The position numbers were made by a program, and so were the translations under genes. Below the pieces are notes generated by a model. That model did no database searches and had not been told where the DNA came from. It worked only from the letters and a program-made list of their open reading frames with translations. A stretch of 55,264 nucleotides of DNA, from positions 1-55,264 of the forward strand of contig JBKSMY010000005.1 in the NCBI GenBank assembly GCA_046882065.1, read 5' to 3'. This document shows positions 1 through 55,264 of this stretch, piece by piece. How positions within the stretch are numbered: the first letter of the stretch is position 1; each line of letters begins with the position of its first letter. Origin of the DNA: Alphaproteobacteria bacterium (lineage in GTDB: Bacteria > Pseudomonadota > Alphaproteobacteria > Rs-D84).

Positions 1-1161
1 AATCGTCTTATTTGGCAGGCCACCATTTCCATCCAATGTAATTTCATAAACTGGCGCATCTGTGCCGCCTGGACAGTAAACCGCGTCGTCTGGGCACACT
101 GTACATCTGTTCCCCACAGTTGGTGTACCGTTGTATGTCCCGTTAAGTGTCATATAATAACCAGTGTTACAACTGTCATATATGTTAAATGTTGGACATG
201 AATACGAACTGCCAACCGGTTTCCATATCGCATAGTAGGTGGTATTCGCCGAAGGAAACGGAACCGTTTCGCCGGCGGCATAACCGGTTGTCGCATTAGC
301 GGCCTTTCCCCATCCAATAAAGTTAAATCCGGTTCTTGTTGGCGTTGGGAATGTCGGCATTGTTGGTGCCGTCCAACTTGCTTGCCATGTAGTGTTTACA
401 GTAAGTCCCTTTGCGTTTGTAATACCAGTTGACGTAATCTTACCATTCGAACCGATGTTTGGCGTATAGCCGTTAAAGGTATATATGATTGTATCAGATG
501 AACGTGGCACACTTCCGTTATTTGGGTTATATGTAATAACATATTGGCGCTTTGGAATTGTGATACCGTTTGCTGACGTCGTCATAACCTTTGTACGGGC
601 AGAATCCAAATAAACATTGGTGCCATATGTCGCATAGATTTGCGAAGTTCCATTTGTTGTGGCGTTTTTATTATTCAACGTAATCGTTGTTTTAATTGGC
701 GAACACGCAGTACTGGTCGTAGTTGTTGCGCCTGTTGTTGTTCCGCCAACTGTATAACCCGTATTACATGTACAGGATGTAGAAGCGTTGTTTGCGGGCG
801 TGCTCGAATTCGTTGGACAGGCCAAACATGTGTTGCCAGTCCCGGTTCCACTCAGGTAATAGTTCTGATTACACGCAGTATACCGCTTGTACGGTTCACA
901 AGTATACCCCTCGGCGAAGGCATTTTCATAAACTGGCGCAGCTGTGCCGCCTGGACAGTAAGTCGCGTCGTCTGGACAGGGCAAACATGCGTTGCCCGCA
1001 GTTGGTGTACCGTTGTATGTCCCGTTAAGTGCCATGTAATAGTTCTGATTACACGCAGCATAATACCGCTTGTATGGGTCACAAGTGTACCCCGCCGCGA
1101 AGGCATTTGCTGAAAAAAACAAAACGGATAAAAACGCGCAACGGCGCAGAAATCTAGACAT
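1..1161 (-). CDS. Secreted Cys-rich repeat surface protein with a Listeria-Bacteroides (Flg_new / InlB B-repeat-like) module. The N-terminal 387 codons are in the window; the 3' end lies outside it.
   Basis: I checked every frame-1 triplet from 1 to 1161 and found no tta/cta/tca, so the minus frame is open to the window edge. That is probably why it is missing from the ORF track. ATG at 1161-1159 follows a purine-rich stretch. Signal peptide MSRFLRRCAFLSVLFFSANAFA|AG. Repeated module GYTC(D/E)PYKRY..CNQNYY..G....G..C..CP....YCPGGT.APVYE. FPTPTRTGFNFIGWGKAANATTGYAAGETVPFPSANTTYYAIWKP resembles the Listeria-Bacteroides repeat. The sequence ends in ITLDGNGG, which looks like the start of another such repeat. 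Confidence 0.6.
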   Translation of the reverse strand, partial: MSRFLRRCAFLSVLFFSANAFAAGYTCDPYKRYYAACNQNYYMALNGTYNGTPTAGNACLPCPDDATYCPGGTAAPVYENAFAEGYTCEPYKRYTACNQNYYLSGTGTGNTCLACPTNSSTPANNASTSCTCNTGYTVGGTTTGATTTTSTACSPIKTTITLNNKNATTNGTSQIYATYGTNVYLDSARTKVMTTSANGITIPKRQYVITYNPNNGSVPRSSDTIIYTFNGYTPNIGSNGKITSTGITNAKGLTVNTTWQASWTAPTMPTFPTPTRTGFNFIGWGKAANATTGYAAGETVPFPSANTTYYAIWKPVGSSYSCPTFNIYDSCNTGYYMTLNGTYNGTPTVGNRCTVCPDDAVYCPGGTDAPVYEITLDGNGGLPNKTI

Positions 1162-1495
1162 TCTTCTCACTTTCTTTTCTTTATATACCCATATCATAGA
1201 AAAAATAATACGCCCAGCACAAGTAAAAAATGCCCATGATATTCAATTTTATCTTTGACGCGTCAAATCTTATGCCGTCTTGCGATTTGCCCACAAGCCA
1301 TAATCAATAAAAAAAGCCCCACACAGGGGGGCAATCTTCTGGGGAATGTAAATTACTTGCTACCATCCGCCACCCGCAGCGAATGCATTTGCGGTAAAAA
1401 ACAGCATTATCTCCAACAAGTAAAACAAACTGCCGCCTTTGAACAGCAACTACCCAGGTATATATACCTTATGGTGCTAAAAAAGGATTTTGTTA

Positions 1496-1523
1496 TTGCT
1501 TTCATCTGAAAACTGTGTATAAT
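1496..1523 (+). promoter_or_regulatory. Putative sigma70 promoter for tig (TTGCTT-N16-TGTG-TATAAT, extended -10)
   Basis: ttgctt at 1496-1501, tataat at 1518-1523 preceded by tgtg, about 35 nt upstream of the tig ATG. Sequence pattern only. Confidence 0.3.
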
Positions 1524-1558
1524 CACACCGCAATTCTACTATTAATAGGGGAAAACAT

Positions 1559-2866
1559 ATGTTTACAAAAGACAAAATCAAAGATTTACACTATTCAGTA
1601 ACTGGTTCATTGTCTGCGGCTGATGTTCAGGCTGCTGCGGATGAAATCCTGCTGGAATATGGGAAAAAGGTTAAAATGCCGGGCTTTCGTGCAGGCAAGG
1701 TTCCATTAAACATTCTGCGTCAGAAATACAATGCATCTGCATACGGCGAAGCAATCGACAAATTGATGAACGCTGATTTGAATAATTACATTGCTGACAA
1801 GAAAATCCGCTTGGCGGGCGCACCTCAGGCAAACATGGACGGCTGGGAAATTGGCAAAGACGTCGAATATTCATTGGAATTTGATATTCTGCCAACTTTG
1901 CCTGCGATTGACCTGGAAAAATTTACTGTAACCAAAAAGACTGCAGATTTGGACGAAAAAGAAGTCGAAGTTGCTTTGGAAAACATTCGCAAATCACGCA
2001 GTTTGGCGGAAAAACAGGACGAAAAATATGCTGCTGCCAATGGTGACATCGCTGTTATCGATTTCAAGGGCTTTGTTGGCGACACCGCATTCGAAGGTGG
2101 CGAAGCAAAAAAGCATCACCTGACATTGGGTTCTGGCGCATTTATCCCTGGCTTTGAAGACCAGATTATCGGTCACAAGGTTGGCGATAAATTTGATGTT
2201 AACGTTAAATTCCCTGCAGATTATCATGCGGCGAACTTGGCGGGTGCTGATGCGCGTTTTGCGGTTGAAATTCATGAAATCCGCAAGCGCATTTTGCCAG
2301 AAATGAACGACGAATTGGCCAAGCAGGTTGGTCAGGAATCTGTAGAAGCGTTAAAGAACCATATCCGCAACATTCTGACAGAACAGTACAACGATGTATC
2401 CCAGCGTGAAATGCGCAACGAATTGTTGGACATCTTGGCGGACAAAGTAAAATTGGATTTGCCAGAAACATTGGTGTCCCAGGAATTGGAAATGGCGAAA
2501 AACGAATTTGAACGTTCGCACGCACATTGTCACGATGAAAAGTGTGACCACAAATGGGATGAAAAGCAGGAACGCAAAGACGCAGAACGTCGCGTTAAAT
2601 TGGGCTTAATCTTGGCCGAATGGGGCACCCAGAACAAGGTCGAAGTATCTCGTGATGACATGCAACAGGCAATCTGGGCCGAAGCGGCACGCTATCCAGA
2701 CCCAAAACAGGTATTTGATTTCTATAACAAGAATCAGAATGCTTTGGCTATGTTGCGTGGCATGCTGTTCGAACGCAAGGCTTTGGATGCAATGTTGTCG
2801 CACGTCAAAACCAAAGAAAAAAAGGTCAAGGCTGACGAACTGTTCCAACAGCCACCTGTACGTTAA
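1559..2866 (+). CDS. tig: Trigger factor (ribosome-associated chaperone / FKBP-type PPIase)
   Basis: 435 aa. N-terminal ribosome-binding signature GFRAGKVP. Central FKBP-like block IDFKGFVGDTAFEGGEAKKHHLTLGSGAFIPGFEDQIIGHKVGD. SD ggggaaaa before the ATG. Confidence 0.9.
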   Translation: MFTKDKIKDLHYSVTGSLSAADVQAAADEILLEYGKKVKMPGFRAGKVPLNILRQKYNASAYGEAIDKLMNADLNNYIADKKIRLAGAPQANMDGWEIGKDVEYSLEFDILPTLPAIDLEKFTVTKKTADLDEKEVEVALENIRKSRSLAEKQDEKYAAANGDIAVIDFKGFVGDTAFEGGEAKKHHLTLGSGAFIPGFEDQIIGHKVGDKFDVNVKFPADYHAANLAGADARFAVEIHEIRKRILPEMNDELAKQVGQESVEALKNHIRNILTEQYNDVSQREMRNELLDILADKVKLDLPETLVSQELEMAKNEFERSHAHCHDEKCDHKWDEKQERKDAERRVKLGLILAEWGTQNKVEVSRDDMQQAIWAEAARYPDPKQVFDFYNKNQNALAMLRGMLFERKALDAMLSHVKTKEKKVKADELFQQPPVR

Positions 2867-2871
2867 TCTAA

Positions 2872-2893
2872 ACGCGCCGTTTGGCGCGTTTTT
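2872..2893 (+). terminator. Rho-independent terminator after tig
   Basis: acgcgcc-gttt-ggcgcgt (7-bp stem) followed by tttt. It overlaps the upstream alternative start of the thyA ORF (2881), which argues for the 2914 start. Confidence 0.6.
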
Positions 2894-2913
2894 CATTCCA
2901 AAGGAAACAAACA

Positions 2914-3882
2914 ATGAAAGCATATCTTGATATATTGGGAAACATTCATAAAAACTGTCATGACATTCGCGATAATCGTACAGGCATCCCGGATATTGGC
3001 TTGGGGCAGGGTGCAACATTTGTTCATGACATGGACATGGGATTCCCGCTGATTACAACCAAGAAAATGGGATTAAAAAACATCGCAACCGAATTAGAAT
3101 TCTTTTTATATGGTATCACGGACAAAAAATGGTTACAGGACAGACGCTGTAAAATATGGAACGAATGGGCCAACCCAATCAAGGTGGAACAGGCATACAA
3201 CCTAAAAAAAGCCATGTTAGAATGGGATTCTACGGCAATTTCATCACAACAAAAAACAATTCTGCGCAATTCCATCATGGACAGCGAACGCGACCTGGGG
3301 CCGATTTATGGATTTCAATGGCGACATTTTGGCGGTGAATATCAATGGGACGAAAATCGCATTGCGCGCGATCCGACTGATAACTTTAATCACGAACGTC
3401 CCGGCGTTGACCAGGTTGCCAATGCGATTTACAAATTGAAAAACAATCCAAACGACCGGCGCATTATTGTGTCTGCGTGGAATCCGGTTGACTTTCCACA
3501 AATGGCATTACCACCATGCCACATGATGCACCAATTAATTGTGCGTGATGGCAAACTGAATCTGATTTGGACCCAGCGTTCATGCGACATGTTCCTTGGC
3601 ATTCCCTATAACATCGCCAGTTACGCATTACTGCTGTTATTATATGCCAAAGAAGCCGGCCTAAAACCTGGCGTTCTAAAGGGCGAATTACACGACGCGC
3701 ATATTTATACAAACCACCTGGACCAGGTGGCCCAGCAACTGCAGCGCAAACCGTACCCGCTGCCGACCGTTGAAATTCCAGATGGGAACTGGCACGGAAT
3801 GTTAAACTGGCACGCAGATGGTGGATTTGTTCTGCGGGATTATATCTGTCATGAAAAACTGACTGGTGCTGTGGCGCGCTAG
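2914..3882 (+). CDS. thyA: Thymidylate synthase (ThyA type, long form of 322 aa)
   Basis: Active-site region ALPPCHMMHQLIVRDGKLNLIWTQRSCDMFLGIPYNIASYALL and DAHIYTNHLDQV. SD aaggaaa lies 7 nt before the ATG at 2914. Confidence 0.9.
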   Translation: MKAYLDILGNIHKNCHDIRDNRTGIPDIGLGQGATFVHDMDMGFPLITTKKMGLKNIATELEFFLYGITDKKWLQDRRCKIWNEWANPIKVEQAYNLKKAMLEWDSTAISSQQKTILRNSIMDSERDLGPIYGFQWRHFGGEYQWDENRIARDPTDNFNHERPGVDQVANAIYKLKNNPNDRRIIVSAWNPVDFPQMALPPCHMMHQLIVRDGKLNLIWTQRSCDMFLGIPYNIASYALLLLLYAKEAGLKPGVLKGELHDAHIYTNHLDQVAQQLQRKPYPLPTVEIPDGNWHGMLNWHADGGFVLRDYICHEKLTGAVAR

Positions 3883-3885
3883 CGT

Positions 3886-3916
3886 AATAAAAATCCCCCC
3901 AAACGGGGGTTTTTTA
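3886..3916. terminator. Bidirectional hairpin terminator between convergent thyA and the 3914-5077 gene
   Basis: aaaaat-ccccc-aaac-ggggg-tttttta. An A-run sits on one side and a T-run on the other. Confidence 0.6.
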
Positions 3917-5077
3917 TTGTTCGGTTACACCACCATTTTTAACGCATTCTGCATATTCCTCGGGATTAACCTTGGTCCAGCATTGGTTGTCCAGATTTGT
4001 GTTATTATTTTTTGTCTTTCCTTTGCCATACTGCAAATCTGTCTTACTGTACGCGCTGGCTGGCTTACAACTATCAGATTGAGTATCGAAATATTCACCA
4101 GAACGACATTTAACGCATGTTCCATCACGCATACTAGAACCACCGCGAACCGATGACGAACAATCCGTACAATTCGTTATATCACCGGGGCTTGGAAAGG
4201 CTTTGTCTGGATCCTTACAAAAATACACCCAACAATTCGCAGACTCGTTTTTTACCATTCTGTGCAAAGAAGAATTGAATTTGCTTGCTGGGAAGTCGCT
4301 ACAATATACTGGTGGCAACATATCAGCGGTCGCCTTGATACAATCAGTATTAGAATCATTTGGTGTATATCCCTCTTTACACAACAACTTCTTGCCGGTC
4401 GTCGTGACCACAGAAGCCGTATCCACATAAGAAGTAATGCCCCTCCAGTCTTCCCATTTACATCCAACTTGAACTGGTGCCGCAATAACACCATTTTTCA
4501 AAAACTGCACAACGCCCAAAATAATATCATATTCACCACTATCTTTTGAATTCCACCAATAATTCCATGTATTAAAACCTGTAATATTGTTTTCATAATT
4601 GGTCATATACCCTCCCCATGTATTTATTGAAATACCAGATTTTAAATTAGAAATTACATCACTAGAATTTTCAATCACATTGACTTGTTTTAAGCAACCC
4701 GCACCTGAATACCCCTTTTCACACAACCACGCGCACCTGGATCTATGAAAGTTAACTGGATAGAAATATTCCGTCCATGTAAACTTATGTTTTCTTTTGT
4801 TTCTGCATTGAAGTTGATATGGACAAAAATATCCACCATGCTCGTTAATCTGTTCTGCAATAACTACCGCGATCGCACCTTCGTCGTCAAAAGAAGATTT
4901 ACGACAACTTTTACCCAAACAGCCATCTAAAATAAATTCACCAACGCTGCCCTGGGGATTTGTATTGCCCGTATACCCCCATGCAGACCAATACGCAGTA
5001 GAATTACTTATTGCCATGGCCGATGTTTGGGATATGCAAAACGGAACAATAACCGCAGCGATTTTCTTCAATTTCAT
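3914..5077 (-). CDS. Secreted cysteine-rich protein of unknown family, with EGF-like Cys spacing in places
   Basis: I chose the start at 5077 (MKLKKIAAVIVPFCISQTSAMA) because it has SD gaggac 5 nt upstream and avoids overlap with the upstream stop at 5101. A signal peptide is followed by many Cys. Segments such as CAWLCEKGYSGAGC and CKEGYTPNDSNTDC resemble EGF-type spacing. A C-terminal CTDC...C.KC..GEY...SDSC module is also present. Confidence 0.6.
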   Translation of the reverse strand: MKLKKIAAVIVPFCISQTSAMAISNSTAYWSAWGYTGNTNPQGSVGEFILDGCLGKSCRKSSFDDEGAIAVVIAEQINEHGGYFCPYQLQCRNKRKHKFTWTEYFYPVNFHRSRCAWLCEKGYSGAGCLKQVNVIENSSDVISNLKSGISINTWGGYMTNYENNITGFNTWNYWWNSKDSGEYDIILGVVQFLKNGVIAAPVQVGCKWEDWRGITSYVDTASVVTTTGKKLLCKEGYTPNDSNTDCIKATADMLPPVYCSDFPASKFNSSLHRMVKNESANCWVYFCKDPDKAFPSPGDITNCTDCSSSVRGGSSMRDGTCVKCRSGEYFDTQSDSCKPASAYSKTDLQYGKGKTKNNNTNLDNQCWTKVNPEEYAECVKNGGVTEQ

Positions 5078-5100
5078 GTCGTCCTCACTTAATAAAACCT

Positions 5101-7431
5101 CTATTTCCCTGCAACATAGCAAACGCCATTTTCCATATAACCATTTCCCATCAATGAACACTGTTTCTCATACCATGCATCCGTAAATGTACATTCATCT
5201 TTGGCCAAATCATACGACGCAACAGCTTCCTTGCCTTCTTCATTATAATTCAAGCATTGTACGCGTGTGGTATTTTCGACGCATACACCCAGACTTGTAG
5301 TACTCTCATCCTTGGTCCCACCAAACACAGTTGAATAAAACGCGTCTAACAATTTTTCAGTTCCTTGCTGCTCAACCCAGTACCCATCCAATGCCTCGCA
5401 TGCATCCATCAACTGATAATCCAACTGTGCTTCAATATTTGTCATTATCTTTTCAACCTGGGTGCGTGTTTGCACTGGCAAAGCCTCGTATGTTTTTTCT
5501 TCTTTTGTTGGATCGCTGCAATTCTGGACTGCAAAATCAATAATCAATCCACGCACAGAACTTTCATCCCCATACATAGGCATTTTACGGCAGTTCCACG
5601 GGAATTGCATTTCACCTGTGATTGGCGTGCACAATTCCTGGGCATAATTGTCGATGGCGGTCGCGCAACCTTCGGCAACACGAACATTATCAACTGTATC
5701 TACAAACTCTAACAATGCTGTCAACCCGCAACGCGATGTCAATTTGCCTGTCTGTCCATCAAATGTACAATTTTTAGAATCATACAATGCCGCGCAACGT
5801 GTCACACGATCCTGGCACATAGATTTTGCCGCATACACAGACAATGCACCTGCAGCCTTGGCGGTTGTATCGTCAAAATCCTTTAAGGCGCCGGTCTGCG
5901 TATCATAACACTCTTTCATGGTGCTGACGCACGACATTTTTGTTTCTTCAATCAGATTTTCCTGCGCCTGGGCAATTTCAATCAATGCACTACGCTTAAA
6001 TTCAGTCCACACAATGTCTGAAATATCACGGCATGAATCCAACGCCGACGAAGCAAACAACTTTTTTTCGTCCAGGAATTTATTAAAGTTTGGATTGTCA
6101 CCCAATACGTCCATTCCGCCCGTCAGGATTATCTGTTCCGACAATTTAAACAGCGACGTATCATACAACGTGACTTCACCGGTTGTTGGGCTGACATATT
6201 TACCACTATAATCCAAACAACGTTTATAGTTCACATCGCATGCCGAATCAGATGTAATCGCGCTTTTTACCTTGGCAATACATTCATTAACGTCGGCCGA
6301 ATTATGGGCACGATATTCTTCCAAACACGCTTCACGCAGAATTTTTTCTGCCTGACGCACCGTCTGCTTAACACCCTCGCGCTTGGAATTCAAATTTTTT
6401 TCATACGCATTACAATCCTGGGTAATCAGGATGCCATACGCACTGGTTGCCATATTCAATGTTGCGTTGTTTTCACATTGTTCGGCAATTAATTGTAAAC
6501 ATTGCTTATTAGACGCGTTATACAAATCAGCGCCTTCCAAAGACGTTAAATCAACGCCAGTCCCCGTGTCGAATATAGACACGCCGCCACCGCCCCAAAC
6601 ATCATCAACATCGGTTGAAAAATCTATCGACAGCAGCCCCAAAGAATTGAATGTTTTGTTTCCTGTATCTGCCTTCTTTTTGCCCGATAACAAATCACCA
6701 ATTTCATTCAAGATTTTCTGTGCACCGCTGGTATCTTTTTTAATTGCCGCTTCGCCAACGGTTGCGGAATACATGGCTTCGACTTCGGCTGCTGTCTTGT
6801 CAACCGCGTTCAGATTATTGTCCTCGAACTGCATCAACAGCGTTTTTGCCTGGTCCAAAGCTTCTTCTGTATTACGAAATTCTGTAAATTTCTCGCTGCA
6901 ATAACATCTGCGATATTTATCATTAGCATTCGCACAGAATTGATCCATGCATGTAGCATATGCCTCGCGACAGGCTGCATACCCACCGCCAATCTTTGAA
7001 ATATCTGTAAAGACGGCCGTTGCGCGTGCGCGTGCCGCCGAGCGCGCAATCCCAGAATCAATAACGTTCATCGCACTGCGGGCGCTGTTTACACCGGCCC
7101 TTGAAACCGTTGCTGCGCGTGGCGCACTTGTCGATGTGCGCGCATTTGTTGCACTGCGTGCATTGTTAACACCTGTTCTTGCGGTTGTCGCACTGCGTGA
7201 CACATTTGCCCCAGAACGAACCACCGTACTGGCCGTACGCGCCGATGTGCGCCCCGATGACACATTACCAGAACCTGCATCCCCACCGCGCACCAACACA
7301 TTGGCATCACTTCGCGCACCTGCAATGGAATTACGCGGATTAGGCACCTGTGCCGCCCCCGCCGCAGACACACCAAAAACAGCCGTCAACAACGCAGAAA
7401 AACGGACAAAATCAATAAACGAACGTTTCAA
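5101..7431 (-). CDS. Large secreted protein (776 aa) with an Arg/Ser/Ala/Thr/Asn low-complexity N-terminal region and a Cys-rich helical body; unknown family
   Basis: TTG start at 7431 with gagag-type SD. Signal peptide MKRSFIDFVRFSALLTAVFGVSAAGAA. Degenerate repeats follow (ARSATNARTSTSAPRAATVSRAGVNSARSA). Next comes CREAYATCMDQFCANANDKYRRCYCS, and many paired Cys run to the C-terminus. Confidence 0.65.
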   Translation of the reverse strand: MKRSFIDFVRFSALLTAVFGVSAAGAAQVPNPRNSIAGARSDANVLVRGGDAGSGNVSSGRTSARTASTVVRSGANVSRSATTARTGVNNARSATNARTSTSAPRAATVSRAGVNSARSAMNVIDSGIARSAARARATAVFTDISKIGGGYAACREAYATCMDQFCANANDKYRRCYCSEKFTEFRNTEEALDQAKTLLMQFEDNNLNAVDKTAAEVEAMYSATVGEAAIKKDTSGAQKILNEIGDLLSGKKKADTGNKTFNSLGLLSIDFSTDVDDVWGGGGVSIFDTGTGVDLTSLEGADLYNASNKQCLQLIAEQCENNATLNMATSAYGILITQDCNAYEKNLNSKREGVKQTVRQAEKILREACLEEYRAHNSADVNECIAKVKSAITSDSACDVNYKRCLDYSGKYVSPTTGEVTLYDTSLFKLSEQIILTGGMDVLGDNPNFNKFLDEKKLFASSALDSCRDISDIVWTEFKRSALIEIAQAQENLIEETKMSCVSTMKECYDTQTGALKDFDDTTAKAAGALSVYAAKSMCQDRVTRCAALYDSKNCTFDGQTGKLTSRCGLTALLEFVDTVDNVRVAEGCATAIDNYAQELCTPITGEMQFPWNCRKMPMYGDESSVRGLIIDFAVQNCSDPTKEEKTYEALPVQTRTQVEKIMTNIEAQLDYQLMDACEALDGYWVEQQGTEKLLDAFYSTVFGGTKDESTTSLGVCVENTTRVQCLNYNEEGKEAVASYDLAKDECTFTDAWYEKQCSLMGNGYMENGVCYVAGK

Positions 7432-7477
7432 TTTAATTCTCTCTTTTCTTCATTCTATCATTTTTTACCAGATTAAA

Positions 7478-7846
7478 TCAACATTTAATTCCATAAGCCA
7501 TCGCCAAATACAAAACATATGCTTCATACGAGGCTTCATACAACTCATACGCCTTCTTTTTATCCCCTGATTCTTGTGCCTTGGCGGCGTCATTCATCTT
7601 GCCGATGGCCCCAGACAGATAATCTCTGGCATTTTCGCGAATGCTTTTATCGGCAACCATCCTTTTCATCAATTGTTCACGAATGTCGCGCGTCATATCG
7701 CCGATTTTGCTATCCGGACAGGCATCCTCGATTGCAACCAGGTTCATCAACGCAATTGTTAAATCCTGGTCCAAAGACAAATCCAATGGGTTAACTTTTC
7801 GATTTTCATCCGCCACTAAAACACGTTTTTTTATATTATTTTTCAT
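7478..7846 (-). CDS. Hypothetical soluble protein (122 aa) immediately downstream of rsmH
   Basis: ATG at 7846 is preceded by a ggggg SD. It overlaps the rsmH stop region (7836). No TM segment, so it is not an FtsL equivalent. Confidence 0.45.
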   Translation of the reverse strand: MKNNIKKRVLVADENRKVNPLDLSLDQDLTIALMNLVAIEDACPDSKIGDMTRDIREQLMKRMVADKSIRENARDYLSGAIGKMNDAAKAQESGDKKKAYELYEASYEAYVLYLAMAYGIKC

Positions 7847-8708
7847 CTGCACCCCCATTTTTTATGACGCCCCGCATATGTGCCGACCGCGCACGCGGAT
7901 TGTTTTTCATTTCCGCATCTGTGGGCAGGGCAGGTTTTATCAATGCAAACGGTGCCTGTGCAACCACGGGCATGCGCGGGTCACCCGGCGCGGTTGTCCA
8001 TGAACGAAATGTATTCTTAACAATTCTATCTTCCAGCGAATGGAATGTCACACAGATACATTTCCCACCCGGCCCCAGCAGCCCTGGCACATCTGCCAAC
8101 GCACGTTCCAGTTCACCCATTTCATCATTCACGGCGATACGCAGGGCTTGGAAAACAGGCGCAACATCTTTTTGATTATGAATCAAGTCCCGCAATTCAA
8201 ATGTTGTGTTGGGACACGCGTCCTTGATAACACGGGCCAAGACATTCGCCTTTTTTACATCGCCATAGTTACACAACACATCCGCCAATTCCGCAACCGT
8301 TGATTTTTTTATAAAGTCCGCCGCGGTCATCCCATTTTGTTCCATGCGCATATCCAGGGCGGCATCTGCGCGAAACGAAAATCCACGTTCGGCAATGTCA
8401 ATTTGCATAGAAGAAATACCCAAATCAAAAACAATCGCATCAACGGGCGCATCTAAATCAGAAATACACGAAAATGGACGTGACACAAAAGTAAATCTTT
8501 CACCATACTCATCATGCATTGCATCTGCGTCCGCCACAACATTTGGATCACGATCGAACGCAATCACATTTGCACCGCGTTCCAAGAATGCACGACTATA
8601 ACCACCTGCACCAAATGTACAATCAACAACAGTTTTACCCTGGATGTCACCCAACGCATCTAATACTGCGTCCAACAATACTGGAATATGCTTTTGATTT
8701 TTTTCCAT
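7836..8708 (-). CDS. rsmH: 16S rRNA (cytosine1402-N4)-methyltransferase
   Basis: HIPVLLDAVLDAL, CTFGAGGYSRAFLE, FDRDP, DLGISSMQID, HSLEDRIVK: classic MraW/RsmH blocks. Confidence 0.9.
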   Translation of the reverse strand: MEKNQKHIPVLLDAVLDALGDIQGKTVVDCTFGAGGYSRAFLERGANVIAFDRDPNVVADADAMHDEYGERFTFVSRPFSCISDLDAPVDAIVFDLGISSMQIDIAERGFSFRADAALDMRMEQNGMTAADFIKKSTVAELADVLCNYGDVKKANVLARVIKDACPNTTFELRDLIHNQKDVAPVFQALRIAVNDEMGELERALADVPGLLGPGGKCICVTFHSLEDRIVKNTFRSWTTAPGDPRMPVVAQAPFALIKPALPTDAEMKNNPRARSAHMRGVIKNGGADEK

Positions 8709-8710
8709 GG

Positions 8711-11700
8711 TTATTCCACCTCAACTCGTAAGCCCAACGCCGTCAAATCAGCGATTGTTGTTGCACCCAATTCAACCCCGCCGGGCAGGGCGACTGTGGC
8801 TGTTTTTTCCGCACCATGCAAAACCAATTCCACACGCGTATATCCGCGTGGCAATGCAATAATCGCCTTTTTAACATCCTGTAAAACGGCTTGGTCGCGA
8901 ATATCAAGTGTGATTTTCTTTGCTATTTTGGCAACCCATTGATTCAAAGGTGTAATAGAATCTACGAATATAGAAACCCGATCATCACGATTAGATGTCT
9001 TGCCTGAAATCAGCACGACTGTGTCATTTGCTAATATCTGCGCAAATTCTATGGCCGAATCCCCGAACGCCACCGCATCGATATTGCCCGCGCTGTCCGA
9101 TGCGTTAATGGTAATCATTTCCTTGCCTGTCTTGGTACGACGACGTCCAAATGAATTTACATTTGCGGCAACCTGTACCGATTTTCTGTCGCCCAGCGTA
9201 CCCAGCGTGGCACTTGTTGCCAAATTGGCGCGCGCAATCAGATGCTTATACTGATCCAACGGATGTGCCGAAATATAGAACCCTAATGCAGACAGTTCAT
9301 TTTCCAACTTCTGTCCAAATGTCCATGGTTCTGTCTTTGGCAAATTCTTATGTAATCTGTCTTCAGAAACGTCATCTTCGACCGTATTTGCAAATAACGA
9401 CAACATATTTGCGCCATCTTTAGACTTAGCCGCATAAGACAAAATCGCATCTGCATTCATATAAATCAATGCACGATTTGGCTCTAACGAATCCAGCACC
9501 CCAGTCTTTGCGAATGCTTCCAAAATGCGTTTATTCATAATTGACGCACATCGTTTTGCAAAATCGGTCAGGTTTTTGAATTTACCATTTGCATTACGTT
9601 CTGCTACGATGGCGTCTGTTGCAACGGTGCCGACGCCTTTTAAAGCCGCCAAACCATAGATAATTTTTCCATCACGCACCGTGAACAAAGATTCACTTTC
9701 GTTAATATCTGGTGCAACGATTTGAATACCAAAGTTAGACTTTGCGTCATCAACAAAAATCGCCAATTGGTCCGTGTCATTCAAATTACTGGACATAGAT
9801 GCCGCCAAGAATTCAGGCGTATAATTTGCCTTCAGATACGCGCATTGATTTGCCACAATAGAATACGCAATTGCGTGCGATTTATTAAACGCGTACTTTG
9901 CAAAGTCCTTGAACTTTTCCCACAAATCTTTTGCGGTTGCGCGATCCAAAGTACCTTCTTTTTCGCACCCTTCATAGAACTTTCCTTCCAGTTCATCCAA
10001 CATGGCAATAATCTTTTTACCCATAGCCTTGCGCACGTTGTCCGACTGACCGCGTGTAAATCCTGCTAACACACGCGTTAACTGCATAACCTGTTCCTGA
10101 TAAACGATAATCCCATATGTTTCCTTCAGAATAGGTATGGCGCGTTCATGAACATATTCAATTTCTTCTTCACCGTGCATGCGCGCAATAAACTGTGGAA
10201 TAAATGCAATAGGTCCTGGTCGATTCAACGCATTCAACGCAGAAATTTCCAAGAAACTGGTTGGGTGCATTTTACGCAACGTCTGTTGTACAAATTGCGC
10301 ATCAAATTGGAATATCCCTTCGGTCAATCCCTGTTGCCACAATCGCATAGTCTTAGGGTCATCAGTTGGAATTTGATCCAAATCGATATTTATCCCACGC
10401 GTCTGCTGAATCAGTCGTGTTGCGTATTTCAGCACCACCAATGTTTCCAATCCTAAAAAGTCAAACTTAATCAAGCCTGACTTTTCCAAATACTTACCAT
10501 CGTACTGACACGATGGCAACGGGTTCGCGGGGTCACGATAAACCGGTGCGATTTTTGTTGTTGGTCGGTCACCGATAACAACACCACACGCGTGCTGACC
10601 TAAATTACGCAAACTGCCTTCTAATTCTTCGGCAACCGTCACAACCTTGTTCAGGTCTTCATCGTTATTCAAAATATCCTGAATTTCCGCTGACATTCCA
10701 ACGGCATCTTTCAACGTCTTGGCATCTTGTGGAATTAATTTGGATAGTCTATCAGACTTAGAATAGGGCATTCCATACACACGTCCAATATCACGAATTG
10801 CGCCACGGGCCTGCAACGAACCGAACGTAATAATACGACACACAGAATCATGCCCATACTTATCGCAAACATACGCCAGCACGCGTTCAATACCCGTTGG
10901 CTCAAAGTCCACGTCAAAGTCCGGCATAGAAATACGATCTGGATTCAAGAAACGTTCAAACAGCAAACCATACTTTAACGGATCAACATTGGTAATACCC
11001 AACGCCCACGCCACAATGGAACCTGCACCAGAACCACGACCCGGACCTGTCAAAACATCATTATTTCTGCACCAATCAATATAATCCGCCACAATCAAGA
11101 AATACCCTGGGAACCCCATACCAATAATAACACCCAATTCAAATTCTGCCTGGTCATAGTATGGCTGGGTATCTGTAATGCCGTGTTGTTCCAATCTGCG
11201 TTTCAATCCATTCATAGTATTGTCGCGCAGCATCTGACATTCTGTTTCTAAATCATCGCCAAATCGTGGCAACAAAGGTTTTTCATGAACGTTGACCATA
11301 AAACCACAGCGTTGGGCAATCACAACGGTGTTTTCTATGGCCTCGGGCAGGTCAGAAAATATTTCTGACATTTCTTCATATGATTTGAAATATTGTTCAG
11401 ACGATTTACGCGGTCGTTCTGGGTCAATAACCTTGGTCTGTCCCAGTACGCAACCCAACGCATCTGCGGACTCATAGTCCTTATCTGACGCAAAGCACAC
11501 ATCATTTGTCGCAACAATTGGAATATTTAATTCGCGCGCAATTTTCAAGAATCCTGGCTCTGTCTTAATCTCGTCTTCTAATCCGTGTCGCTGAATTTCT
11601 ATATAGAACCTATCACCAAAAATATCCAGGAACCGCTGGGCATATTCGTGTGCCTGACCATCTTGACCGTTTAATATAGCCATCCCAATTGGTCCCAAAT

Positions 11701-12118
11701 GCGCCCCTGACAAACAAATCAGTCCATTACTGTGTGATGCTAATTCTTCGAACGAAATGTGCGCCCCCAGATGATGGTTTTCACCACGCATATACATAAC
11801 GCGATTCAGTTCACATAAATTCAAATACCCTGCGTGATTCTGTGCCAACAACACAATCCTAGACAACGAACTGGCACGCAATATCTTTGGGTCTACGTTA
11901 TGGTGATTTAATGAAATTTCCACACCGATAATCGGTTGCAATTTATTAGACGGCATAACGTCGGAAAACTCTGCGCACCCCGACATCAGGTTTGTATCAG
12001 TCAACGCACACGCAGACATACCCGCCGCCGCACACAATTTTGGAATTTGTTTAATAGTCAGTGTACTGGCCCCCACTGAAAATCTCGAATGCGTACGAAG
12101 ATGAATAAACTGCTGCAT
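8711..12118 (-). CDS. dnaE: DNA polymerase III alpha subunit
   Basis: PHP-domain start MQQFIHLRTHSRFS. GPGRGSGAGSIVAWALGITNVDPL, PDFDVDF, and HACGVVI motifs, plus a C-terminal OB-fold region. The start at 12118 has a strong SD (aagggaaagggg); the track start at 12148 is less likely. Confidence 0.93.
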   Translation of the reverse strand: MQQFIHLRTHSRFSVGASTLTIKQIPKLCAAAGMSACALTDTNLMSGCAEFSDVMPSNKLQPIIGVEISLNHHNVDPKILRASSLSRIVLLAQNHAGYLNLCELNRVMYMRGENHHLGAHISFEELASHSNGLICLSGAHLGPIGMAILNGQDGQAHEYAQRFLDIFGDRFYIEIQRHGLEDEIKTEPGFLKIARELNIPIVATNDVCFASDKDYESADALGCVLGQTKVIDPERPRKSSEQYFKSYEEMSEIFSDLPEAIENTVVIAQRCGFMVNVHEKPLLPRFGDDLETECQMLRDNTMNGLKRRLEQHGITDTQPYYDQAEFELGVIIGMGFPGYFLIVADYIDWCRNNDVLTGPGRGSGAGSIVAWALGITNVDPLKYGLLFERFLNPDRISMPDFDVDFEPTGIERVLAYVCDKYGHDSVCRIITFGSLQARGAIRDIGRVYGMPYSKSDRLSKLIPQDAKTLKDAVGMSAEIQDILNNDEDLNKVVTVAEELEGSLRNLGQHACGVVIGDRPTTKIAPVYRDPANPLPSCQYDGKYLEKSGLIKFDFLGLETLVVLKYATRLIQQTRGINIDLDQIPTDDPKTMRLWQQGLTEGIFQFDAQFVQQTLRKMHPTSFLEISALNALNRPGPIAFIPQFIARMHGEEEIEYVHERAIPILKETYGIIVYQEQVMQLTRVLAGFTRGQSDNVRKAMGKKIIAMLDELEGKFYEGCEKEGTLDRATAKDLWEKFKDFAKYAFNKSHAIAYSIVANQCAYLKANYTPEFLAASMSSNLNDTDQLAIFVDDAKSNFGIQIVAPDINESESLFTVRDGKIIYGLAALKGVGTVATDAIVAERNANGKFKNLTDFAKRCASIMNKRILEAFAKTGVLDSLEPNRALIYMNADAILSYAAKSKDGANMLSLFANTVEDDVSEDRLHKNLPKTEPWTFGQKLENELSALGFYISAHPLDQYKHLIARANLATSATLGTLGDRKSVQVAANVNSFGRRRTKTGKEMITINASDSAGNIDAVAFGDSAIEFAQILANDTVVLISGKTSNRDDRVSIFVDSITPLNQWVAKIAKKITLDIRDQAVLQDVKKAIIALPRGYTRVELVLHGAEKTATVALPGGVELGATTIADLTALGLRVEVE

Positions 12119-12183
12119 AACCCCTTTCCCTTTATACCTTTTATGCAAACGAATAAAAGCGCGATAAATTGCACCAAAAAATA

Positions 12184-14796
12184 TTAGTGCAATTTACCAC
12201 AACAATGCTTGAATTTCAGACCTGAACCACATGGACACGGTGCATTACGACGCGAATCTGCACCTGCCGCCTGATTCAAGGCTGCATCATGTTTCGCACG
12301 TTCTGCCTCGGTTGCGGCGACATCATCGCGTGTCAGTTCCATACGGCAAATATAAGAAATCGACATGATTTTAAAGTTGTTAACCGTATTCTTGAACAAA
12401 TCCAATGCTTCGCGCTTGTATTCATACAGCGGATTCTTCTGGGCATATCCACGCAAACCAATCGCGCTTTGCAGATAATCCATTTGTTGCAAATGCTTTT
12501 TCCAAACTGCATCCAGCGCGCCCAACATCATCTGACGTGATGCCATCTGCATCAATTCTGGTCCATACTTTGTTGCCTGCTGTTCATATCTGCGCATAGC
12601 CAAATTAAACAAAGTTTCATACGCCTTGCGTTCTGTAATTTGTTCGTCGGTTTTCCATTTTTCGATATCAGTAATATCCAATGCAAACACACGCATCATT
12701 GCATTATGAATGCCCACCAAATTCCAATCTGCTGGCATGGCTTTTTCTGGGATATTGTTTTCGCAAATAATTTCAACAACGTCCCCAATCATTTCAGTTG
12801 CCAACGGCTTTAAATCCTGGGCTGTCATCAAATCATCGCGTTGTTTATAGATAACCACACGTTGTTCATTGGCCACGTCATCATACTTCAGCAATTCTTT
12901 GCGCGCCTCAAAGTATCTGGCTTCGACTCGTTTCTGTGCCTTTTCCAGCGCCTTGGTAATCCATGGGTGCGTAATCGCTTCGCCAGTTTTCAGCCCCAGC
13001 GTTGTCAACATACCCTGCAAACGTGCCGCGCCAAAGATGCGCATCAAATCATCATCCAACGCCAAAAAGAATTTAGAATCACCTGGATCTCCCTGACGTC
13101 CCGAACGACCACGCAACTGATTGTCGATACGACGTGATTCATGACGTTCTGTACCAATTACATACAGACCACCCGCATCCAGAACCAATTTCTTGTTTGC
13201 TTCAATCGTAGCATAGATTTCTTTCTTTTTTTCTTCGAAATCCGGCGCATCTTTATCTAATGCTGCAATCAGTTCTTCGGCATTACCGCCCAGTTTAATG
13301 TCGGTACCACGTCCTGCCATATTTGTTGCAATTGTCAACGCACCTGGTGCGCCCGCCTGGGCAACAATCTTTGCTTCGGACTCATGATGTTTTGCATTCA
13401 GAACGGCTGGATTTACGCCTAATTTCTTGCGCACAATCTCTGCCAATTCTTCGGACTTTTCAATTGACACAGTTCCAACCAAAACAGGCTGTTTGCGCGC
13501 CATACATTCTGAAATTTGTTTCAAAATCGCATCATACTTTTCTTCTTTGTTGCGATAGATTTCATCATGATGATCGTTACGCGCAACTGGACGATTTGTT
13601 GGAATCGACACAACGCGCAATTTATAAATTTCTTCAAATTCCGCGGCTTCGGTCATGGCTGTTCCCGTCATACCTGACAACGTTGGATACAAACGGAACA
13701 AGTTCTGATAAGAAATACTGGAAACAGTCTGATTTTCCGGTTGAACTTTCACATGTTCTTTGGCTTCTATCGCCTGGTGTAAACCTTTACCAAAACGACG
13801 ACCACTCATCACACGACCGGTAAATTCATCAACAATCAAAATTTCGCCGTTACGCACAACATAGTTCACATTCTTTTGATACAAATGGTGCGCTAACAAA
13901 GACTGTTGAATATGCATAACCAGTGCTGCATTTTCAGATGCATACAAATTATCGCCCACCAACAATCCTGCTTCTTTTAACAAACGTGTCGCATTATCAA
14001 CACCACTTTCGGTCAAAACCACATGACGGTCTTTTTCGTCTTTTTTGAAATCAGATTCTGTGAATTGCGCAACAACAGCATCCACCTTGGCATACAGTTC
14101 ACTTGTATCCTCGGCCGGTCCAGAAATAATCAATGGTGTACGCGCCTCGTCAATCAAAATACTGTCAACTTCGTCGACAATCGCGTAAAAGAACGGACGC
14201 AAAACCTGCTGTTTCTTGCTAAACTTCATATTGTCGCGCAGATAATCAAATCCCAATTCAGAATTCGTCACATATGTAATATCGCACGCATATGCCGCAC
14301 GTCTTTCGTCGTCCGTCATATCATGCTGAATGATACCGACACTCAGCCCCAGGAAACGATAAATTTCCCCCATCCACACTGCGTCGCGTGATGCCAAATA
14401 ATCATTGACCGTAATCAGGTGTGCGCCCTTGCCATGTAATGCTTTCAGATACATTGCCAATGTCGCGACCAATGTTTTACCTTCACCAGTTTTCATTTCT
14501 GTAATTTGCCCATTGGCCAACACCATACCGCCAATCATCTGAACGTTAAAGTGGCGCAATCCAATTGTACGAATTGACGCTTCACGAACCAACGCAAACG
14601 CATCCGGAAGAATATCTTTTTCTTTTTCGCCCGCCGCCAATTTTGCGCGCAAAACATCTGTCTGTTCGCGCAACTGCGCATCTGTCATCTGATGATATTT
14701 AGGTTCCAAATCATTGATCAGGGAAACTGTCTTATCATAACTTTTAACCAATCTGTCGTTTGCAGACCCCAATAACATACCAAATATATTTTTCAT
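12184..14796 (-). CDS. secA: Preprotein translocase ATPase SecA
   Basis: MKNIFGMLLGSANDRLVKSY start, MKTGEGKTLVATL Walker A, DEVDSILIDEARTPLIISG, TNMAGRGTDIKLGG, and the C-terminal zinc motif CPCGSGLKFKHCCG. Confidence 0.95.
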   Translation of the reverse strand: MKNIFGMLLGSANDRLVKSYDKTVSLINDLEPKYHQMTDAQLREQTDVLRAKLAAGEKEKDILPDAFALVREASIRTIGLRHFNVQMIGGMVLANGQITEMKTGEGKTLVATLAMYLKALHGKGAHLITVNDYLASRDAVWMGEIYRFLGLSVGIIQHDMTDDERRAAYACDITYVTNSELGFDYLRDNMKFSKKQQVLRPFFYAIVDEVDSILIDEARTPLIISGPAEDTSELYAKVDAVVAQFTESDFKKDEKDRHVVLTESGVDNATRLLKEAGLLVGDNLYASENAALVMHIQQSLLAHHLYQKNVNYVVRNGEILIVDEFTGRVMSGRRFGKGLHQAIEAKEHVKVQPENQTVSSISYQNLFRLYPTLSGMTGTAMTEAAEFEEIYKLRVVSIPTNRPVARNDHHDEIYRNKEEKYDAILKQISECMARKQPVLVGTVSIEKSEELAEIVRKKLGVNPAVLNAKHHESEAKIVAQAGAPGALTIATNMAGRGTDIKLGGNAEELIAALDKDAPDFEEKKKEIYATIEANKKLVLDAGGLYVIGTERHESRRIDNQLRGRSGRQGDPGDSKFFLALDDDLMRIFGAARLQGMLTTLGLKTGEAITHPWITKALEKAQKRVEARYFEARKELLKYDDVANEQRVVIYKQRDDLMTAQDLKPLATEMIGDVVEIICENNIPEKAMPADWNLVGIHNAMMRVFALDITDIEKWKTDEQITERKAYETLFNLAMRRYEQQATKYGPELMQMASRQMMLGALDAVWKKHLQQMDYLQSAIGLRGYAQKNPLYEYKREALDLFKNTVNNFKIMSISYICRMELTRDDVAATEAERAKHDAALNQAAGADSRRNAPCPCGSGLKFKHCCGKLH

Positions 14797-14946
14797 TACC
14801 TTTTTCCTTACTTTTATCACGAAATATATAGCAATTTTGCGCCTTTCGGTCAAGATACTTTATGATATAATATCTTTTATTAAAATTAACAAGTGCGAAC
14901 GACAAAAATTTATGATAGAATAGGGCACGACAAGGGGGATAAATTC

Positions 14947-15162
14947 ATGCAACAGCCAATTAAGAAGTTAAATCCATCAGATATCACCAGCGACGTTTAC
15001 ATTATTGCCCCAACGCAAATTGAATACATCTCGCGCTTATTTGGCAATACGGTTGCTGACACTATGAACATGCGTACATTTGCACCAAAAATCCGTCAAA
15101 TCGCAGAACAGGCTCTGCGTCACGCATTAAATTCCGCCAAAACCATGGGCGAACAGAAATAA
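14947..15162 (+). CDS. Hypothetical small protein (71 aa)
   Basis: ATG at 14947 is preceded by aaggggga and followed by a hairpin terminator. No recognisable motif. Confidence 0.4.
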   Translation: MQQPIKKLNPSDITSDVYIIAPTQIEYISRLFGNTVADTMNMRTFAPKIRQIAEQALRHALNSAKTMGEQK

Positions 15163-15163
15163 G

Positions 15164-15187
15164 AAACCGCCAAACGGCGGTTTTTTC
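15164..15187. terminator. Bidirectional hairpin terminator (CCGCC-AAAC-GGCGG core)
   Basis: gaaa-ccgcc-aaac-ggcgg-tttttt lies between convergent genes. The identical 14-mer recurs at 35292 and 43106. Confidence 0.65.
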
Positions 15188-16294
15188 CTACTTTTGTTTC
15201 AAATTATGCAACAGTTCACCAAACAATATCCACGCACGATCCAACGCAGAATCACGCCAACGTGGATCAGACGGATACCAACTTTCCGTCAGATTTTTCC
15301 ACGTCTGCGTATTTATTTGACCATGATTCAACAAATCATACCGTGCATCCCCCATATCCATACGCTTATAGATTGGGGACATAATTGGATATTCCCCCGT
15401 ACCAATTTCAAAGTCCGCAGTATACACAGGGACTTCTGGGGTTGTATATCGGGCCTCTAAACAGTCCACCAAATCCCCCAACAGCACTGGGCCATTTGCT
15501 GCGCGTTCATCTGATGCAATGTATGTTGCGACCAACATATCGGAAAAATACTGAGTGTTTTTATGCTGTGCCGGATGCGACACCAATAGTTGCCATGTTG
15601 CACGCCCGCGTTTTCTATCAAAACGTCCCAATCCTGTATGTAATCCAATCGACGTCAGCGATTTTGCCCCACGCATAACGTCATCATAAATATGCATGGT
15701 CATTTTATTTTCTGTCATTGGCGCTGCCCCACCATAGAACAATCCATACGGGTGTTTATACTGCCCATGACCAATTGCATCCCATGCGCCATCAAATTTG
15801 TGCTTATAGTAAAAATCCTTAATAGCGTTCTTTTTAGCGACCGCATCAGGCTTCGCCAGCAACATCTCGTGCGCCAAATCATATTTTGGATTCTGGGGCA
15901 GGGCTTCTGGGCGACTGAAATCGACCCCAAAATTACGGTTCAAATCAACCAAGCCACCACGTTTTGTATCCATAACTTCGCGCATACGGTTCTGCATACC
16001 CCAACCGTTAATAACATGAATCAAGACAATCGTATATTTTTGTAGAAAATCTGGCGTTAAATCCTGGGCAAATTTGTCCAAGAACATATTTTGCGCTGCG
16101 CTGCCAAAGAATCCTTCGATTCCATGCACACCAGAATTTATCACGACTTTATGTGGACCATCTCCAATCAAGACATATGGAATATCAAACTTATGCCCAT
16201 CCGCCACGCACCAACGCAAATCACCATATCTAGATGCGTTTTGATAAAACTTTTCGGTTGCCTGATACCAATTCTCAGAATAATACTTTTGCAT
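15188..16294 (-). CDS. M14-like zinc carboxypeptidase-fold protein, DUF2817 type
   Basis: SGVHGIEGFFGS, LIHVINGWG, VDLNRNF, GQYKHPYGLFYGG, and LHTGLG match my memory of the DUF2817 / succinylglutamate-desuccinylase-like family. Not verified by search. Confidence 0.5.
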   Translation of the reverse strand: MQKYYSENWYQATEKFYQNASRYGDLRWCVADGHKFDIPYVLIGDGPHKVVINSGVHGIEGFFGSAAQNMFLDKFAQDLTPDFLQKYTIVLIHVINGWGMQNRMREVMDTKRGGLVDLNRNFGVDFSRPEALPQNPKYDLAHEMLLAKPDAVAKKNAIKDFYYKHKFDGAWDAIGHGQYKHPYGLFYGGAAPMTENKMTMHIYDDVMRGAKSLTSIGLHTGLGRFDRKRGRATWQLLVSHPAQHKNTQYFSDMLVATYIASDERAANGPVLLGDLVDCLEARYTTPEVPVYTADFEIGTGEYPIMSPIYKRMDMGDARYDLLNHGQINTQTWKNLTESWYPSDPRWRDSALDRAWILFGELLHNLKQK

Positions 16295-16339
16295 ACTGTT
16301 GCCTTTGGTTTATGTTTTCTCTCTCCGCCGGCCCACACA

Positions 16340-17155
16340 TTACATTACTTTACCCTGTGTTGGATAAAAAGTTAACTGAATTTTTTCCCACTTAGAAAAT
16401 TCATTTGCCGGCAACATACGGAATGGTTGACATGTGTTAATTGCCGCACGAATTGTTTCCAGCACATATGCAAACGCTGGATCAGTATCTGCACGCGCTG
16501 CTGATTCAAACCACACATCACGAACGGTACCATTTTTACGCATAGTTAAATGTGCAACTGCTCGAATATCAGATATGTCTGGACGTTTTGTATCAACAAC
16601 CCAACAACGTGTCATTGCAACGCGCAACGCATCAACCACAGATATCGTCAAGGTGCGTTCCAGCGATAAAACCTCGCGATTAACACGCACGACTTTTTTC
16701 TTGCGCGGGGCCGTTGGCGCATCCTCGACCGGTTTAGATTCGACTTTTTTCTCTTCTCGTTTTTTCTCAGGCTCTTTTTTTGTCTCTTCTGCCACTTCTT
16801 CTGGTTCTGGTTCCGGTTCTGTTTTTGGTTCTTCTACCAACGTTGGTGTCTCTATCTCTACCTTTTCTGGTTCTTCTGCCTGAATTTCTTTTTTATCTGG
16901 CTGTGCAACCGGGGCAGGGGTCGGTTCTTCTGGTTTTGATTCTACGACCTGTCCCACATTATACAGTTTTGTTTCATCGCCCGACACAACCACATCGTTC
17001 AAATCAATTTCCATAATTTGAATTCTATCTGGGGCAACCAATTGGGCGCGATTTACAATAATCGCAACCGAAGTAATCATTATCGCCACAAGTGCCAAAT
17101 GTCCCCCAATGGACATCAACAGGTTTTCCGATGAAAATTGATTAAATTTCGCCAT
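16340..17155 (-). CDS. TolA-like (TolA/TonB C-terminal domain) envelope-spanning protein
   Basis: N-terminal TM (IGGHLALVAIMITSVAIIV), a Pro/Glu/Lys-rich linker, and a C-terminal TolA/TonB-like domain. It follows tolQ-tolR. Confidence 0.6.
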   Translation of the reverse strand: MAKFNQFSSENLLMSIGGHLALVAIMITSVAIIVNRAQLVAPDRIQIMEIDLNDVVVSGDETKLYNVGQVVESKPEEPTPAPVAQPDKKEIQAEEPEKVEIETPTLVEEPKTEPEPEPEEVAEETKKEPEKKREEKKVESKPVEDAPTAPRKKKVVRVNREVLSLERTLTISVVDALRVAMTRCWVVDTKRPDISDIRAVAHLTMRKNGTVRDVWFESAARADTDPAFAYVLETIRAAINTCQPFRMLPANEFSKWEKIQLTFYPTQGKVM

Positions 17156-17161
17156 CTTTTA

Positions 17162-17560
17162 TTACTCTGGTTGCGTACGCAGTCCAACCTTCTGAAAACC
17201 AGAATCTTTTAATTTGCCCATCATGCTCATCACTGCGCCATAATCCGCATGTGTATCACCACTTATCATAATGGTCAGATTTGGATTTTCGGCACGCATC
17301 GCAATTGCGCGCTTTACAATTTCATCCCGGGGCAATTCCATCTTAGACAAGTAATAACGGCCATTAGCATCAACACTTATCTGAATTGCATGGTCGTTGC
17401 CTGTCATCGCAGATGCGCCTGCACGCGGCAATTCCAAATCAATTCCTGTTGTCATCATTGGTGTTGTCACCATAAACACCGCCAACAACACCGTCATAAC
17501 GTCAATCATTGGCGTTAATTGTATTGAAAAATCTGCTTTTCTGCGTCTGATTCTGGACAT
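17162..17560 (-). CDS. tolR: TolR/ExbD family biopolymer transport protein
   Basis: INLTPMIDVM-type motif (IQLTPMIDVMTVLLAVFMV). ATG at 17560; the track start at 17569 is GTG. Confidence 0.75.
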   Translation of the reverse strand: MSRIRRRKADFSIQLTPMIDVMTVLLAVFMVTTPMMTTGIDLELPRAGASAMTGNDHAIQISVDANGRYYLSKMELPRDEIVKRAIAMRAENPNLTIMISGDTHADYGAVMSMMGKLKDSGFQKVGLRTQPE

Positions 17561-17572
17561 AACAAACACCCA

Positions 17573-18052
17573 TTATTTCTGGTTTTTGATTTCTTTGCAT
17601 GCGCATTCCAAGCGTTCATACAAATCATCAGACTTTTTAGAATAAACCTGATATGCAATCGCCGCAGGAATCGCTGCAATCAGTCCCAACGCAGTTGTTC
17701 CCAATGCCACCGCCAAACCTGGTGCAATTACACCAATGCTGACCGACTGATTCACACCAATTGACGCAAACGAATCCATAACCCCCCAAACAGTCCCGAA
17801 CAAACCGATAAATGGCGAAATATAAGACACCATGGACAAGAACCACAAATTCTTGTCAAACGGACGAATAAAGACATCCAAATTATCATTTGGCTTCATC
17901 TTGACTGGGTTTCTTTTCTGACCACGCCACAGACGGATTTTTTCAATAATAACCGCCCATGACATAACACTAAACACAACCAACACAATTGACACCACGA
18001 CTGTCATAATGTCGCCTGTAAACAAACTTAACAACGAAAAATTATTCCCCAT
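17573..18052 (-). CDS. tolQ: MotA/TolQ/ExbB proton-channel protein (compact, 159 aa)
   Basis: Three hydrophobic segments. Conserved SPFIGLFGTVWGVM and GLAVALGTTALGLIAAIPA blocks. The cytoplasmic loop is much shorter than in E. coli TolQ. Confidence 0.75.
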   Translation of the reverse strand: MGNNFSLLSLFTGDIMTVVVSIVLVVFSVMSWAVIIEKIRLWRGQKRNPVKMKPNDNLDVFIRPFDKNLWFLSMVSYISPFIGLFGTVWGVMDSFASIGVNQSVSIGVIAPGLAVALGTTALGLIAAIPAAIAYQVYSKKSDDLYERLECACKEIKNQK

Positions 18053-18068
18053 TTTACCCTTCCTTTTA

Positions 18069-18443
18069 TTAGACTAAACTGTTGATAAAATCCTGCGGTA
18101 TACGTTTTGGACGCATGTCCGCCCCCAGATACGCAACCTTAAGATTTATTATAGCACAATCATTCCCATCTTTCACGAACTTTTGTTCAATTTTTACAGT
18201 CGCCACCCCAACATCAACCATGCGTGTTTCCACAACAAATTCATCGGCAGCAACTAACGGTTGAATATACTTGATATTTAACTCGCGAACGACAAACCCA
18301 ACATCATTCCCAACATTTAATTTACCGCGCAGCCAATTCATGCGTGCGCGCTCGGCAATTTCCAGGTATCGCGCATGATACACAATTCCTTCGGCATCTG
18401 TATCTGCGTACGCAATGGTAAATGGGAAAACATGAGTCTTCAT
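18069..18443 (-). CDS. ybgC: YbgC-type 4HBT acyl-CoA thioesterase
   Basis: VFPFTIAYADTDAEGIVYHARYLEIAERARMNWL hot-dog fold signature. The ATG at 18443 overlaps the upstream stop (ATGA). Confidence 0.75.
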   Translation of the reverse strand: MKTHVFPFTIAYADTDAEGIVYHARYLEIAERARMNWLRGKLNVGNDVGFVVRELNIKYIQPLVAADEFVVETRMVDVGVATVKIEQKFVKDGNDCAIINLKVAYLGADMRPKRIPQDFINSLV

Positions 18444-18634
18444 TTTACAAAATCCCCCGCATCTATATTTACTGGCACTTTCAAATATGGTTTCAATACC
18501 ATTGCCATCATCGCCATATTCCACGAATGCGCTGCAACCGCCTGGGGCGCACCATCACTCATCCGCGTCAAGCGGTATTCGCACTCTAATTTTTCTGCGA
18601 TTTGAAAAAAGTCAACAATCCTATCAACTGACAT
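18440..18634 (-). pseudogene. 64-codon remnant of an HD-domain (YfbR-like / HD_3) phosphohydrolase, ending before the catalytic HD dyad
   Basis: IVDFFQIAEKLECEYRLTRMSDGAPQAVAAHSWNMAMMAMVL resembles the N-terminus of HD_3 proteins (LK..R....ESVAEHSW.MA.MA). The ORF stops about 10 residues before where HD would occur. Its start overlaps the ruvB stop (TAATG) and its stop overlaps the ybgC start (ATGA). Confidence 0.4.
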
Positions 18635-19623
18635 TACTTTTCCAGTCCCAGATGCTTATACCCAGCCTCTGTAATCACACGCCCGCGTGGTGTACGCTGA
18701 ACAAACCCCAACTGCATCAAATAGGGTTCAATTACATCCTCGATTGTGTCGGACGGCTCTGACAAAGCCGCCGCCAGATTTTCAACACCAACTGGCCCCC
18801 CGGCATAGAACTTGATAATCATGTTCATATACTCACGGTCAATTTCATCCAATCCACATTCGTCAATATGCAACTGGAACAGGGTAGTTTTGATTATGTC
18901 GGCTGTAATTTGCTTCTTGCCCAACGCAGACGCAAAATCACGCGCGCGTTTCAATAATCTATTGGCAATACGCGGTGTCCCGCGCGCAGATTTTGCCAGC
19001 ATCAGTGCGCCATCCGCATCAATCGGCATACCCAAGATATTCGCACTGCGCATAATAATTTTTGCCAAATCATCTGGTGCATAGAACGTCAACCTTAAAT
19101 CGATTCCAAATCGGTCGCGCAACGGATTTGACAACAATCCAGTACGCGTTGTCGCGCCCACCAACGTGAATGGGGGCAGGTCAATCCGCACACTTTTCGC
19201 GCTTGGTCCTTCGCCCAGCATAATATCCAACTTGAAATCTTCCATTGCCGAATACAGGACTTCTTCAATTGCGGTCGGCAAACGATGAATTTCATCAATA
19301 AATAAAACATCCATCGGTTCTAATGCCGTCAATATCGCTGCTAAATCCCCTTGTTTAGTTAGCATTGGTGCCGCCGTCGCCCGGAAATTAGTTCCCAATT
19401 CATTAGCAACAATATGGGCCAGTGTTGTTTTGCCCAGTCCTGGGGGACCATACAACAAAACGTGATCCATGGCCTCGTTTCGACTGCGCGCCCCAGAAAT
19501 AAACACAGACAAATTCTGTTTCAGACTTTCATGTCCGATAAAGTCCCCCAGCGACCGCGGACGAATAGTCGCCGCAATATCATCTGGAATATTCGCATCT
19601 AAAAATCTTTCTTTATTCTGCAT
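18634..19623 (-). CDS. ruvB: Holliday junction branch migration helicase RuvB
   Basis: [14 protein letters not shown] Walker [10 protein letters not shown] Walker [22 protein letters not shown], and the C-terminal winged helix [18 protein letters not shown]. Confidence 0.96.
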
Positions 19624-19626
19624 GGT

Positions 19627-20286
19627 TTACAACAACTTATCTTCTGCGTTTTCACGGCCAACATACGCCTTTAAATCGTTGTACATCTGACGCAAATCAG
19701 CCGGCTGGCTATACAACGCATCTGCACCACGAACACGAATTGTTTCTAAATCAATCTGCGCTTGTTTTTTCAAGACCTGGGTCATATGTGTTGCAAACGC
19801 GCGCGCTTCATCTGATTCTGCCGCCCCTTGCAACAACAATCCGCGATTTGGACGTGGCGACAAAAACGCAAAATCAGACACAGATGCATCTGGCGACACC
19901 AACGCAAATCCTGAAATTTCTGGGCGGCGCATCATTGCCTGCAGCACATACCACGCCCCCAATTGATGTCCCGCCAACCAGATTTTATCACTATCTTCAT
20001 TATGATTTTGAATCCAATCGATTACCGTCGCAATATCTAACATATTTTCAGATGTTGTTCCAATTGTTCCTTCGGAATCGCCAACACCACGATAATTAAA
20101 GCGCACCACAGAAAAACCAATATCCATAAATGCTCGAAACATAGCATAAGAAACACGGTCATTCATATGAAACTTTTGACGTGGATTGCCCGACAAAATC
20201 ACCGCCAAAGGCGCCGCCTCTTGAGCAGACTTGTGATAAACAGCATGTAATTTTCCTGATTCACCGGTAATAATTAAATCGACCAT
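19627..20286 (-). CDS. Alpha/beta hydrolase (COG2945-like)
   Basis: RFNYRGVGDSEG and the nucleophile-elbow-like LAGHQLGAW. 219 aa. Confidence 0.6.
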   Translation of the reverse strand: MVDLIITGESGKLHAVYHKSAQEAAPLAVILSGNPRQKFHMNDRVSYAMFRAFMDIGFSVVRFNYRGVGDSEGTIGTTSENMLDIATVIDWIQNHNEDSDKIWLAGHQLGAWYVLQAMMRRPEISGFALVSPDASVSDFAFLSPRPNRGLLLQGAAESDEARAFATHMTQVLKKQAQIDLETIRVRGADALYSQPADLRQMYNDLKAYVGRENAEDKLL

Positions 20287-20364
20287 TATTCCACCTTTCT
20301 TTTATTATTTACCCCTAACTTAGACCAAAGCGATTACAAATTTCAATAAAAATATTTTTTTGTT

Positions 20365-20394
20365 TTGACACAATTATCTAAAATGTTCTAAGAT
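20365..20394 (+). promoter_or_regulatory. Putative sigma70 promoter (TTGACA-N18-TAAGAT)
   Basis: ttgaca at 20365-20370 and taagat at 20389-20394, about 30 nt before the 20423 ATG. Confidence 0.35.
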
Positions 20395-20422
20395 TTATCA
20401 CGAGAGAACCAAAGGCTACACA

Positions 20423-21343
20423 ATGTTAAAACCTATTTTAAGTGCTGTTTTTGTTGGATTATACGCATTTTCTGCCCATGCAATGGACGAAGTTGTTTAC
20501 GACAACTTTCAGACAATTTATACAGAAACACCGGTTCAGTCCTACTATGCATATCCGGACGACCCTAACTTTATCCCGGAAACAGAATTTATGGAACGCG
20601 CGGACAGCCTTGACTATGATCAAAACATAATTGATGCCCGCAAGACAGAGGCTCAGGCACACCCAGGCGTAATGTTTGCGGATCGACCAATGGTAATTTG
20701 CCGTAATTTTGGTTGCACACGTTTGAACGATCGTATCACACGTTCATTTCTGTTCAACAGCCTGGCAAACATGTTCATGATGAACGCCCATTCCCGCGTA
20801 TATATATGCGAAGCCGACCCATTCTCACGCGATTGTTTACAATCCGGCATTTCATTCCCTGTACGCAGTGGCATCGCCAACGCAATGGTAAAAATACCCA
20901 AGGCAACCGTTTCTCAGGTCAGCATGTCAACCGGCCTGTCCAAGGCAACTGTCGGCATGACTTATGAATTCCTGGTAAATGGCATCAGCCGCGTATGTGA
21001 ACCGACCGTCATGGACATCATGGTTCCAGTTAATTCCGAAGCGGTCTTGTCAAACCGTGAATTCGCATGCAACATGACCAGCGATGGCATCAGCAGCGTT
21101 TCCTTGATTGTCAGCCTGGACTATATCGACCTGGACTATGGCATTCTGGGTGGCTATTATTCATTAGGTATGCAGGGTCCAACTACGGGTGGTGGCACAG
21201 GATACGCATTGTTCAAAACAGAATTCGCAACTGGTAACATGCAGTTCCGCGCAGCGACCTTTGAAGAAGATATGATGGGCGCAAACAATAACATGCGCAC
21301 AATTCAGCCTGGCGAATATGCGGTGGAACCCCTAAAAAAGTAA
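20423..21343 (+). CDS. Secreted hypothetical protein abutting the two-component genes
   Basis: Signal peptide MLKPILSAVFVGLYAFSAHA. Several Cys. The stop TAA is followed directly by the response-regulator ATG (taaatg at 21341-21346). Confidence 0.55.
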   Translation: MLKPILSAVFVGLYAFSAHAMDEVVYDNFQTIYTETPVQSYYAYPDDPNFIPETEFMERADSLDYDQNIIDARKTEAQAHPGVMFADRPMVICRNFGCTRLNDRITRSFLFNSLANMFMMNAHSRVYICEADPFSRDCLQSGISFPVRSGIANAMVKIPKATVSQVSMSTGLSKATVGMTYEFLVNGISRVCEPTVMDIMVPVNSEAVLSNREFACNMTSDGISSVSLIVSLDYIDLDYGILGGYYSLGMQGPTTGGGTGYALFKTEFATGNMQFRAATFEEDMMGANNNMRTIQPGEYAVEPLKK

Positions 21344-21991
21344 ATGAACAAAACCATTCTGATTGTTGATGATGACGACATATTGCGCAAAGCCCTAGGC
21401 ACAGGATTGCGCAACGAAGGATTCAACGTAATCTTATCTAATTCCGCAGAAAACGCATCTGACATATTAAACCGTCTGTCTGTTGACGCTATTGTCCTGG
21501 ACCGCATGATGACGGGCATGGACGGATTAACCTTTTTGCGCGCCATACGCGGGGCAGGCGACACGACCCCCGTCTTGATGTTAACAGCACTTAGTGGCGC
21601 AGAAAACGCAATCGCTGGATTGTCTGATGGGGCAAATGATTATTTGGCAAAACCCTTTCAAATCCGCGAACTAATATTGCGTCTGAATAACATTATTCGC
21701 CAAACCGCATCCACAGATAAGAAAATGCCATCGGGTCTAACGTTTACAGATAACGAATTTTTCGTCTTAACCCCAGGCTACGACATTCCGCAACTATTGG
21801 CGTTATCCGGCGAAGAAAAGAAATTATTGCAACATCTGACCAGGCCATTGGGCAATATTGCGCCCGCCGCGCCGATGGTCGCAAAACGCTTGCGCAATAA
21901 ATTAAATTTAGTATTATCACACCTAGACATAATAACAATACGGGGTCAAGGATATAAACTAATCGACAAATCCGCCACCCCGACAACATAA
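21344..21991 (+). CDS. OmpR-family response regulator
   Basis: Receiver motifs ILIVDDDD, VLDRMMTGMDG, LMLTA, and KPF. The C-terminal winged-helix remnant ITIRGQGYKL. Confidence 0.85.
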   Translation: MNKTILIVDDDDILRKALGTGLRNEGFNVILSNSAENASDILNRLSVDAIVLDRMMTGMDGLTFLRAIRGAGDTTPVLMLTALSGAENAIAGLSDGANDYLAKPFQIRELILRLNNIIRQTASTDKKMPSGLTFTDNEFFVLTPGYDIPQLLALSGEEKKLLQHLTRPLGNIAPAAPMVAKRLRNKLNLVLSHLDIITIRGQGYKLIDKSATPTT

Positions 21992-22003
21992 ACGGAAAAT
22001 GTT

Positions 22004-23284
22004 ATGAGATTGATTCCTCGCAGTTTTTTGTGGCGCACCATCTTAATGGTATTGATTCCGCTGATTATCGCCCAGGTTATTGTTGCCAACGCGTTCTTTG
22101 GCAATCATTGGTCGCGCGTACACAATACTTTGGCGCGCACATTGGCGGGCGAAATCACAACAATGATGAACTTTATTGACGAAGGCAACACCGACGCGGT
22201 ACAAAAAATGGCTCGCGACATCGGCATCAATGTCACATTTCATGAAAAATTAAATCGTCCAAAACATAACGACAACCAGGCGCACGAAACAGGGCGTTTG
22301 GCATCTGAACTATCTCAACGTTTACAAAGACGCGCCAACATCTATATGGATCGCGGCAAACGCTTGGTTTTTGTCGACGTACCAACGGGGAACAATCAAG
22401 TTGCAACATTTGGCACATCACTGTACCGAATTTATTCGACCAGTACCGAAGTCTTTATTATCTGGTTGCTGGGTTCTATATTGATTGTTTCTATCTTGAT
22501 TGCTCCATTTATCATCATGCACACACGCAGCATACGCCGTATTGCGCGCGCTGCTGGGCGTTTTGGTCGCGGTCTGGACGCACCGGGTTTTGTTCCAACA
22601 GGTTCCAAAGAAATTCGCGAAGCGGCCACATCCATGATTACAATGAAAGAACGTCTGGACAGATACAATCGCACGCGTACTGACATGTTAAATGCGGTCA
22701 GCCACGATTTGAAAGCACCTTTGACCCGTATGCGTCTGGCGGTTGAAACAAACACGGCAACGAACGACGATTTAATCCGTGACATTGATCGCATGACAGA
22801 AATGGTAAATGGCTATCTGGCATTTGCACGGGGTGAAACGCCTGAAATAGAACAGGCAACCGAATTGCCACCAATGTTGACACGCATTGCGCGCGACGCA
22901 GCACCTGACAAAAAAATCATTACTGATTTCCCAGATGCACCGGTCCAGTTCTATGCTCGACCAATGGCATTGGCTCGTGCATTCAGTAATGTTATTGAAA
23001 ACGCCGCCAGATATGCGAAAAAGACAATCAAAATCACAGAACACGACACCGTCGACATGGTTGAAATAATCATAGAAGACGACGGCCCGGGCATTCCTGA
23101 CGACCGCAAACGCGACGCGATGCGCCCATTTGTACGTCTGGACGACGCGCGTGGTTCCGACACAGGTGGCACGGGGCTGGGGTTGTCTATTGCGCAAACA
23201 GCCATTGAAAATCACGGCGGACAAATGTTCCTGGAAAACAGCGAACTGGGCGGTCTGCGTGTCAGAATTGTTTTACCAATATAA
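22004..23284 (+). CDS. EnvZ-like sensor histidine kinase
   Basis: Two TM segments and a HAMP-like region. H-box SHDLKAPLTRMRL, N-box NVIENAARYA, G1 DDGPGIP, and G2 GGTGLGLSIA. Confidence 0.85.
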   Translation: MRLIPRSFLWRTILMVLIPLIIAQVIVANAFFGNHWSRVHNTLARTLAGEITTMMNFIDEGNTDAVQKMARDIGINVTFHEKLNRPKHNDNQAHETGRLASELSQRLQRRANIYMDRGKRLVFVDVPTGNNQVATFGTSLYRIYSTSTEVFIIWLLGSILIVSILIAPFIIMHTRSIRRIARAAGRFGRGLDAPGFVPTGSKEIREAATSMITMKERLDRYNRTRTDMLNAVSHDLKAPLTRMRLAVETNTATNDDLIRDIDRMTEMVNGYLAFARGETPEIEQATELPPMLTRIARDAAPDKKIITDFPDAPVQFYARPMALARAFSNVIENAARYAKKTIKITEHDTVDMVEIIIEDDGPGIPDDRKRDAMRPFVRLDDARGSDTGGTGLGLSIAQTAIENHGGQMFLENSELGGLRVRIVLPI

Positions 23285-23309
23285 AATATCATAGCAAGGG
23301 TATCAGAAA

Positions 23310-25016
23310 ATGAACTTATATAAATATGTATCAACCGCAATCAATGAAAAACTGGGAACATCGGTTAATTTAGAGGTTCCACGCAACCGTGAATTTGGCG
23401 ACTTTTCAACGAATGCCGCCATGGTTATGGCAAAATCAGCCGGAAAAAATCCACGCGAATTGGCGGCGGAAATCCTGCCTAAATTAACAGAATTAGATTT
23501 CGTTGCCGACGCATCAATCGCCGGCCCTGGTTTTATCAATATCAAATTGCGCGATGATTTTATATGGGAATCAGCAGGTCAACCTCAAACTCCGCGTGCA
23601 GACACCTGTCAAACAATCGATTTAGACTATGGTGCATATAATGTCGCAAAATCTTTGCACATTGGGCATTTGCGCACATCAATTGTCGGCGACACATTCA
23701 ACCGTATTGCAAAATTGCTGGGTCACAAAACATATTCTTGGAATCACATTGGCGACTGGGGCAAACCAATGGCATTGGTAATTGCATGGATTGAACGCCT
23801 GCACCCAGAATTGCCATATTTCAGCGACGACTTCGACCCAGACACACCGGTTGACTTTGAAATCAATCCATCTGAATTAAACACCTACTATCCCGCGGCC
23901 AGTTCATTTGCCAAAGAAAACCCAGAATTCCAGGCTCACGCCCAGGATATCAAGGCCAAATTCCAGGACGGACATGCGGGCTATTTTGCATTGTATGAAA
24001 AATTCCTGAAAATATCATTGGACATGATGAACGACACGGTCAAACGCTTGAATATCTTGCCATTTGATTATGATTTGGGCGAACGCAACGCCGCAAAATA
24101 CCTGGACGATGTTGAAAAAATCCTGCGCGCCAAAGACCTGATTGTCGAAAGTGACGGCGCCCAGGTTATCATCGTTAAACGCGACGACGACAACAAGCCA
24201 ATGCCACCATACATGTGGACGGATTCACGCGGTGCAGACACATACGATTCTACGGACCTGGCCGCCGTGTATTGTCGCAAACAGGTTGACAACCCAGATA
24301 AAATTATTTATTTCACCGACCTGCGCCAAGGTCTGCACTTTGAACAGTTATTCCGTGCATCTGAAATATCCGGAATTTTTGATTACAAGAACCTGGAACA
24401 CATTGGCTATGGCACAATCAACGGTCGCGACGGCAAACCGTTCAAGACCCGCGATGGCAATGCGGCCGGCCTGGACGACATTATTGATGCTGTGAACGAT
24501 GCGGTCAATGCGCGCGTTGCAGAATCTGGCAAATCATTAGACGCGGACACAATTTCCGCAATTGCATTGGCGGCGGTTAAGTTCAACGATTTAATGCACG
24601 ACGTTCGTTCTGATTATATCTTTGACCCTGCATCCGTCACCAGTTTCGAAGGCCGCACAGGCCCATACATTCTGTACACAGCGGTACGTTTGAACAGTGT
24701 TTTAAAGCGCGCAACCGATATGCCAAGCGCAAATTACATGCCTTTGAACACAGACGAACGCAATCTGTTGATTGGCATTTTAGACTTTGAGCGTACAGTC
24801 ATCAGCGCATTTGAAAACCGCGCGACAGATATGCTTGCCAACTATGCCTATGACTTGTGCCAGTTGATAAATACATTCTATCACAACTGTCCAATTCTGC
24901 GCGACGACGTTCCTGCGGACACACGCGCGGCACGTCTGCACATTGCGACAATTGCCCGCGACACATTGGCAAAAACGATTGACTTAATGGGGTTAAAAAT
25001 CCCATCTGAAATGTAA
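23310..25016 (+). CDS. argS: Arginine--tRNA ligase
   Basis: N-terminal Arg_tRNA_synt_N-like FGDFSTNAAM, class I HIGH (SLHIGHLRTSIVGD), and the DALR anticodon-binding end. Confidence 0.92.
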   Translation: MNLYKYVSTAINEKLGTSVNLEVPRNREFGDFSTNAAMVMAKSAGKNPRELAAEILPKLTELDFVADASIAGPGFINIKLRDDFIWESAGQPQTPRADTCQTIDLDYGAYNVAKSLHIGHLRTSIVGDTFNRIAKLLGHKTYSWNHIGDWGKPMALVIAWIERLHPELPYFSDDFDPDTPVDFEINPSELNTYYPAASSFAKENPEFQAHAQDIKAKFQDGHAGYFALYEKFLKISLDMMNDTVKRLNILPFDYDLGERNAAKYLDDVEKILRAKDLIVESDGAQVIIVKRDDDNKPMPPYMWTDSRGADTYDSTDLAAVYCRKQVDNPDKIIYFTDLRQGLHFEQLFRASEISGIFDYKNLEHIGYGTINGRDGKPFKTRDGNAAGLDDIIDAVNDAVNARVAESGKSLDADTISAIALAAVKFNDLMHDVRSDYIFDPASVTSFEGRTGPYILYTAVRLNSVLKRATDMPSANYMPLNTDERNLLIGILDFERTVISAFENRATDMLANYAYDLCQLINTFYHNCPILRDDVPADTRAARLHIATIARDTLAKTIDLMGLKIPSEM

Positions 25017-25017
25017 G

Positions 25018-25045
25018 AAACGCCCGTTTGGGCGTTTTATTTTTC
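25018..25045 (+). terminator. Rho-independent terminator after argS
   Basis: acgccc-gttt-gggcgt followed by tttattttt. Confidence 0.6.
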
Positions 25046-25068
25046 TTAAGAAAAACTGTCTATTGCCC

Positions 25069-25097
25069 CTTGAAAAGAAATTTTGCATAACTATATG
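25069..25097 (+). promoter_or_regulatory. Possible RpoH (sigma32)-type heat-shock promoter for dnaK
   Basis: CTTGAAA at 25069 and CTATAT at 25091 approximate the alphaproteobacterial CTTG-N17-CYTATNT consensus, though the spacing is one nt longer. SD aaggag at 25118. Confidence 0.35.
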
Positions 25098-25130
25098 GTG
25101 GGTAAGCAAATTTTTTAAGGAGTAAAAAAC

Positions 25131-27026
25131 ATGGGAAAAGTAATTGGTATTGACTTGGGTACAACAAATTCGGCCATGGCATTCATGGACGGTTCTGACC
25201 CAAAAATTATCGAAAATTCCGAGGGTCAGCGCACCACACCATCTGTTGTTGCATTGACTTCAAACGGCGAACAACTGGTCGGCATTACTGCCAAGAACCA
25301 GGCGGTCACCAATCCTGAAAACACAATCTATGAAATCAAACGTTTGATGGGCTTGCGCTTTGACAGCCCAGCGGTCCGTGAAATTGCGGCACGCGTTCCA
25401 TATAAAATCGTTGCGGGCGACAATGGCGACGCATGGGTTGAAATGGACGGCAAGAAATATGCCCCATCCCAGATTTCAGCAATGATTTTGACAAAATTGA
25501 AAAAAGACGCCGAATCCTATCTGGGCGAACCTGTCACCGACGCGGTTATTACCGTTCCTGCATACTTTAACGATTCCCAGCGCCAGGCAACCAAAGACGC
25601 CGGTCGTATCGCAGGCTTGAACGTATTGCGTATTGTTAACGAACCAACGGCCGCGGCATTGGCATACGGCCTGGACAAAGGCAAAGACGGCATTATCGCG
25701 GTTTATGACCTTGGTGGTGGTACATTCGACGTATCTATTTTGGAAATCATTGACGGCGTATTCGAAGTAAAATCAACCAACGGCGATACAGCCCTGGGTG
25801 GTTCTGACTTTGATGCGCGCATTTTGGAACACTTGATTGCTGAATTCAAATCCCAGACTGGCATTGACCTGTCGGGCGACAAATTGGCATTACAACGTCT
25901 GAAAGAAGCCGCAGAAAAGGCGAAAATCGAATTGTCATCCAAGACATCAACTGACATCAATCTGCCATTCTTGACAGCGGACGCAACGGGTCCAAAACAC
26001 TTTAACACGACCCTGACACGCGCTAAATTGGAATCATTGGTTGCAGACTTGATTGAACGCACAATTGAACCATGCAAAAAGGCATTGAAAGACGCAGGCC
26101 TAGAAAAATCACAAATTAACGAAGTAATCTTGGTTGGTGGCCAAACCCGCATGCCAAAGGTTGCGGAAACAGTTAAAGAATTCTTTGGTCGTGAACCACA
26201 CAAGGGCGTTAACCCAGACGAAGTAGTTGGCATGGGTGCAGCCATCCAGGGTGGCGTATTAAAGGGCGACGTCAAAGATGTTCTGTTGCTGGACGTAACA
26301 CCATTGTCATTGGGCATTGAAACATTGGGTGGCGTGTTCACACGTTTGATTGATCGCAACACAACAATCCCAACCAAGAAATCCCAGGTATTCAGTACCG
26401 CCGAAGACAACCAATCGGCTGTGACCATCCGCGTATTCCAGGGCGAACGCGATATGGCTGCTGACAACAAATTACTGGGTCAATTTAATCTGGAAGGTAT
26501 CGCACCGGCCCCACGCGGCATGCCACAAATCGAAGTTTCATTTGACATCGACGCAAACGGCATTGTTCATGTATCGGCCAAGGACAAAGGCACGGGCAAA
26601 GAACAGGCGATTTCCATTAAATCTGACGGCGGTCTGTCCGAAGAAGAAATCAAACGCATGGTTGACGAAGCCGCTGCAAATGCCGAAGCAGACAAATTAA
26701 AACGCGAACTGGCCGAAGCCAAGAACACAGCGGAAACTGCAATCTTCAGCATTGAAAAATCGTTAAAAGAACACGGCGACAAAATCAGCGAAGAAGATAA
26801 AAAGTCAATCGAAGATGCCAAGAAAGAATTGGCAGACGAATTGGCCAAGGCAGACGCAACCGCAGAAAGTCTGAAGGTAAAAACAGACGCATTAAGCGAA
26901 CGCGCCATGAAACTGGGCGAAGCGGTCTACAAAGCACAGCAGGCCGAGCAGGGCGCATCCGCCGACAGCGCAGAAAAGAAAAACGACGACGGCACCGTTG
27001 ACGCAGACTTTTCTGAAAAGAAATAA
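25131..27026 (+). CDS. dnaK: Molecular chaperone DnaK (Hsp70)
   Basis: [30 protein letters not shown], and the C-terminal lid. 631 aa. Confidence 0.98.
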
Positions 27027-27055
27027 CAAAATCCCCCAAACGGGGGATTTTTTGT
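27027..27055 (+). terminator. Rho-independent terminator after dnaK
   Basis: atccccc-aaac-gggggat followed by ttttttg. Confidence 0.65.
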
Positions 27056-27069
27056 GTTTGTTTTATTAA

Positions 27070-27099
27070 TTGACTTTTATTTTCTTATTTTGTTAGAAT
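27070..27099 (+). promoter_or_regulatory. Near-consensus sigma70 promoter (TTGACT-N18-TAGAAT)
   Basis: ttgact at 27070-27075 and tagaat at 27094-27099, immediately downstream of the dnaK terminator. Confidence 0.5.
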
Positions 27100-27105
27100 A
27101 ATTGT

Positions 27106-27288
27106 GTCATGGTGACCTTGCCATGATGGGGTGTCGAAACCCTTGAAAACGGCGTCCGTGATGCGGATGAACAAATCTCCAACCGGCAGGGTTGGAGGGT
27201 TGGTGAATATATTGAATAGCCACACTATACCGTTTTATAGTTTCGAACCTCCAACCGCTTTTGATTTATCAATGCGGTTTTTATTTTT
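27106..27288 (+). ncRNA. Structured leader or small RNA of about 180 nt with attenuator-like alternative pairings, ending in an intrinsic terminator
   Basis: Hairpins: tcatgg/ccatga (27107-27126), cgtccg/cggatg (27153-27169), and ctccaacc/ggttggag (27177-27196). The segment ggttggagg (27189-27197) is also perfectly complementary to cctccaacc (27248-27256). That second segment overlaps the 5' arm of the terminator aaccgc..ttgat/atcaa..gcggtt (27253-27279), which is followed by tttatttttgg. Confidence 0.4.
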
Positions 27289-27299
27289 GGGGGATAAAG

Positions 27300-27497
27300 T
27301 TGAGACGAATTGTTTTATTTTTAATATTGCTGATTCCATATGGCGCATGGGCCGATTTGGCATCAACAACATATGTAAAGAACGCCACATCAACGCATGT
27401 TGATACCGCGCAATCTGCAAATCAAACAATGGCGGGTACATATACTGTGTCGGGTACGCTGGTTGTTCCCACCCCGGCGTTACCATCCGCAGAATAA
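27300..27497 (+). CDS. Small secreted peptide (65 codons, TTG start)
   Basis: SD ggggga lies 5 nt before the TTG at 27300. Signal peptide (M)RRIVLFLILLIPYGAWA|DLASTTYV. The mature part is 43 aa, Thr/Ser/Ala-rich, with no Cys. Confidence 0.35.
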   Translation: MRRIVLFLILLIPYGAWADLASTTYVKNATSTHVDTAQSANQTMAGTYTVSGTLVVPTPALPSAE

Positions 27498-27517
27498 GGA
27501 AGGAATGCCCGCCACCA

Positions 27518-28737
27518 TGAAGAAATTAATATTATTTTTATTTATGCTGATAATTGCCCCGGTACAATCTGCCCAGATTGCAAATGTTGATTATATACAC
27601 ACCGCCATCGCGGACAAATGGGATATCACAATTCCGTACAACCGCGAAATAACAAATGTTGGTGTTGCGGCGAATATGAAATACTTGTTGACGGCGGTGG
27701 ATGTTGCAAATGAAATATTGAATGGGAAAAAGACCACCGATTATGGCAATGGTGAATTTGCGACAATGGTTGCCGCCGATACGGTCGCAACAGACACAGC
27801 GGTGGAAACGTTGATTCAGAAAAATGCAGATACGGGATACAAATTCACCGCAACAATTGATTTGAGTTTGTATGATGATAATGATTGGGGTTGGGGGGCC
27901 CCAACAGAATTTGGTTTTGATTTGGGGGCGGCGGGCACATTTTATGTTGATTGGGGCGATGGAACAACCGAAACCATTAAGAAAGACAATACGGACGCGG
28001 TCACATACACCCATGATTATGGCATGACATCTGGCACATATACCGTGAAAATTGGCGGTATGGCCACCGATTACAGCGATGATGAATATACGCCAGCGAT
28101 ATCTTTTAGTGTGGATTTTGGCGCTGCGTCTGCTTATTCGCAGGCAATAACCGAAATTTCCGGTTCGTTGGGTGCGATATTCCCGACATTATCGGATGGC
28201 TCGCAACCGCGGTTCTATTCTTTATTTTATGATGCCAGTTTCGCAGAAATACCGCCAGAATTGTTTGAAGGCATTCATGGTGCGCCGGTATCAAATATGT
28301 TTGCTTTAGCTTTTGCCTATAACGACAACTTGACCGGTATTCCGGAAAATCTGTTTAGCGGGATTGTGGGTAGTGCGCCGTATATGTTCCATTCCACCTT
28401 TGAGTGGTGCTATTTCCTGACTGGTATTCCTGAAAATCTGTTCAGTGGTATCACAGGTGCGGCTGAAGGTATGTTTCTGCGCACTTTTAGTTATTGTGAT
28501 GGTCTGACCAAAATTCCTGAAAACCTGTTCAGTGGTGTCACAGACCTGGCCGAAGGTGTGTTTCTGGGCACGTTTTCTGATTGTTATTATCTAACCGGGC
28601 CGTCGGCACGGATTAATGGAAAATATTTATATGAAATATGGCCGGATGCAACATGGGACCAGGTTGGTGCTATGTATTACGAGGCAACGGGCTTGGATGA
28701 TTATGATAATATTCCAGATGTATGGAAAAAATATTAA
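27518..28737 (+). CDS. Secreted BspA-like / DUF285-like leucine-rich-repeat protein
   Basis: Signal peptide MKKLILFLFMLIIAPVQSA. Tandem repeats LTGIPENLFSGI.G.A..MF..TF..C..LT(G/K)IPENLFSG, present at least four times. Confidence 0.65.
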
Positions 28738-28766
28738 AAAAACCACCCAATGGGTGGTTTTTTTGT
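28736..28766. terminator. Bidirectional hairpin terminator (LRR gene / rplS)
   Basis: aaaaaa-accaccc-aat-gggtggt-ttttttt. Confidence 0.6.
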
Positions 28767-28780
28767 TTAACAAATAATTA

Positions 28781-29173
28781 TTATTTGTTTGCTGCTTTTT
28801 CTGCAGATGTCGCAGACAAGTCTTCCACAATACGGGCTTTCTTGCCAGACAGACCACGCAAGAAGAACAGTTTTGCACGACGTACTTTACCGATACGAAC
28901 CTTTTCAATCTTTTCGATTGCTGGGCTGTACAGTGGGAACTTACGTTCTACACCAACACCGTATGATTCACGACGTACTGTAAAGGATGCATTATTCCCC
29001 ATGCCACCATCGCGTGCGATAACAACACCTTCGAAAACCTGGATACGGAATTTGTCACCGTCTTTAATTTTGACGTGAACTTTCAATGTATCCCCAGCCT
29101 TGAAGTTTGGGATTTTTTTGTCGCCCGCTAATTTTGCAACCTGGGCTGCTTCGATTTTTTTAATAATGCTCAT
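28781..29173 (-). CDS. rplS: 50S ribosomal protein L19
   Basis: [35 protein letters not shown]-type core, followed by [21 protein letters not shown]. Confidence 0.95.
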
Positions 29174-29856
29174 TTTTCATTTTCCTTTATTAAGTCCGGT
29201 CGACGTTCCTTTGTTATGTCAACCGATTGTTGTTTCCGCCACCGTTCGATATTGCCGTGGTGACCGGACAGCAGGACTTCTGGGACGCTTCGTCCACGCC
29301 ATACTGACGGACGGGTATATAACGGCCATTCCAACCCGCCGATTTCGAAACTTTCATTATCGGTGGTATCTGCACCACCGTGAACTACATTATCTATCAG
29401 ACGAACGCAACTGTCAACAAAAACTTGCGCGGCAATTTCACCCCCGGACAATATATAATCACCAATAGAAAGTTCCATTATACCATATTCTTCGATGATT
29501 CGTTCATCAATTCCTTCGTATCGACCACAAATCAATGTGTATGTTGCATCTGATTGCGCCACAAATTCGCGCACCATTTTTTGTTCCAAACGCGGTCCGC
29601 GCGGTGAAAAGTATATGATTTTACCAGGATTTTTTATTGAATCCAACGCCGCCCCCAGTACATCTGGACGCATAACCATACCGGCACCACCACCGAACTG
29701 CGTATCATCAACACTTCCATAGTTATTGATGGCAAAATCACGAATGTTAATCACATTATACGACCAAATGCCTTTTTCCAGCGCGCGACCAACTACGCCC
29801 CCCGCCAACGTACCTGGAAACATTTCTGGAAAAATAGTCAGTATATTAAAATGCAT
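29170..29856 (-). CDS. trmD: tRNA (guanine37-N1)-methyltransferase
   Basis: [47 protein letters not shown], and [13 protein letters not shown]. Confidence 0.94.
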
Positions 29857-29868
29857 TCTTACACATCC

Positions 29869-30192
29869 TTATCTGGTTTTGGCTGAACAAAATTCACAGC
29901 CCTTACAAAAACATTCCACCGTTCGCATCAGCGCATCACAATAGGCATATGCATCATCTTTACAGTTCCATGGGGCAATCTTTACATCAATCGCATTTTG
30001 TCCTAACGCGACATCAACCAATTCCAAATTAGCAATTGTCCTTACGCTGATACATGAATCAAGATTTTTCTTGTGACGTTCATCATAACTAAGTGTTAAA
30101 TTTTTAAAATGTTCATCCCCAGCAGAACATAAAAACTGCCTTTCAAAATTTTCATCATCCGTCTTAAAAGTCACAGTTCTAACATTCGCCAT
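29869..30192 (-). CDS. Small Cys-rich hypothetical protein (107 aa) inserted between rimM and trmD
   Basis: SD ggggtg before the ATG at 30192, and only 12 nt to the trmD start. The C-terminal cluster is CDALMRTVECFCKGCEFC. Confidence 0.45.
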   Translation of the reverse strand: MANVRTVTFKTDDENFERQFLCSAGDEHFKNLTLSYDERHKKNLDSCISVRTIANLELVDVALGQNAIDVKIAPWNCKDDAYAYCDALMRTVECFCKGCEFCSAKTR

Positions 30193-30209
30193 ATCTGAAC
30201 ACCCCAGAT

Positions 30210-30476
30210 TTATCTGCTTTTCCTACAAGTATCACAAACTTGTCTGCACAACTCACATATGGTCGGCACTAACTCTACTGCCTCTTGCGCATCGTCAGCC
30301 TGGATTCCCAGATCTAACACCAAAGTATTGTTTGCTGTACGCGCCTGACTTACAGACACATTACTAACATCATGAAAAGTTTTAACCAACGAACATTCCG
30401 GGCATGCATTGACACACATCAAATGCAGCGAGTTTTCATTCGTCAAAATTGAATGTTTTTCGTTTTTCATAATCAT
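30210..30476 (-). CDS. Small Cys-rich hypothetical protein (88 aa), a probable distant paralog of the 107-aa ORF
   Basis: The start overlaps the rimM stop (ATGA at 30476-30473). The N-terminal motif is CVNACPEC and the C-terminal motif is CELCRQVCDTC. It shares a RT.AN..LV...LG.Q...DDA...C..C..C..C pattern with the 107-aa ORF. Confidence 0.45.
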   Translation of the reverse strand: MIMKNEKHSILTNENSLHLMCVNACPECSLVKTFHDVSNVSVSQARTANNTLVLDLGIQADDAQEAVELVPTICELCRQVCDTCRKSR

Positions 30477-30937
30477 CTCACATATACAATTCGCGCATTC
30501 AAATCAACCACCGCGCCAGTAAACGATACCATATCCCCGTTATCCAGTTCAATAATATCACCGGCACCATAATTCTGAAAGCAATCCACCACGCCCACCT
30601 TGTGCCCATCACGCACAACATCAAACCCAATTAAATCTGCCTGATAGTATTCACCAATCGACAAATCGGGCAGGGCATCCCGCGTAATAAATAATTCAGT
30701 CCCACGCAAAGTTTCCGCTGTATTTCTATCATCAACGCCACGAATTTTTGCGATTACAACATTTGAATTTGGCACAACGCGTACAAATTTAAAATCTCCA
30801 TCAGCAAATCGATTGCTTTTAATTGCCATTTTTTTAAAATCCGCCGGGCTTTCCGCATAAGATTGCACACGAACTTCGCCACGGATTCCCTGTGGTGCAA
30901 CAATTTTCCCAACCAAGATCTGTTTTGCGTCTGCCAT
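30473..30937 (-). CDS. rimM: 16S rRNA processing protein RimM
   Basis: ILVGKIVAPQGIRGEVRV start, followed by the PRC-barrel-like C-terminal half. ATG at 30937 lies just after the upstream ORF stop at 30942. Confidence 0.85.
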   Translation of the reverse strand: MADAKQILVGKIVAPQGIRGEVRVQSYAESPADFKKMAIKSNRFADGDFKFVRVVPNSNVVIAKIRGVDDRNTAETLRGTELFITRDALPDLSIGEYYQADLIGFDVVRDGHKVGVVDCFQNYGAGDIIELDNGDMVSFTGAVVDLNARIVYVR

Positions 30938-30941
30938 ATTT

Positions 30942-31148
30942 TTATCTCTGTTTTTGCTTTTTTTCCAAATATTCACGCAGTTTCATACAATCACATGCAT
31001 AAACAGGACACACCCCCCTTGTCAAAAACTGGACCTGTTGATTATACAACATCGCTTCATGCATCTGACGATAAAACTCTTCTTCGCGATCCACCTGCGA
31101 GCATTCTAAACCATCTGTTCGCGGACAGTAAAAAATCGACCTAGTCAT
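30942..31148 (-). CDS. Small Cys-containing hypothetical protein (68 aa) between rpsP and rimM
   Basis: SD agagga before the ATG at 31148. Cys pattern YCPRTDGLEC ... GVCPVYACDC. Lys/Gln-rich tail. Confidence 0.4.
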   Translation of the reverse strand: MTRSIFYCPRTDGLECSQVDREEEFYRQMHEAMLYNQQVQFLTRGVCPVYACDCMKLREYLEKKQKQR

Positions 31149-31160
31149 TAAATCCTCTAT

Positions 31161-31192
31161 AACAAAACCTTGCCCGGGTTGCCCCGGGCAAT
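31161..31192 (-). terminator. Strong intra-operon hairpin (terminator/attenuator) between rpsP and the 68-aa ORF
   Basis: On the minus strand, ttgcccggg-gcaa-cccgggcaa (9-bp GC-rich stem) is followed by ggttttgtt. Confidence 0.5.
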
Positions 31193-31204
31193 AAAAGCAA
31201 AAAA

Positions 31205-31642
31205 TTATTCTGCAACTTCCGCTGCTGGTGCTTCTTCTGCTGGCGCTTCTGCTGCTGCCTTAGCGGCTGCTTCTGCTGCTGCCTTTTCTTCAGCAATCTT
31301 CGCCAATCTATCAGCTTTGTCTTTAATCTTCATCTGTGTTTTTTCAGACTGCAGATGTTTCTTTGTCTGAACTGGAATAGCCTTAGCCTTTACCAAGCCT
31401 GCTTTTGCCAAGAACTTGTAAACGCGATCAGATGGCTGTGCACCCTTAGCCAACCAAGCCTTAACTTCATCCATCTTCAAAACAACGCGTTTATCGCTGT
31501 CTTTTGCCTGCATTGGGTCGTACTTACCAACAACTTCCAAAACATTACCTGAGTTACGCGCATTGCGTGAATCTGTCACAACGATGTGATAGTATGGGCG
31601 TTTTTTTGCACCGAAACGTGCCAAACGAATAACAGTTGCCAT
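31205..31642 (-). CDS. rpsP: 30S ribosomal protein S16 with an Ala/Glu/Lys-rich C-terminal extension
   Basis: MATVIRLARFGAKKRPYYHIVVTDSRNARN core. 145 aa, with the tail KAAAEAAAKAAAEAPAEEAPAAEVAE. Confidence 0.93.
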   Translation of the reverse strand: MATVIRLARFGAKKRPYYHIVVTDSRNARNSGNVLEVVGKYDPMQAKDSDKRVVLKMDEVKAWLAKGAQPSDRVYKFLAKAGLVKAKAIPVQTKKHLQSEKTQMKIKDKADRLAKIAEEKAAAEAAAKAAAEAPAEEAPAAEVAE

Positions 31643-31780
31643 TTTTTTGCTCCTTATATTTTATAACTGTTTTTTCCACAAAGAAAACCGCCATCAAGGA
31701 CGAAACTCGTCGGATGATGCACCACACGCATACTGCGAACTGGCTGTACAACAATGGCAATCTTTGGGATTTGCAGGGCA

Positions 31781-31809
31781 ATTATGGACTAAAAAAACAA
31801 AAAAGTCAA
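31781..31809 (-). promoter_or_regulatory. Putative sigma70 promoter for rpsP (TTGACT-N17-CATAAT on the minus strand)
   Basis: Reverse complement of agtcaa (31804-31809) and attatg (31781-31786). It would give a 5' UTR of about 130 nt. Confidence 0.35.
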
Positions 31810-31824
31810 ATATTTATTCAAACT

Positions 31825-31962
31825 TAGTGCGGGCGAAGGGAATTATAGATTCAATTACAACCCCAATCTCGCTGTAGCGCCAGCGAAAGCGGATGGTGCA
31901 GGCGAAGGGAATTACAGATTCAATTACAACCCCAATCTCGCTGTAGCGCCAGCGAAAGCGGA
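31825..31962 (-). repeat. Two tandem 69-bp units, each a degenerate, internally rearranged mini-copy of the adjacent tRNA-Gly (acceptor strands plus a T-arm with an expanded loop)
   Basis: Units 31825-31893 and 31894-31962 differ at only 3 positions. Each begins (plus strand) with t(a/g)gtgc(g/a)ggcgaagggaat, which matches the first 19 nt of the tRNA 3' end at 31963-31981. On the minus strand each unit also contains GCTGGCG, against the tRNA 5' acceptor strand GCGGGCG. Confidence 0.85.
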
Positions 31963-32036
31963 TGGTGCGGGCGAAGGGAATCGAACCCTCGTCTTCAGCT
32001 TGGGAAGCTGACGTGCTACCATTATACCACGCCCGC
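31963..32036 (-). tRNA. tRNA-Gly (anticodon CCC), CCA encoded
   Basis: Minus strand: GCGGGCG-TG-GTAT-AATGGTA-GCAC-G-TCAGC-TTCCCAA-GCTGA-AGAC-GAGGG-TTCGATT-CCCTT-CGCCCGC-A-CCA. It is nearly identical in layout to E. coli tRNA-Gly(CCC). G1:C72, C2:G71 and G3:C70 are present. Confidence 0.85.
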
Positions 32037-32082
32037 AATGCATGCGAAATATTATATTATTTCGATATCAATGTCCAGAATT

Positions 32083-32487
32083 TTATTTCTGACGCTGCAA
32101 CAACATATCCGCCAACGGCTGTACCACATACGAATTCAAACGTCTGTCCACAAGGCACAATTTCGTTGCCAACGACGCCAATTCCGGCGTCCATTTCGCA
32201 TAACGATCAATCCAGTTTTTGGCCTGAACAGAATCTTGTCCCAACTGGATTCTGATAATATTTTCCAACGTATCACGCGCCCACGGTGCGACACGATTAA
32301 AATCAATAATCATCCTGCCTCTGTCATCAAATGTAATAATACGATACGGCACATACTTACCCAAATTATTGTCTGCCGCGCGACCAACATTACCAACATT
32401 CGTCCACAAATCATAATACACATCCACAGCGCAAACATCTGGCAGCCCAAGCACAAAAACACCATTATGTGGACTTTCAACCGTCAA
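32083..32487 (-). CDS. Hypothetical protein (134 aa) downstream of the HNH gene
   Basis: Open frame with coding-like composition, 15 nt after the HNH stop. No motif recognised. Confidence 0.45.
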   Translation of the reverse strand: MTVESPHNGVFVLGLPDVCAVDVYYDLWTNVGNVGRAADNNLGKYVPYRIITFDDRGRMIIDFNRVAPWARDTLENIIRIQLGQDSVQAKNWIDRYAKWTPELASLATKLCLVDRRLNSYVVQPLADMLLQRQK

Positions 32488-32502
32488 TCCGCTCCACCAG
32501 CA

Positions 32503-32928
32503 CTACCGACGGCGTCTAGACTTTCTTTGCACTCTATCATTTTTATATCTGTCCTTATGCCTTTCTGTTTCTTCGTTTGCCTTTTTGCACACCGAAACAC
32601 GCACATCCAAAATTACATTTTCCAATTCTGACCGAATATCATAGTGATAGTCCATCTGATATACATGCGTACCCTTGACTGCATTATTACAACGCTTGTG
32701 CATAGGCTGCAAATTTTCCAAAGAATCCTTACCGCCTGCGACTTTTGGAACAATATGATCCCATGTAAAATCGTTTATATCATAGATATATTCCTTGCAC
32801 CATGGGCATACTGGATAATGCCCCATAGCAATCAGCAACGCATAAATTTTCTTTAAATGTCGTTTATTTAACTGCTCTGGATTCTTTTCCAATGACCGCA
32901 ACAAGCCTAAAATTTCATTCGGACGCAT
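32503..32928 (-). CDS. Small HNH endonuclease
   Basis: CPWC...FTWDHIVPKVAGGKDSLENLQPMHKRCNNAVKG is a canonical HNH beta-beta-alpha-metal core with a CxxC zinc ligand pair. The C-terminal tail is basic. Confidence 0.75.
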   Translation of the reverse strand: MRPNEILGLLRSLEKNPEQLNKRHLKKIYALLIAMGHYPVCPWCKEYIYDINDFTWDHIVPKVAGGKDSLENLQPMHKRCNNAVKGTHVYQMDYHYDIRSELENVILDVRVSVCKKANEETERHKDRYKNDRVQRKSRRRR

Positions 32929-32938
32929 ATGCCCTCCA

Positions 32939-34096
32939 TCAATGCTTTCCCGACGTTGGAATTTGCAACAACTGTTTTGGATAAATCAAATCAGGATTTG
33001 ATATTGCATTACGTTCTGCGATAACGCTGAACAAAACCCCACGACGCAAAAAGTTACGCGCGATAATCCACAAACAATCCCCACGACGTACAGTGTAATA
33101 TGTATCATCATCACCAGTCATTTCTGGCATAACAAACTTATGCATAACTGTGCCAATGGTGCGTCCATCACCATCATGCATACGAACTGCCAGTTCATAT
33201 TCTTTACCGCTTTCCAGTTCACCAACATCAGCACCCAAACCAAAGTGTCTATGATCAGACACACGCGCAAAACCCAAATAGTCGCCATTCAATGCCAACG
33301 ACACACGCAAACGTGGCAAACCGTCGCCCGAAACTACAACACGACCAGTATCTAAATAATCAATTTTAGAAACCGCCAAATCACCATCACGCAACATCGC
33401 AGGTGCCTGCAACAACGTACTGCCTTCTTTGGTCATCAACAATGATACAGAATTTTCCACACCTGCATCCGACACATACACAAAAACCTTGTCAGATGAT
33501 TTCACCTCAGGTTCTGCCCCCAACAAAGCAATTGTATAGTTGCCCGGTGCCCACGCATGTGCAGACGTATAAACAAATTCACCTGCATAGTCTGTGCGTT
33601 CTGTTGCAACAATCTTGTTATTCACAACAATAGAAATATTCTGATGTGGCAACCAACGCCCTGCAACAACAACATCGCCATCTTTTTCGATACGAACAAT
33701 ATCAAATGTTGGCACCGTAATTTCATTCACCTTTTGAACAACCGGTTCTGGCACAGCCGGCACTACAACAACACGAGGCTGGGTCGCACCGCGAATAAAC
33801 ATAACCCACACAGCGATAAAGATTACCAACATCGCGCACAGAATGGGGAACCAATACGCACGCAATACGCCATGACGTTCACGCGCAGCCGCCACATCTT
33901 CTGCTGCGACAGATTGATTTTCTGTCTGTTTCTTATTTGAAGGACGCGCAAACATGTTCAAAGACTTTAAAAAACCGCGTGTATATTCACGACGATTTTC
34001 CTGCCAATCATTCTGCTGTGCAATCGCATCATTTATCATATCGTCCGTAGAACGTTTTGTTTTACCCATATTATTATTTTTATTCTGTTTTGACAT
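32939..34096 (-). CDS. Membrane-anchored LysM-domain protein
   Basis: TM AYWFPILCAMLVIFIAVWVMFI. The C-terminal LysM is YTVRRGDCLWIIARNFLRRGVLFSVIAERNAISNPDLIYPKQLLQIP. Confidence 0.75.
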   Translation of the reverse strand: MSKQNKNNNMGKTKRSTDDMINDAIAQQNDWQENRREYTRGFLKSLNMFARPSNKKQTENQSVAAEDVAAARERHGVLRAYWFPILCAMLVIFIAVWVMFIRGATQPRVVVVPAVPEPVVQKVNEITVPTFDIVRIEKDGDVVVAGRWLPHQNISIVVNNKIVATERTDYAGEFVYTSAHAWAPGNYTIALLGAEPEVKSSDKVFVYVSDAGVENSVSLLMTKEGSTLLQAPAMLRDGDLAVSKIDYLDTGRVVVSGDGLPRLRVSLALNGDYLGFARVSDHRHFGLGADVGELESGKEYELAVRMHDGDGRTIGTVMHKFVMPEMTGDDDTYYTVRRGDCLWIIARNFLRRGVLFSVIAERNAISNPDLIYPKQLLQIPTSGKH

Positions 34097-34207
34097 TATA
34101 CAAATCTCCTGCGCGCTTGGTTATTTTTATCATGGACAAATTATTCCAAATAATATTTCTTTGTCAACTTATTTATGGTATAATCTCAGAAAACACAGGG
34201 GATTTCT

Positions 34208-35287
34208 ATGAAAAAGATTGGCATTATGACTACTGGTGGCGATTGCAGCGGTCTAAACACTGCAATTCAGCGCATTATAACGGGCGCACGCATGCGTGGC
34301 TGGGACGTTTACGGGATTCTTGACGGCACAGATGGACTGTGCGTAAATCCGCCCGCGGTTATTAAACTGGACGACATGTTGTTACCAATCGAAAACGCAC
34401 GTCTGGCGGGCAGTTTTCTGCACAACGGCCGCGCGACCGCACTTAATTTTGAAACCGCCGCCGAATCCGGACGCACAGAATCATTTAACAAACAATTACG
34501 CAAATCGCTGCGCGCACTACAATTTGACGCATTGATTTTAATTGGTGGTAACGGCAGTTTATCACTTGCCTGGGCCAATCGCGAAATTTATCGTGATTTA
34601 CAATTGATTTGCATTCCAAAAACAATTGATATGGACATGCCATTAACTGACCGCACGATTGGATTCGACACAGCGGTTCAACAATTAACAACATTCTGCG
34701 ACCAGTTAATGTTAACCGCACGCAGTCATCATCGTTGGTTTGTTGTCCAATCCATGGGACGCGATTGTGGCATGCTGGCATTACATGCAGGGGTTGCTGT
34801 TGGTGCATCCGCAATTCTGATACCAGAAATAAAATTCGACGTTAACAAACTGGTTGAACATATTCAAAAATCTAATTCAGATTACGGAATTATTATCGTT
34901 TCCGAAGGAATCACATTACGCGGCCATTCCGGCCGTCCTGCCGACATGATTGCCCGCAAATTATCCGCCGCAGGAATCGTAAATCGCACCGCATTCCCAG
35001 AACACACCCAACGCGCCGGCGACACCACCGCCACCGATCGCATATTGGCAACAAGATTTGCAGATTGCGCCTTGAACGCAATCGATAACGGCGAAACATA
35101 CGTCATGACAGCTCTGGAATGCGACAGCGTCCACACAATACCACTTGCAGAATTTGTTTCATCTGGCGAATACGTTGCCGACCCCAAAATACCAGAACTA
35201 ATGACATCAAACGCATACGTCTCGCCTGACAATCCATTACTTGACGTTGCACATAACATGGGAATATATATCGGCGAACAGAAATAA
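34208..35287 (+). CDS. pfk: 6-phosphofructokinase (PfkA family; ATP versus PPi specificity not determinable by eye)
   Basis: IGIMTTGGDCSGLNTAIQ, LILIGGNGSL, PKTIDMDM, and VVQSMGRDCG blocks. Confidence 0.85.
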   Translation: MKKIGIMTTGGDCSGLNTAIQRIITGARMRGWDVYGILDGTDGLCVNPPAVIKLDDMLLPIENARLAGSFLHNGRATALNFETAAESGRTESFNKQLRKSLRALQFDALILIGGNGSLSLAWANREIYRDLQLICIPKTIDMDMPLTDRTIGFDTAVQQLTTFCDQLMLTARSHHRWFVVQSMGRDCGMLALHAGVAVGASAILIPEIKFDVNKLVEHIQKSNSDYGIIIVSEGITLRGHSGRPADMIARKLSAAGIVNRTAFPEHTQRAGDTTATDRILATRFADCALNAIDNGETYVMTALECDSVHTIPLAEFVSSGEYVADPKIPELMTSNAYVSPDNPLLDVAHNMGIYIGEQK

Positions 35288-35310
35288 AAAACCGCCAAAC
35301 GGCGGTTTTA
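35286..35310. terminator. Bidirectional hairpin terminator (CCGCC-AAAC-GGCGG core)
   Basis: aaaaaa-ccgcc-aaac-ggcgg-tttta lies between convergent pfk and the ACP-like gene. Confidence 0.65.
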
Positions 35311-35312
35311 AT

Positions 35313-35708
35313 TTACTTTTGCTTACCTGCATATAAATGACATGCAATTGTCTTACAAAAATCCAGACGTGGCGCAATCGTAGAACGACGCACCGCATTG
35401 TCGGGCACTTCCGACATATATGCACACCGACTATCCGCATTCAGCGCACATGGCACCCATGTATCATTTATTTTTTTAACCCTTTTCAAATTCTCAACAG
35501 AAACAACAATACCTTCGACAGTATCAATTCTTTCAATCAATCTGGCAGGCATCAACACATTGCACGCGTCTTCAACGTTTGCAACCAAGTCGAATTTATC
35601 CAACGAATCCAAGCCCAAATCATCCAAACTGCGTGTCATATCATTTTTTACATCAAAACTATCAATCGTTTTTTTTGCAACAGTTTCTACTTCTTTCTTT
35701 ACGTCCAT
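35313..35708 (-). CDS. Acyl-carrier-protein-like domain fused to a Cys-containing C-terminal tail of about 55 aa
   Basis: DDLGLDSLDKFDLVANVEDACNVLMPARLIERIDTVEGIV matches the ACP helix II DSL phosphopantetheine-site pattern. The tail is WVPCALNADSRCAYMSEVPDNAVRRSTIAPRLDFCKTIACHLY. ATG at 35708 has SD aaggtgg. Confidence 0.55.
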   Translation of the reverse strand: MDVKKEVETVAKKTIDSFDVKNDMTRSLDDLGLDSLDKFDLVANVEDACNVLMPARLIERIDTVEGIVVSVENLKRVKKINDTWVPCALNADSRCAYMSEVPDNAVRRSTIAPRLDFCKTIACHLYAGKQK

Positions 35709-35764
35709 ATAAACCACCTTTTACAAACAATAATACATATCAAAAAAGCAAACGCAAGCAATCC

Positions 35765-36916
35765 CTATGCATTTTCACCGGCCACACGACCACTTGCCCA
35801 CGCCCAATGTAAATTAAAGCCACCTAAATCACCCGCAACATCCAAAACTTCTCCGGCAAAGAACAAGCCCGGACATAATTTTGATTCCATCGTTTTGGAC
35901 GACACATCGTTTGTATCAACACCGCCACACACAACCTCGGCACTAGACAAACCATGATATTTAATCTTGTCGCCCGAAATGTATATTTTTGAAACACGCT
36001 CAGCAATTAACACAATCTCAGAATCCTTAATATCTGCGATGTTGCGAACATCATCACCTGCAACCCATTTTGCTATACGCGCCGGCAACCATTGTCCCAG
36101 AACGCCTGCGACACTTTTTTTACCCTGAATCATTTTAGCCTTACGCAATTCACCCAACACATCTACACCAGGCAACAAATCAACACATATTCCCACATGA
36201 ACATCATACAAACTGGCACGATATGCCGCCGGACCACCAATTCCAAAATGCGTAAACAACAAAGAATCCCGCACAATATTTTTACCAATCTTAATCTGTG
36301 CATCTAATGAAATCCCCGCCAAATCAGACGCAGCCCCATCAAACGACAACGCACACAGGGCGGGGCGCACAGGAACAATTTTATGACCAAAATCTTTGGC
36401 AATTTTATACCCTGCATCTGACACACCCAACGCACCAAACGACGTTCCACCAGTCGCCACAATAACAGATTTCGCCACACAACCATTTACAACAAAACCA
36501 TTCGCACTCTTTTCAACTTTTGACACAGGCATATCATACACAAAATCAGCCCCACACGCGTCATCCATCAAGGCATTCAAAACCACCCCCGCACCATCGG
36601 CACAAAAATATTGTCCCGCGCTTTTTTCTACTAATTTAATATTATGTGAATCTGCCCACTCAACAATATCGCGTGGCGACACACGGCTGATTGCCCCACG
36701 CACAAAGTCAGGATTCATTCCAAAATATCTATCATACCTAACGGCAAGATTTGTGATATTACACCGTCCACCACCCGATGCCATTATTTTTCGTCCTGGC
36801 GTTTTTCCCATATCAAACACCACAACACGTTTTCCACGCGCGACCAACACACCCGCGGCACTAAGCCCCGCCGCCCCCGCACCAAGAATAATTACATCAT
36901 ATCTGGACAACACCAT
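35765..36916 (-). CDS. HI0933/BaiN-family NAD(FAD)-utilising flavoprotein
   Basis: YDVIILGAGAAGLSAA, GGGRCNITN, and the C-terminal FFAGEVLDVAGDLGGFNLHWAWASG. Confidence 0.8.
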   Translation of the reverse strand: MVLSRYDVIILGAGAAGLSAAGVLVARGKRVVVFDMGKTPGRKIMASGGGRCNITNLAVRYDRYFGMNPDFVRGAISRVSPRDIVEWADSHNIKLVEKSAGQYFCADGAGVVLNALMDDACGADFVYDMPVSKVEKSANGFVVNGCVAKSVIVATGGTSFGALGVSDAGYKIAKDFGHKIVPVRPALCALSFDGAASDLAGISLDAQIKIGKNIVRDSLLFTHFGIGGPAAYRASLYDVHVGICVDLLPGVDVLGELRKAKMIQGKKSVAGVLGQWLPARIAKWVAGDDVRNIADIKDSEIVLIAERVSKIYISGDKIKYHGLSSAEVVCGGVDTNDVSSKTMESKLCPGLFFAGEVLDVAGDLGGFNLHWAWASGRVAGENA

Positions 36917-38138
36917 CTGCGAACTCGATTGATTTTGGTACTCCGTCGCCGGCACGACTGATAATCTGATTATTTTCGTCACGCACAATTGCATATCCAC
37001 GCGACAAAACACTTTTATAAGACAGTGAATTTAACATCTGCCCCAAATGCGCCACCGCCTGATTCAAACTTGCCATACGATTTTGCAACACATTCGGAAA
37101 GCCCGACACCGCATCCATTTTCTGACGCGTCGCGGCCATTTTTGCACCAATAATAACATTCAAAGTACGCGACACATCATCCAACCGTTGGGCCTGTTCC
37201 ATCACGAATTGTTTAGGGCTTTTAATGCTAATAGATTCAATGCGTTGTTTGGCATTTATCAGACGCGTTGTAAAGTTCCCACTTAACCGCACCCACATAT
37301 TATCTAACTCTTGAACCAGCGACAACTTTGTTGGTACAACCGCCTCAGCCGCACCGGTTGGTGTTGGCGCACGATGGTCTGCTGCAAAATCAATCAACAT
37401 CCAATCCGGCTCATGTCCTACACCTGAAATCAAAGGAATATGACTGGCCGCCGCCGCACGCACAACAATTTCTTCTGAAAAAGGCAACAAATCTTCTAAC
37501 GAACCGCCCCCGCGCGCCACAATAATAACATCTACATTATTTTCGCGATTAAAGTACTCAATACCCGCCGCCACTTCGGCCGCCGCAGTCGCCCCCTGAA
37601 CCGTTGCCGGATACAGCAACACATGCACCGGGAATCGTTCACGCAAACGGTTTTGAATATCCTGAAACGCAGCACCAGTCGGACTGGTCACCACACCAAT
37701 TCTTTGCGGCAATCGGGGCAGGGGCTTTTTTCTACTCTCGTCAAACAGTCCTTCGGCCGCCAGTTTACGCTTACGTTCTTCCAGCATTTTTAATATCGCG
37801 CCCACACCAGCCATTTCGATTTCACTTGCCACAACCTGGTAATTGCTGCGCGCAGGATATGTAGTAAACCGCCCAGTTATAATAACTTCCAACCCATCTT
37901 CCAGTTTAAACGGAACGGGTGTGCCACGCCAAATTATCACAGAAATCGCAGCCCCTGCATCCTTAATCGTCATATACATATGCCCCGACGTTGCACGCGT
38001 AATCTGCGACAATTCACCACGAATTTTAATCCGCGGAAACGCCGTTTCCACAACCCCTTTCAGCAGGGCAGACGCATCAGACACACTAAAAATCGTTTCC
38101 CCATTAACAAAGGGTTCTGGTTTCTGCATAACAATCAC
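36897..38138 (-). CDS. xseA: Exodeoxyribonuclease VII large subunit
   Basis: N-terminal OB (FSVSDASALLKGVVE...IKIRGELSQ), RIGVVTSPTGAAFQDI, and ARGGGSLEDLLPF. Confidence 0.9.
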   Translation of the reverse strand: MIVMQKPEPFVNGETIFSVSDASALLKGVVETAFPRIKIRGELSQITRATSGHMYMTIKDAGAAISVIIWRGTPVPFKLEDGLEVIITGRFTTYPARSNYQVVASEIEMAGVGAILKMLEERKRKLAAEGLFDESRKKPLPRLPQRIGVVTSPTGAAFQDIQNRLRERFPVHVLLYPATVQGATAAAEVAAGIEYFNRENNVDVIIVARGGGSLEDLLPFSEEIVVRAAAASHIPLISGVGHEPDWMLIDFAADHRAPTPTGAAEAVVPTKLSLVQELDNMWVRLSGNFTTRLINAKQRIESISIKSPKQFVMEQAQRLDDVSRTLNVIIGAKMAATRQKMDAVSGFPNVLQNRMASLNQAVAHLGQMLNSLSYKSVLSRGYAIVRDENNQIISRAGDGVPKSIEFADGVVQI

Positions 38139-38647
38139 TCTTTTGAATTATTCTTGCGCACAAAATCCATGTAATCCACACCAATAGAACGCAGGAATCG
38201 CACCACAGTATCTTGTGCCTCGCGATCTATTTCGATAGGACATCCCATTTCATACGGCACATGCAACCTATCATAAACATACTGATCATACGTCAAATCA
38301 AAAACCTGACCAGACTTTATATGTTGAACATAATAATGCGGACCATATGCCCACATTTCCCCGATATACATGACACGCCATTCCTCAGGCGCCGCCATCA
38401 ACGCAACAAAAGAACAACTTGCGGCCTTACAAAAACCATATGAATCATACGGAAACAAATGATAATCATTACCAATTGTGCGCGAAAAAGTTGCACGCTT
38501 AACAGATTCCGACTTGAAACTATCACGAAACAACAGCACAAAATTCTTGGCCTGCATACGCGATTGCGTTTCTAATCCCATTGTATTCAATTGGGAAACC
38601 AGCGTCTGTGTCGCTTCTTCAAACAATTGTTCTTTTTGCTTATCCAT
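38135..38647 (-). CDS. Hypothetical protein, possibly YunG-like
   Basis: GFCKAASCSFVALM ... GPHYYVQHIKSGQVFDLTYDQY loosely recalls YunG-type proteins. Weak. ATG at 38647; the track start at 38677 is TTG. Confidence 0.4.
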   Translation of the reverse strand: MDKQKEQLFEEATQTLVSQLNTMGLETQSRMQAKNFVLLFRDSFKSESVKRATFSRTIGNDYHLFPYDSYGFCKAASCSFVALMAAPEEWRVMYIGEMWAYGPHYYVQHIKSGQVFDLTYDQYVYDRLHVPYEMGCPIEIDREAQDTVVRFLRSIGVDYMDFVRKNNSKE

Positions 38648-38680
38648 AACAGAATTTATTATACCACAGCCCAACAAAAA

Positions 38681-39802
38681 TTACAATTCAGTTAACGGCC
38701 AACGTGGACGCGGCGCGATTGGTTCAGTCACCACACGACCCACGCGATAATTTTCCAATCCTGCCCACGCAATCATTGCGCCATTGTCTGTACACAGATT
38801 CATCGGAGGCGCCGCAAACACCATCTTGTTCTTATCTGCCAACTTTTCCATTGCTGCACGAATTGCGCTATTTTTAGCAACGCCACCCGCCACAACCAAT
38901 GTCTTTGGTGCCGCTTCACGCACACGCGAATCCGCCATAGCATTATTCAGTCTGTTAATAATACAATCCACAACCGACGCTTGGAAAGATGCACAAAAAT
39001 CATTTATATACTCGTCTGTCAAAGGCAATTCTGCGCGCGACAAGAACGTACGCGCCGCAGTCTTAATCCCACTAAACGAGAAATCGCACCCCGGCTTATC
39101 ACATAATGGCCGCGGAAAATCAAACGCATGTGGATTACCTGTTGTCGCACGTTTGTCCACAATCGGACCACCTGGATACCCCAGCCCCAGCATTTTCGCC
39201 ACCTTGTCATAGGCTTCTCCTGCGCTGTCATCCAGGGTCTGTCCAATCAGTTCATATTGCCCAACACCCCGAACCAACAGAATCTGACAATGTCCACCAG
39301 ACGCCAACATCAGCAAATACGGAAATTCAACAGACACATCTCCGGCCGCACCATCTGCACGCGTTGCGCACAAACGTGGCACCAACGCATGTCCTTCTAG
39401 GTGATTTACCGCAACCAATGGTTTACCCGTTGACTGGGCGATTCCGGTCGCAGCCATCCATCCAACCAAAACCCCACCAATCAAACCCGGACCTGCGGTC
39501 GCCGCAATAACATCAACATCATCAATTGTCTTGCCCGCTTTGTCCAAAGTTTGCTTTATCACCTGGTCAATTGCCAAGATATGCGCACGCGCAGCCAATT
39601 CAGGCACAACACCACCATACTTTTGATGTTCAGGAATCTGGGAATAAATTATATGCGACAAGATATTACGATTACTGTCCACCAACGCCGCCGACGTTTC
39701 ATCACACGAAGACTCAATCCCCAAACACAGCACAGCATCATCCGAACGCCCGCCACTCAAAGTCCCCATATCCATACAAATTACTTTTTCATCATTATTC
39801 AT
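38681..39802 (-). CDS. tsaD: tRNA N6-adenosine threonylcarbamoyltransferase
   Basis: LGIESSCDETS, VNHLEGH, SGGHCQ, GYPGGP, FSFSGIKT, and GGVAKN blocks. Confidence 0.92.
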   Translation of the reverse strand: MNNDEKVICMDMGTLSGGRSDDAVLCLGIESSCDETSAALVDSNRNILSHIIYSQIPEHQKYGGVVPELAARAHILAIDQVIKQTLDKAGKTIDDVDVIAATAGPGLIGGVLVGWMAATGIAQSTGKPLVAVNHLEGHALVPRLCATRADGAAGDVSVEFPYLLMLASGGHCQILLVRGVGQYELIGQTLDDSAGEAYDKVAKMLGLGYPGGPIVDKRATTGNPHAFDFPRPLCDKPGCDFSFSGIKTAARTFLSRAELPLTDEYINDFCASFQASVVDCIINRLNNAMADSRVREAAPKTLVVAGGVAKNSAIRAAMEKLADKNKMVFAAPPMNLCTDNGAMIAWAGLENYRVGRVVTEPIAPRPRWPLTEL

Positions 39803-40488
39803 TTTATTTCAACCACCGCTATTCCCAAGTTTTGCTTATTTTTCATCCGTTGTGCGACATAGTCCACCATATCAACATCAACGACCGCTCCAAATTCACT
39901 TGACGCATGTCGCAAAGTCCCATTCGGCAACCACAGCCCCATATGCACAACAGCCAAATCTGTCCCTATTGTATCATGAAATTTTGGATTGTCAGCAACA
40001 AACAATACTATCATCGGTTTATCAATTTTAATCCCCGACACATACTTATACGGAACATATTCCAAATCCACCCAAACAGGCGCAACATCCACATCCACCC
40101 CATGAACGACACGAAACCAATTTCCCTTGTCAATCATCACACGCCGAACGGCGGTTGGCGCATACCGTGCACTAACATTTTGCACAACATCAGAATTATT
40201 ATTCAGCCAATCAGATTCTATAAAATGATTACGCGTCAAGAAACCAACTTCGCCGTTCTTGTACCTGATTTGTGTCAGACAACACTCGCACCCGTTCGCC
40301 AACACTGTTTCTACAAACGTAGTACAATCGAACGCATCAAATCGTATCAGCGGATCATCATCTGGCGCAGCGCATTCACCCAACGGCGAATTAACATATT
40401 TGGCCCCCAAATAAGACTGACCGGGGAACTCGGCGACACCGCCACCACACCCGGCCAGAATAATCAGCAATAAAAAACAACGCCACAT
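39799..40488 (-). CDS. Lipoprotein, DUF1460-like (amidase-like fold)
   Basis: Lipobox LLIILAGC. FDAFDCTTFVETVLA resembles the DUF1460 signature. The stop overlaps the tsaD start (ATGA). Confidence 0.5.
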   Translation of the reverse strand: MWRCFLLLIILAGCGGGVAEFPGQSYLGAKYVNSPLGECAAPDDDPLIRFDAFDCTTFVETVLANGCECCLTQIRYKNGEVGFLTRNHFIESDWLNNNSDVVQNVSARYAPTAVRRVMIDKGNWFRVVHGVDVDVAPVWVDLEYVPYKYVSGIKIDKPMIVLFVADNPKFHDTIGTDLAVVHMGLWLPNGTLRHASSEFGAVVDVDMVDYVAQRMKNKQNLGIAVVEIK

Positions 40489-40489
40489 C

Positions 40490-40795
40490 TTATAAATTTT
40501 CTTTTAATTGAATCCCCGTATGACACAACGACACCGCATCACGAATTGCCATTTCGCCGCTGTCGGGCAGGGTAGACATCTTATCGATACACGCGACCAA
40601 CAAATCAATATCTTTATCCGCCCCTGTCAAAATCTGGGCTGCTGACACACGCCGTTCAACAGACGCCGCCCGCCAATCTTTCAGCATTCCTGTTTCCAAC
40701 GTCCCACTACGTTGCGCAAAGAAAAACACCACCAACGCCAGAACCAAAACACCTGCACCAATAAAAATCTTGAAATATTTTTTTACAAAATTCAT
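40490..40795 (-). CDS. Small membrane-anchored hypothetical protein (101 aa)
   Basis: N-terminal TM IFIGAGVLVLALVVFFFA. Tightly packed in the operon. Confidence 0.45.
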   Translation of the reverse strand: MNFVKKYFKIFIGAGVLVLALVVFFFAQRSGTLETGMLKDWRAASVERRVSAAQILTGADKDIDLLVACIDKMSTLPDSGEMAIRDAVSLCHTGIQLKENL

Positions 40796-41187
40796 CTTAT
40801 TCTCTCCGTTTCTAAACTGTTCATGAATTGCGCATATTTACCGTACCGCCTGCGCGCATTTATAATCAAATCCGCATCTGTTATTTGACGGGCTTCTTTG
40901 TTATACACAAGGCGATTTACTGTAATTTTGCTAGGCGTATTTGTGTACCACAAACCATCATTAGTTTTTTCGCAAACAATATCCTTGGCAGACACCTGAT
41001 AAATTGTTTCCCACACAACATGCGGTTCCAGTCCGCACATACGCTGTGATTCTGCCAAAATCTCTTTTGCCTTGTCTAACGTTGCGCACACCCACACCCG
41101 ACAATCTACATCTGACCATGCATTTCCAACACAATGTACGTTATTAGAATTCCCCAACATATACCCGGTCATATTTTTCAATTTCAT
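40792..41187 (-). CDS. Hypothetical protein (131 aa)
   Basis: ATG at 41187 with SD aaggtg, 10 nt after the upstream stop. No motif recognised. Confidence 0.4.
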   Translation of the reverse strand: MKLKNMTGYMLGNSNNVHCVGNAWSDVDCRVWVCATLDKAKEILAESQRMCGLEPHVVWETIYQVSAKDIVCEKTNDGLWYTNTPSKITVNRLVYNKEARQITDADLIINARRRYGKYAQFMNSLETERIR

Positions 41188-41197
41188 ACCCAGCACC

Positions 41198-41545
41198 TTA
41201 CTCGCACTTAACCAGCCACACATCATAGTCCGCATGTTGCAGCGGATTTTGACCTGGCTCATTACGACTCATCCAATTACTGTAAATCCGCCCCTTACTA
41301 ACCTCAGAAATCTCTACAAAGCCCCAAAAGTCCTCGGCATCAAACGGATCTGTCTGCTTACACGAACGCACATTTATAAACAGTTTTTCAAACTGCACTT
41401 CATCACCAACAGGCACCTTAATCTCATGAACCTTACCGGCATCCTTATTCATAATGCGCAGATTTGCAACCGCACGTTCAACATATGCCGACGCCACACC
41501 GGGCAGGGCACAAAACATAACAAAAAACAAAACAAGCTTTTTCAT
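41198..41545 (-). CDS. Secreted DUF2155-like protein (alphaproteobacterial)
   Basis: Signal peptide MKKLVLFFVMFCALPGVASA. LRIMNKDAGKVHEIKVPVGDEVQFEKLFINVRSC ... YSNWMSRNEPGQNPLQHADYDVWLVKC fits my memory of the DUF2155 pattern. Confidence 0.6.
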   Translation of the reverse strand: MKKLVLFFVMFCALPGVASAYVERAVANLRIMNKDAGKVHEIKVPVGDEVQFEKLFINVRSCKQTDPFDAEDFWGFVEISEVSKGRIYSNWMSRNEPGQNPLQHADYDVWLVKCE

Positions 41546-41602
41546 ACCTAACATGATACCCCGCGCACAACAGAAAGTCAATTTATTAAAAAGCACATTT
41601 AA

Positions 41603-41630
41603 TTGACAAACACACTTTGTGTATTATAAT
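41603..41630 (+). promoter_or_regulatory. Consensus sigma70 promoter (TTGACA-N16-TATAAT) giving a near-leaderless transcript
   Basis: ttgaca at 41603-41608 and tataat at 41625-41630. The ATG at 41640 is only 9 nt past the -10 element, and there is no SD. Confidence 0.5.
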
Positions 41631-41639
41631 TTGACTATC

Positions 41640-42560
41640 ATGAAAGATATAACACCGGCTATCCGTCGCAACATCAACAAGGCACTAAATCCCAGATTGG
41701 CTGAACAAGACTATCTGGAGTGCGCTGTATTGGACGCATTATTTCGCGACGAATATATCAATGACAACTTTATATTTACCGGTGGCGCCACATTATCCAA
41801 ATCATACAGTATCGGTGGGCGCATTGGCCGTGACATAGACCTGGGGCTAATAAACTTTGCTGACGTTCCACGCGACCGCACACAAAAACAACTGGGAAAC
41901 TTCAAAAAACGCTTCAAACGCTTTACATTCGGCGAACTGCGCAACAAAATAGCCCAGACAGTAAATCAACACGGTCGCTTTGAAATCATCACAGACCACG
42001 ACTGGCCATCCCCAGAAAACACCGAACGCGTTGCATCTTCACCCGCCTTGCACATGTTGTACAAATCGGAATTTGGCACCGGCCACCTGTGCATCGAGGT
42101 TATGCCACGTCGCTATCGTCCGTCTGCAATAACATATCGCGAACTATTACCATACGCACTTGAAAAAACGTTTGGTGCCATTCCAACTGTGTCATACGAG
42201 CAAACATTCTGGGACAAAGTTTTCGCATTACATTCCAACGCAAACAGCCCTAAACCACACTGTGACAAATCATATTCACGCCACTATTATGACGTTGCGG
42301 TCCTGTCACCGTATATTGACCTGGACCAGACACATGATTTATTGCGCGACACAATTGAATACCAAATTCGTCACACAACTAAAAAGATAGACCTGACCGC
42401 TGCACGCGACGCAATAATAATCCCAGATGACAAAACACTTTATAAATTGTCGAACGATTATTATGCAATGTCAGGCACATTTATCGAACAGCCACAAACA
42501 TCGTGGAACACAGTTGTCCAGATTCTACAAAATCTGAACCAAGACCTGCGGTCTTTATAA
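41640..42560 (+). CDS. AbiEii/AbiGii (DUF1814, MenT-like) nucleotidyltransferase toxin-family protein
   Basis: FIFTGGATLSKSY (GGTAL-like), GRIGRDIDLGL (R.S.D.D-like), LCIEVMP, EQTFWDKVFAL, and SRHYYDVAVL (RDxYD-like). Confidence 0.65.
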   Translation: MKDITPAIRRNINKALNPRLAEQDYLECAVLDALFRDEYINDNFIFTGGATLSKSYSIGGRIGRDIDLGLINFADVPRDRTQKQLGNFKKRFKRFTFGELRNKIAQTVNQHGRFEIITDHDWPSPENTERVASSPALHMLYKSEFGTGHLCIEVMPRRYRPSAITYRELLPYALEKTFGAIPTVSYEQTFWDKVFALHSNANSPKPHCDKSYSRHYYDVAVLSPYIDLDQTHDLLRDTIEYQIRHTTKKIDLTAARDAIIIPDDKTLYKLSNDYYAMSGTFIEQPQTSWNTVVQILQNLNQDLRSL

Positions 42561-42576
42561 AAAAAGGATGAACACA

Positions 42577-43101
42577 ATGGCAAAATTTGTTTTTTCCGAC
42601 CCACACTTTGATTCAGAATCCATTATCAAAAATGGGAAACGACCATTTAAGTCTGTTGCCGAAATGAACGCCACATTGATTCAGAATTACAACGCCACCA
42701 TTGGCAAACAAGACATATGTTATTGGCTGGGCGACATAATGTATGGGGCAACCAAAGAAAAAGTCGCAAACATCCTGCGTCAATTGCGTGGACGCAAATA
42801 CCTGATTATGGGCAATCACGACCGTGGACATTCCGCCACATGGTGGTTGTCATGCGGATTTGACAAAGTATTTGAACATCCAATCTATGATGCTGAAAAC
42901 TATATAATGCTGTCTCATGAACCGTTACCAGAATTTGGCAACATACCGCCAATTGCGAATATACATGGACACATTCATATAATGGGCTACGATTTTACAG
43001 AACATTCACATTGTATAAACGCATGTGTTGAAATGACAAACTATCGTCCCATTCCGCTACACAATCCATTCTTATTACAGCAACGTAAATTCGAGCGTTA
43101 A
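42577..43101 (+). CDS. Small metallophosphoesterase (calcineurin-like, AQ1575-type)
   Basis: FVFSDPHF, RPFKSVAEMNATLIQNYN, YWLGDI, MGNHD, LSHEP, and HGHIH. SD aagga lies 8 nt before the ATG at 42577. Confidence 0.8.
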   Translation: MAKFVFSDPHFDSESIIKNGKRPFKSVAEMNATLIQNYNATIGKQDICYWLGDIMYGATKEKVANILRQLRGRKYLIMGNHDRGHSATWWLSCGFDKVFEHPIYDAENYIMLSHEPLPEFGNIPPIANIHGHIHIMGYDFTEHSHCINACVEMTNYRPIPLHNPFLLQQRKFER

Positions 43102-43127
43102 AAAACCGCCAAACGGCGGTTTTTTTC
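43100..43127. terminator. Bidirectional hairpin terminator (CCGCC-AAAC-GGCGG core)
   Basis: aaaaaa-ccgcc-aaac-ggcgg-ttttttt. Confidence 0.65.
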
Positions 43128-43130
43128 AAA

Positions 43131-45203
43131 TTAAAACATTGGTGGGAAACATTCATCTGTTCCAACGGCACAACACATCAATGCACCATCGCCAACATCT
43201 GTCAGTTCTTCGCCTGCACAACACCCATCGGCATCTGGCGCAGCCCCATCGGCACACGTTTCAATTTCTTCTTCGACTGCGACATCTGTTTCATACTCGG
43301 GCGCGGCCACAAACATTTTGTCATTTTGCGACACATTATAGGCCGGCTTATCCACAATCACATCAATTATAGGCTTAGTTGGTGTCGCCACAACCGTTTC
43401 TTCGGTCAAGAACGGTGATTCCGGTTCCACAGGCACAATCTCTGGTTCTGCGACAACTTCATCTGGTTCTGGGGTCACAGGCACTTCAACGATTGGCGCA
43501 ACTTCTTCTGCGACCTGAACAGGCGTCGCCGGGGTCACAGGAACTGGTTCTGGTTCAACATCAGCAACCTCTGGTTCTTCTAAAACCGGCACAGGTTCAA
43601 CGACTTCCGCAACTTCCTGAACTTGTGGTTCTGAAACCTCAACCTGTCCGATAAACGGAGACGACGCCACCTCTGCCACTTCCGACTTTTCTTCTGTCTT
43701 TTCCACTTCTTCAACAACAGGCGCAGTCTTCGCACCCAACTCAGGCATTGTATCATTTGCAGACCGCTGATAAATCCATAATGTAAATATAGACAACGCA
43801 ATCAACACAACCAGCATCACATAATACAAAACTGTTGGCTTATTACGAACAGGCGTTGCCGTTTCTGTTGCCACACCCGTTATTGGGGACACAGGACGCA
43901 TACCGGATTCAACCGGCGCAGGCGATATTTCCGGCATTGGTTGCACAGATTCCGCAACTGTCTGTGACGGTAAAACATCTGCCACAGGCTGCACATCTGG
44001 CACAGTCGGCATGGTTTCTGGCACAGGCGTCACAAATTCCTGCGGCTGGGGCAGGGGTGCTGGCTCAATCGTTGCCAACAACTCAGAATCTATTTGCTCT
44101 GACGGCAAATTCACCGATGTCAAACTATCCAACACAGGCGACGCAACTGGCACCTCGGGCTGAGACTGCACAGGCGGCGCAAAACTTAGCGGCGCAATCG
44201 GCGCAGATTCGGCATACCCATCATCAGCCGGCAACGCAGGTGTATTGGATTCTGTTGGTAAATTAAAGTCAATCGGCTTAAAAGCAATTTCTTCATCCAA
44301 AAATTCTGGATCTTTGTCAAACAACGGCTTTACTTCATCATCTGCCATTTCTTCCGCCTTTGGTTCTTGGGCTATTGGTTGTTCATAAGGTGTAATTTCT
44401 GTAAATTGAGGCACTTGCGCCATTGGCACAGACGGCTGTTCAAATTCTGCCACATCTGTTGGCATCGGCGCCGCAGGCAACTTTTTATTTTCCGGCATCA
44501 GACCGTCCAAACGCGCCAATATATCACGCGCAACATCTACATCTTCTACTGCCACATCTAAACGTCGTTGCGCACTGCTCAGGCGTTTTTTTGCCCGCAT
44601 CAATTTATCATTTGTCGCGTCTATTTGCGACTCTGTTCTCAAAATTTTGGCTGCCGACTGTTTAGTTGGCTCTTTTCCAACCTCGCGTCGTTGTTCTGTC
44701 AACTTGGCTCGCAGGCTTTTCAGTCGCACCTGTTGTGCATCAATTGTTTCTGTTGTTTTTTCAATTGTTTCGCGTGCGCGTTCTGCAACAATATCTGCCG
44801 CCCCCAAACGTTCCAAGGCCGCACGTCGCGCAGCATCATTACGAAACGCCATCAGGTTCGCCAACGCCCCAGACAAATCACCACCATTATTATAGGCACG
44901 CACCAGATTATCGTATTCTGCCAACCCAGTATATTCAATATCCAGTTTTTGATATTTGTTGTCTTTCTTTGGGCGAACTGTTTCCAAATCGACCGCATAA
45001 TCATTCGTCAATATATCGTCCCACTTGCGGTCACCAACAGGATTTATCACCAATAAAACATTTGGTTTTACATCACTAACAACAAAATCCAACACCACGA
45101 CCAATTTTTGATCGACGTCATAATACGCACGGAACACATTTCCTGCGATATCATAATCAACATAGGTCAACGGCTGATAAAAATTCTCTCTCTCGTATGG
45201 CAT
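43131..45203 (-). CDS. Bitopic 690-aa protein: N-terminal globular domain, coiled coil, Pro-rich spacer, single TM, acidic Pro/Glu/Val repeat region, C-terminal Cys cluster
   Basis: TM VLYYVMLVVLIALSIFTLWIY. Repeats of the EVAEVVEPVPVLEEPEVADVEPEPVPVTP type. The protein ends in CADGAAPDADGCCAGEELTDVGDGALMCCAVGTDECFPPMF. Confidence 0.55.
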   Translation of the reverse strand: MPYERENFYQPLTYVDYDIAGNVFRAYYDVDQKLVVVLDFVVSDVKPNVLLVINPVGDRKWDDILTNDYAVDLETVRPKKDNKYQKLDIEYTGLAEYDNLVRAYNNGGDLSGALANLMAFRNDAARRAALERLGAADIVAERARETIEKTTETIDAQQVRLKSLRAKLTEQRREVGKEPTKQSAAKILRTESQIDATNDKLMRAKKRLSSAQRRLDVAVEDVDVARDILARLDGLMPENKKLPAAPMPTDVAEFEQPSVPMAQVPQFTEITPYEQPIAQEPKAEEMADDEVKPLFDKDPEFLDEEIAFKPIDFNLPTESNTPALPADDGYAESAPIAPLSFAPPVQSQPEVPVASPVLDSLTSVNLPSEQIDSELLATIEPAPLPQPQEFVTPVPETMPTVPDVQPVADVLPSQTVAESVQPMPEISPAPVESGMRPVSPITGVATETATPVRNKPTVLYYVMLVVLIALSIFTLWIYQRSANDTMPELGAKTAPVVEEVEKTEEKSEVAEVASSPFIGQVEVSEPQVQEVAEVVEPVPVLEEPEVADVEPEPVPVTPATPVQVAEEVAPIVEVPVTPEPDEVVAEPEIVPVEPESPFLTEETVVATPTKPIIDVIVDKPAYNVSQNDKMFVAAPEYETDVAVEEEIETCADGAAPDADGCCAGEELTDVGDGALMCCAVGTDECFPPMF

Positions 45204-45223
45204 TTATACTTCCCCAATATATC

Positions 45224-45790
45224 TTATTTCTTCTTTGGCGGCGTGAACTGATAGGCCTGCTTGCAATGTTCATAGCAATACGGTTTACCCACAAACACAG
45301 TTTCACCACAGAAATGAAAATGTTCTGAATCTGGATCACCAATTGGCCAACGACACTGATTAGGCTTCAAATTTGCCATTTCCAACGAATGTTGAATGAT
45401 ACGCTGATGCATTGCCAAACTCTTGGCATTCGCCTTAGAATCCGTCTTCTTAGGTGCGTCCTTCTGCGCTGCAACCTTTGTCGCGGTCTTTTTTGTCGCT
45501 GTTTTAGTTTCTGCTTTTTTTGCGACCGTCTTCTTTACAGTTCCCGCCTTTTTAACTGGTGTCTTTTTAACAGACTCTGTCTTTTGGGCGGTTTTCTTCT
45601 TTGCGTCCACCGCTTTATCATCTGCCGCTGCTGCACCACCAGCCTTGGCATTCCACCCCAGTCGGTTTAACTTACCCACAATTGCATTTTTCGACATACC
45701 CAAACGCTTACCAATTTCAGACGTCGACAACCCCTTACCGGTCAAAGCCTTTAACTTTTTCAGCGTTGCGTTATCCCAACCTTTGCTCAT
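45224..45790 (-). CDS. gcrA: Cell-cycle transcriptional regulator GcrA
   Basis: W....LKKL...GLS.SEIGKRLG.S.NA.VGK..RLG N-terminus and C-terminal CRWPIGDP....F.FCG.....G.PYC..H. Confidence 0.88.
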   Translation of the reverse strand: MSKGWDNATLKKLKALTGKGLSTSEIGKRLGMSKNAIVGKLNRLGWNAKAGGAAAADDKAVDAKKKTAQKTESVKKTPVKKAGTVKKTVAKKAETKTATKKTATKVAAQKDAPKKTDSKANAKSLAMHQRIIQHSLEMANLKPNQCRWPIGDPDSEHFHFCGETVFVGKPYCYEHCKQAYQFTPPKKK

Positions 45791-45863
45791 TTTACAAAAT
45801 CCTTACTATACATTATAATAACAGTATAGCACGCATCCGATTCGAAAGGCAAGGGGGAAAAAC

Positions 45864-46334
45864 ATGATTTTTAACATCTTTTTCATTTTATTATTAATCG
45901 GCGCAATCACCTGCGCGACCCTGATTTCCATCACAGATTTTCGCCGTCGCATAATCCCAGACGCCTATTTATTCCCATTGATGTTAATTGGTCTGATTTT
46001 AATTACATTTTTTGGTTTCCCAATCAGTATGCGCGACGGGGTAATTGGTGCAACATTTGGCTATGCCATGTCCGCAATTATCGGTTTTGCCTTTGATTAC
46101 TTTATCCGCCACAAAACCCCAGATGCCACACCCCCAATCGGCATGGGCGACATAAAACTGATTGGCGTTGGCGGATTATGGCTGGGAACAACGGGTTTAT
46201 CGCTGGCACTAATTGTCGCATGCCTGACGGGGGCGATATGGGCGCGCGTCAAAAACCAGAAATTCATACCATTTGCGCCATTCTTTATATTCGGTGGAAT
46301 TTTATCTTTAATCACAAACTTATTTTTGTTATAA
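45864..46334 (+). CDS. A24-family prepilin peptidase (CpaA/TadV-like, peptidase domain only)
   Basis: Polytopic membrane protein. Two catalytic-Asp contexts: ISITDFRRRIIPD and GMGDIKLIGVGG. SD aaggggga. Confidence 0.75.
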   Translation: MIFNIFFILLLIGAITCATLISITDFRRRIIPDAYLFPLMLIGLILITFFGFPISMRDGVIGATFGYAMSAIIGFAFDYFIRHKTPDATPPIGMGDIKLIGVGGLWLGTTGLSLALIVACLTGAIWARVKNQKFIPFAPFFIFGGILSLITNLFLL

Positions 46335-46363
46335 TAAATCCAACAGGGACCCAGGACAAGAGA

Positions 46364-48367
46364 ATGAAATTTCATTTATTTATTGTTTTTTCGATGTTTT
46401 TAGCAACATTGGCGCATGCTGACACACCTTTTTCACACTATGGTGTAATTCAAAACGTACAAAACTATTCATCGAATCCATTTTGGAATCCAAACGGTCC
46501 ATACAATCAGCGCATGCCTACGGCTGTGTATGCAATGGGTCCTGACATTGGCACCGACGAATGTCAAAACATGGTATCATACCTGGTATCGGTTGAATGT
46601 GAATCACGCAACAAATGCGTATCGACCCAGTTGTCAGACATTCGCCCATCGATAATATCCCAGTTATCCCAGATACCCGACGGCAACTACGCTTCGTCCT
46701 GTGGCGGATATATCGACACTGCTTTTGAACAGTATTTAAAAACCAACGCGATTGCGGCCCCATCGGCAGGCGCAGCATTTCCAACAACAACGGGCATGGG
46801 CACCGCAACCACAGAATCAACATTTGAAATCAAAAATCCACTCAGCCCTAAATTACAACAATGGCAAATGGAAATTCTGGACCGGAAACAGGAATTAAAG
46901 GATTTACAATCCGCGAATGGGGTATCTGACCCAGAACTTGTTCGCACGACGGACTTTCCAGCAACATATGCAGATTTATCATTTGGCGAACGCATGGCAA
47001 ACGCGACGGCGGGCTATGAACCATACAAAGATTCCCGCGCATATAAAGAAATTAAGGTAGAAAGTCAAAAAGATTATTTGACCCGTCACAACCCAACTGC
47101 CACCCCAGACAATAAAAAAAAAATACCTGAATCAGAAGACCAAACGCCTGGGTTAATAACAGAAAACCTGCCTGATGAATTCGAGGCACTATTCCCCTGG
47201 TACGGCATCCTGATCGTCAAAGCAGGCAGCCTAGACGAATACGCCAAACAAGACCTGCCCATCATTTCAACCGAATACATGAAACAACATCGTGACGAGT
47301 TTTATCCCGACAACTCGGACAGAACGATGGGATGGCACCGCGCCTGTACGCACAGCAACCATATGGCACACGACAAAGACGTCATAAACCGCGCCACCCA
47401 CATACAAATGGGTCAAAAAGACAGTTACTGGTCTGGCAGTGACTTCTATGTATATGACGGCGCCGATGTTTATTGGGGCTGGGCAACAATCGCAGGCGAA
47501 GTGGCATTGGCTCTATTGACTTTCGGCATCAGTGCCGAAGCAACCGCCGCAAAAACCGCCGTCCAAATAACCGATGCCGGCGTTAAAACTGTCAAAGGTG
47601 CTTCCAGCACAGTGACCGCTGTAAAACTTAGCAAAGACGGCAAAAAAGTACAAAAGGCCATTGAAGCCGCCAAGGCTGCCAAGAAAGCCGACGCCGCATC
47701 CCGCACAGCCGCAATAGACGCGCTGTCGGACGCTGGTATAACCGTACGCAACACTGCAAATTACAAATCGTTGAACGCCATCGGACGTGCCCTAGAATCC
47801 ACAGCAACCTTTAAACCTGTATCATGGGCCTCATCTCTGCGACATCCATGGAAACTGGTGGCCAGCGGCGCCAAAAACATCGTCCCAAAAACGGCAAATG
47901 CTTTGGGGCCCGGATCTACATGGTCAAAGCGTTTTGCTACACTTGCAATCGGTGGCGGTGCCGTTGGCGCGAATTATTTTGGACGTGAATTAATCAAAGC
48001 ATTCGGCTACAGCAGTGCCGCACTAAAAGACCCCCAAACCGGCAATATTTCGTTCAACAGTTTTGGACTGTTATCCGATGACGACGAAGAAGGGCGCGAA
48101 AACGTTGTTTCGCATGGTGCCTGGATTCAATTCGAAACAATCGGCACGCAAAATGACGATGACGCCATAAACGAAGCAACCCGTTTTGCCGAAGAATTAA
48201 CCGAAGAAATCAATCGCATAAACGCAGAAGACCCACAATGCAATGTGGACGTGTACGTGGTTCAACCCGCAATCAGCAACCCCAAAAAATTACCCGGCCC
48301 CAAGGCCATATGGTATATTTTGATGAACAATAACACAGACGCATTTAAAGTCAGGACAAGCGAATAA
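46364..48367 (+). CDS. Large secreted protein A (667 aa), a paralog of protein B; unknown family
   Basis: Signal peptide MKFHLFIVFSMFLATLAHA|DTP. Cys-rich N-terminal part. A hydrophobic segment WGWATIAGEVALALLTFGISA is followed by an Ala/Lys-rich helical region. The conserved C-terminal domain is shared with B. Confidence 0.6.
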   Translation: MKFHLFIVFSMFLATLAHADTPFSHYGVIQNVQNYSSNPFWNPNGPYNQRMPTAVYAMGPDIGTDECQNMVSYLVSVECESRNKCVSTQLSDIRPSIISQLSQIPDGNYASSCGGYIDTAFEQYLKTNAIAAPSAGAAFPTTTGMGTATTESTFEIKNPLSPKLQQWQMEILDRKQELKDLQSANGVSDPELVRTTDFPATYADLSFGERMANATAGYEPYKDSRAYKEIKVESQKDYLTRHNPTATPDNKKKIPESEDQTPGLITENLPDEFEALFPWYGILIVKAGSLDEYAKQDLPIISTEYMKQHRDEFYPDNSDRTMGWHRACTHSNHMAHDKDVINRATHIQMGQKDSYWSGSDFYVYDGADVYWGWATIAGEVALALLTFGISAEATAAKTAVQITDAGVKTVKGASSTVTAVKLSKDGKKVQKAIEAAKAAKKADAASRTAAIDALSDAGITVRNTANYKSLNAIGRALESTATFKPVSWASSLRHPWKLVASGAKNIVPKTANALGPGSTWSKRFATLAIGGGAVGANYFGRELIKAFGYSSAALKDPQTGNISFNSFGLLSDDDEEGRENVVSHGAWIQFETIGTQNDDDAINEATRFAEELTEEINRINAEDPQCNVDVYVVQPAISNPKKLPGPKAIWYILMNNNTDAFKVRTSE

Positions 48368-50019
48368 TGCCACGAAAACTCGCGATACTATTTATGTCGT
48401 TGGTCACATTTGCGGCACACGGTACCGACACCGAATGTGCGTCGCGTGTGTTTGCCGACGCATTGGCACGGACTGCAAATACGGTGGATGAATCGGCACA
48501 CGAAACAGACATTCAAACCTGGATTTATCAAACATTCGCATTACCGGATGTTTTGAACGACGTGTTGGCATGTCCTGAAATTGCAAATATGCCCGACGAA
48601 GAAACGATTAAATTCACCCCCATACAATATACATTCCCAGGCGGTCGTGAAATTGTTGTAAATTATGAAACCCAGCCACGCGTATTAAAACAACGCATCA
48701 CACTGGGGAACAAACGTGATTTGCCATCCGGCGGGGACAGTCCACGCATTGGCGCACATGGCGACGATGCAATTTGGACAAATACTGATCCTGCATGGTA
48801 TGCCATCATGGTGGTTGAACACGGTACATTAAATAACTTTGTTGGCCCTGACAAAAACAATACAATTTCATTAAACTACATAAAAAACAACATTGATAAA
48901 CTGTACCCATCTGGCATAACCTGCACCAGCAAAAGCGCACTTGCCAACGACAAATACGCGATAAACGACACCGTTCGCACAACAGTAAATATCGAAGACG
49001 ACTCAAACGATTACTATGTTGCAGGCGACGTTAATTTACAATGGATATCCTATGCCGAAATGGCGCTGGACGTTGTTATTACCGTTGCAACAATGGGTGG
49101 AGGTCTGGTAATATCGGGCGCAACGAAATCCGCCCGCGCATCCCGCGCATTAAAGGGCCTGGGCACAACAATCAAAACATTAGAAAAATCAGACGACGTT
49201 GTAAAATACGTACGCGCCACACGCGACGCGGCAAAATTAACTGATGAAATCAAGGCACTGGATACGGTTGCCGACGCTGCAAAAATCGCCGACAAAACCC
49301 GCGAATTAGACAAATTGCAAGACAGCATCAAAACAATGGAAAACATTGATGATGTAAAAAAATATCGCGATGCCACGCGCACATATTCCGAACTGAACGC
49401 ATATCGGCACAGTCTGCGCGGCCTGCGTGCAATCCGCACCGCCCAACGCGGCAACATAATTGCTCGTGCGGCCCGCGCAACAAAATCAGCCATGACAGGC
49501 AACAAATTAATAACCCGCGCCGCCAAACTGGGGCGCAGTGGCAAAATGTCGGCCCGTGTGCGCGATTGGCTGTTTAATTCCACAATGAAAAACATCGGCG
49601 TCCTGGGCAAAATGGAGGCCACCGGCGGTCTGCTGTACGGCGCGATAAAATTTGCCGGCGACATGTACGATTGGACCGAAACCAGTACCGGCGAATTTAC
49701 CAGCGGTGTTGAATTTGCCCCATTGTTATTGTTATCTGCCGACGATTTACAGGGCCAAGAAAACGTTGTCAACCACGGCATGTGGCTGATGTGGGCGGGC
49801 GACTCGGTCAGTGCCGCCGACGACGATGCCGCATACCTTCAGGCCATGGATTTCGCCGCAAAATTCCACCAAGATTTATCCGAATACCAAAACGACACCG
49901 CATCACCATGCAACGTTGATATCTTTGTAGTACGCCCAGTTTTACGAAACCCAGGTTCCGACAGCCCCGAATTATATTACCTTATTATGAATGACACACC
50001 ATGGACAACAAATGAATAG
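48367..50019 (+). CDS. Large secreted protein B (550 aa), a paralog of protein A
   Basis: The start overlaps the stop of A (TAATG). Signal peptide MPRKLAILFMSLVTFAAHG. A hydrophobic segment ALDVVITVATMGGGLVISGA is followed by an Ala/Arg/Lys-rich region. The C-terminal block LLSADDLQGQENVVNHGMW...PCNVDIFVVRPVLRNP aligns with LLSDDDEEGRENVVSHGAW...QCNVDVYVVQPAISNP in A. Confidence 0.6.
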   Translation: MPRKLAILFMSLVTFAAHGTDTECASRVFADALARTANTVDESAHETDIQTWIYQTFALPDVLNDVLACPEIANMPDEETIKFTPIQYTFPGGREIVVNYETQPRVLKQRITLGNKRDLPSGGDSPRIGAHGDDAIWTNTDPAWYAIMVVEHGTLNNFVGPDKNNTISLNYIKNNIDKLYPSGITCTSKSALANDKYAINDTVRTTVNIEDDSNDYYVAGDVNLQWISYAEMALDVVITVATMGGGLVISGATKSARASRALKGLGTTIKTLEKSDDVVKYVRATRDAAKLTDEIKALDTVADAAKIADKTRELDKLQDSIKTMENIDDVKKYRDATRTYSELNAYRHSLRGLRAIRTAQRGNIIARAARATKSAMTGNKLITRAAKLGRSGKMSARVRDWLFNSTMKNIGVLGKMEATGGLLYGAIKFAGDMYDWTETSTGEFTSGVEFAPLLLLSADDLQGQENVVNHGMWLMWAGDSVSAADDDAAYLQAMDFAAKFHQDLSEYQNDTASPCNVDIFVVRPVLRNPGSDSPELYYLIMNDTPWTTNE

Positions 50020-51139
50020 AATCATCGGCATATTTTTTGCACTCTCCATTTACAGCCCAAGTTTACTGGGTGCGTCTTTATTACAACCTGCATCATTTCC
50101 AACGACATCAATGGACGCAACATTCATTGAACGTCGCGACAGCGCCGCCGCCGGCTACAAACCATTCACAAATCGCAGCGCATATCAACCCGTAATCATT
50201 GAATCCGAGCAAAAATATATGCTGCGCCATGCAGAATCTGTGCGAAAATCAGACCTGGCCAGCATGACAACCGCCCAATATTGCAGCAAATATCCGCTGG
50301 ACGCGACACGTTGCGTGCAAAAACCAGACGCGTATGAATCCACCATTAAAATTGGCGATCGTCCATCCGTCCCCACCACAACACCCCCAACCACAACACC
50401 AACTCCAACCACAACTCCAACGCCAACCACAACACCAACCACAACACCAACGCCAACGCCAACTCCAACACAACCACAGGCACCCGCACCATCAAAGCCC
50501 CACCATAACATTAACGACAACCAGGTCGTCAGAATGGGGCCACAAAATCACAATGGTCCATGCACACCACCACAACGCAGTGATGTTTTTTCAAACAAAA
50601 TTCTAACCAGCGGTCAATATCAACAATCCGACCCAGCATTTGAAAAAACCATGATAACAACATTTCGTGCCGAAGGGGGCTGTGGGAATCATCCAAATGA
50701 TTCAGGTGGCTATACATGCTATGGCATATCGCAAAACAACAACCCCGAAGTAGACGTACGAAACATCACACGCGCCGACGCAGAAAACATTGCCCACCGC
50801 AAATATTATACCAAATACGGCCTAGACAAACTGCCTGACTATATCCGCAGCGACGTTTTCACATTTGGTTGGGTGTCTGGCCCCGTCACCGCCATCCACA
50901 ACCTATGCCGTGTCCTGGGTCTGCCCGAGCGCAATAAAATAGACAGTGAAATTGTCATGGCAACTGAAAACTATAACGGCGATTTACACAACGACTATTT
51001 GGACGCCATGCAACAATATTTTATCAAATGCGCCCAAAAACCAAAGCAAGATGTATTTTTGACAGGCTGGATGAACCGCGTCAAATTTACGCGTGAAAAC
51101 AGTTGCCACTATCCAACCACCGACCCGATTTACCGATAA
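50012..51139 (+). CDS. Secreted GH108-type (lysozyme-like) peptidoglycan hydrolase with a Pro/Thr linker
   Basis: ATG at 50012 overlaps the stop of B. Signal peptide MNRIIGIFFALSIYSPSLLGA. The linker is PTTTPPTTTPTPTTTPTPTTTPTTTPTPTPTPT. FRAEGGCGNHPNDSGGYTCYGISQ resembles the GH108 EGG...P.D.GG.T..GI motif. Confidence 0.6.
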   Translation: MNRIIGIFFALSIYSPSLLGASLLQPASFPTTSMDATFIERRDSAAAGYKPFTNRSAYQPVIIESEQKYMLRHAESVRKSDLASMTTAQYCSKYPLDATRCVQKPDAYESTIKIGDRPSVPTTTPPTTTPTPTTTPTPTTTPTTTPTPTPTPTQPQAPAPSKPHHNINDNQVVRMGPQNHNGPCTPPQRSDVFSNKILTSGQYQQSDPAFEKTMITTFRAEGGCGNHPNDSGGYTCYGISQNNNPEVDVRNITRADAENIAHRKYYTKYGLDKLPDYIRSDVFTFGWVSGPVTAIHNLCRVLGLPERNKIDSEIVMATENYNGDLHNDYLDAMQQYFIKCAQKPKQDVFLTGWMNRVKFTRENSCHYPTTDPIYR

Positions 51140-51201
51140 TTTATTCCTGTTGTTTTTTTACATCAAATCCGTATAATGAATAATAACAGGGGGACGCAAT
51201 A

Positions 51202-51519
51202 ATGAAGAAAATATTATTATCATTAGTATTAGTTATTACAACGATATGCACCGCCAACGCATACCAGGTTTTATCATCCAAAGAACTGGGGCAAAACGAC
51301 GCAAAAAATCAGAACGTTGTTGTCAAATGCACCACCGACACCGGCAAAATATCAAATCAGACATGTTCGTTGCGTCGCTATGCCAAATGCACCGGCACAG
51401 GCACACAAAAACGTTGCAACGGATGGCAACCATGGCGTGATTTGCGCAATCCAACCACCCAATACTCTGACTGGAAGGCGGCGGCATCCGCATGTTGTCG
51501 TGCCAAGGGCTTGCGCTAA
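51202..51519 (+). CDS. Small secreted Cys-rich protein (105 aa)
   Basis: Signal peptide MKKILLSLVLVITTICTANA. The mature part carries 7 Cys and is basic. A terminator follows. Confidence 0.5.
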   Translation: MKKILLSLVLVITTICTANAYQVLSSKELGQNDAKNQNVVVKCTTDTGKISNQTCSLRRYAKCTGTGTQKRCNGWQPWRDLRNPTTQYSDWKAAASACCRAKGLR

Positions 51520-51532
51520 GAAAACAATATGT

Positions 51533-51560
51533 AAAAAATCCCGCATTTGCGGGATTTTTA
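51533..51560. terminator. Bidirectional hairpin terminator (operon end / leuS)
   Basis: aaaaa-atcccgc-attt-gcgggat-ttttta. Confidence 0.65.
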
Positions 51561-53960
51561 TTACTTCTTTACAACAAAGTTCACTAACTTTTTCGGCACG
51601 ACAATTGTCTTGACGATTTCCACGCCCGCCAATTTATTAGCCACCGCTTCACGCGCAGCGGCAATAATCGCATCTTCGGTTGCATCAACCGGCACGACAA
51701 AGTCTGCCGCGCGTTTACCGTTAACCGACGCAACAATTGTCATAGATGTTTCAACCAATTTTGCGGCATCAAACGTTGGCCATGGTTCAAACACCAGCAT
51801 ATCTGAATGTCCAATTTTTTCCCACATTTCTTCGGTCAAATGTGGTGCAAATGGATTCAGCACCTGCAACAACGCTTCATACGCAGGGCGGGGCATAGTT
51901 CCACCTGGGAACGCGTTGATATATTCCATCATTGCGGAAATAGTTGTATTAAACTTCATATTTTCCAGACGTTCTGTTGCATCCGCAATCAGTTTATGCA
52001 TCAGGCGTTCTTGTTCTGCGGTCATTGGCACATCTGTTAAGTTGTCCGCCAAACCTTCGACGCGTTTCAAGAAACGCTGAACACCCGCCAACGCACCTTC
52101 GGACCAGTTAACATTAGAATCCCATGGCCCCAGCGACAAAACCGTCACGCGCGCGGCATCGGCTCCAACTTCGGCAACTTTTTCATCCACCTGGAAACCA
52201 TTTCCTGCGGACTTTGACATCTTTTTGCCATCAGACCCCATCAACAAACCGTTTGTTGTACGTTTGTGATACGGTTCTGGGGTGTTAACGTGTCCCAAGT
52301 CAAACAACACGCGATGCCAGAAACGCGAATAAATCAAATGACGCGTATTGTGTTCATTACCGCCGTTATAGTGTCCAACCGGCATCCATTTTTCCATCTG
52401 TTCGCGCGAACAGAACGCATCATTATTGCGTGGATCTAAATATCTCAGGAAATACCACGAAGAACCCGCCCATTGTGGCATAGTATCTGTTTCGCGACGT
52501 GCGGCCGCACCACAGCACGGGCAGGGCACATTCACCCAATCCGTTGCGCGCGCCAATGGTGATTCACCATCTTCGGTTGGTCTAAAATCTTCCATATGCG
52601 GCTGCATCAATGGCAATTCAGATTCCGGCACCGGCACCCATCCGCATTTTTCGCAATAAACCAAAGGAATTGGTTCGCCCCAGTACATCTGGCGTGAAAA
52701 TCCCCAATCGCCCATACGATATCTGACCTTTGGTCGTGCGATACCGCGTTCTTCACCGACTTTGATTGCGGCGGCGATTGCGTCTGCCTTGCCCATACCA
52801 TTCAAGAAATCAGAATTGATATGTTCACCATCACCTTCCCAGACTTCGTCTGGTTTACCACCTGCCAAAACAGGAATTACATTGATACCAAACTTTTTCG
52901 CAAAGTCCCAGTCGCGACTGTCATGTGCCGGCACCGCCATAATTGTCCCATGCGCATAGTTCACCAACACATAGTCCGCCACGAACACCGGAATTTCGGT
53001 TCCTGTAAACGGATTAACGGCCATAATACCTTCCAGTTTAACGCCGGTCTTGTCCTTGGTTGCGTCTGTTCTGTCAAATTCAGACTTTGCCGCAGATTCT
53101 TTAATATATGCACGCACTGCATCTGCATTAGTAATTTTCCCAGTGTCCAGCCATTTTGCCAACAACTTATGCTCTGGGGCGATTGCACAGAACGTCACTC
53201 CGAAAATAGTGTCCACACGCGTTGTATAAACAGTCATAATATCATCACCGACACGGAAATCAACATCTGCACCGGTTGAACGTCCGATCCAGTTAATCTG
53301 GTCACGCTTTACTTTTTCCGGGTAATCGACAATATTCAGACCGTCCAGCAATTTGTCTGCATATTTAGTAATCGCCAGATTCCATTGCATTTTTTCGCGC
53401 ACTTCAACCTCGCCATGACAACGATTACACTTGCCGTCTTCTAATTCTTCATTAGTCAAAGTTGTACGGCAATTCGGGCACCAGTTCATCGGCAACATAG
53501 ACTTATACGCCAACCCCGCCTTAAAGAACTGAATAAACATCCACTGTGTCCATTTGATAAATTCCGGATCAGATGTTGCAACCTGGGCATTCAGGTCGAT
53601 TGACCACCCCATATCCAGCATATTTTTTGTAAATTTTTCGGCCAACTCGCGCACAACGACCGACGGATGTTTACCGATTTTGGTTGCATAATTTTCGGCC
53701 GAAATCCCCAGCGAATCAAACCCCAGCGGATACAGCACATCAAATCCCTGCATACGACGAAAACGTGCCATAACATCGCATCCTGTATAGTTCAACATAT
53801 GACCACCATGCAATCCCGTACCACTTGGGAATGGAAATTCCGCCAGCATATAAAACGGCTGCTTGCTGCCATCATTTTTTGGTGTAAACACACCCGACTG
53901 TTGCCATTTATTCTGCCATTTGGCTTCACGCTCGTGAATTTTTTTGATATCATCTGCCAT
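51561..53960 (-). CDS. leuS: Leucine--tRNA ligase
   Basis: FPFPSGTGLHGGH (HIGH region), CP1 editing-domain length, GKKMSKSAGNG (KMSKS). 799 aa. Confidence 0.9.
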   Translation of the reverse strand: MADDIKKIHEREAKWQNKWQQSGVFTPKNDGSKQPFYMLAEFPFPSGTGLHGGHMLNYTGCDVMARFRRMQGFDVLYPLGFDSLGISAENYATKIGKHPSVVVRELAEKFTKNMLDMGWSIDLNAQVATSDPEFIKWTQWMFIQFFKAGLAYKSMLPMNWCPNCRTTLTNEELEDGKCNRCHGEVEVREKMQWNLAITKYADKLLDGLNIVDYPEKVKRDQINWIGRSTGADVDFRVGDDIMTVYTTRVDTIFGVTFCAIAPEHKLLAKWLDTGKITNADAVRAYIKESAAKSEFDRTDATKDKTGVKLEGIMAVNPFTGTEIPVFVADYVLVNYAHGTIMAVPAHDSRDWDFAKKFGINVIPVLAGGKPDEVWEGDGEHINSDFLNGMGKADAIAAAIKVGEERGIARPKVRYRMGDWGFSRQMYWGEPIPLVYCEKCGWVPVPESELPLMQPHMEDFRPTEDGESPLARATDWVNVPCPCCGAAARRETDTMPQWAGSSWYFLRYLDPRNNDAFCSREQMEKWMPVGHYNGGNEHNTRHLIYSRFWHRVLFDLGHVNTPEPYHKRTTNGLLMGSDGKKMSKSAGNGFQVDEKVAEVGADAARVTVLSLGPWDSNVNWSEGALAGVQRFLKRVEGLADNLTDVPMTAEQERLMHKLIADATERLENMKFNTTISAMMEYINAFPGGTMPRPAYEALLQVLNPFAPHLTEEMWEKIGHSDMLVFEPWPTFDAAKLVETSMTIVASVNGKRAADFVVPVDATEDAIIAAAREAVANKLAGVEIVKTIVVPKKLVNFVVKK

Positions 53961-54236
53961 ATTTTCGTCCTATGTTTATTTGCGTAAATTCTGGGGAATA
54001 TTACCGCCAAAACCCCACAAAGTCCAGAATTTTTCTATTATCGCAAAAATATTCTTTACCCCAGCGATTTTTTATAGAAAAACGAATTAAAATCATCCCG
54101 AACGCAAAAAAATATATTATTTTAGTATTGACATTTACACCGAAAATATGGAAAAATAGACACAAAGAAATGTCGAAAGTAAGGGTCAACTTCCTTATTT
54201 TATTGCGCCAGCACATCACACAGGGGAGAAGATAAC

Positions 54237-54971
54237 ATGGCAAAATTAAAACATTTTTATTTATTCATCGCCGCATTGGTATTCGCAAAATCGTATAATA
54301 TTTCTGCCGCCTATGCTATGACAGATGCCGAATGTTGGATGGCCCAGCAAATTATGTGGTGGTATGACGACAATCCAGAATACAAGGACAACCCTCAAAG
54401 TGATGACGCAGAACTGGGACTTAGGCTGCACTGCAACAACGGCGCCATCGTCGATCAAAGCGTTTGGGATTGTGACGCCACAACCATGTCCGAGGTTGAA
54501 TGCGGCAGCGACGGTTCCCAAGCATGGTGTAACGACGTTGTAGAAAACTATTTAAACGACATTGCTCATTGTGAACAATTTGGTTTAACATACGAAGAAT
54601 GTTCCCTGGAATTCGAATGGAACTGTAATACGATGACCTGTCCCGATGGCGAAGGCTATGAACCCGAGGAAGACAGATGTCGTCCATGTGGCAACGGCAC
54701 ATACCAAACGCGCGGCAGATTCGACATCAACGCCACATGGTATTATGGCGACTATTGCAAGCCTTGTACGCTTTTCACGCCGGGTGACGACAACAGCAGC
54801 AAGTGGCCAGATTCACCAGAATACGCAACCAGCGAAGACGAATGTTACATCGTAGCGGACACAAATTGGACGTTCGAAGACAGTACTGGCACTGGCAGCG
54901 TATACTTCGGTCAAAACGGCACGTCCATGGATTGTTATTACGACGGCCACCTAGGAAACGCTGGTTCCTAG
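54237..54971 (+). CDS. Secreted acidic Cys-rich protein with a TNFR/furin-like CxxC module
   Basis: Signal peptide MAKLKHFYLFIAALVFAKSYNISAAYA. Many Cys. CRPCGNGTYQTRG....YCKPC is reminiscent of the module in the 1-1161 protein. SD ggggaga. Confidence 0.55.
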   Translation: MAKLKHFYLFIAALVFAKSYNISAAYAMTDAECWMAQQIMWWYDDNPEYKDNPQSDDAELGLRLHCNNGAIVDQSVWDCDATTMSEVECGSDGSQAWCNDVVENYLNDIAHCEQFGLTYEECSLEFEWNCNTMTCPDGEGYEPEEDRCRPCGNGTYQTRGRFDINATWYYGDYCKPCTLFTPGDDNSSKWPDSPEYATSEDECYIVADTNWTFEDSTGTGSVYFGQNGTSMDCYYDGHLGNAGS

Positions 54972-55019
54972 TTCGGCTCATAAGGTTTTCTTCCCCCCCC
55001 CAGGTCAAAAGTATATTGT

Positions 55020-55264
55020 ATGACCCCATCAGAATTTCGACAATATGAATATGCCTGTGCTATGGCGCGTACCGCCGGCGTAAATGTGGAATTCAGTCCA
55101 ACTGCCACCGCCACCACAAACGCAGACTCTGTGCTGGACGCTACCAAACTGATAAACCTGGGCTGGCAACCGCAGTATGATTTAGAGCAGAGCATAAAAA
55201 ACACACACTTCAACAAAAACAACAATAAATCCCCCCCTTTGGGGGATTTTTATCAAGAAAACTT
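55020..55264 (+). pseudogene. Probable C-terminal remnant of an NAD-dependent epimerase/dehydratase (SDR) gene
   Basis: The frame reads MTPSEFRQYEYACAMARTAGVNVEFSPTATATTNADSVLDATKLINLGWQPQYDLEQSIKNT. LD.(S/T)KL..LGW.P...LE..I..T is the typical SDR-epimerase C-terminus. Only about 70 residues are present, there is no upstream Rossmann part, and the frame runs through the terminator hairpin without a stop. Confidence 0.3.
55227..55252 (+). terminator. Hairpin terminator
   Basis: atccccc-ccttt-gggggat followed by tttta. Confidence 0.5.

Follow-up and report, generated by a model that had tools for sequence, protein, structure and literature searches.

Introduction

Type 10 secretion is exemplified by Salmonella TtsA and typhoid toxin, whose subunits carry Sec signal peptides, by Serratia ChiWXYZ, and by Zymomonas ZliS. 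Specialized wall hydrolases of envelope-spanning machines include FlgJ, VirB1, EtgA, and the Brucella muramidase that underlies PDB 7DNP and is associated with type IV secretion. Flp pili are the usual clients of peptidase-only A24 enzymes such as TadV and CpaA, and in Alphaproteobacteria cpaA-type peptidases head cpa operons, with periplasmic and outer-membrane components following. Proteins that are first exported and then insert into a membrane typically have Gly/Ala-rich hairpins of marginal hydrophobicity.

The 55,264-nt stretch of DNA analyzed here (the window) belongs to Ca. Enterousia, a gut-dwelling member of the alphaproteobacterial order Rs-D84 whose genome is smaller than 1 Mb. The reduced genomes of such hosts lack standard transporters, and these bacteria have been proposed to depend on partner cells (PMC12306168). 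An earlier note on this DNA observed a gene cluster at 45864-51560, and we confirm that observation. Our tentative reading, in which we place somewhat less than even confidence, is that the cluster specifies an envelope complex of a new kind that would place exchangeable membrane-inserting proteins.

Results

A conserved gene frame in gut Alphaproteobacteria

The five genes of the cluster were reproduced with the coordinates and junctions first reported for them (Table 1), including gaps of 29, -1, -8, and 62 nt, a TAATG overlap at 48365-48369, and an overlap of genes B and D that reads ATGAATAG. The hairpin terminator described at the operon end was also found; it has T-runs on both sides and is common to the convergent leuS. 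The earlier note had taken the five genes for a single operon. They do form one cluster, but gene E has its own conserved promoter, and the unit is therefore an operon with one gene added, not one transcript of all five genes. The elements of this predicted promoter are kept in 45 distinct orthologous upstream sequences, after B and after the GH108 gene alike.

Table 1 Features of the cluster and its flanks in the window
Feature	Position	Strand	Basis or remark
X690	43131-45203	-	690-aa bitopic protein; ORF list
gcrA, cell-cycle regulator	45224-45790	-	PF07750, E 4e-29
Bidirectional control region, 73 nt	45791-45863		Promoter scan
Promoter, TTTACA-17-TATAAT	45791-45819	+	Promoter scan; predicted
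Promoter-like site of gcrA, TTGCCT-18-TATACT	45852-45823	-	Promoter scan
Invariant GANTC	45839-45843		Within spacer of gcrA promoter-like site
Gene 1, peptidase-only A24 (GxGD aspartyl), prepilin-type	45864-46334	+	156 aa; PF01478
Gene 1, catalytic Asp25	45936-45938	+	In TDFRRRIIPD
Gene 1, catalytic Asp96	46149-46151	+	In GMGDIK
Gene A	46364-48367	+	667 aa; 29 nt after gene 1
Gene A, A_N part	46364-47089	+	Separate ~290-aa protein in most relatives
A_N, 4-Cys helical domain	46541-46753	+	
A_N, module common to muramidase	46937-47089	+	~50-70 residues
Gene A, A_C part (slot cassette)	47087-48367	+	Paralog of B residues 144-543
A_C, recombination tract	47087-48350		
A_C, Gly/Ala-rich hydrophobic segment	47474-47536	+	
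Gene B, constant large exported protein	48367-50019	+	550 aa; alignment, AlphaFold model
B, first hydrophobic segment	49051-49122	+	
B, second hydrophobic segment	49594-49659	+	
Gene D, alternative ATG	49991	+	
Gene D, GH108 muramidase	50012-51139	+	375 aa; PF05838
B/D overlap	50012-50019	+	
D, A_N-type module	50078-50230	+	
D, Pro/Thr linker	50363-50500	+	46 residues, 118-163
D, catalytic domain	50636-51106	+	
D, Glu221	50672-50674	+	
Gene E promoter	51143-51177	+	ATTCC-N2-TTGTTT (-35), TATAAT (-10, 51172-51177); predicted
Gene E, small exported protein	51202-51519	+	105 aa; 62 nt after D
Bidirectional hairpin terminator	51534-51559		Terminator scan; 11-bp stem, 5 GC pairs
leuS	51561-53960	-	Convergent

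Our comparative set comprised 86 related loci, 73 of which hold complete operons. Across loci the frame is constant, running from the A24 peptidase through A_N, one variable slot, and B to E, with median intergenic gaps in orthologous operons of 23, about -1, about 0, and -8 nt. The gene order first read in this one genome proved to be conserved, the frame being kept in more than 70 species-level genomes, and the genes that border the conserved block differ from species to species. Gene B is found in all 86 loci and gene E in 79. Among GTDB species genomes we obtained 239 matching stretches, and the 80 loci kept were all from Enterousia or gut alphaproteobacterial MAGs; no occurrence of the cluster was found on viral contigs, nor any relative outside the clade by sequence or fold. 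Judged by these searches, the cluster occurs only in Ca. Enterousia and in uncultured gut relatives within the alphaproteobacterial order Rs-D84.

As the earlier note had anticipated for both large proteins and the small Cys-rich one, profile searches assigned genes A, B, and E to no Pfam, NCBIfam, PHROG, or PADLOC family, and a check of folds gave the same picture, with no match of the A_N and B models to any characterized family. All products other than the peptidase are predicted to be Sec-exported and carry invariant cysteines. In gene E, the most conserved member of the cluster (77% mean column identity, 49 invariant columns), six invariant Cys lie in the mature part; it has no PDB or Pfam relative. 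Searches nearby revealed no pilin, ATPase, secretin, or holin.

A variable slot occupied by unrelated exported families

Alignment with relatives shows gene A to be A_N fused to a slot cassette, A_C; most relatives have the two as separate genes. A_N begins with a signal peptide, followed by an invariant mature N terminus (PFS.YG.IQNVQNYS), the 4-Cys helical domain, and the module common to the muramidase; within A_N, only residues 60-130 are modeled confidently by AlphaFold. The paralogy of genes A and B claimed earlier was recovered (BLASTP 2e-30, 26% identity over 426 residues; hhalign 99.9% for A_C against B). The description of two coupled paralogs holds in this window but not generally: a B paralog occupies the slot in only ~10 of the 73 complete operons, and other species carry M1, M2, or M3 there. 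The slot is occupied by at least four exported families; M1, M2, M3, and A_C are unrelated by hhalign. The A_C cassette is 94-100% identical in nucleotide sequence to those of two other loci (L007 and L029), with flanks at 60-85%, a pattern that marks it as exchanged between species by recombination.

Among 1.84 billion representatives, no more than 136 clusters belong to the family of gene B. AlphaFold models the two terminal parts of the B protein, which carry four invariant Cys, with moderate to good confidence; between the hydrophobic segments of B lies a basic helical stretch, rich in Ala, Lys, and Arg, whose length varies. Because there is a signal peptide, because Cys occur on both sides, and because fusions join A_N to the N-terminal end and GH108 to the C-terminal end, both termini of B, like those of its paralog, are predicted to lie outside the cytoplasm. 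Gly/Ala-rich, marginally hydrophobic segments (Hessa-scale dG +1 to +5) are limited to B and the slot proteins, every one of the latter included. Tandem hairpin segments rich in Gly and Ala characterize slot family M3, one of whose 11 members gives weak matches to Gly-zipper_YMGG, Gly-zipper_Omp, and Gly-zipper_OmpA (E 1.6e-4 to 2e-3). The hydrophobic segments may reside in a membrane, whether the cell's inner or outer one or a foreign one, or may be buried in a protein core.

The AlphaFold models in the cluster reach only moderate quality (mean pLDDT 57 and 62), and since they also lack a fold match, the globular parts are silent on function. An alpha-helical pore former of the ClyA or XaxAB/YaxAB type was considered for A and B and rejected, as Foldseek against the PDB gave no match at E<=0.001; XaxA (6GY8) ranks 50th at E 3.5, with a query model of low confidence in the helical region.

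Unrelated cassettes that share one position, one of them recently exchanged between species, could instead mark a polymorphic, bacteriocin-like locus for membrane-active toxins. The slot proteins, and perhaps B, would then be pore-forming effectors with glycine-zipper-type hairpins, directed against competitors or used for metabolite extraction from a partner, and the constant genes would provide maturation and delivery. The Gly/Ala-rich, marginally hydrophobic hairpins agree with such a locus, as do hosts without standard transporters (PMC12306168). However, the slot usually consists of a single gene, with no small gene of immunity type beside the cassettes; no match to a known toxin domain or pore-forming fold was found, XaxA included; and B is constant rather than polymorphic. 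We regard a toxin locus as unlikely.

An optional muramidase with a shared module

The assignment of gene D as a GH108 muramidase with a signal peptide and a Pro/Thr linker proved correct. It matches PF05838 with 63.3 bits (cut-off 21.2) and the phrog_315 endolysin with E 6e-32, and between signal peptide and catalytic domain, which carries EGGCGNHPNDSGGYTCYGI, lie an A_N-type module and the linker. Alignment also located the catalytic Glu on which the assignment turned: Glu221 (RAEGG) falls on the EGG of both 7DNP and 2IS5. The relatives aligned in the PDB are 7DNP, 2IS5, and 6V3Z. The best solved one, 7DNP, was deposited as a "secretion activator protein" and aligns over residues 209-364 with chain positions 5-166 of 182; the TtsA-type 6V3Z and 6V40 also match. 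The peptidoglycan-binding domain that many GH108 members have at the C terminus, PF09374, gave no match at E<=0.1.

A GH108 gene is present in 31 of the 86 loci and in 24 of the 73 complete operons, and one locus (L017) retains only a decayed remnant. The modules of A_N and the GH108 protein are related (hhalign 99.5%, E 2.6e-23), GH108 is fused to the C terminus of B in two cluster representatives (P0095, P0153), and full A_N-GH108 fusions occur. The docking-type module shared with A_N and the fusion to B indicate that the muramidase is functionally tied to the cluster.

The earlier note had proposed a self-contained, muramidase-driven export module, akin to type 10 secretion, in which the GH108 enzyme opens the wall and Sec-exported A and B, as toxins or adhesins, leave the periplasm. 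The operon's enzyme has an intact catalytic Glu and the relatives just named, the candidate cargoes carry Sec signal peptides as typhoid toxin subunits do, and the B-GH108 fusions imply that both partners act in the same compartment. Yet 49 of the 73 complete operons lack GH108 while the A24 peptidase, A_N, B, and E stay, and the A/B paralog pair is not general. The gaps between genes leave no room for a holin gene, none of the five cluster proteins matched a holin PHROG, and the enzyme has its own Sec signal peptide; moreover, the scheme offers no role for the peptidase, A_N, or E. These results lend the proposed module no more than partial support. With GH108 in a minority of operons, muramidase-dependent export is not the general mechanism, and with two-thirds of operons lacking the enzyme, any wall-crossing step would usually be muramidase-free. 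We consider a type 10-like system quite unlikely; our preferred reading of an envelope complex accommodates the muramidase as an accessory.

A control region shared with gcrA

The operon adjoins the divergently oriented gcrA in 78 of the 86 loci. Twenty nt downstream of gcrA lies X690, found at the same position in 77 of the 86 loci and part of the conserved block; it has a coiled-coil N-terminal part, Pro-rich regions, one TM segment, and a Cys-rich C-terminal end, and searches yielded coiled-coil matches only and no Pfam family. The 73-nt spacer between gcrA and the A24 gene, whose Shine-Dalgarno sequence is AAGGGGG, is almost invariant among orthologous loci. Within it, CGAWTCGAAAGGCAAGGGGG is retained in all 71 distinct orthologous spacers, the central N alone varying. 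The window contains GANTC as often as expected (155 observed vs 155 expected), and a genome-wide CcrM signature is therefore not evident.

Such strict gcrA linkage, the near-invariant spacer, and a GANTC that varies only at its central base would suit a cell-cycle module for wall or envelope growth, in which B, A_N, and E would govern the activity or the placement of peptidoglycan hydrolases (GH108 or others) in growth or division under GcrA. The module common to the muramidase and A_N could then mean competitive or regulatory binding, and in small genomes retained genes tend to matter (PMC12306168). Recombination of unrelated slot cassettes, however, is not expected of a housekeeping morphogenetic complex, no likeness to known divisome or elongasome regulators was found, and the GANTC, lying inside the gcrA promoter-like spacer, may serve gcrA alone. 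A growth module is accordingly a reading to which we give little credence, and the control region enters our preferred reading as a means of coupling the complex to gcrA.

The A24 peptidase and its possible substrates

That gene 1 encodes an A24 prepilin peptidase, as first suggested, is upheld by a PF01478 match of 57.4 bits (cut-off 26.5) spanning profile positions 4-103 of 104. All 79 orthologs retain both catalytic motifs, D-x5-IPD and GMGDIK, and each locus has one A24 copy. The reported lack of Tad/Pil genes also stood, as Pfam searches of window ORFs of at least 120 aa returned no Tad, Pil, or T2SS family. Within 10 kb, none of the 86 loci contains a T2SSE-type Walker A combined with GE[IMVL]R[DG]. 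Prepilin-type cleavage sites, which had been thought worth seeking in the cluster proteins, occur in none of them; no ORF of at least 35 aa in the window has a prepilin-like N terminus (G, xxxxE plus a hydrophobic stretch), and 1.6 Mb of related sequence, reaching up to 10 kb around the 86 loci, yielded no credible class III signal peptide.

The peptidase might be a housekeeping enzyme for an unlinked type IV pilus, Tad system, or T2SS, having no more than a promoter in common with its neighbors, which would be independent surface or periplasmic proteins. The lack of class III signal peptides in and around the cluster fits this, as does the usual service of peptidase-only A24 enzymes to Flp pili. 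Type IV pili, however, have been reported for another reduced-genome lineage and not for Rs-D84 (PMC12306168). In 79 loci, moreover, gene 1 keeps its adjacency and short gap to the next gene (median 23 nt; 29 nt in the window) though the flanks of the block differ, and no secretion ATPase motif occurs within 10 kb of any locus, so that an unlinked pilus seems to us improbable. A relic of a Tad/Cpa pilus locus, its other genes diverged past recognition, would share with cpa operons a cpaA-type peptidase at the head, but is very improbable, given no ATPase, secretin, platform, or pilin by Pfam, motif scan, or profile comparison, no fold match for B and A_N, and products that are all Sec-exported, which leaves no cytoplasmic motor.

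Discussion

In the envelope complex that we favor, A_N, B, and E would form a fixed scaffold, and the A_N-type module would dock either A_N or the muramidase onto it; we propose the scaffold and docking roles solely because of the fusions and common modules. Where present, the muramidase would open the wall locally, giving the complex and its exchangeable membrane-inserting protein access to the outer membrane or to a partner cell's surface. The peptidase would cleave some component, either at a non-canonical site in a cluster protein or in an unlinked pilin-like protein, and expression would be coupled to gcrA through the common GANTC-bearing control region. The apparatus looks like a previously undescribed type, and A_N, B, and E look clade-specific. 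The fuller proposition remains doubtful: that Rs-D84 bacteria possess an undescribed envelope apparatus built from these clade-specific proteins and matured by the A24 enzyme, an intramembrane aspartyl peptidase that would cut non-pilin substrates, with a muramidase docked in some lineages and exchangeable membrane-inserting proteins that decide how the bacteria interact with partner cells or draw nutrients from them.

Like type 10 secretion loci, the cluster sets a GH108-family muramidase next to large Sec-exported proteins. Unlike there, the muramidase is optional, carries a signal peptide of its own along with a docking-type module, and lacks a holin, and the A24 peptidase, A_N, B, and E are without counterpart. 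With prepilin-peptidase systems (Tad/Flp, type IV, and T2SS; TadV/CpaA/FlaK type) the cluster shares a peptidase-only A24 enzyme that retains both Asp motifs and heads an operon for exported envelope proteins, whereas no pilin or class III signal, ATPase, platform, or secretin was found in the operon or within 10 kb in the 86 loci. Polymorphic-toxin loci also combine a conserved frame with one position that takes unrelated genes, here with an A_C recently transferred and in some species fused to A_N, but the cluster shows neither a recognizable toxin domain nor a paired immunity gene. Glycine-zipper proteins of the SlyB/17-kDa antigen type resemble M3 in its tandem Gly/Ala-rich hairpins, with a weak match in the one member of 11; the matches, however, are below family level, and the M3 proteins, which are not lipoproteins, are much larger and include extra Cys-rich domains. 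Finally, although its partner proteins are without known relatives and no ATPase or channel component was identified, gene D resembles the wall hydrolases of envelope machines in being a dispensable accessory peptidoglycan hydrolase, apparently recruited by a module or by fusion to a structural component.

Architecture of the operon

A six-frame list of open reading frames, read together with the sequence, bore out all the structural statements that an earlier note had made on the five genes of the operon. The anticipated Pfam families, PF01478 and PF05838, were matched by gene 1, encoding an A24 peptidase, and gene D, encoding a GH108 muramidase. Genes A, B, and E, for which no known family had been expected, found no match in Pfam, NCBIfam, PHROGs, or PADLOC. 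The proposed paralogy of A and B holds (BLASTP 2e-30), and gene D encodes the features ascribed to it: a signal peptide, a Pro/Thr linker (46 residues), and an EGG...GG.T..GI motif. The catalytic glutamate is retained, Glu221 falling on the EGG in alignments with solved structures of the GH108 family. Tad/Pil genes are absent locally, as had been noted: no Tad, Pil, or T2SS family was detected among window ORFs of at least 120 aa, and no prepilin-like N-terminus among those of at least 35 aa. The remaining genes of the window are housekeeping genes (trigger factor, thyA, dnaE, secA, tolQR, ruvB, argS, dnaK, ribosomal proteins, and leuS), and the sole RNA element matched by Rfam in the window is a tRNA located elsewhere in it.

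Coordinates of the operon, its control regions, and other features of the window
Feature	Position	Strand	Remarks
gcrA/gene 1 spacer	45791-45863		73 nt; near-invariant in 71 distinct orthologous sequences
GANTC in spacer	45839-45843		~25 nt ahead of the start codon of gene 1
Gene 1	45864-46334	+	preceded by AAGGGGGAAAAAC
Gene A start	46364	+	gap to gene 1, 29 nt
Recombination tract	47087-48350
A stop/B start	48365-48369	+	TAATG overlap
Antisense ORF within gene B	49050-49781	-	243 aa; Ala/Arg/Ser-rich
B stop/D start	50012-50019	+	overlap in ATGAATAG
Gene E promoter	51143-51177	+	conserved ATTCC-N2-TTGT (-35) and perfect TATAAT
Gene E start		+	62 nt past D
Hairpin	51534-51559		T-runs on both sides; between E and convergent leuS
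X690	43131-45203	-	20 nt downstream of gcrA
AbiEii-type nucleotidyltransferase toxin gene	41619-42560
Small metallophosphoesterase gene	42568-43101
Z-family paralog	5101-7431	-	29-30% identical
Family-less ORF adjoining the Z paralog	3914-5161		415 aa
tRNA gene	31966-32036	-
HNH endonuclease ORF	32503-32928
LysM protein	32939-34096
Exported protein	54237-54971		244 aa; very Cys-rich, acidic, no family

A conserved frame with one variable slot

Window proteins were run by tblastn against all 86 related loci that we fetched. B matched in all 86, A_N (the N-terminal part of gene A) in 83, the A24 peptidase and E in 79 each, the divergent gcrA in 78, and X690, a 690-aa protein encoded downstream of gcrA, in 77; contig ends account for most of the missing matches. 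The GH108 catalytic domain matched in 31 of the loci and leuS in 11. These counts place conservation of the block from X690 to E well above background synteny. The gene order is conserved beyond this genome, with the exception of the muramidase, which is not part of the conserved block.

In our census, complete operons follow a single frame: A24, A_N, a slot of variable content, B, an optional GH108 gene, and E. Of 73 complete operons, 24 contain the GH108 gene; in one locus (L017) it is reduced to a 27-residue remnant. In about 10 operons, including that of the window, the slot holds a paralog of B (A_C); others carry the exported families M1, M2, or M3 there, at times as two or three genes, and in one operon the slot is empty. 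Profile-profile comparison with hhalign found M1, M2, and M3 unrelated to one another and to B, and A_C to be the sole slot family clearly related to B. A_N is a separate protein of ~290 aa in most species, and gene A of the window is a fusion of A_N with the slot cassette. Gene spacing is tight in all loci, with median gaps of 23 nt from A24 to A_N, about -1 nt from A_N to the slot, about 0 nt from the slot to B, and -8 nt from B to GH108.

Nucleotide identity between the window's operon and those of two other Enterousia species (L007 and L029) is 60-85% over most of its length and rises to 94-100% across a tract that corresponds precisely to the A_C part of gene A, from just past its shared C-terminal module to the start of B. 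This mosaic pattern indicates recent recombination of the slot cassette and shows that the content of the slot travels as a unit.

Several features flank or accompany the conserved block. X690 has no known family. Its N-part is a coiled coil and its C-end is rich in Cys, and it also contains Pro-rich stretches, a single TM segment, and an acidic region rich in Pro and Glu; this topology is reminiscent of polar organizing proteins, with which no homology was found. Just outside the block lie an AbiEii-type toxin gene and a metallophosphoesterase gene, a pair present in three of the 86 loci, closest relatives only, and thus a variable insertion. In 42 loci, an exported family without a Pfam match that we call Z (~800-940 aa; for example L059:13241-15826, L004:13135-15783, and L043:12466-14940) is encoded 0.5-6 kb downstream of E; in the window leuS takes this place, and a Z paralog lies far upstream next to a second family-less ORF. 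The window also encodes a Cys-rich candidate surface protein and a tRNA gene near HNH endonuclease and LysM ORFs.

Features of the exported proteins

Every product except the peptidase bears a cleavable Sec-type signal peptide and invariant cysteines. The N- and C-terminal parts of B, which carry its four invariant cysteines, are modeled by AlphaFold at moderate to good confidence (mean per block, 63-89), each with helices and strands. The central region, 224-385 residues in length, is helical, poorly predicted, and strongly basic (Lys+Arg 23%, Asp+Glu 11%), and on either side it is bordered by a hydrophobic, Gly-rich segment (Kyte-Doolittle medians, 1.73 and 0.87), with Lys/Arg clusters adjoining both segments. 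A B paralog may sit fused behind exported A_N, and two cluster representatives are natural fusions of B with a C-terminal GH108 domain (P0095, at L004:7637-10048, and P0153); in L004, a second, separate GH108 gene directly follows the fusion. Both ends of B therefore lie outside the cytoplasm, and the central region may form a cytoplasmic loop between two membrane spans, which the Lys/Arg clusters fit, or alternatively a long periplasmic helical hairpin. An internal prepilin-like cleavage site at a near-invariant Asn-Ile-Gly ahead of the second hydrophobic segment remains speculation: Glu is at +6, not +5, and hydrophobicity is far below that of a pilin helix. The antisense ORF within gene B is most likely spurious, its composition being that expected for the complement of a Lys/Ala-rich region.

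The mature N-terminus of A_N is invariant, its four-Cys helical domain is predicted with confidence, and its C-terminal module (A residues 192-242) has the consensus FPTTYADLSF..R..NA.AGYEPYKD..AY..I.IE. The mature muramidase opens with this same module (D residues 23-73; BLASTP 2e-10; hhalign E 2.6e-23 over 72 columns), to which the Pro/Thr linker joins the catalytic domain, and in five loci (L053, L055, L057, and L062 from the census, plus L054 on an incomplete contig) it has a full A_N-like N-part. The shared module and the fusions argue that the muramidase works together with A_N and B. E is the best conserved member, with 77% mean column identity and six invariant cysteines in its mature part. 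Profile searches with B, A_N, E, M1, M2, and M3 found no meaningful sequence relatives in the PDB, and Foldseek returned no fold relatives of B or A_N from the PDB or BFVD at E <=0.001, the best matches being generic coiled coils. A saposin-like fold for the four-Cys domain of A_N (2DOB, probability 0.28) was too weak a match to use.

In all slot families there are Gly/Ala-rich segments, one to three in number and marginally hydrophobic, and one M3 member weakly matches Pfam glycine-zipper families; in A_N, E, GH108, and the Z protein, the signal peptide is the sole hydrophobic segment. Such slot proteins could also belong to a polymorphic membrane-active toxin locus, a rival reading that the constancy of B itself speaks against.

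Putative control by GcrA and CcrM

The short spacer separating gcrA from gene 1 always contains GANTC in the 71 distinct sequences. Variation confined to its central base (GATTC or GAATC) points to the motif itself being under selection. In Alphaproteobacteria, GANTC is linked with methylation by CcrM and with promoters that depend on GcrA. Here it follows the predicted plus-strand start by ~13 nt and also sits within the spacer of the minus-strand, gcrA-directed site, the two divergent promoter-like sites overlapping (plus strand, TTTACA-17-TATAAT; minus strand, TTGCCT-18-TATACT). The arrangement suggests that gcrA, the operon, or both are under control of the GcrA/CcrM type. GANTC is not depleted across the window, and a CcrM signature in the form of genome-wide avoidance of the motif is not evident. 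Gene E has a promoter of its own, the elements of which recur in the 45 distinct orthologous upstream sequences examined, with either B or GH108 preceding E; the ATTCC upstream of its -35 element may be a regulator site. A GcrA-controlled wall-remodeling module is a second rival, with the spacer motif in its favor and the unrelated, recombining slot cassettes against it.

A peptidase that is very probably active

Both catalytic motifs, Asp25 in D-x5-IPD and Asp96 in GMGDIK, are kept in 79 of 79 orthologs, and the peptidase is therefore very probably active. A third rival has the gene only sharing a promoter with its neighbors; its adjacency to them in 79 loci speaks against this. Its product is peptidase-only (156 aa), like TadV, CpaA, and FlaK. 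A degenerate Tad locus is a further rival. In the operon and the 10 kb around it, across 1.6 Mb of related loci, we detected neither a class III signal peptide, nor a secretion ATPase motif, nor a second A24 gene, and a search with the peptidase as query returned orthologs only.

Distribution

Close relatives of B number more than 900, every one from metagenome-assembled Alphaproteobacteria. A GTDB scan with one genome per species gave 239 matching stretches, and the titles of the 80 best of these name Candidatus Enterousia, uncultured gut Alphaproteobacteria, termite-gut 'Rickettsiales' MAGs, and the like. When 1.84 billion cluster representatives were searched exhaustively with a profile, just 136 clusters matched; because all of them are B, its A-type paralog, or fragments of either, the family is confined to this clade. 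Enterousia is assigned to the uncultured order Rs-D84, whose genomes are mostly <1 Mb and lack flagella, a respiratory chain, complete glycolysis, and standard transporters, and whose lifestyle is probably partner-dependent; the same study mentions type IV pili for another lineage, not for Rs-D84 (PMC12306168).

We discarded a phage origin or lysis cassette: PHROGs are matched by the muramidase alone, none of 2.9 million viral contigs carries a relative of B, operon G+C is in line with that of the window, and the block is chromosomal and syntenic across species. An anti-phage defense system was likewise discarded, PADLOC being empty except for coiled-coil noise in X690.

Discussion

The earlier note had proposed muramidase-dependent, type 10-like export of A and B. 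As a general mechanism this model is weakened, because the muramidase is missing from two thirds of operons and is itself Sec-exported, no holin is present, and the A/B paralog pair is not general. What stands is the tie of the muramidase to A_N and B through the module and the fusions, and muramidase-dependent export might still be an accessory function where GH108 is present.

We favor reading the cluster as a clade-specific envelope complex. Export, the shared module, the fusions, and cassette exchange are shown; the localization, contacts, substrates, and activity of the proteins are what we infer. A_N, B, and E would form the fixed part and the A_N-type module a docking element, slot proteins would be exchangeable membrane-inserting components, and the muramidase would be an optional helper in crossing the wall. 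The cluster may yet prove a bacteriocin locus or a variation on assisted export.

The uncultured Ca. Enterousia and its relatives occur widely in the guts of humans and animals. Published genome analysis finds them without respiration, without standard transporters, and with glycolysis incomplete, which makes their lifestyle a puzzle (PMC12306168). The cluster, conserved and lineage-defining in these abundant yet unexplained gut bacteria, is among their few conserved lineage-specific features with enzymatic handles, namely the peptidase and the muramidase, and exchange at one of its positions has left a clear signature. Should it be a device for contacting or tapping other cells, it would offer a concrete, testable way into Enterousia biology and would widen the substrate range of prepilin-type peptidases past pilins. 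If it is instead a muramidase-assisted export variant or a bacteriocin locus, it would still define several protein families that are new and, for a GH108 enzyme, a docking module that is likewise new.

The A24 and GH108 enzymes are ordinary members of known families, and the proposed envelope complex with its optional muramidase resembles other envelope-spanning machines that employ specialized hydrolases. Unlike type 10 secretion and type IV filament systems, the cluster lacks the features that define either, and no relative of its constant proteins exists beyond the clade; it therefore appears to stand outside the known kinds.
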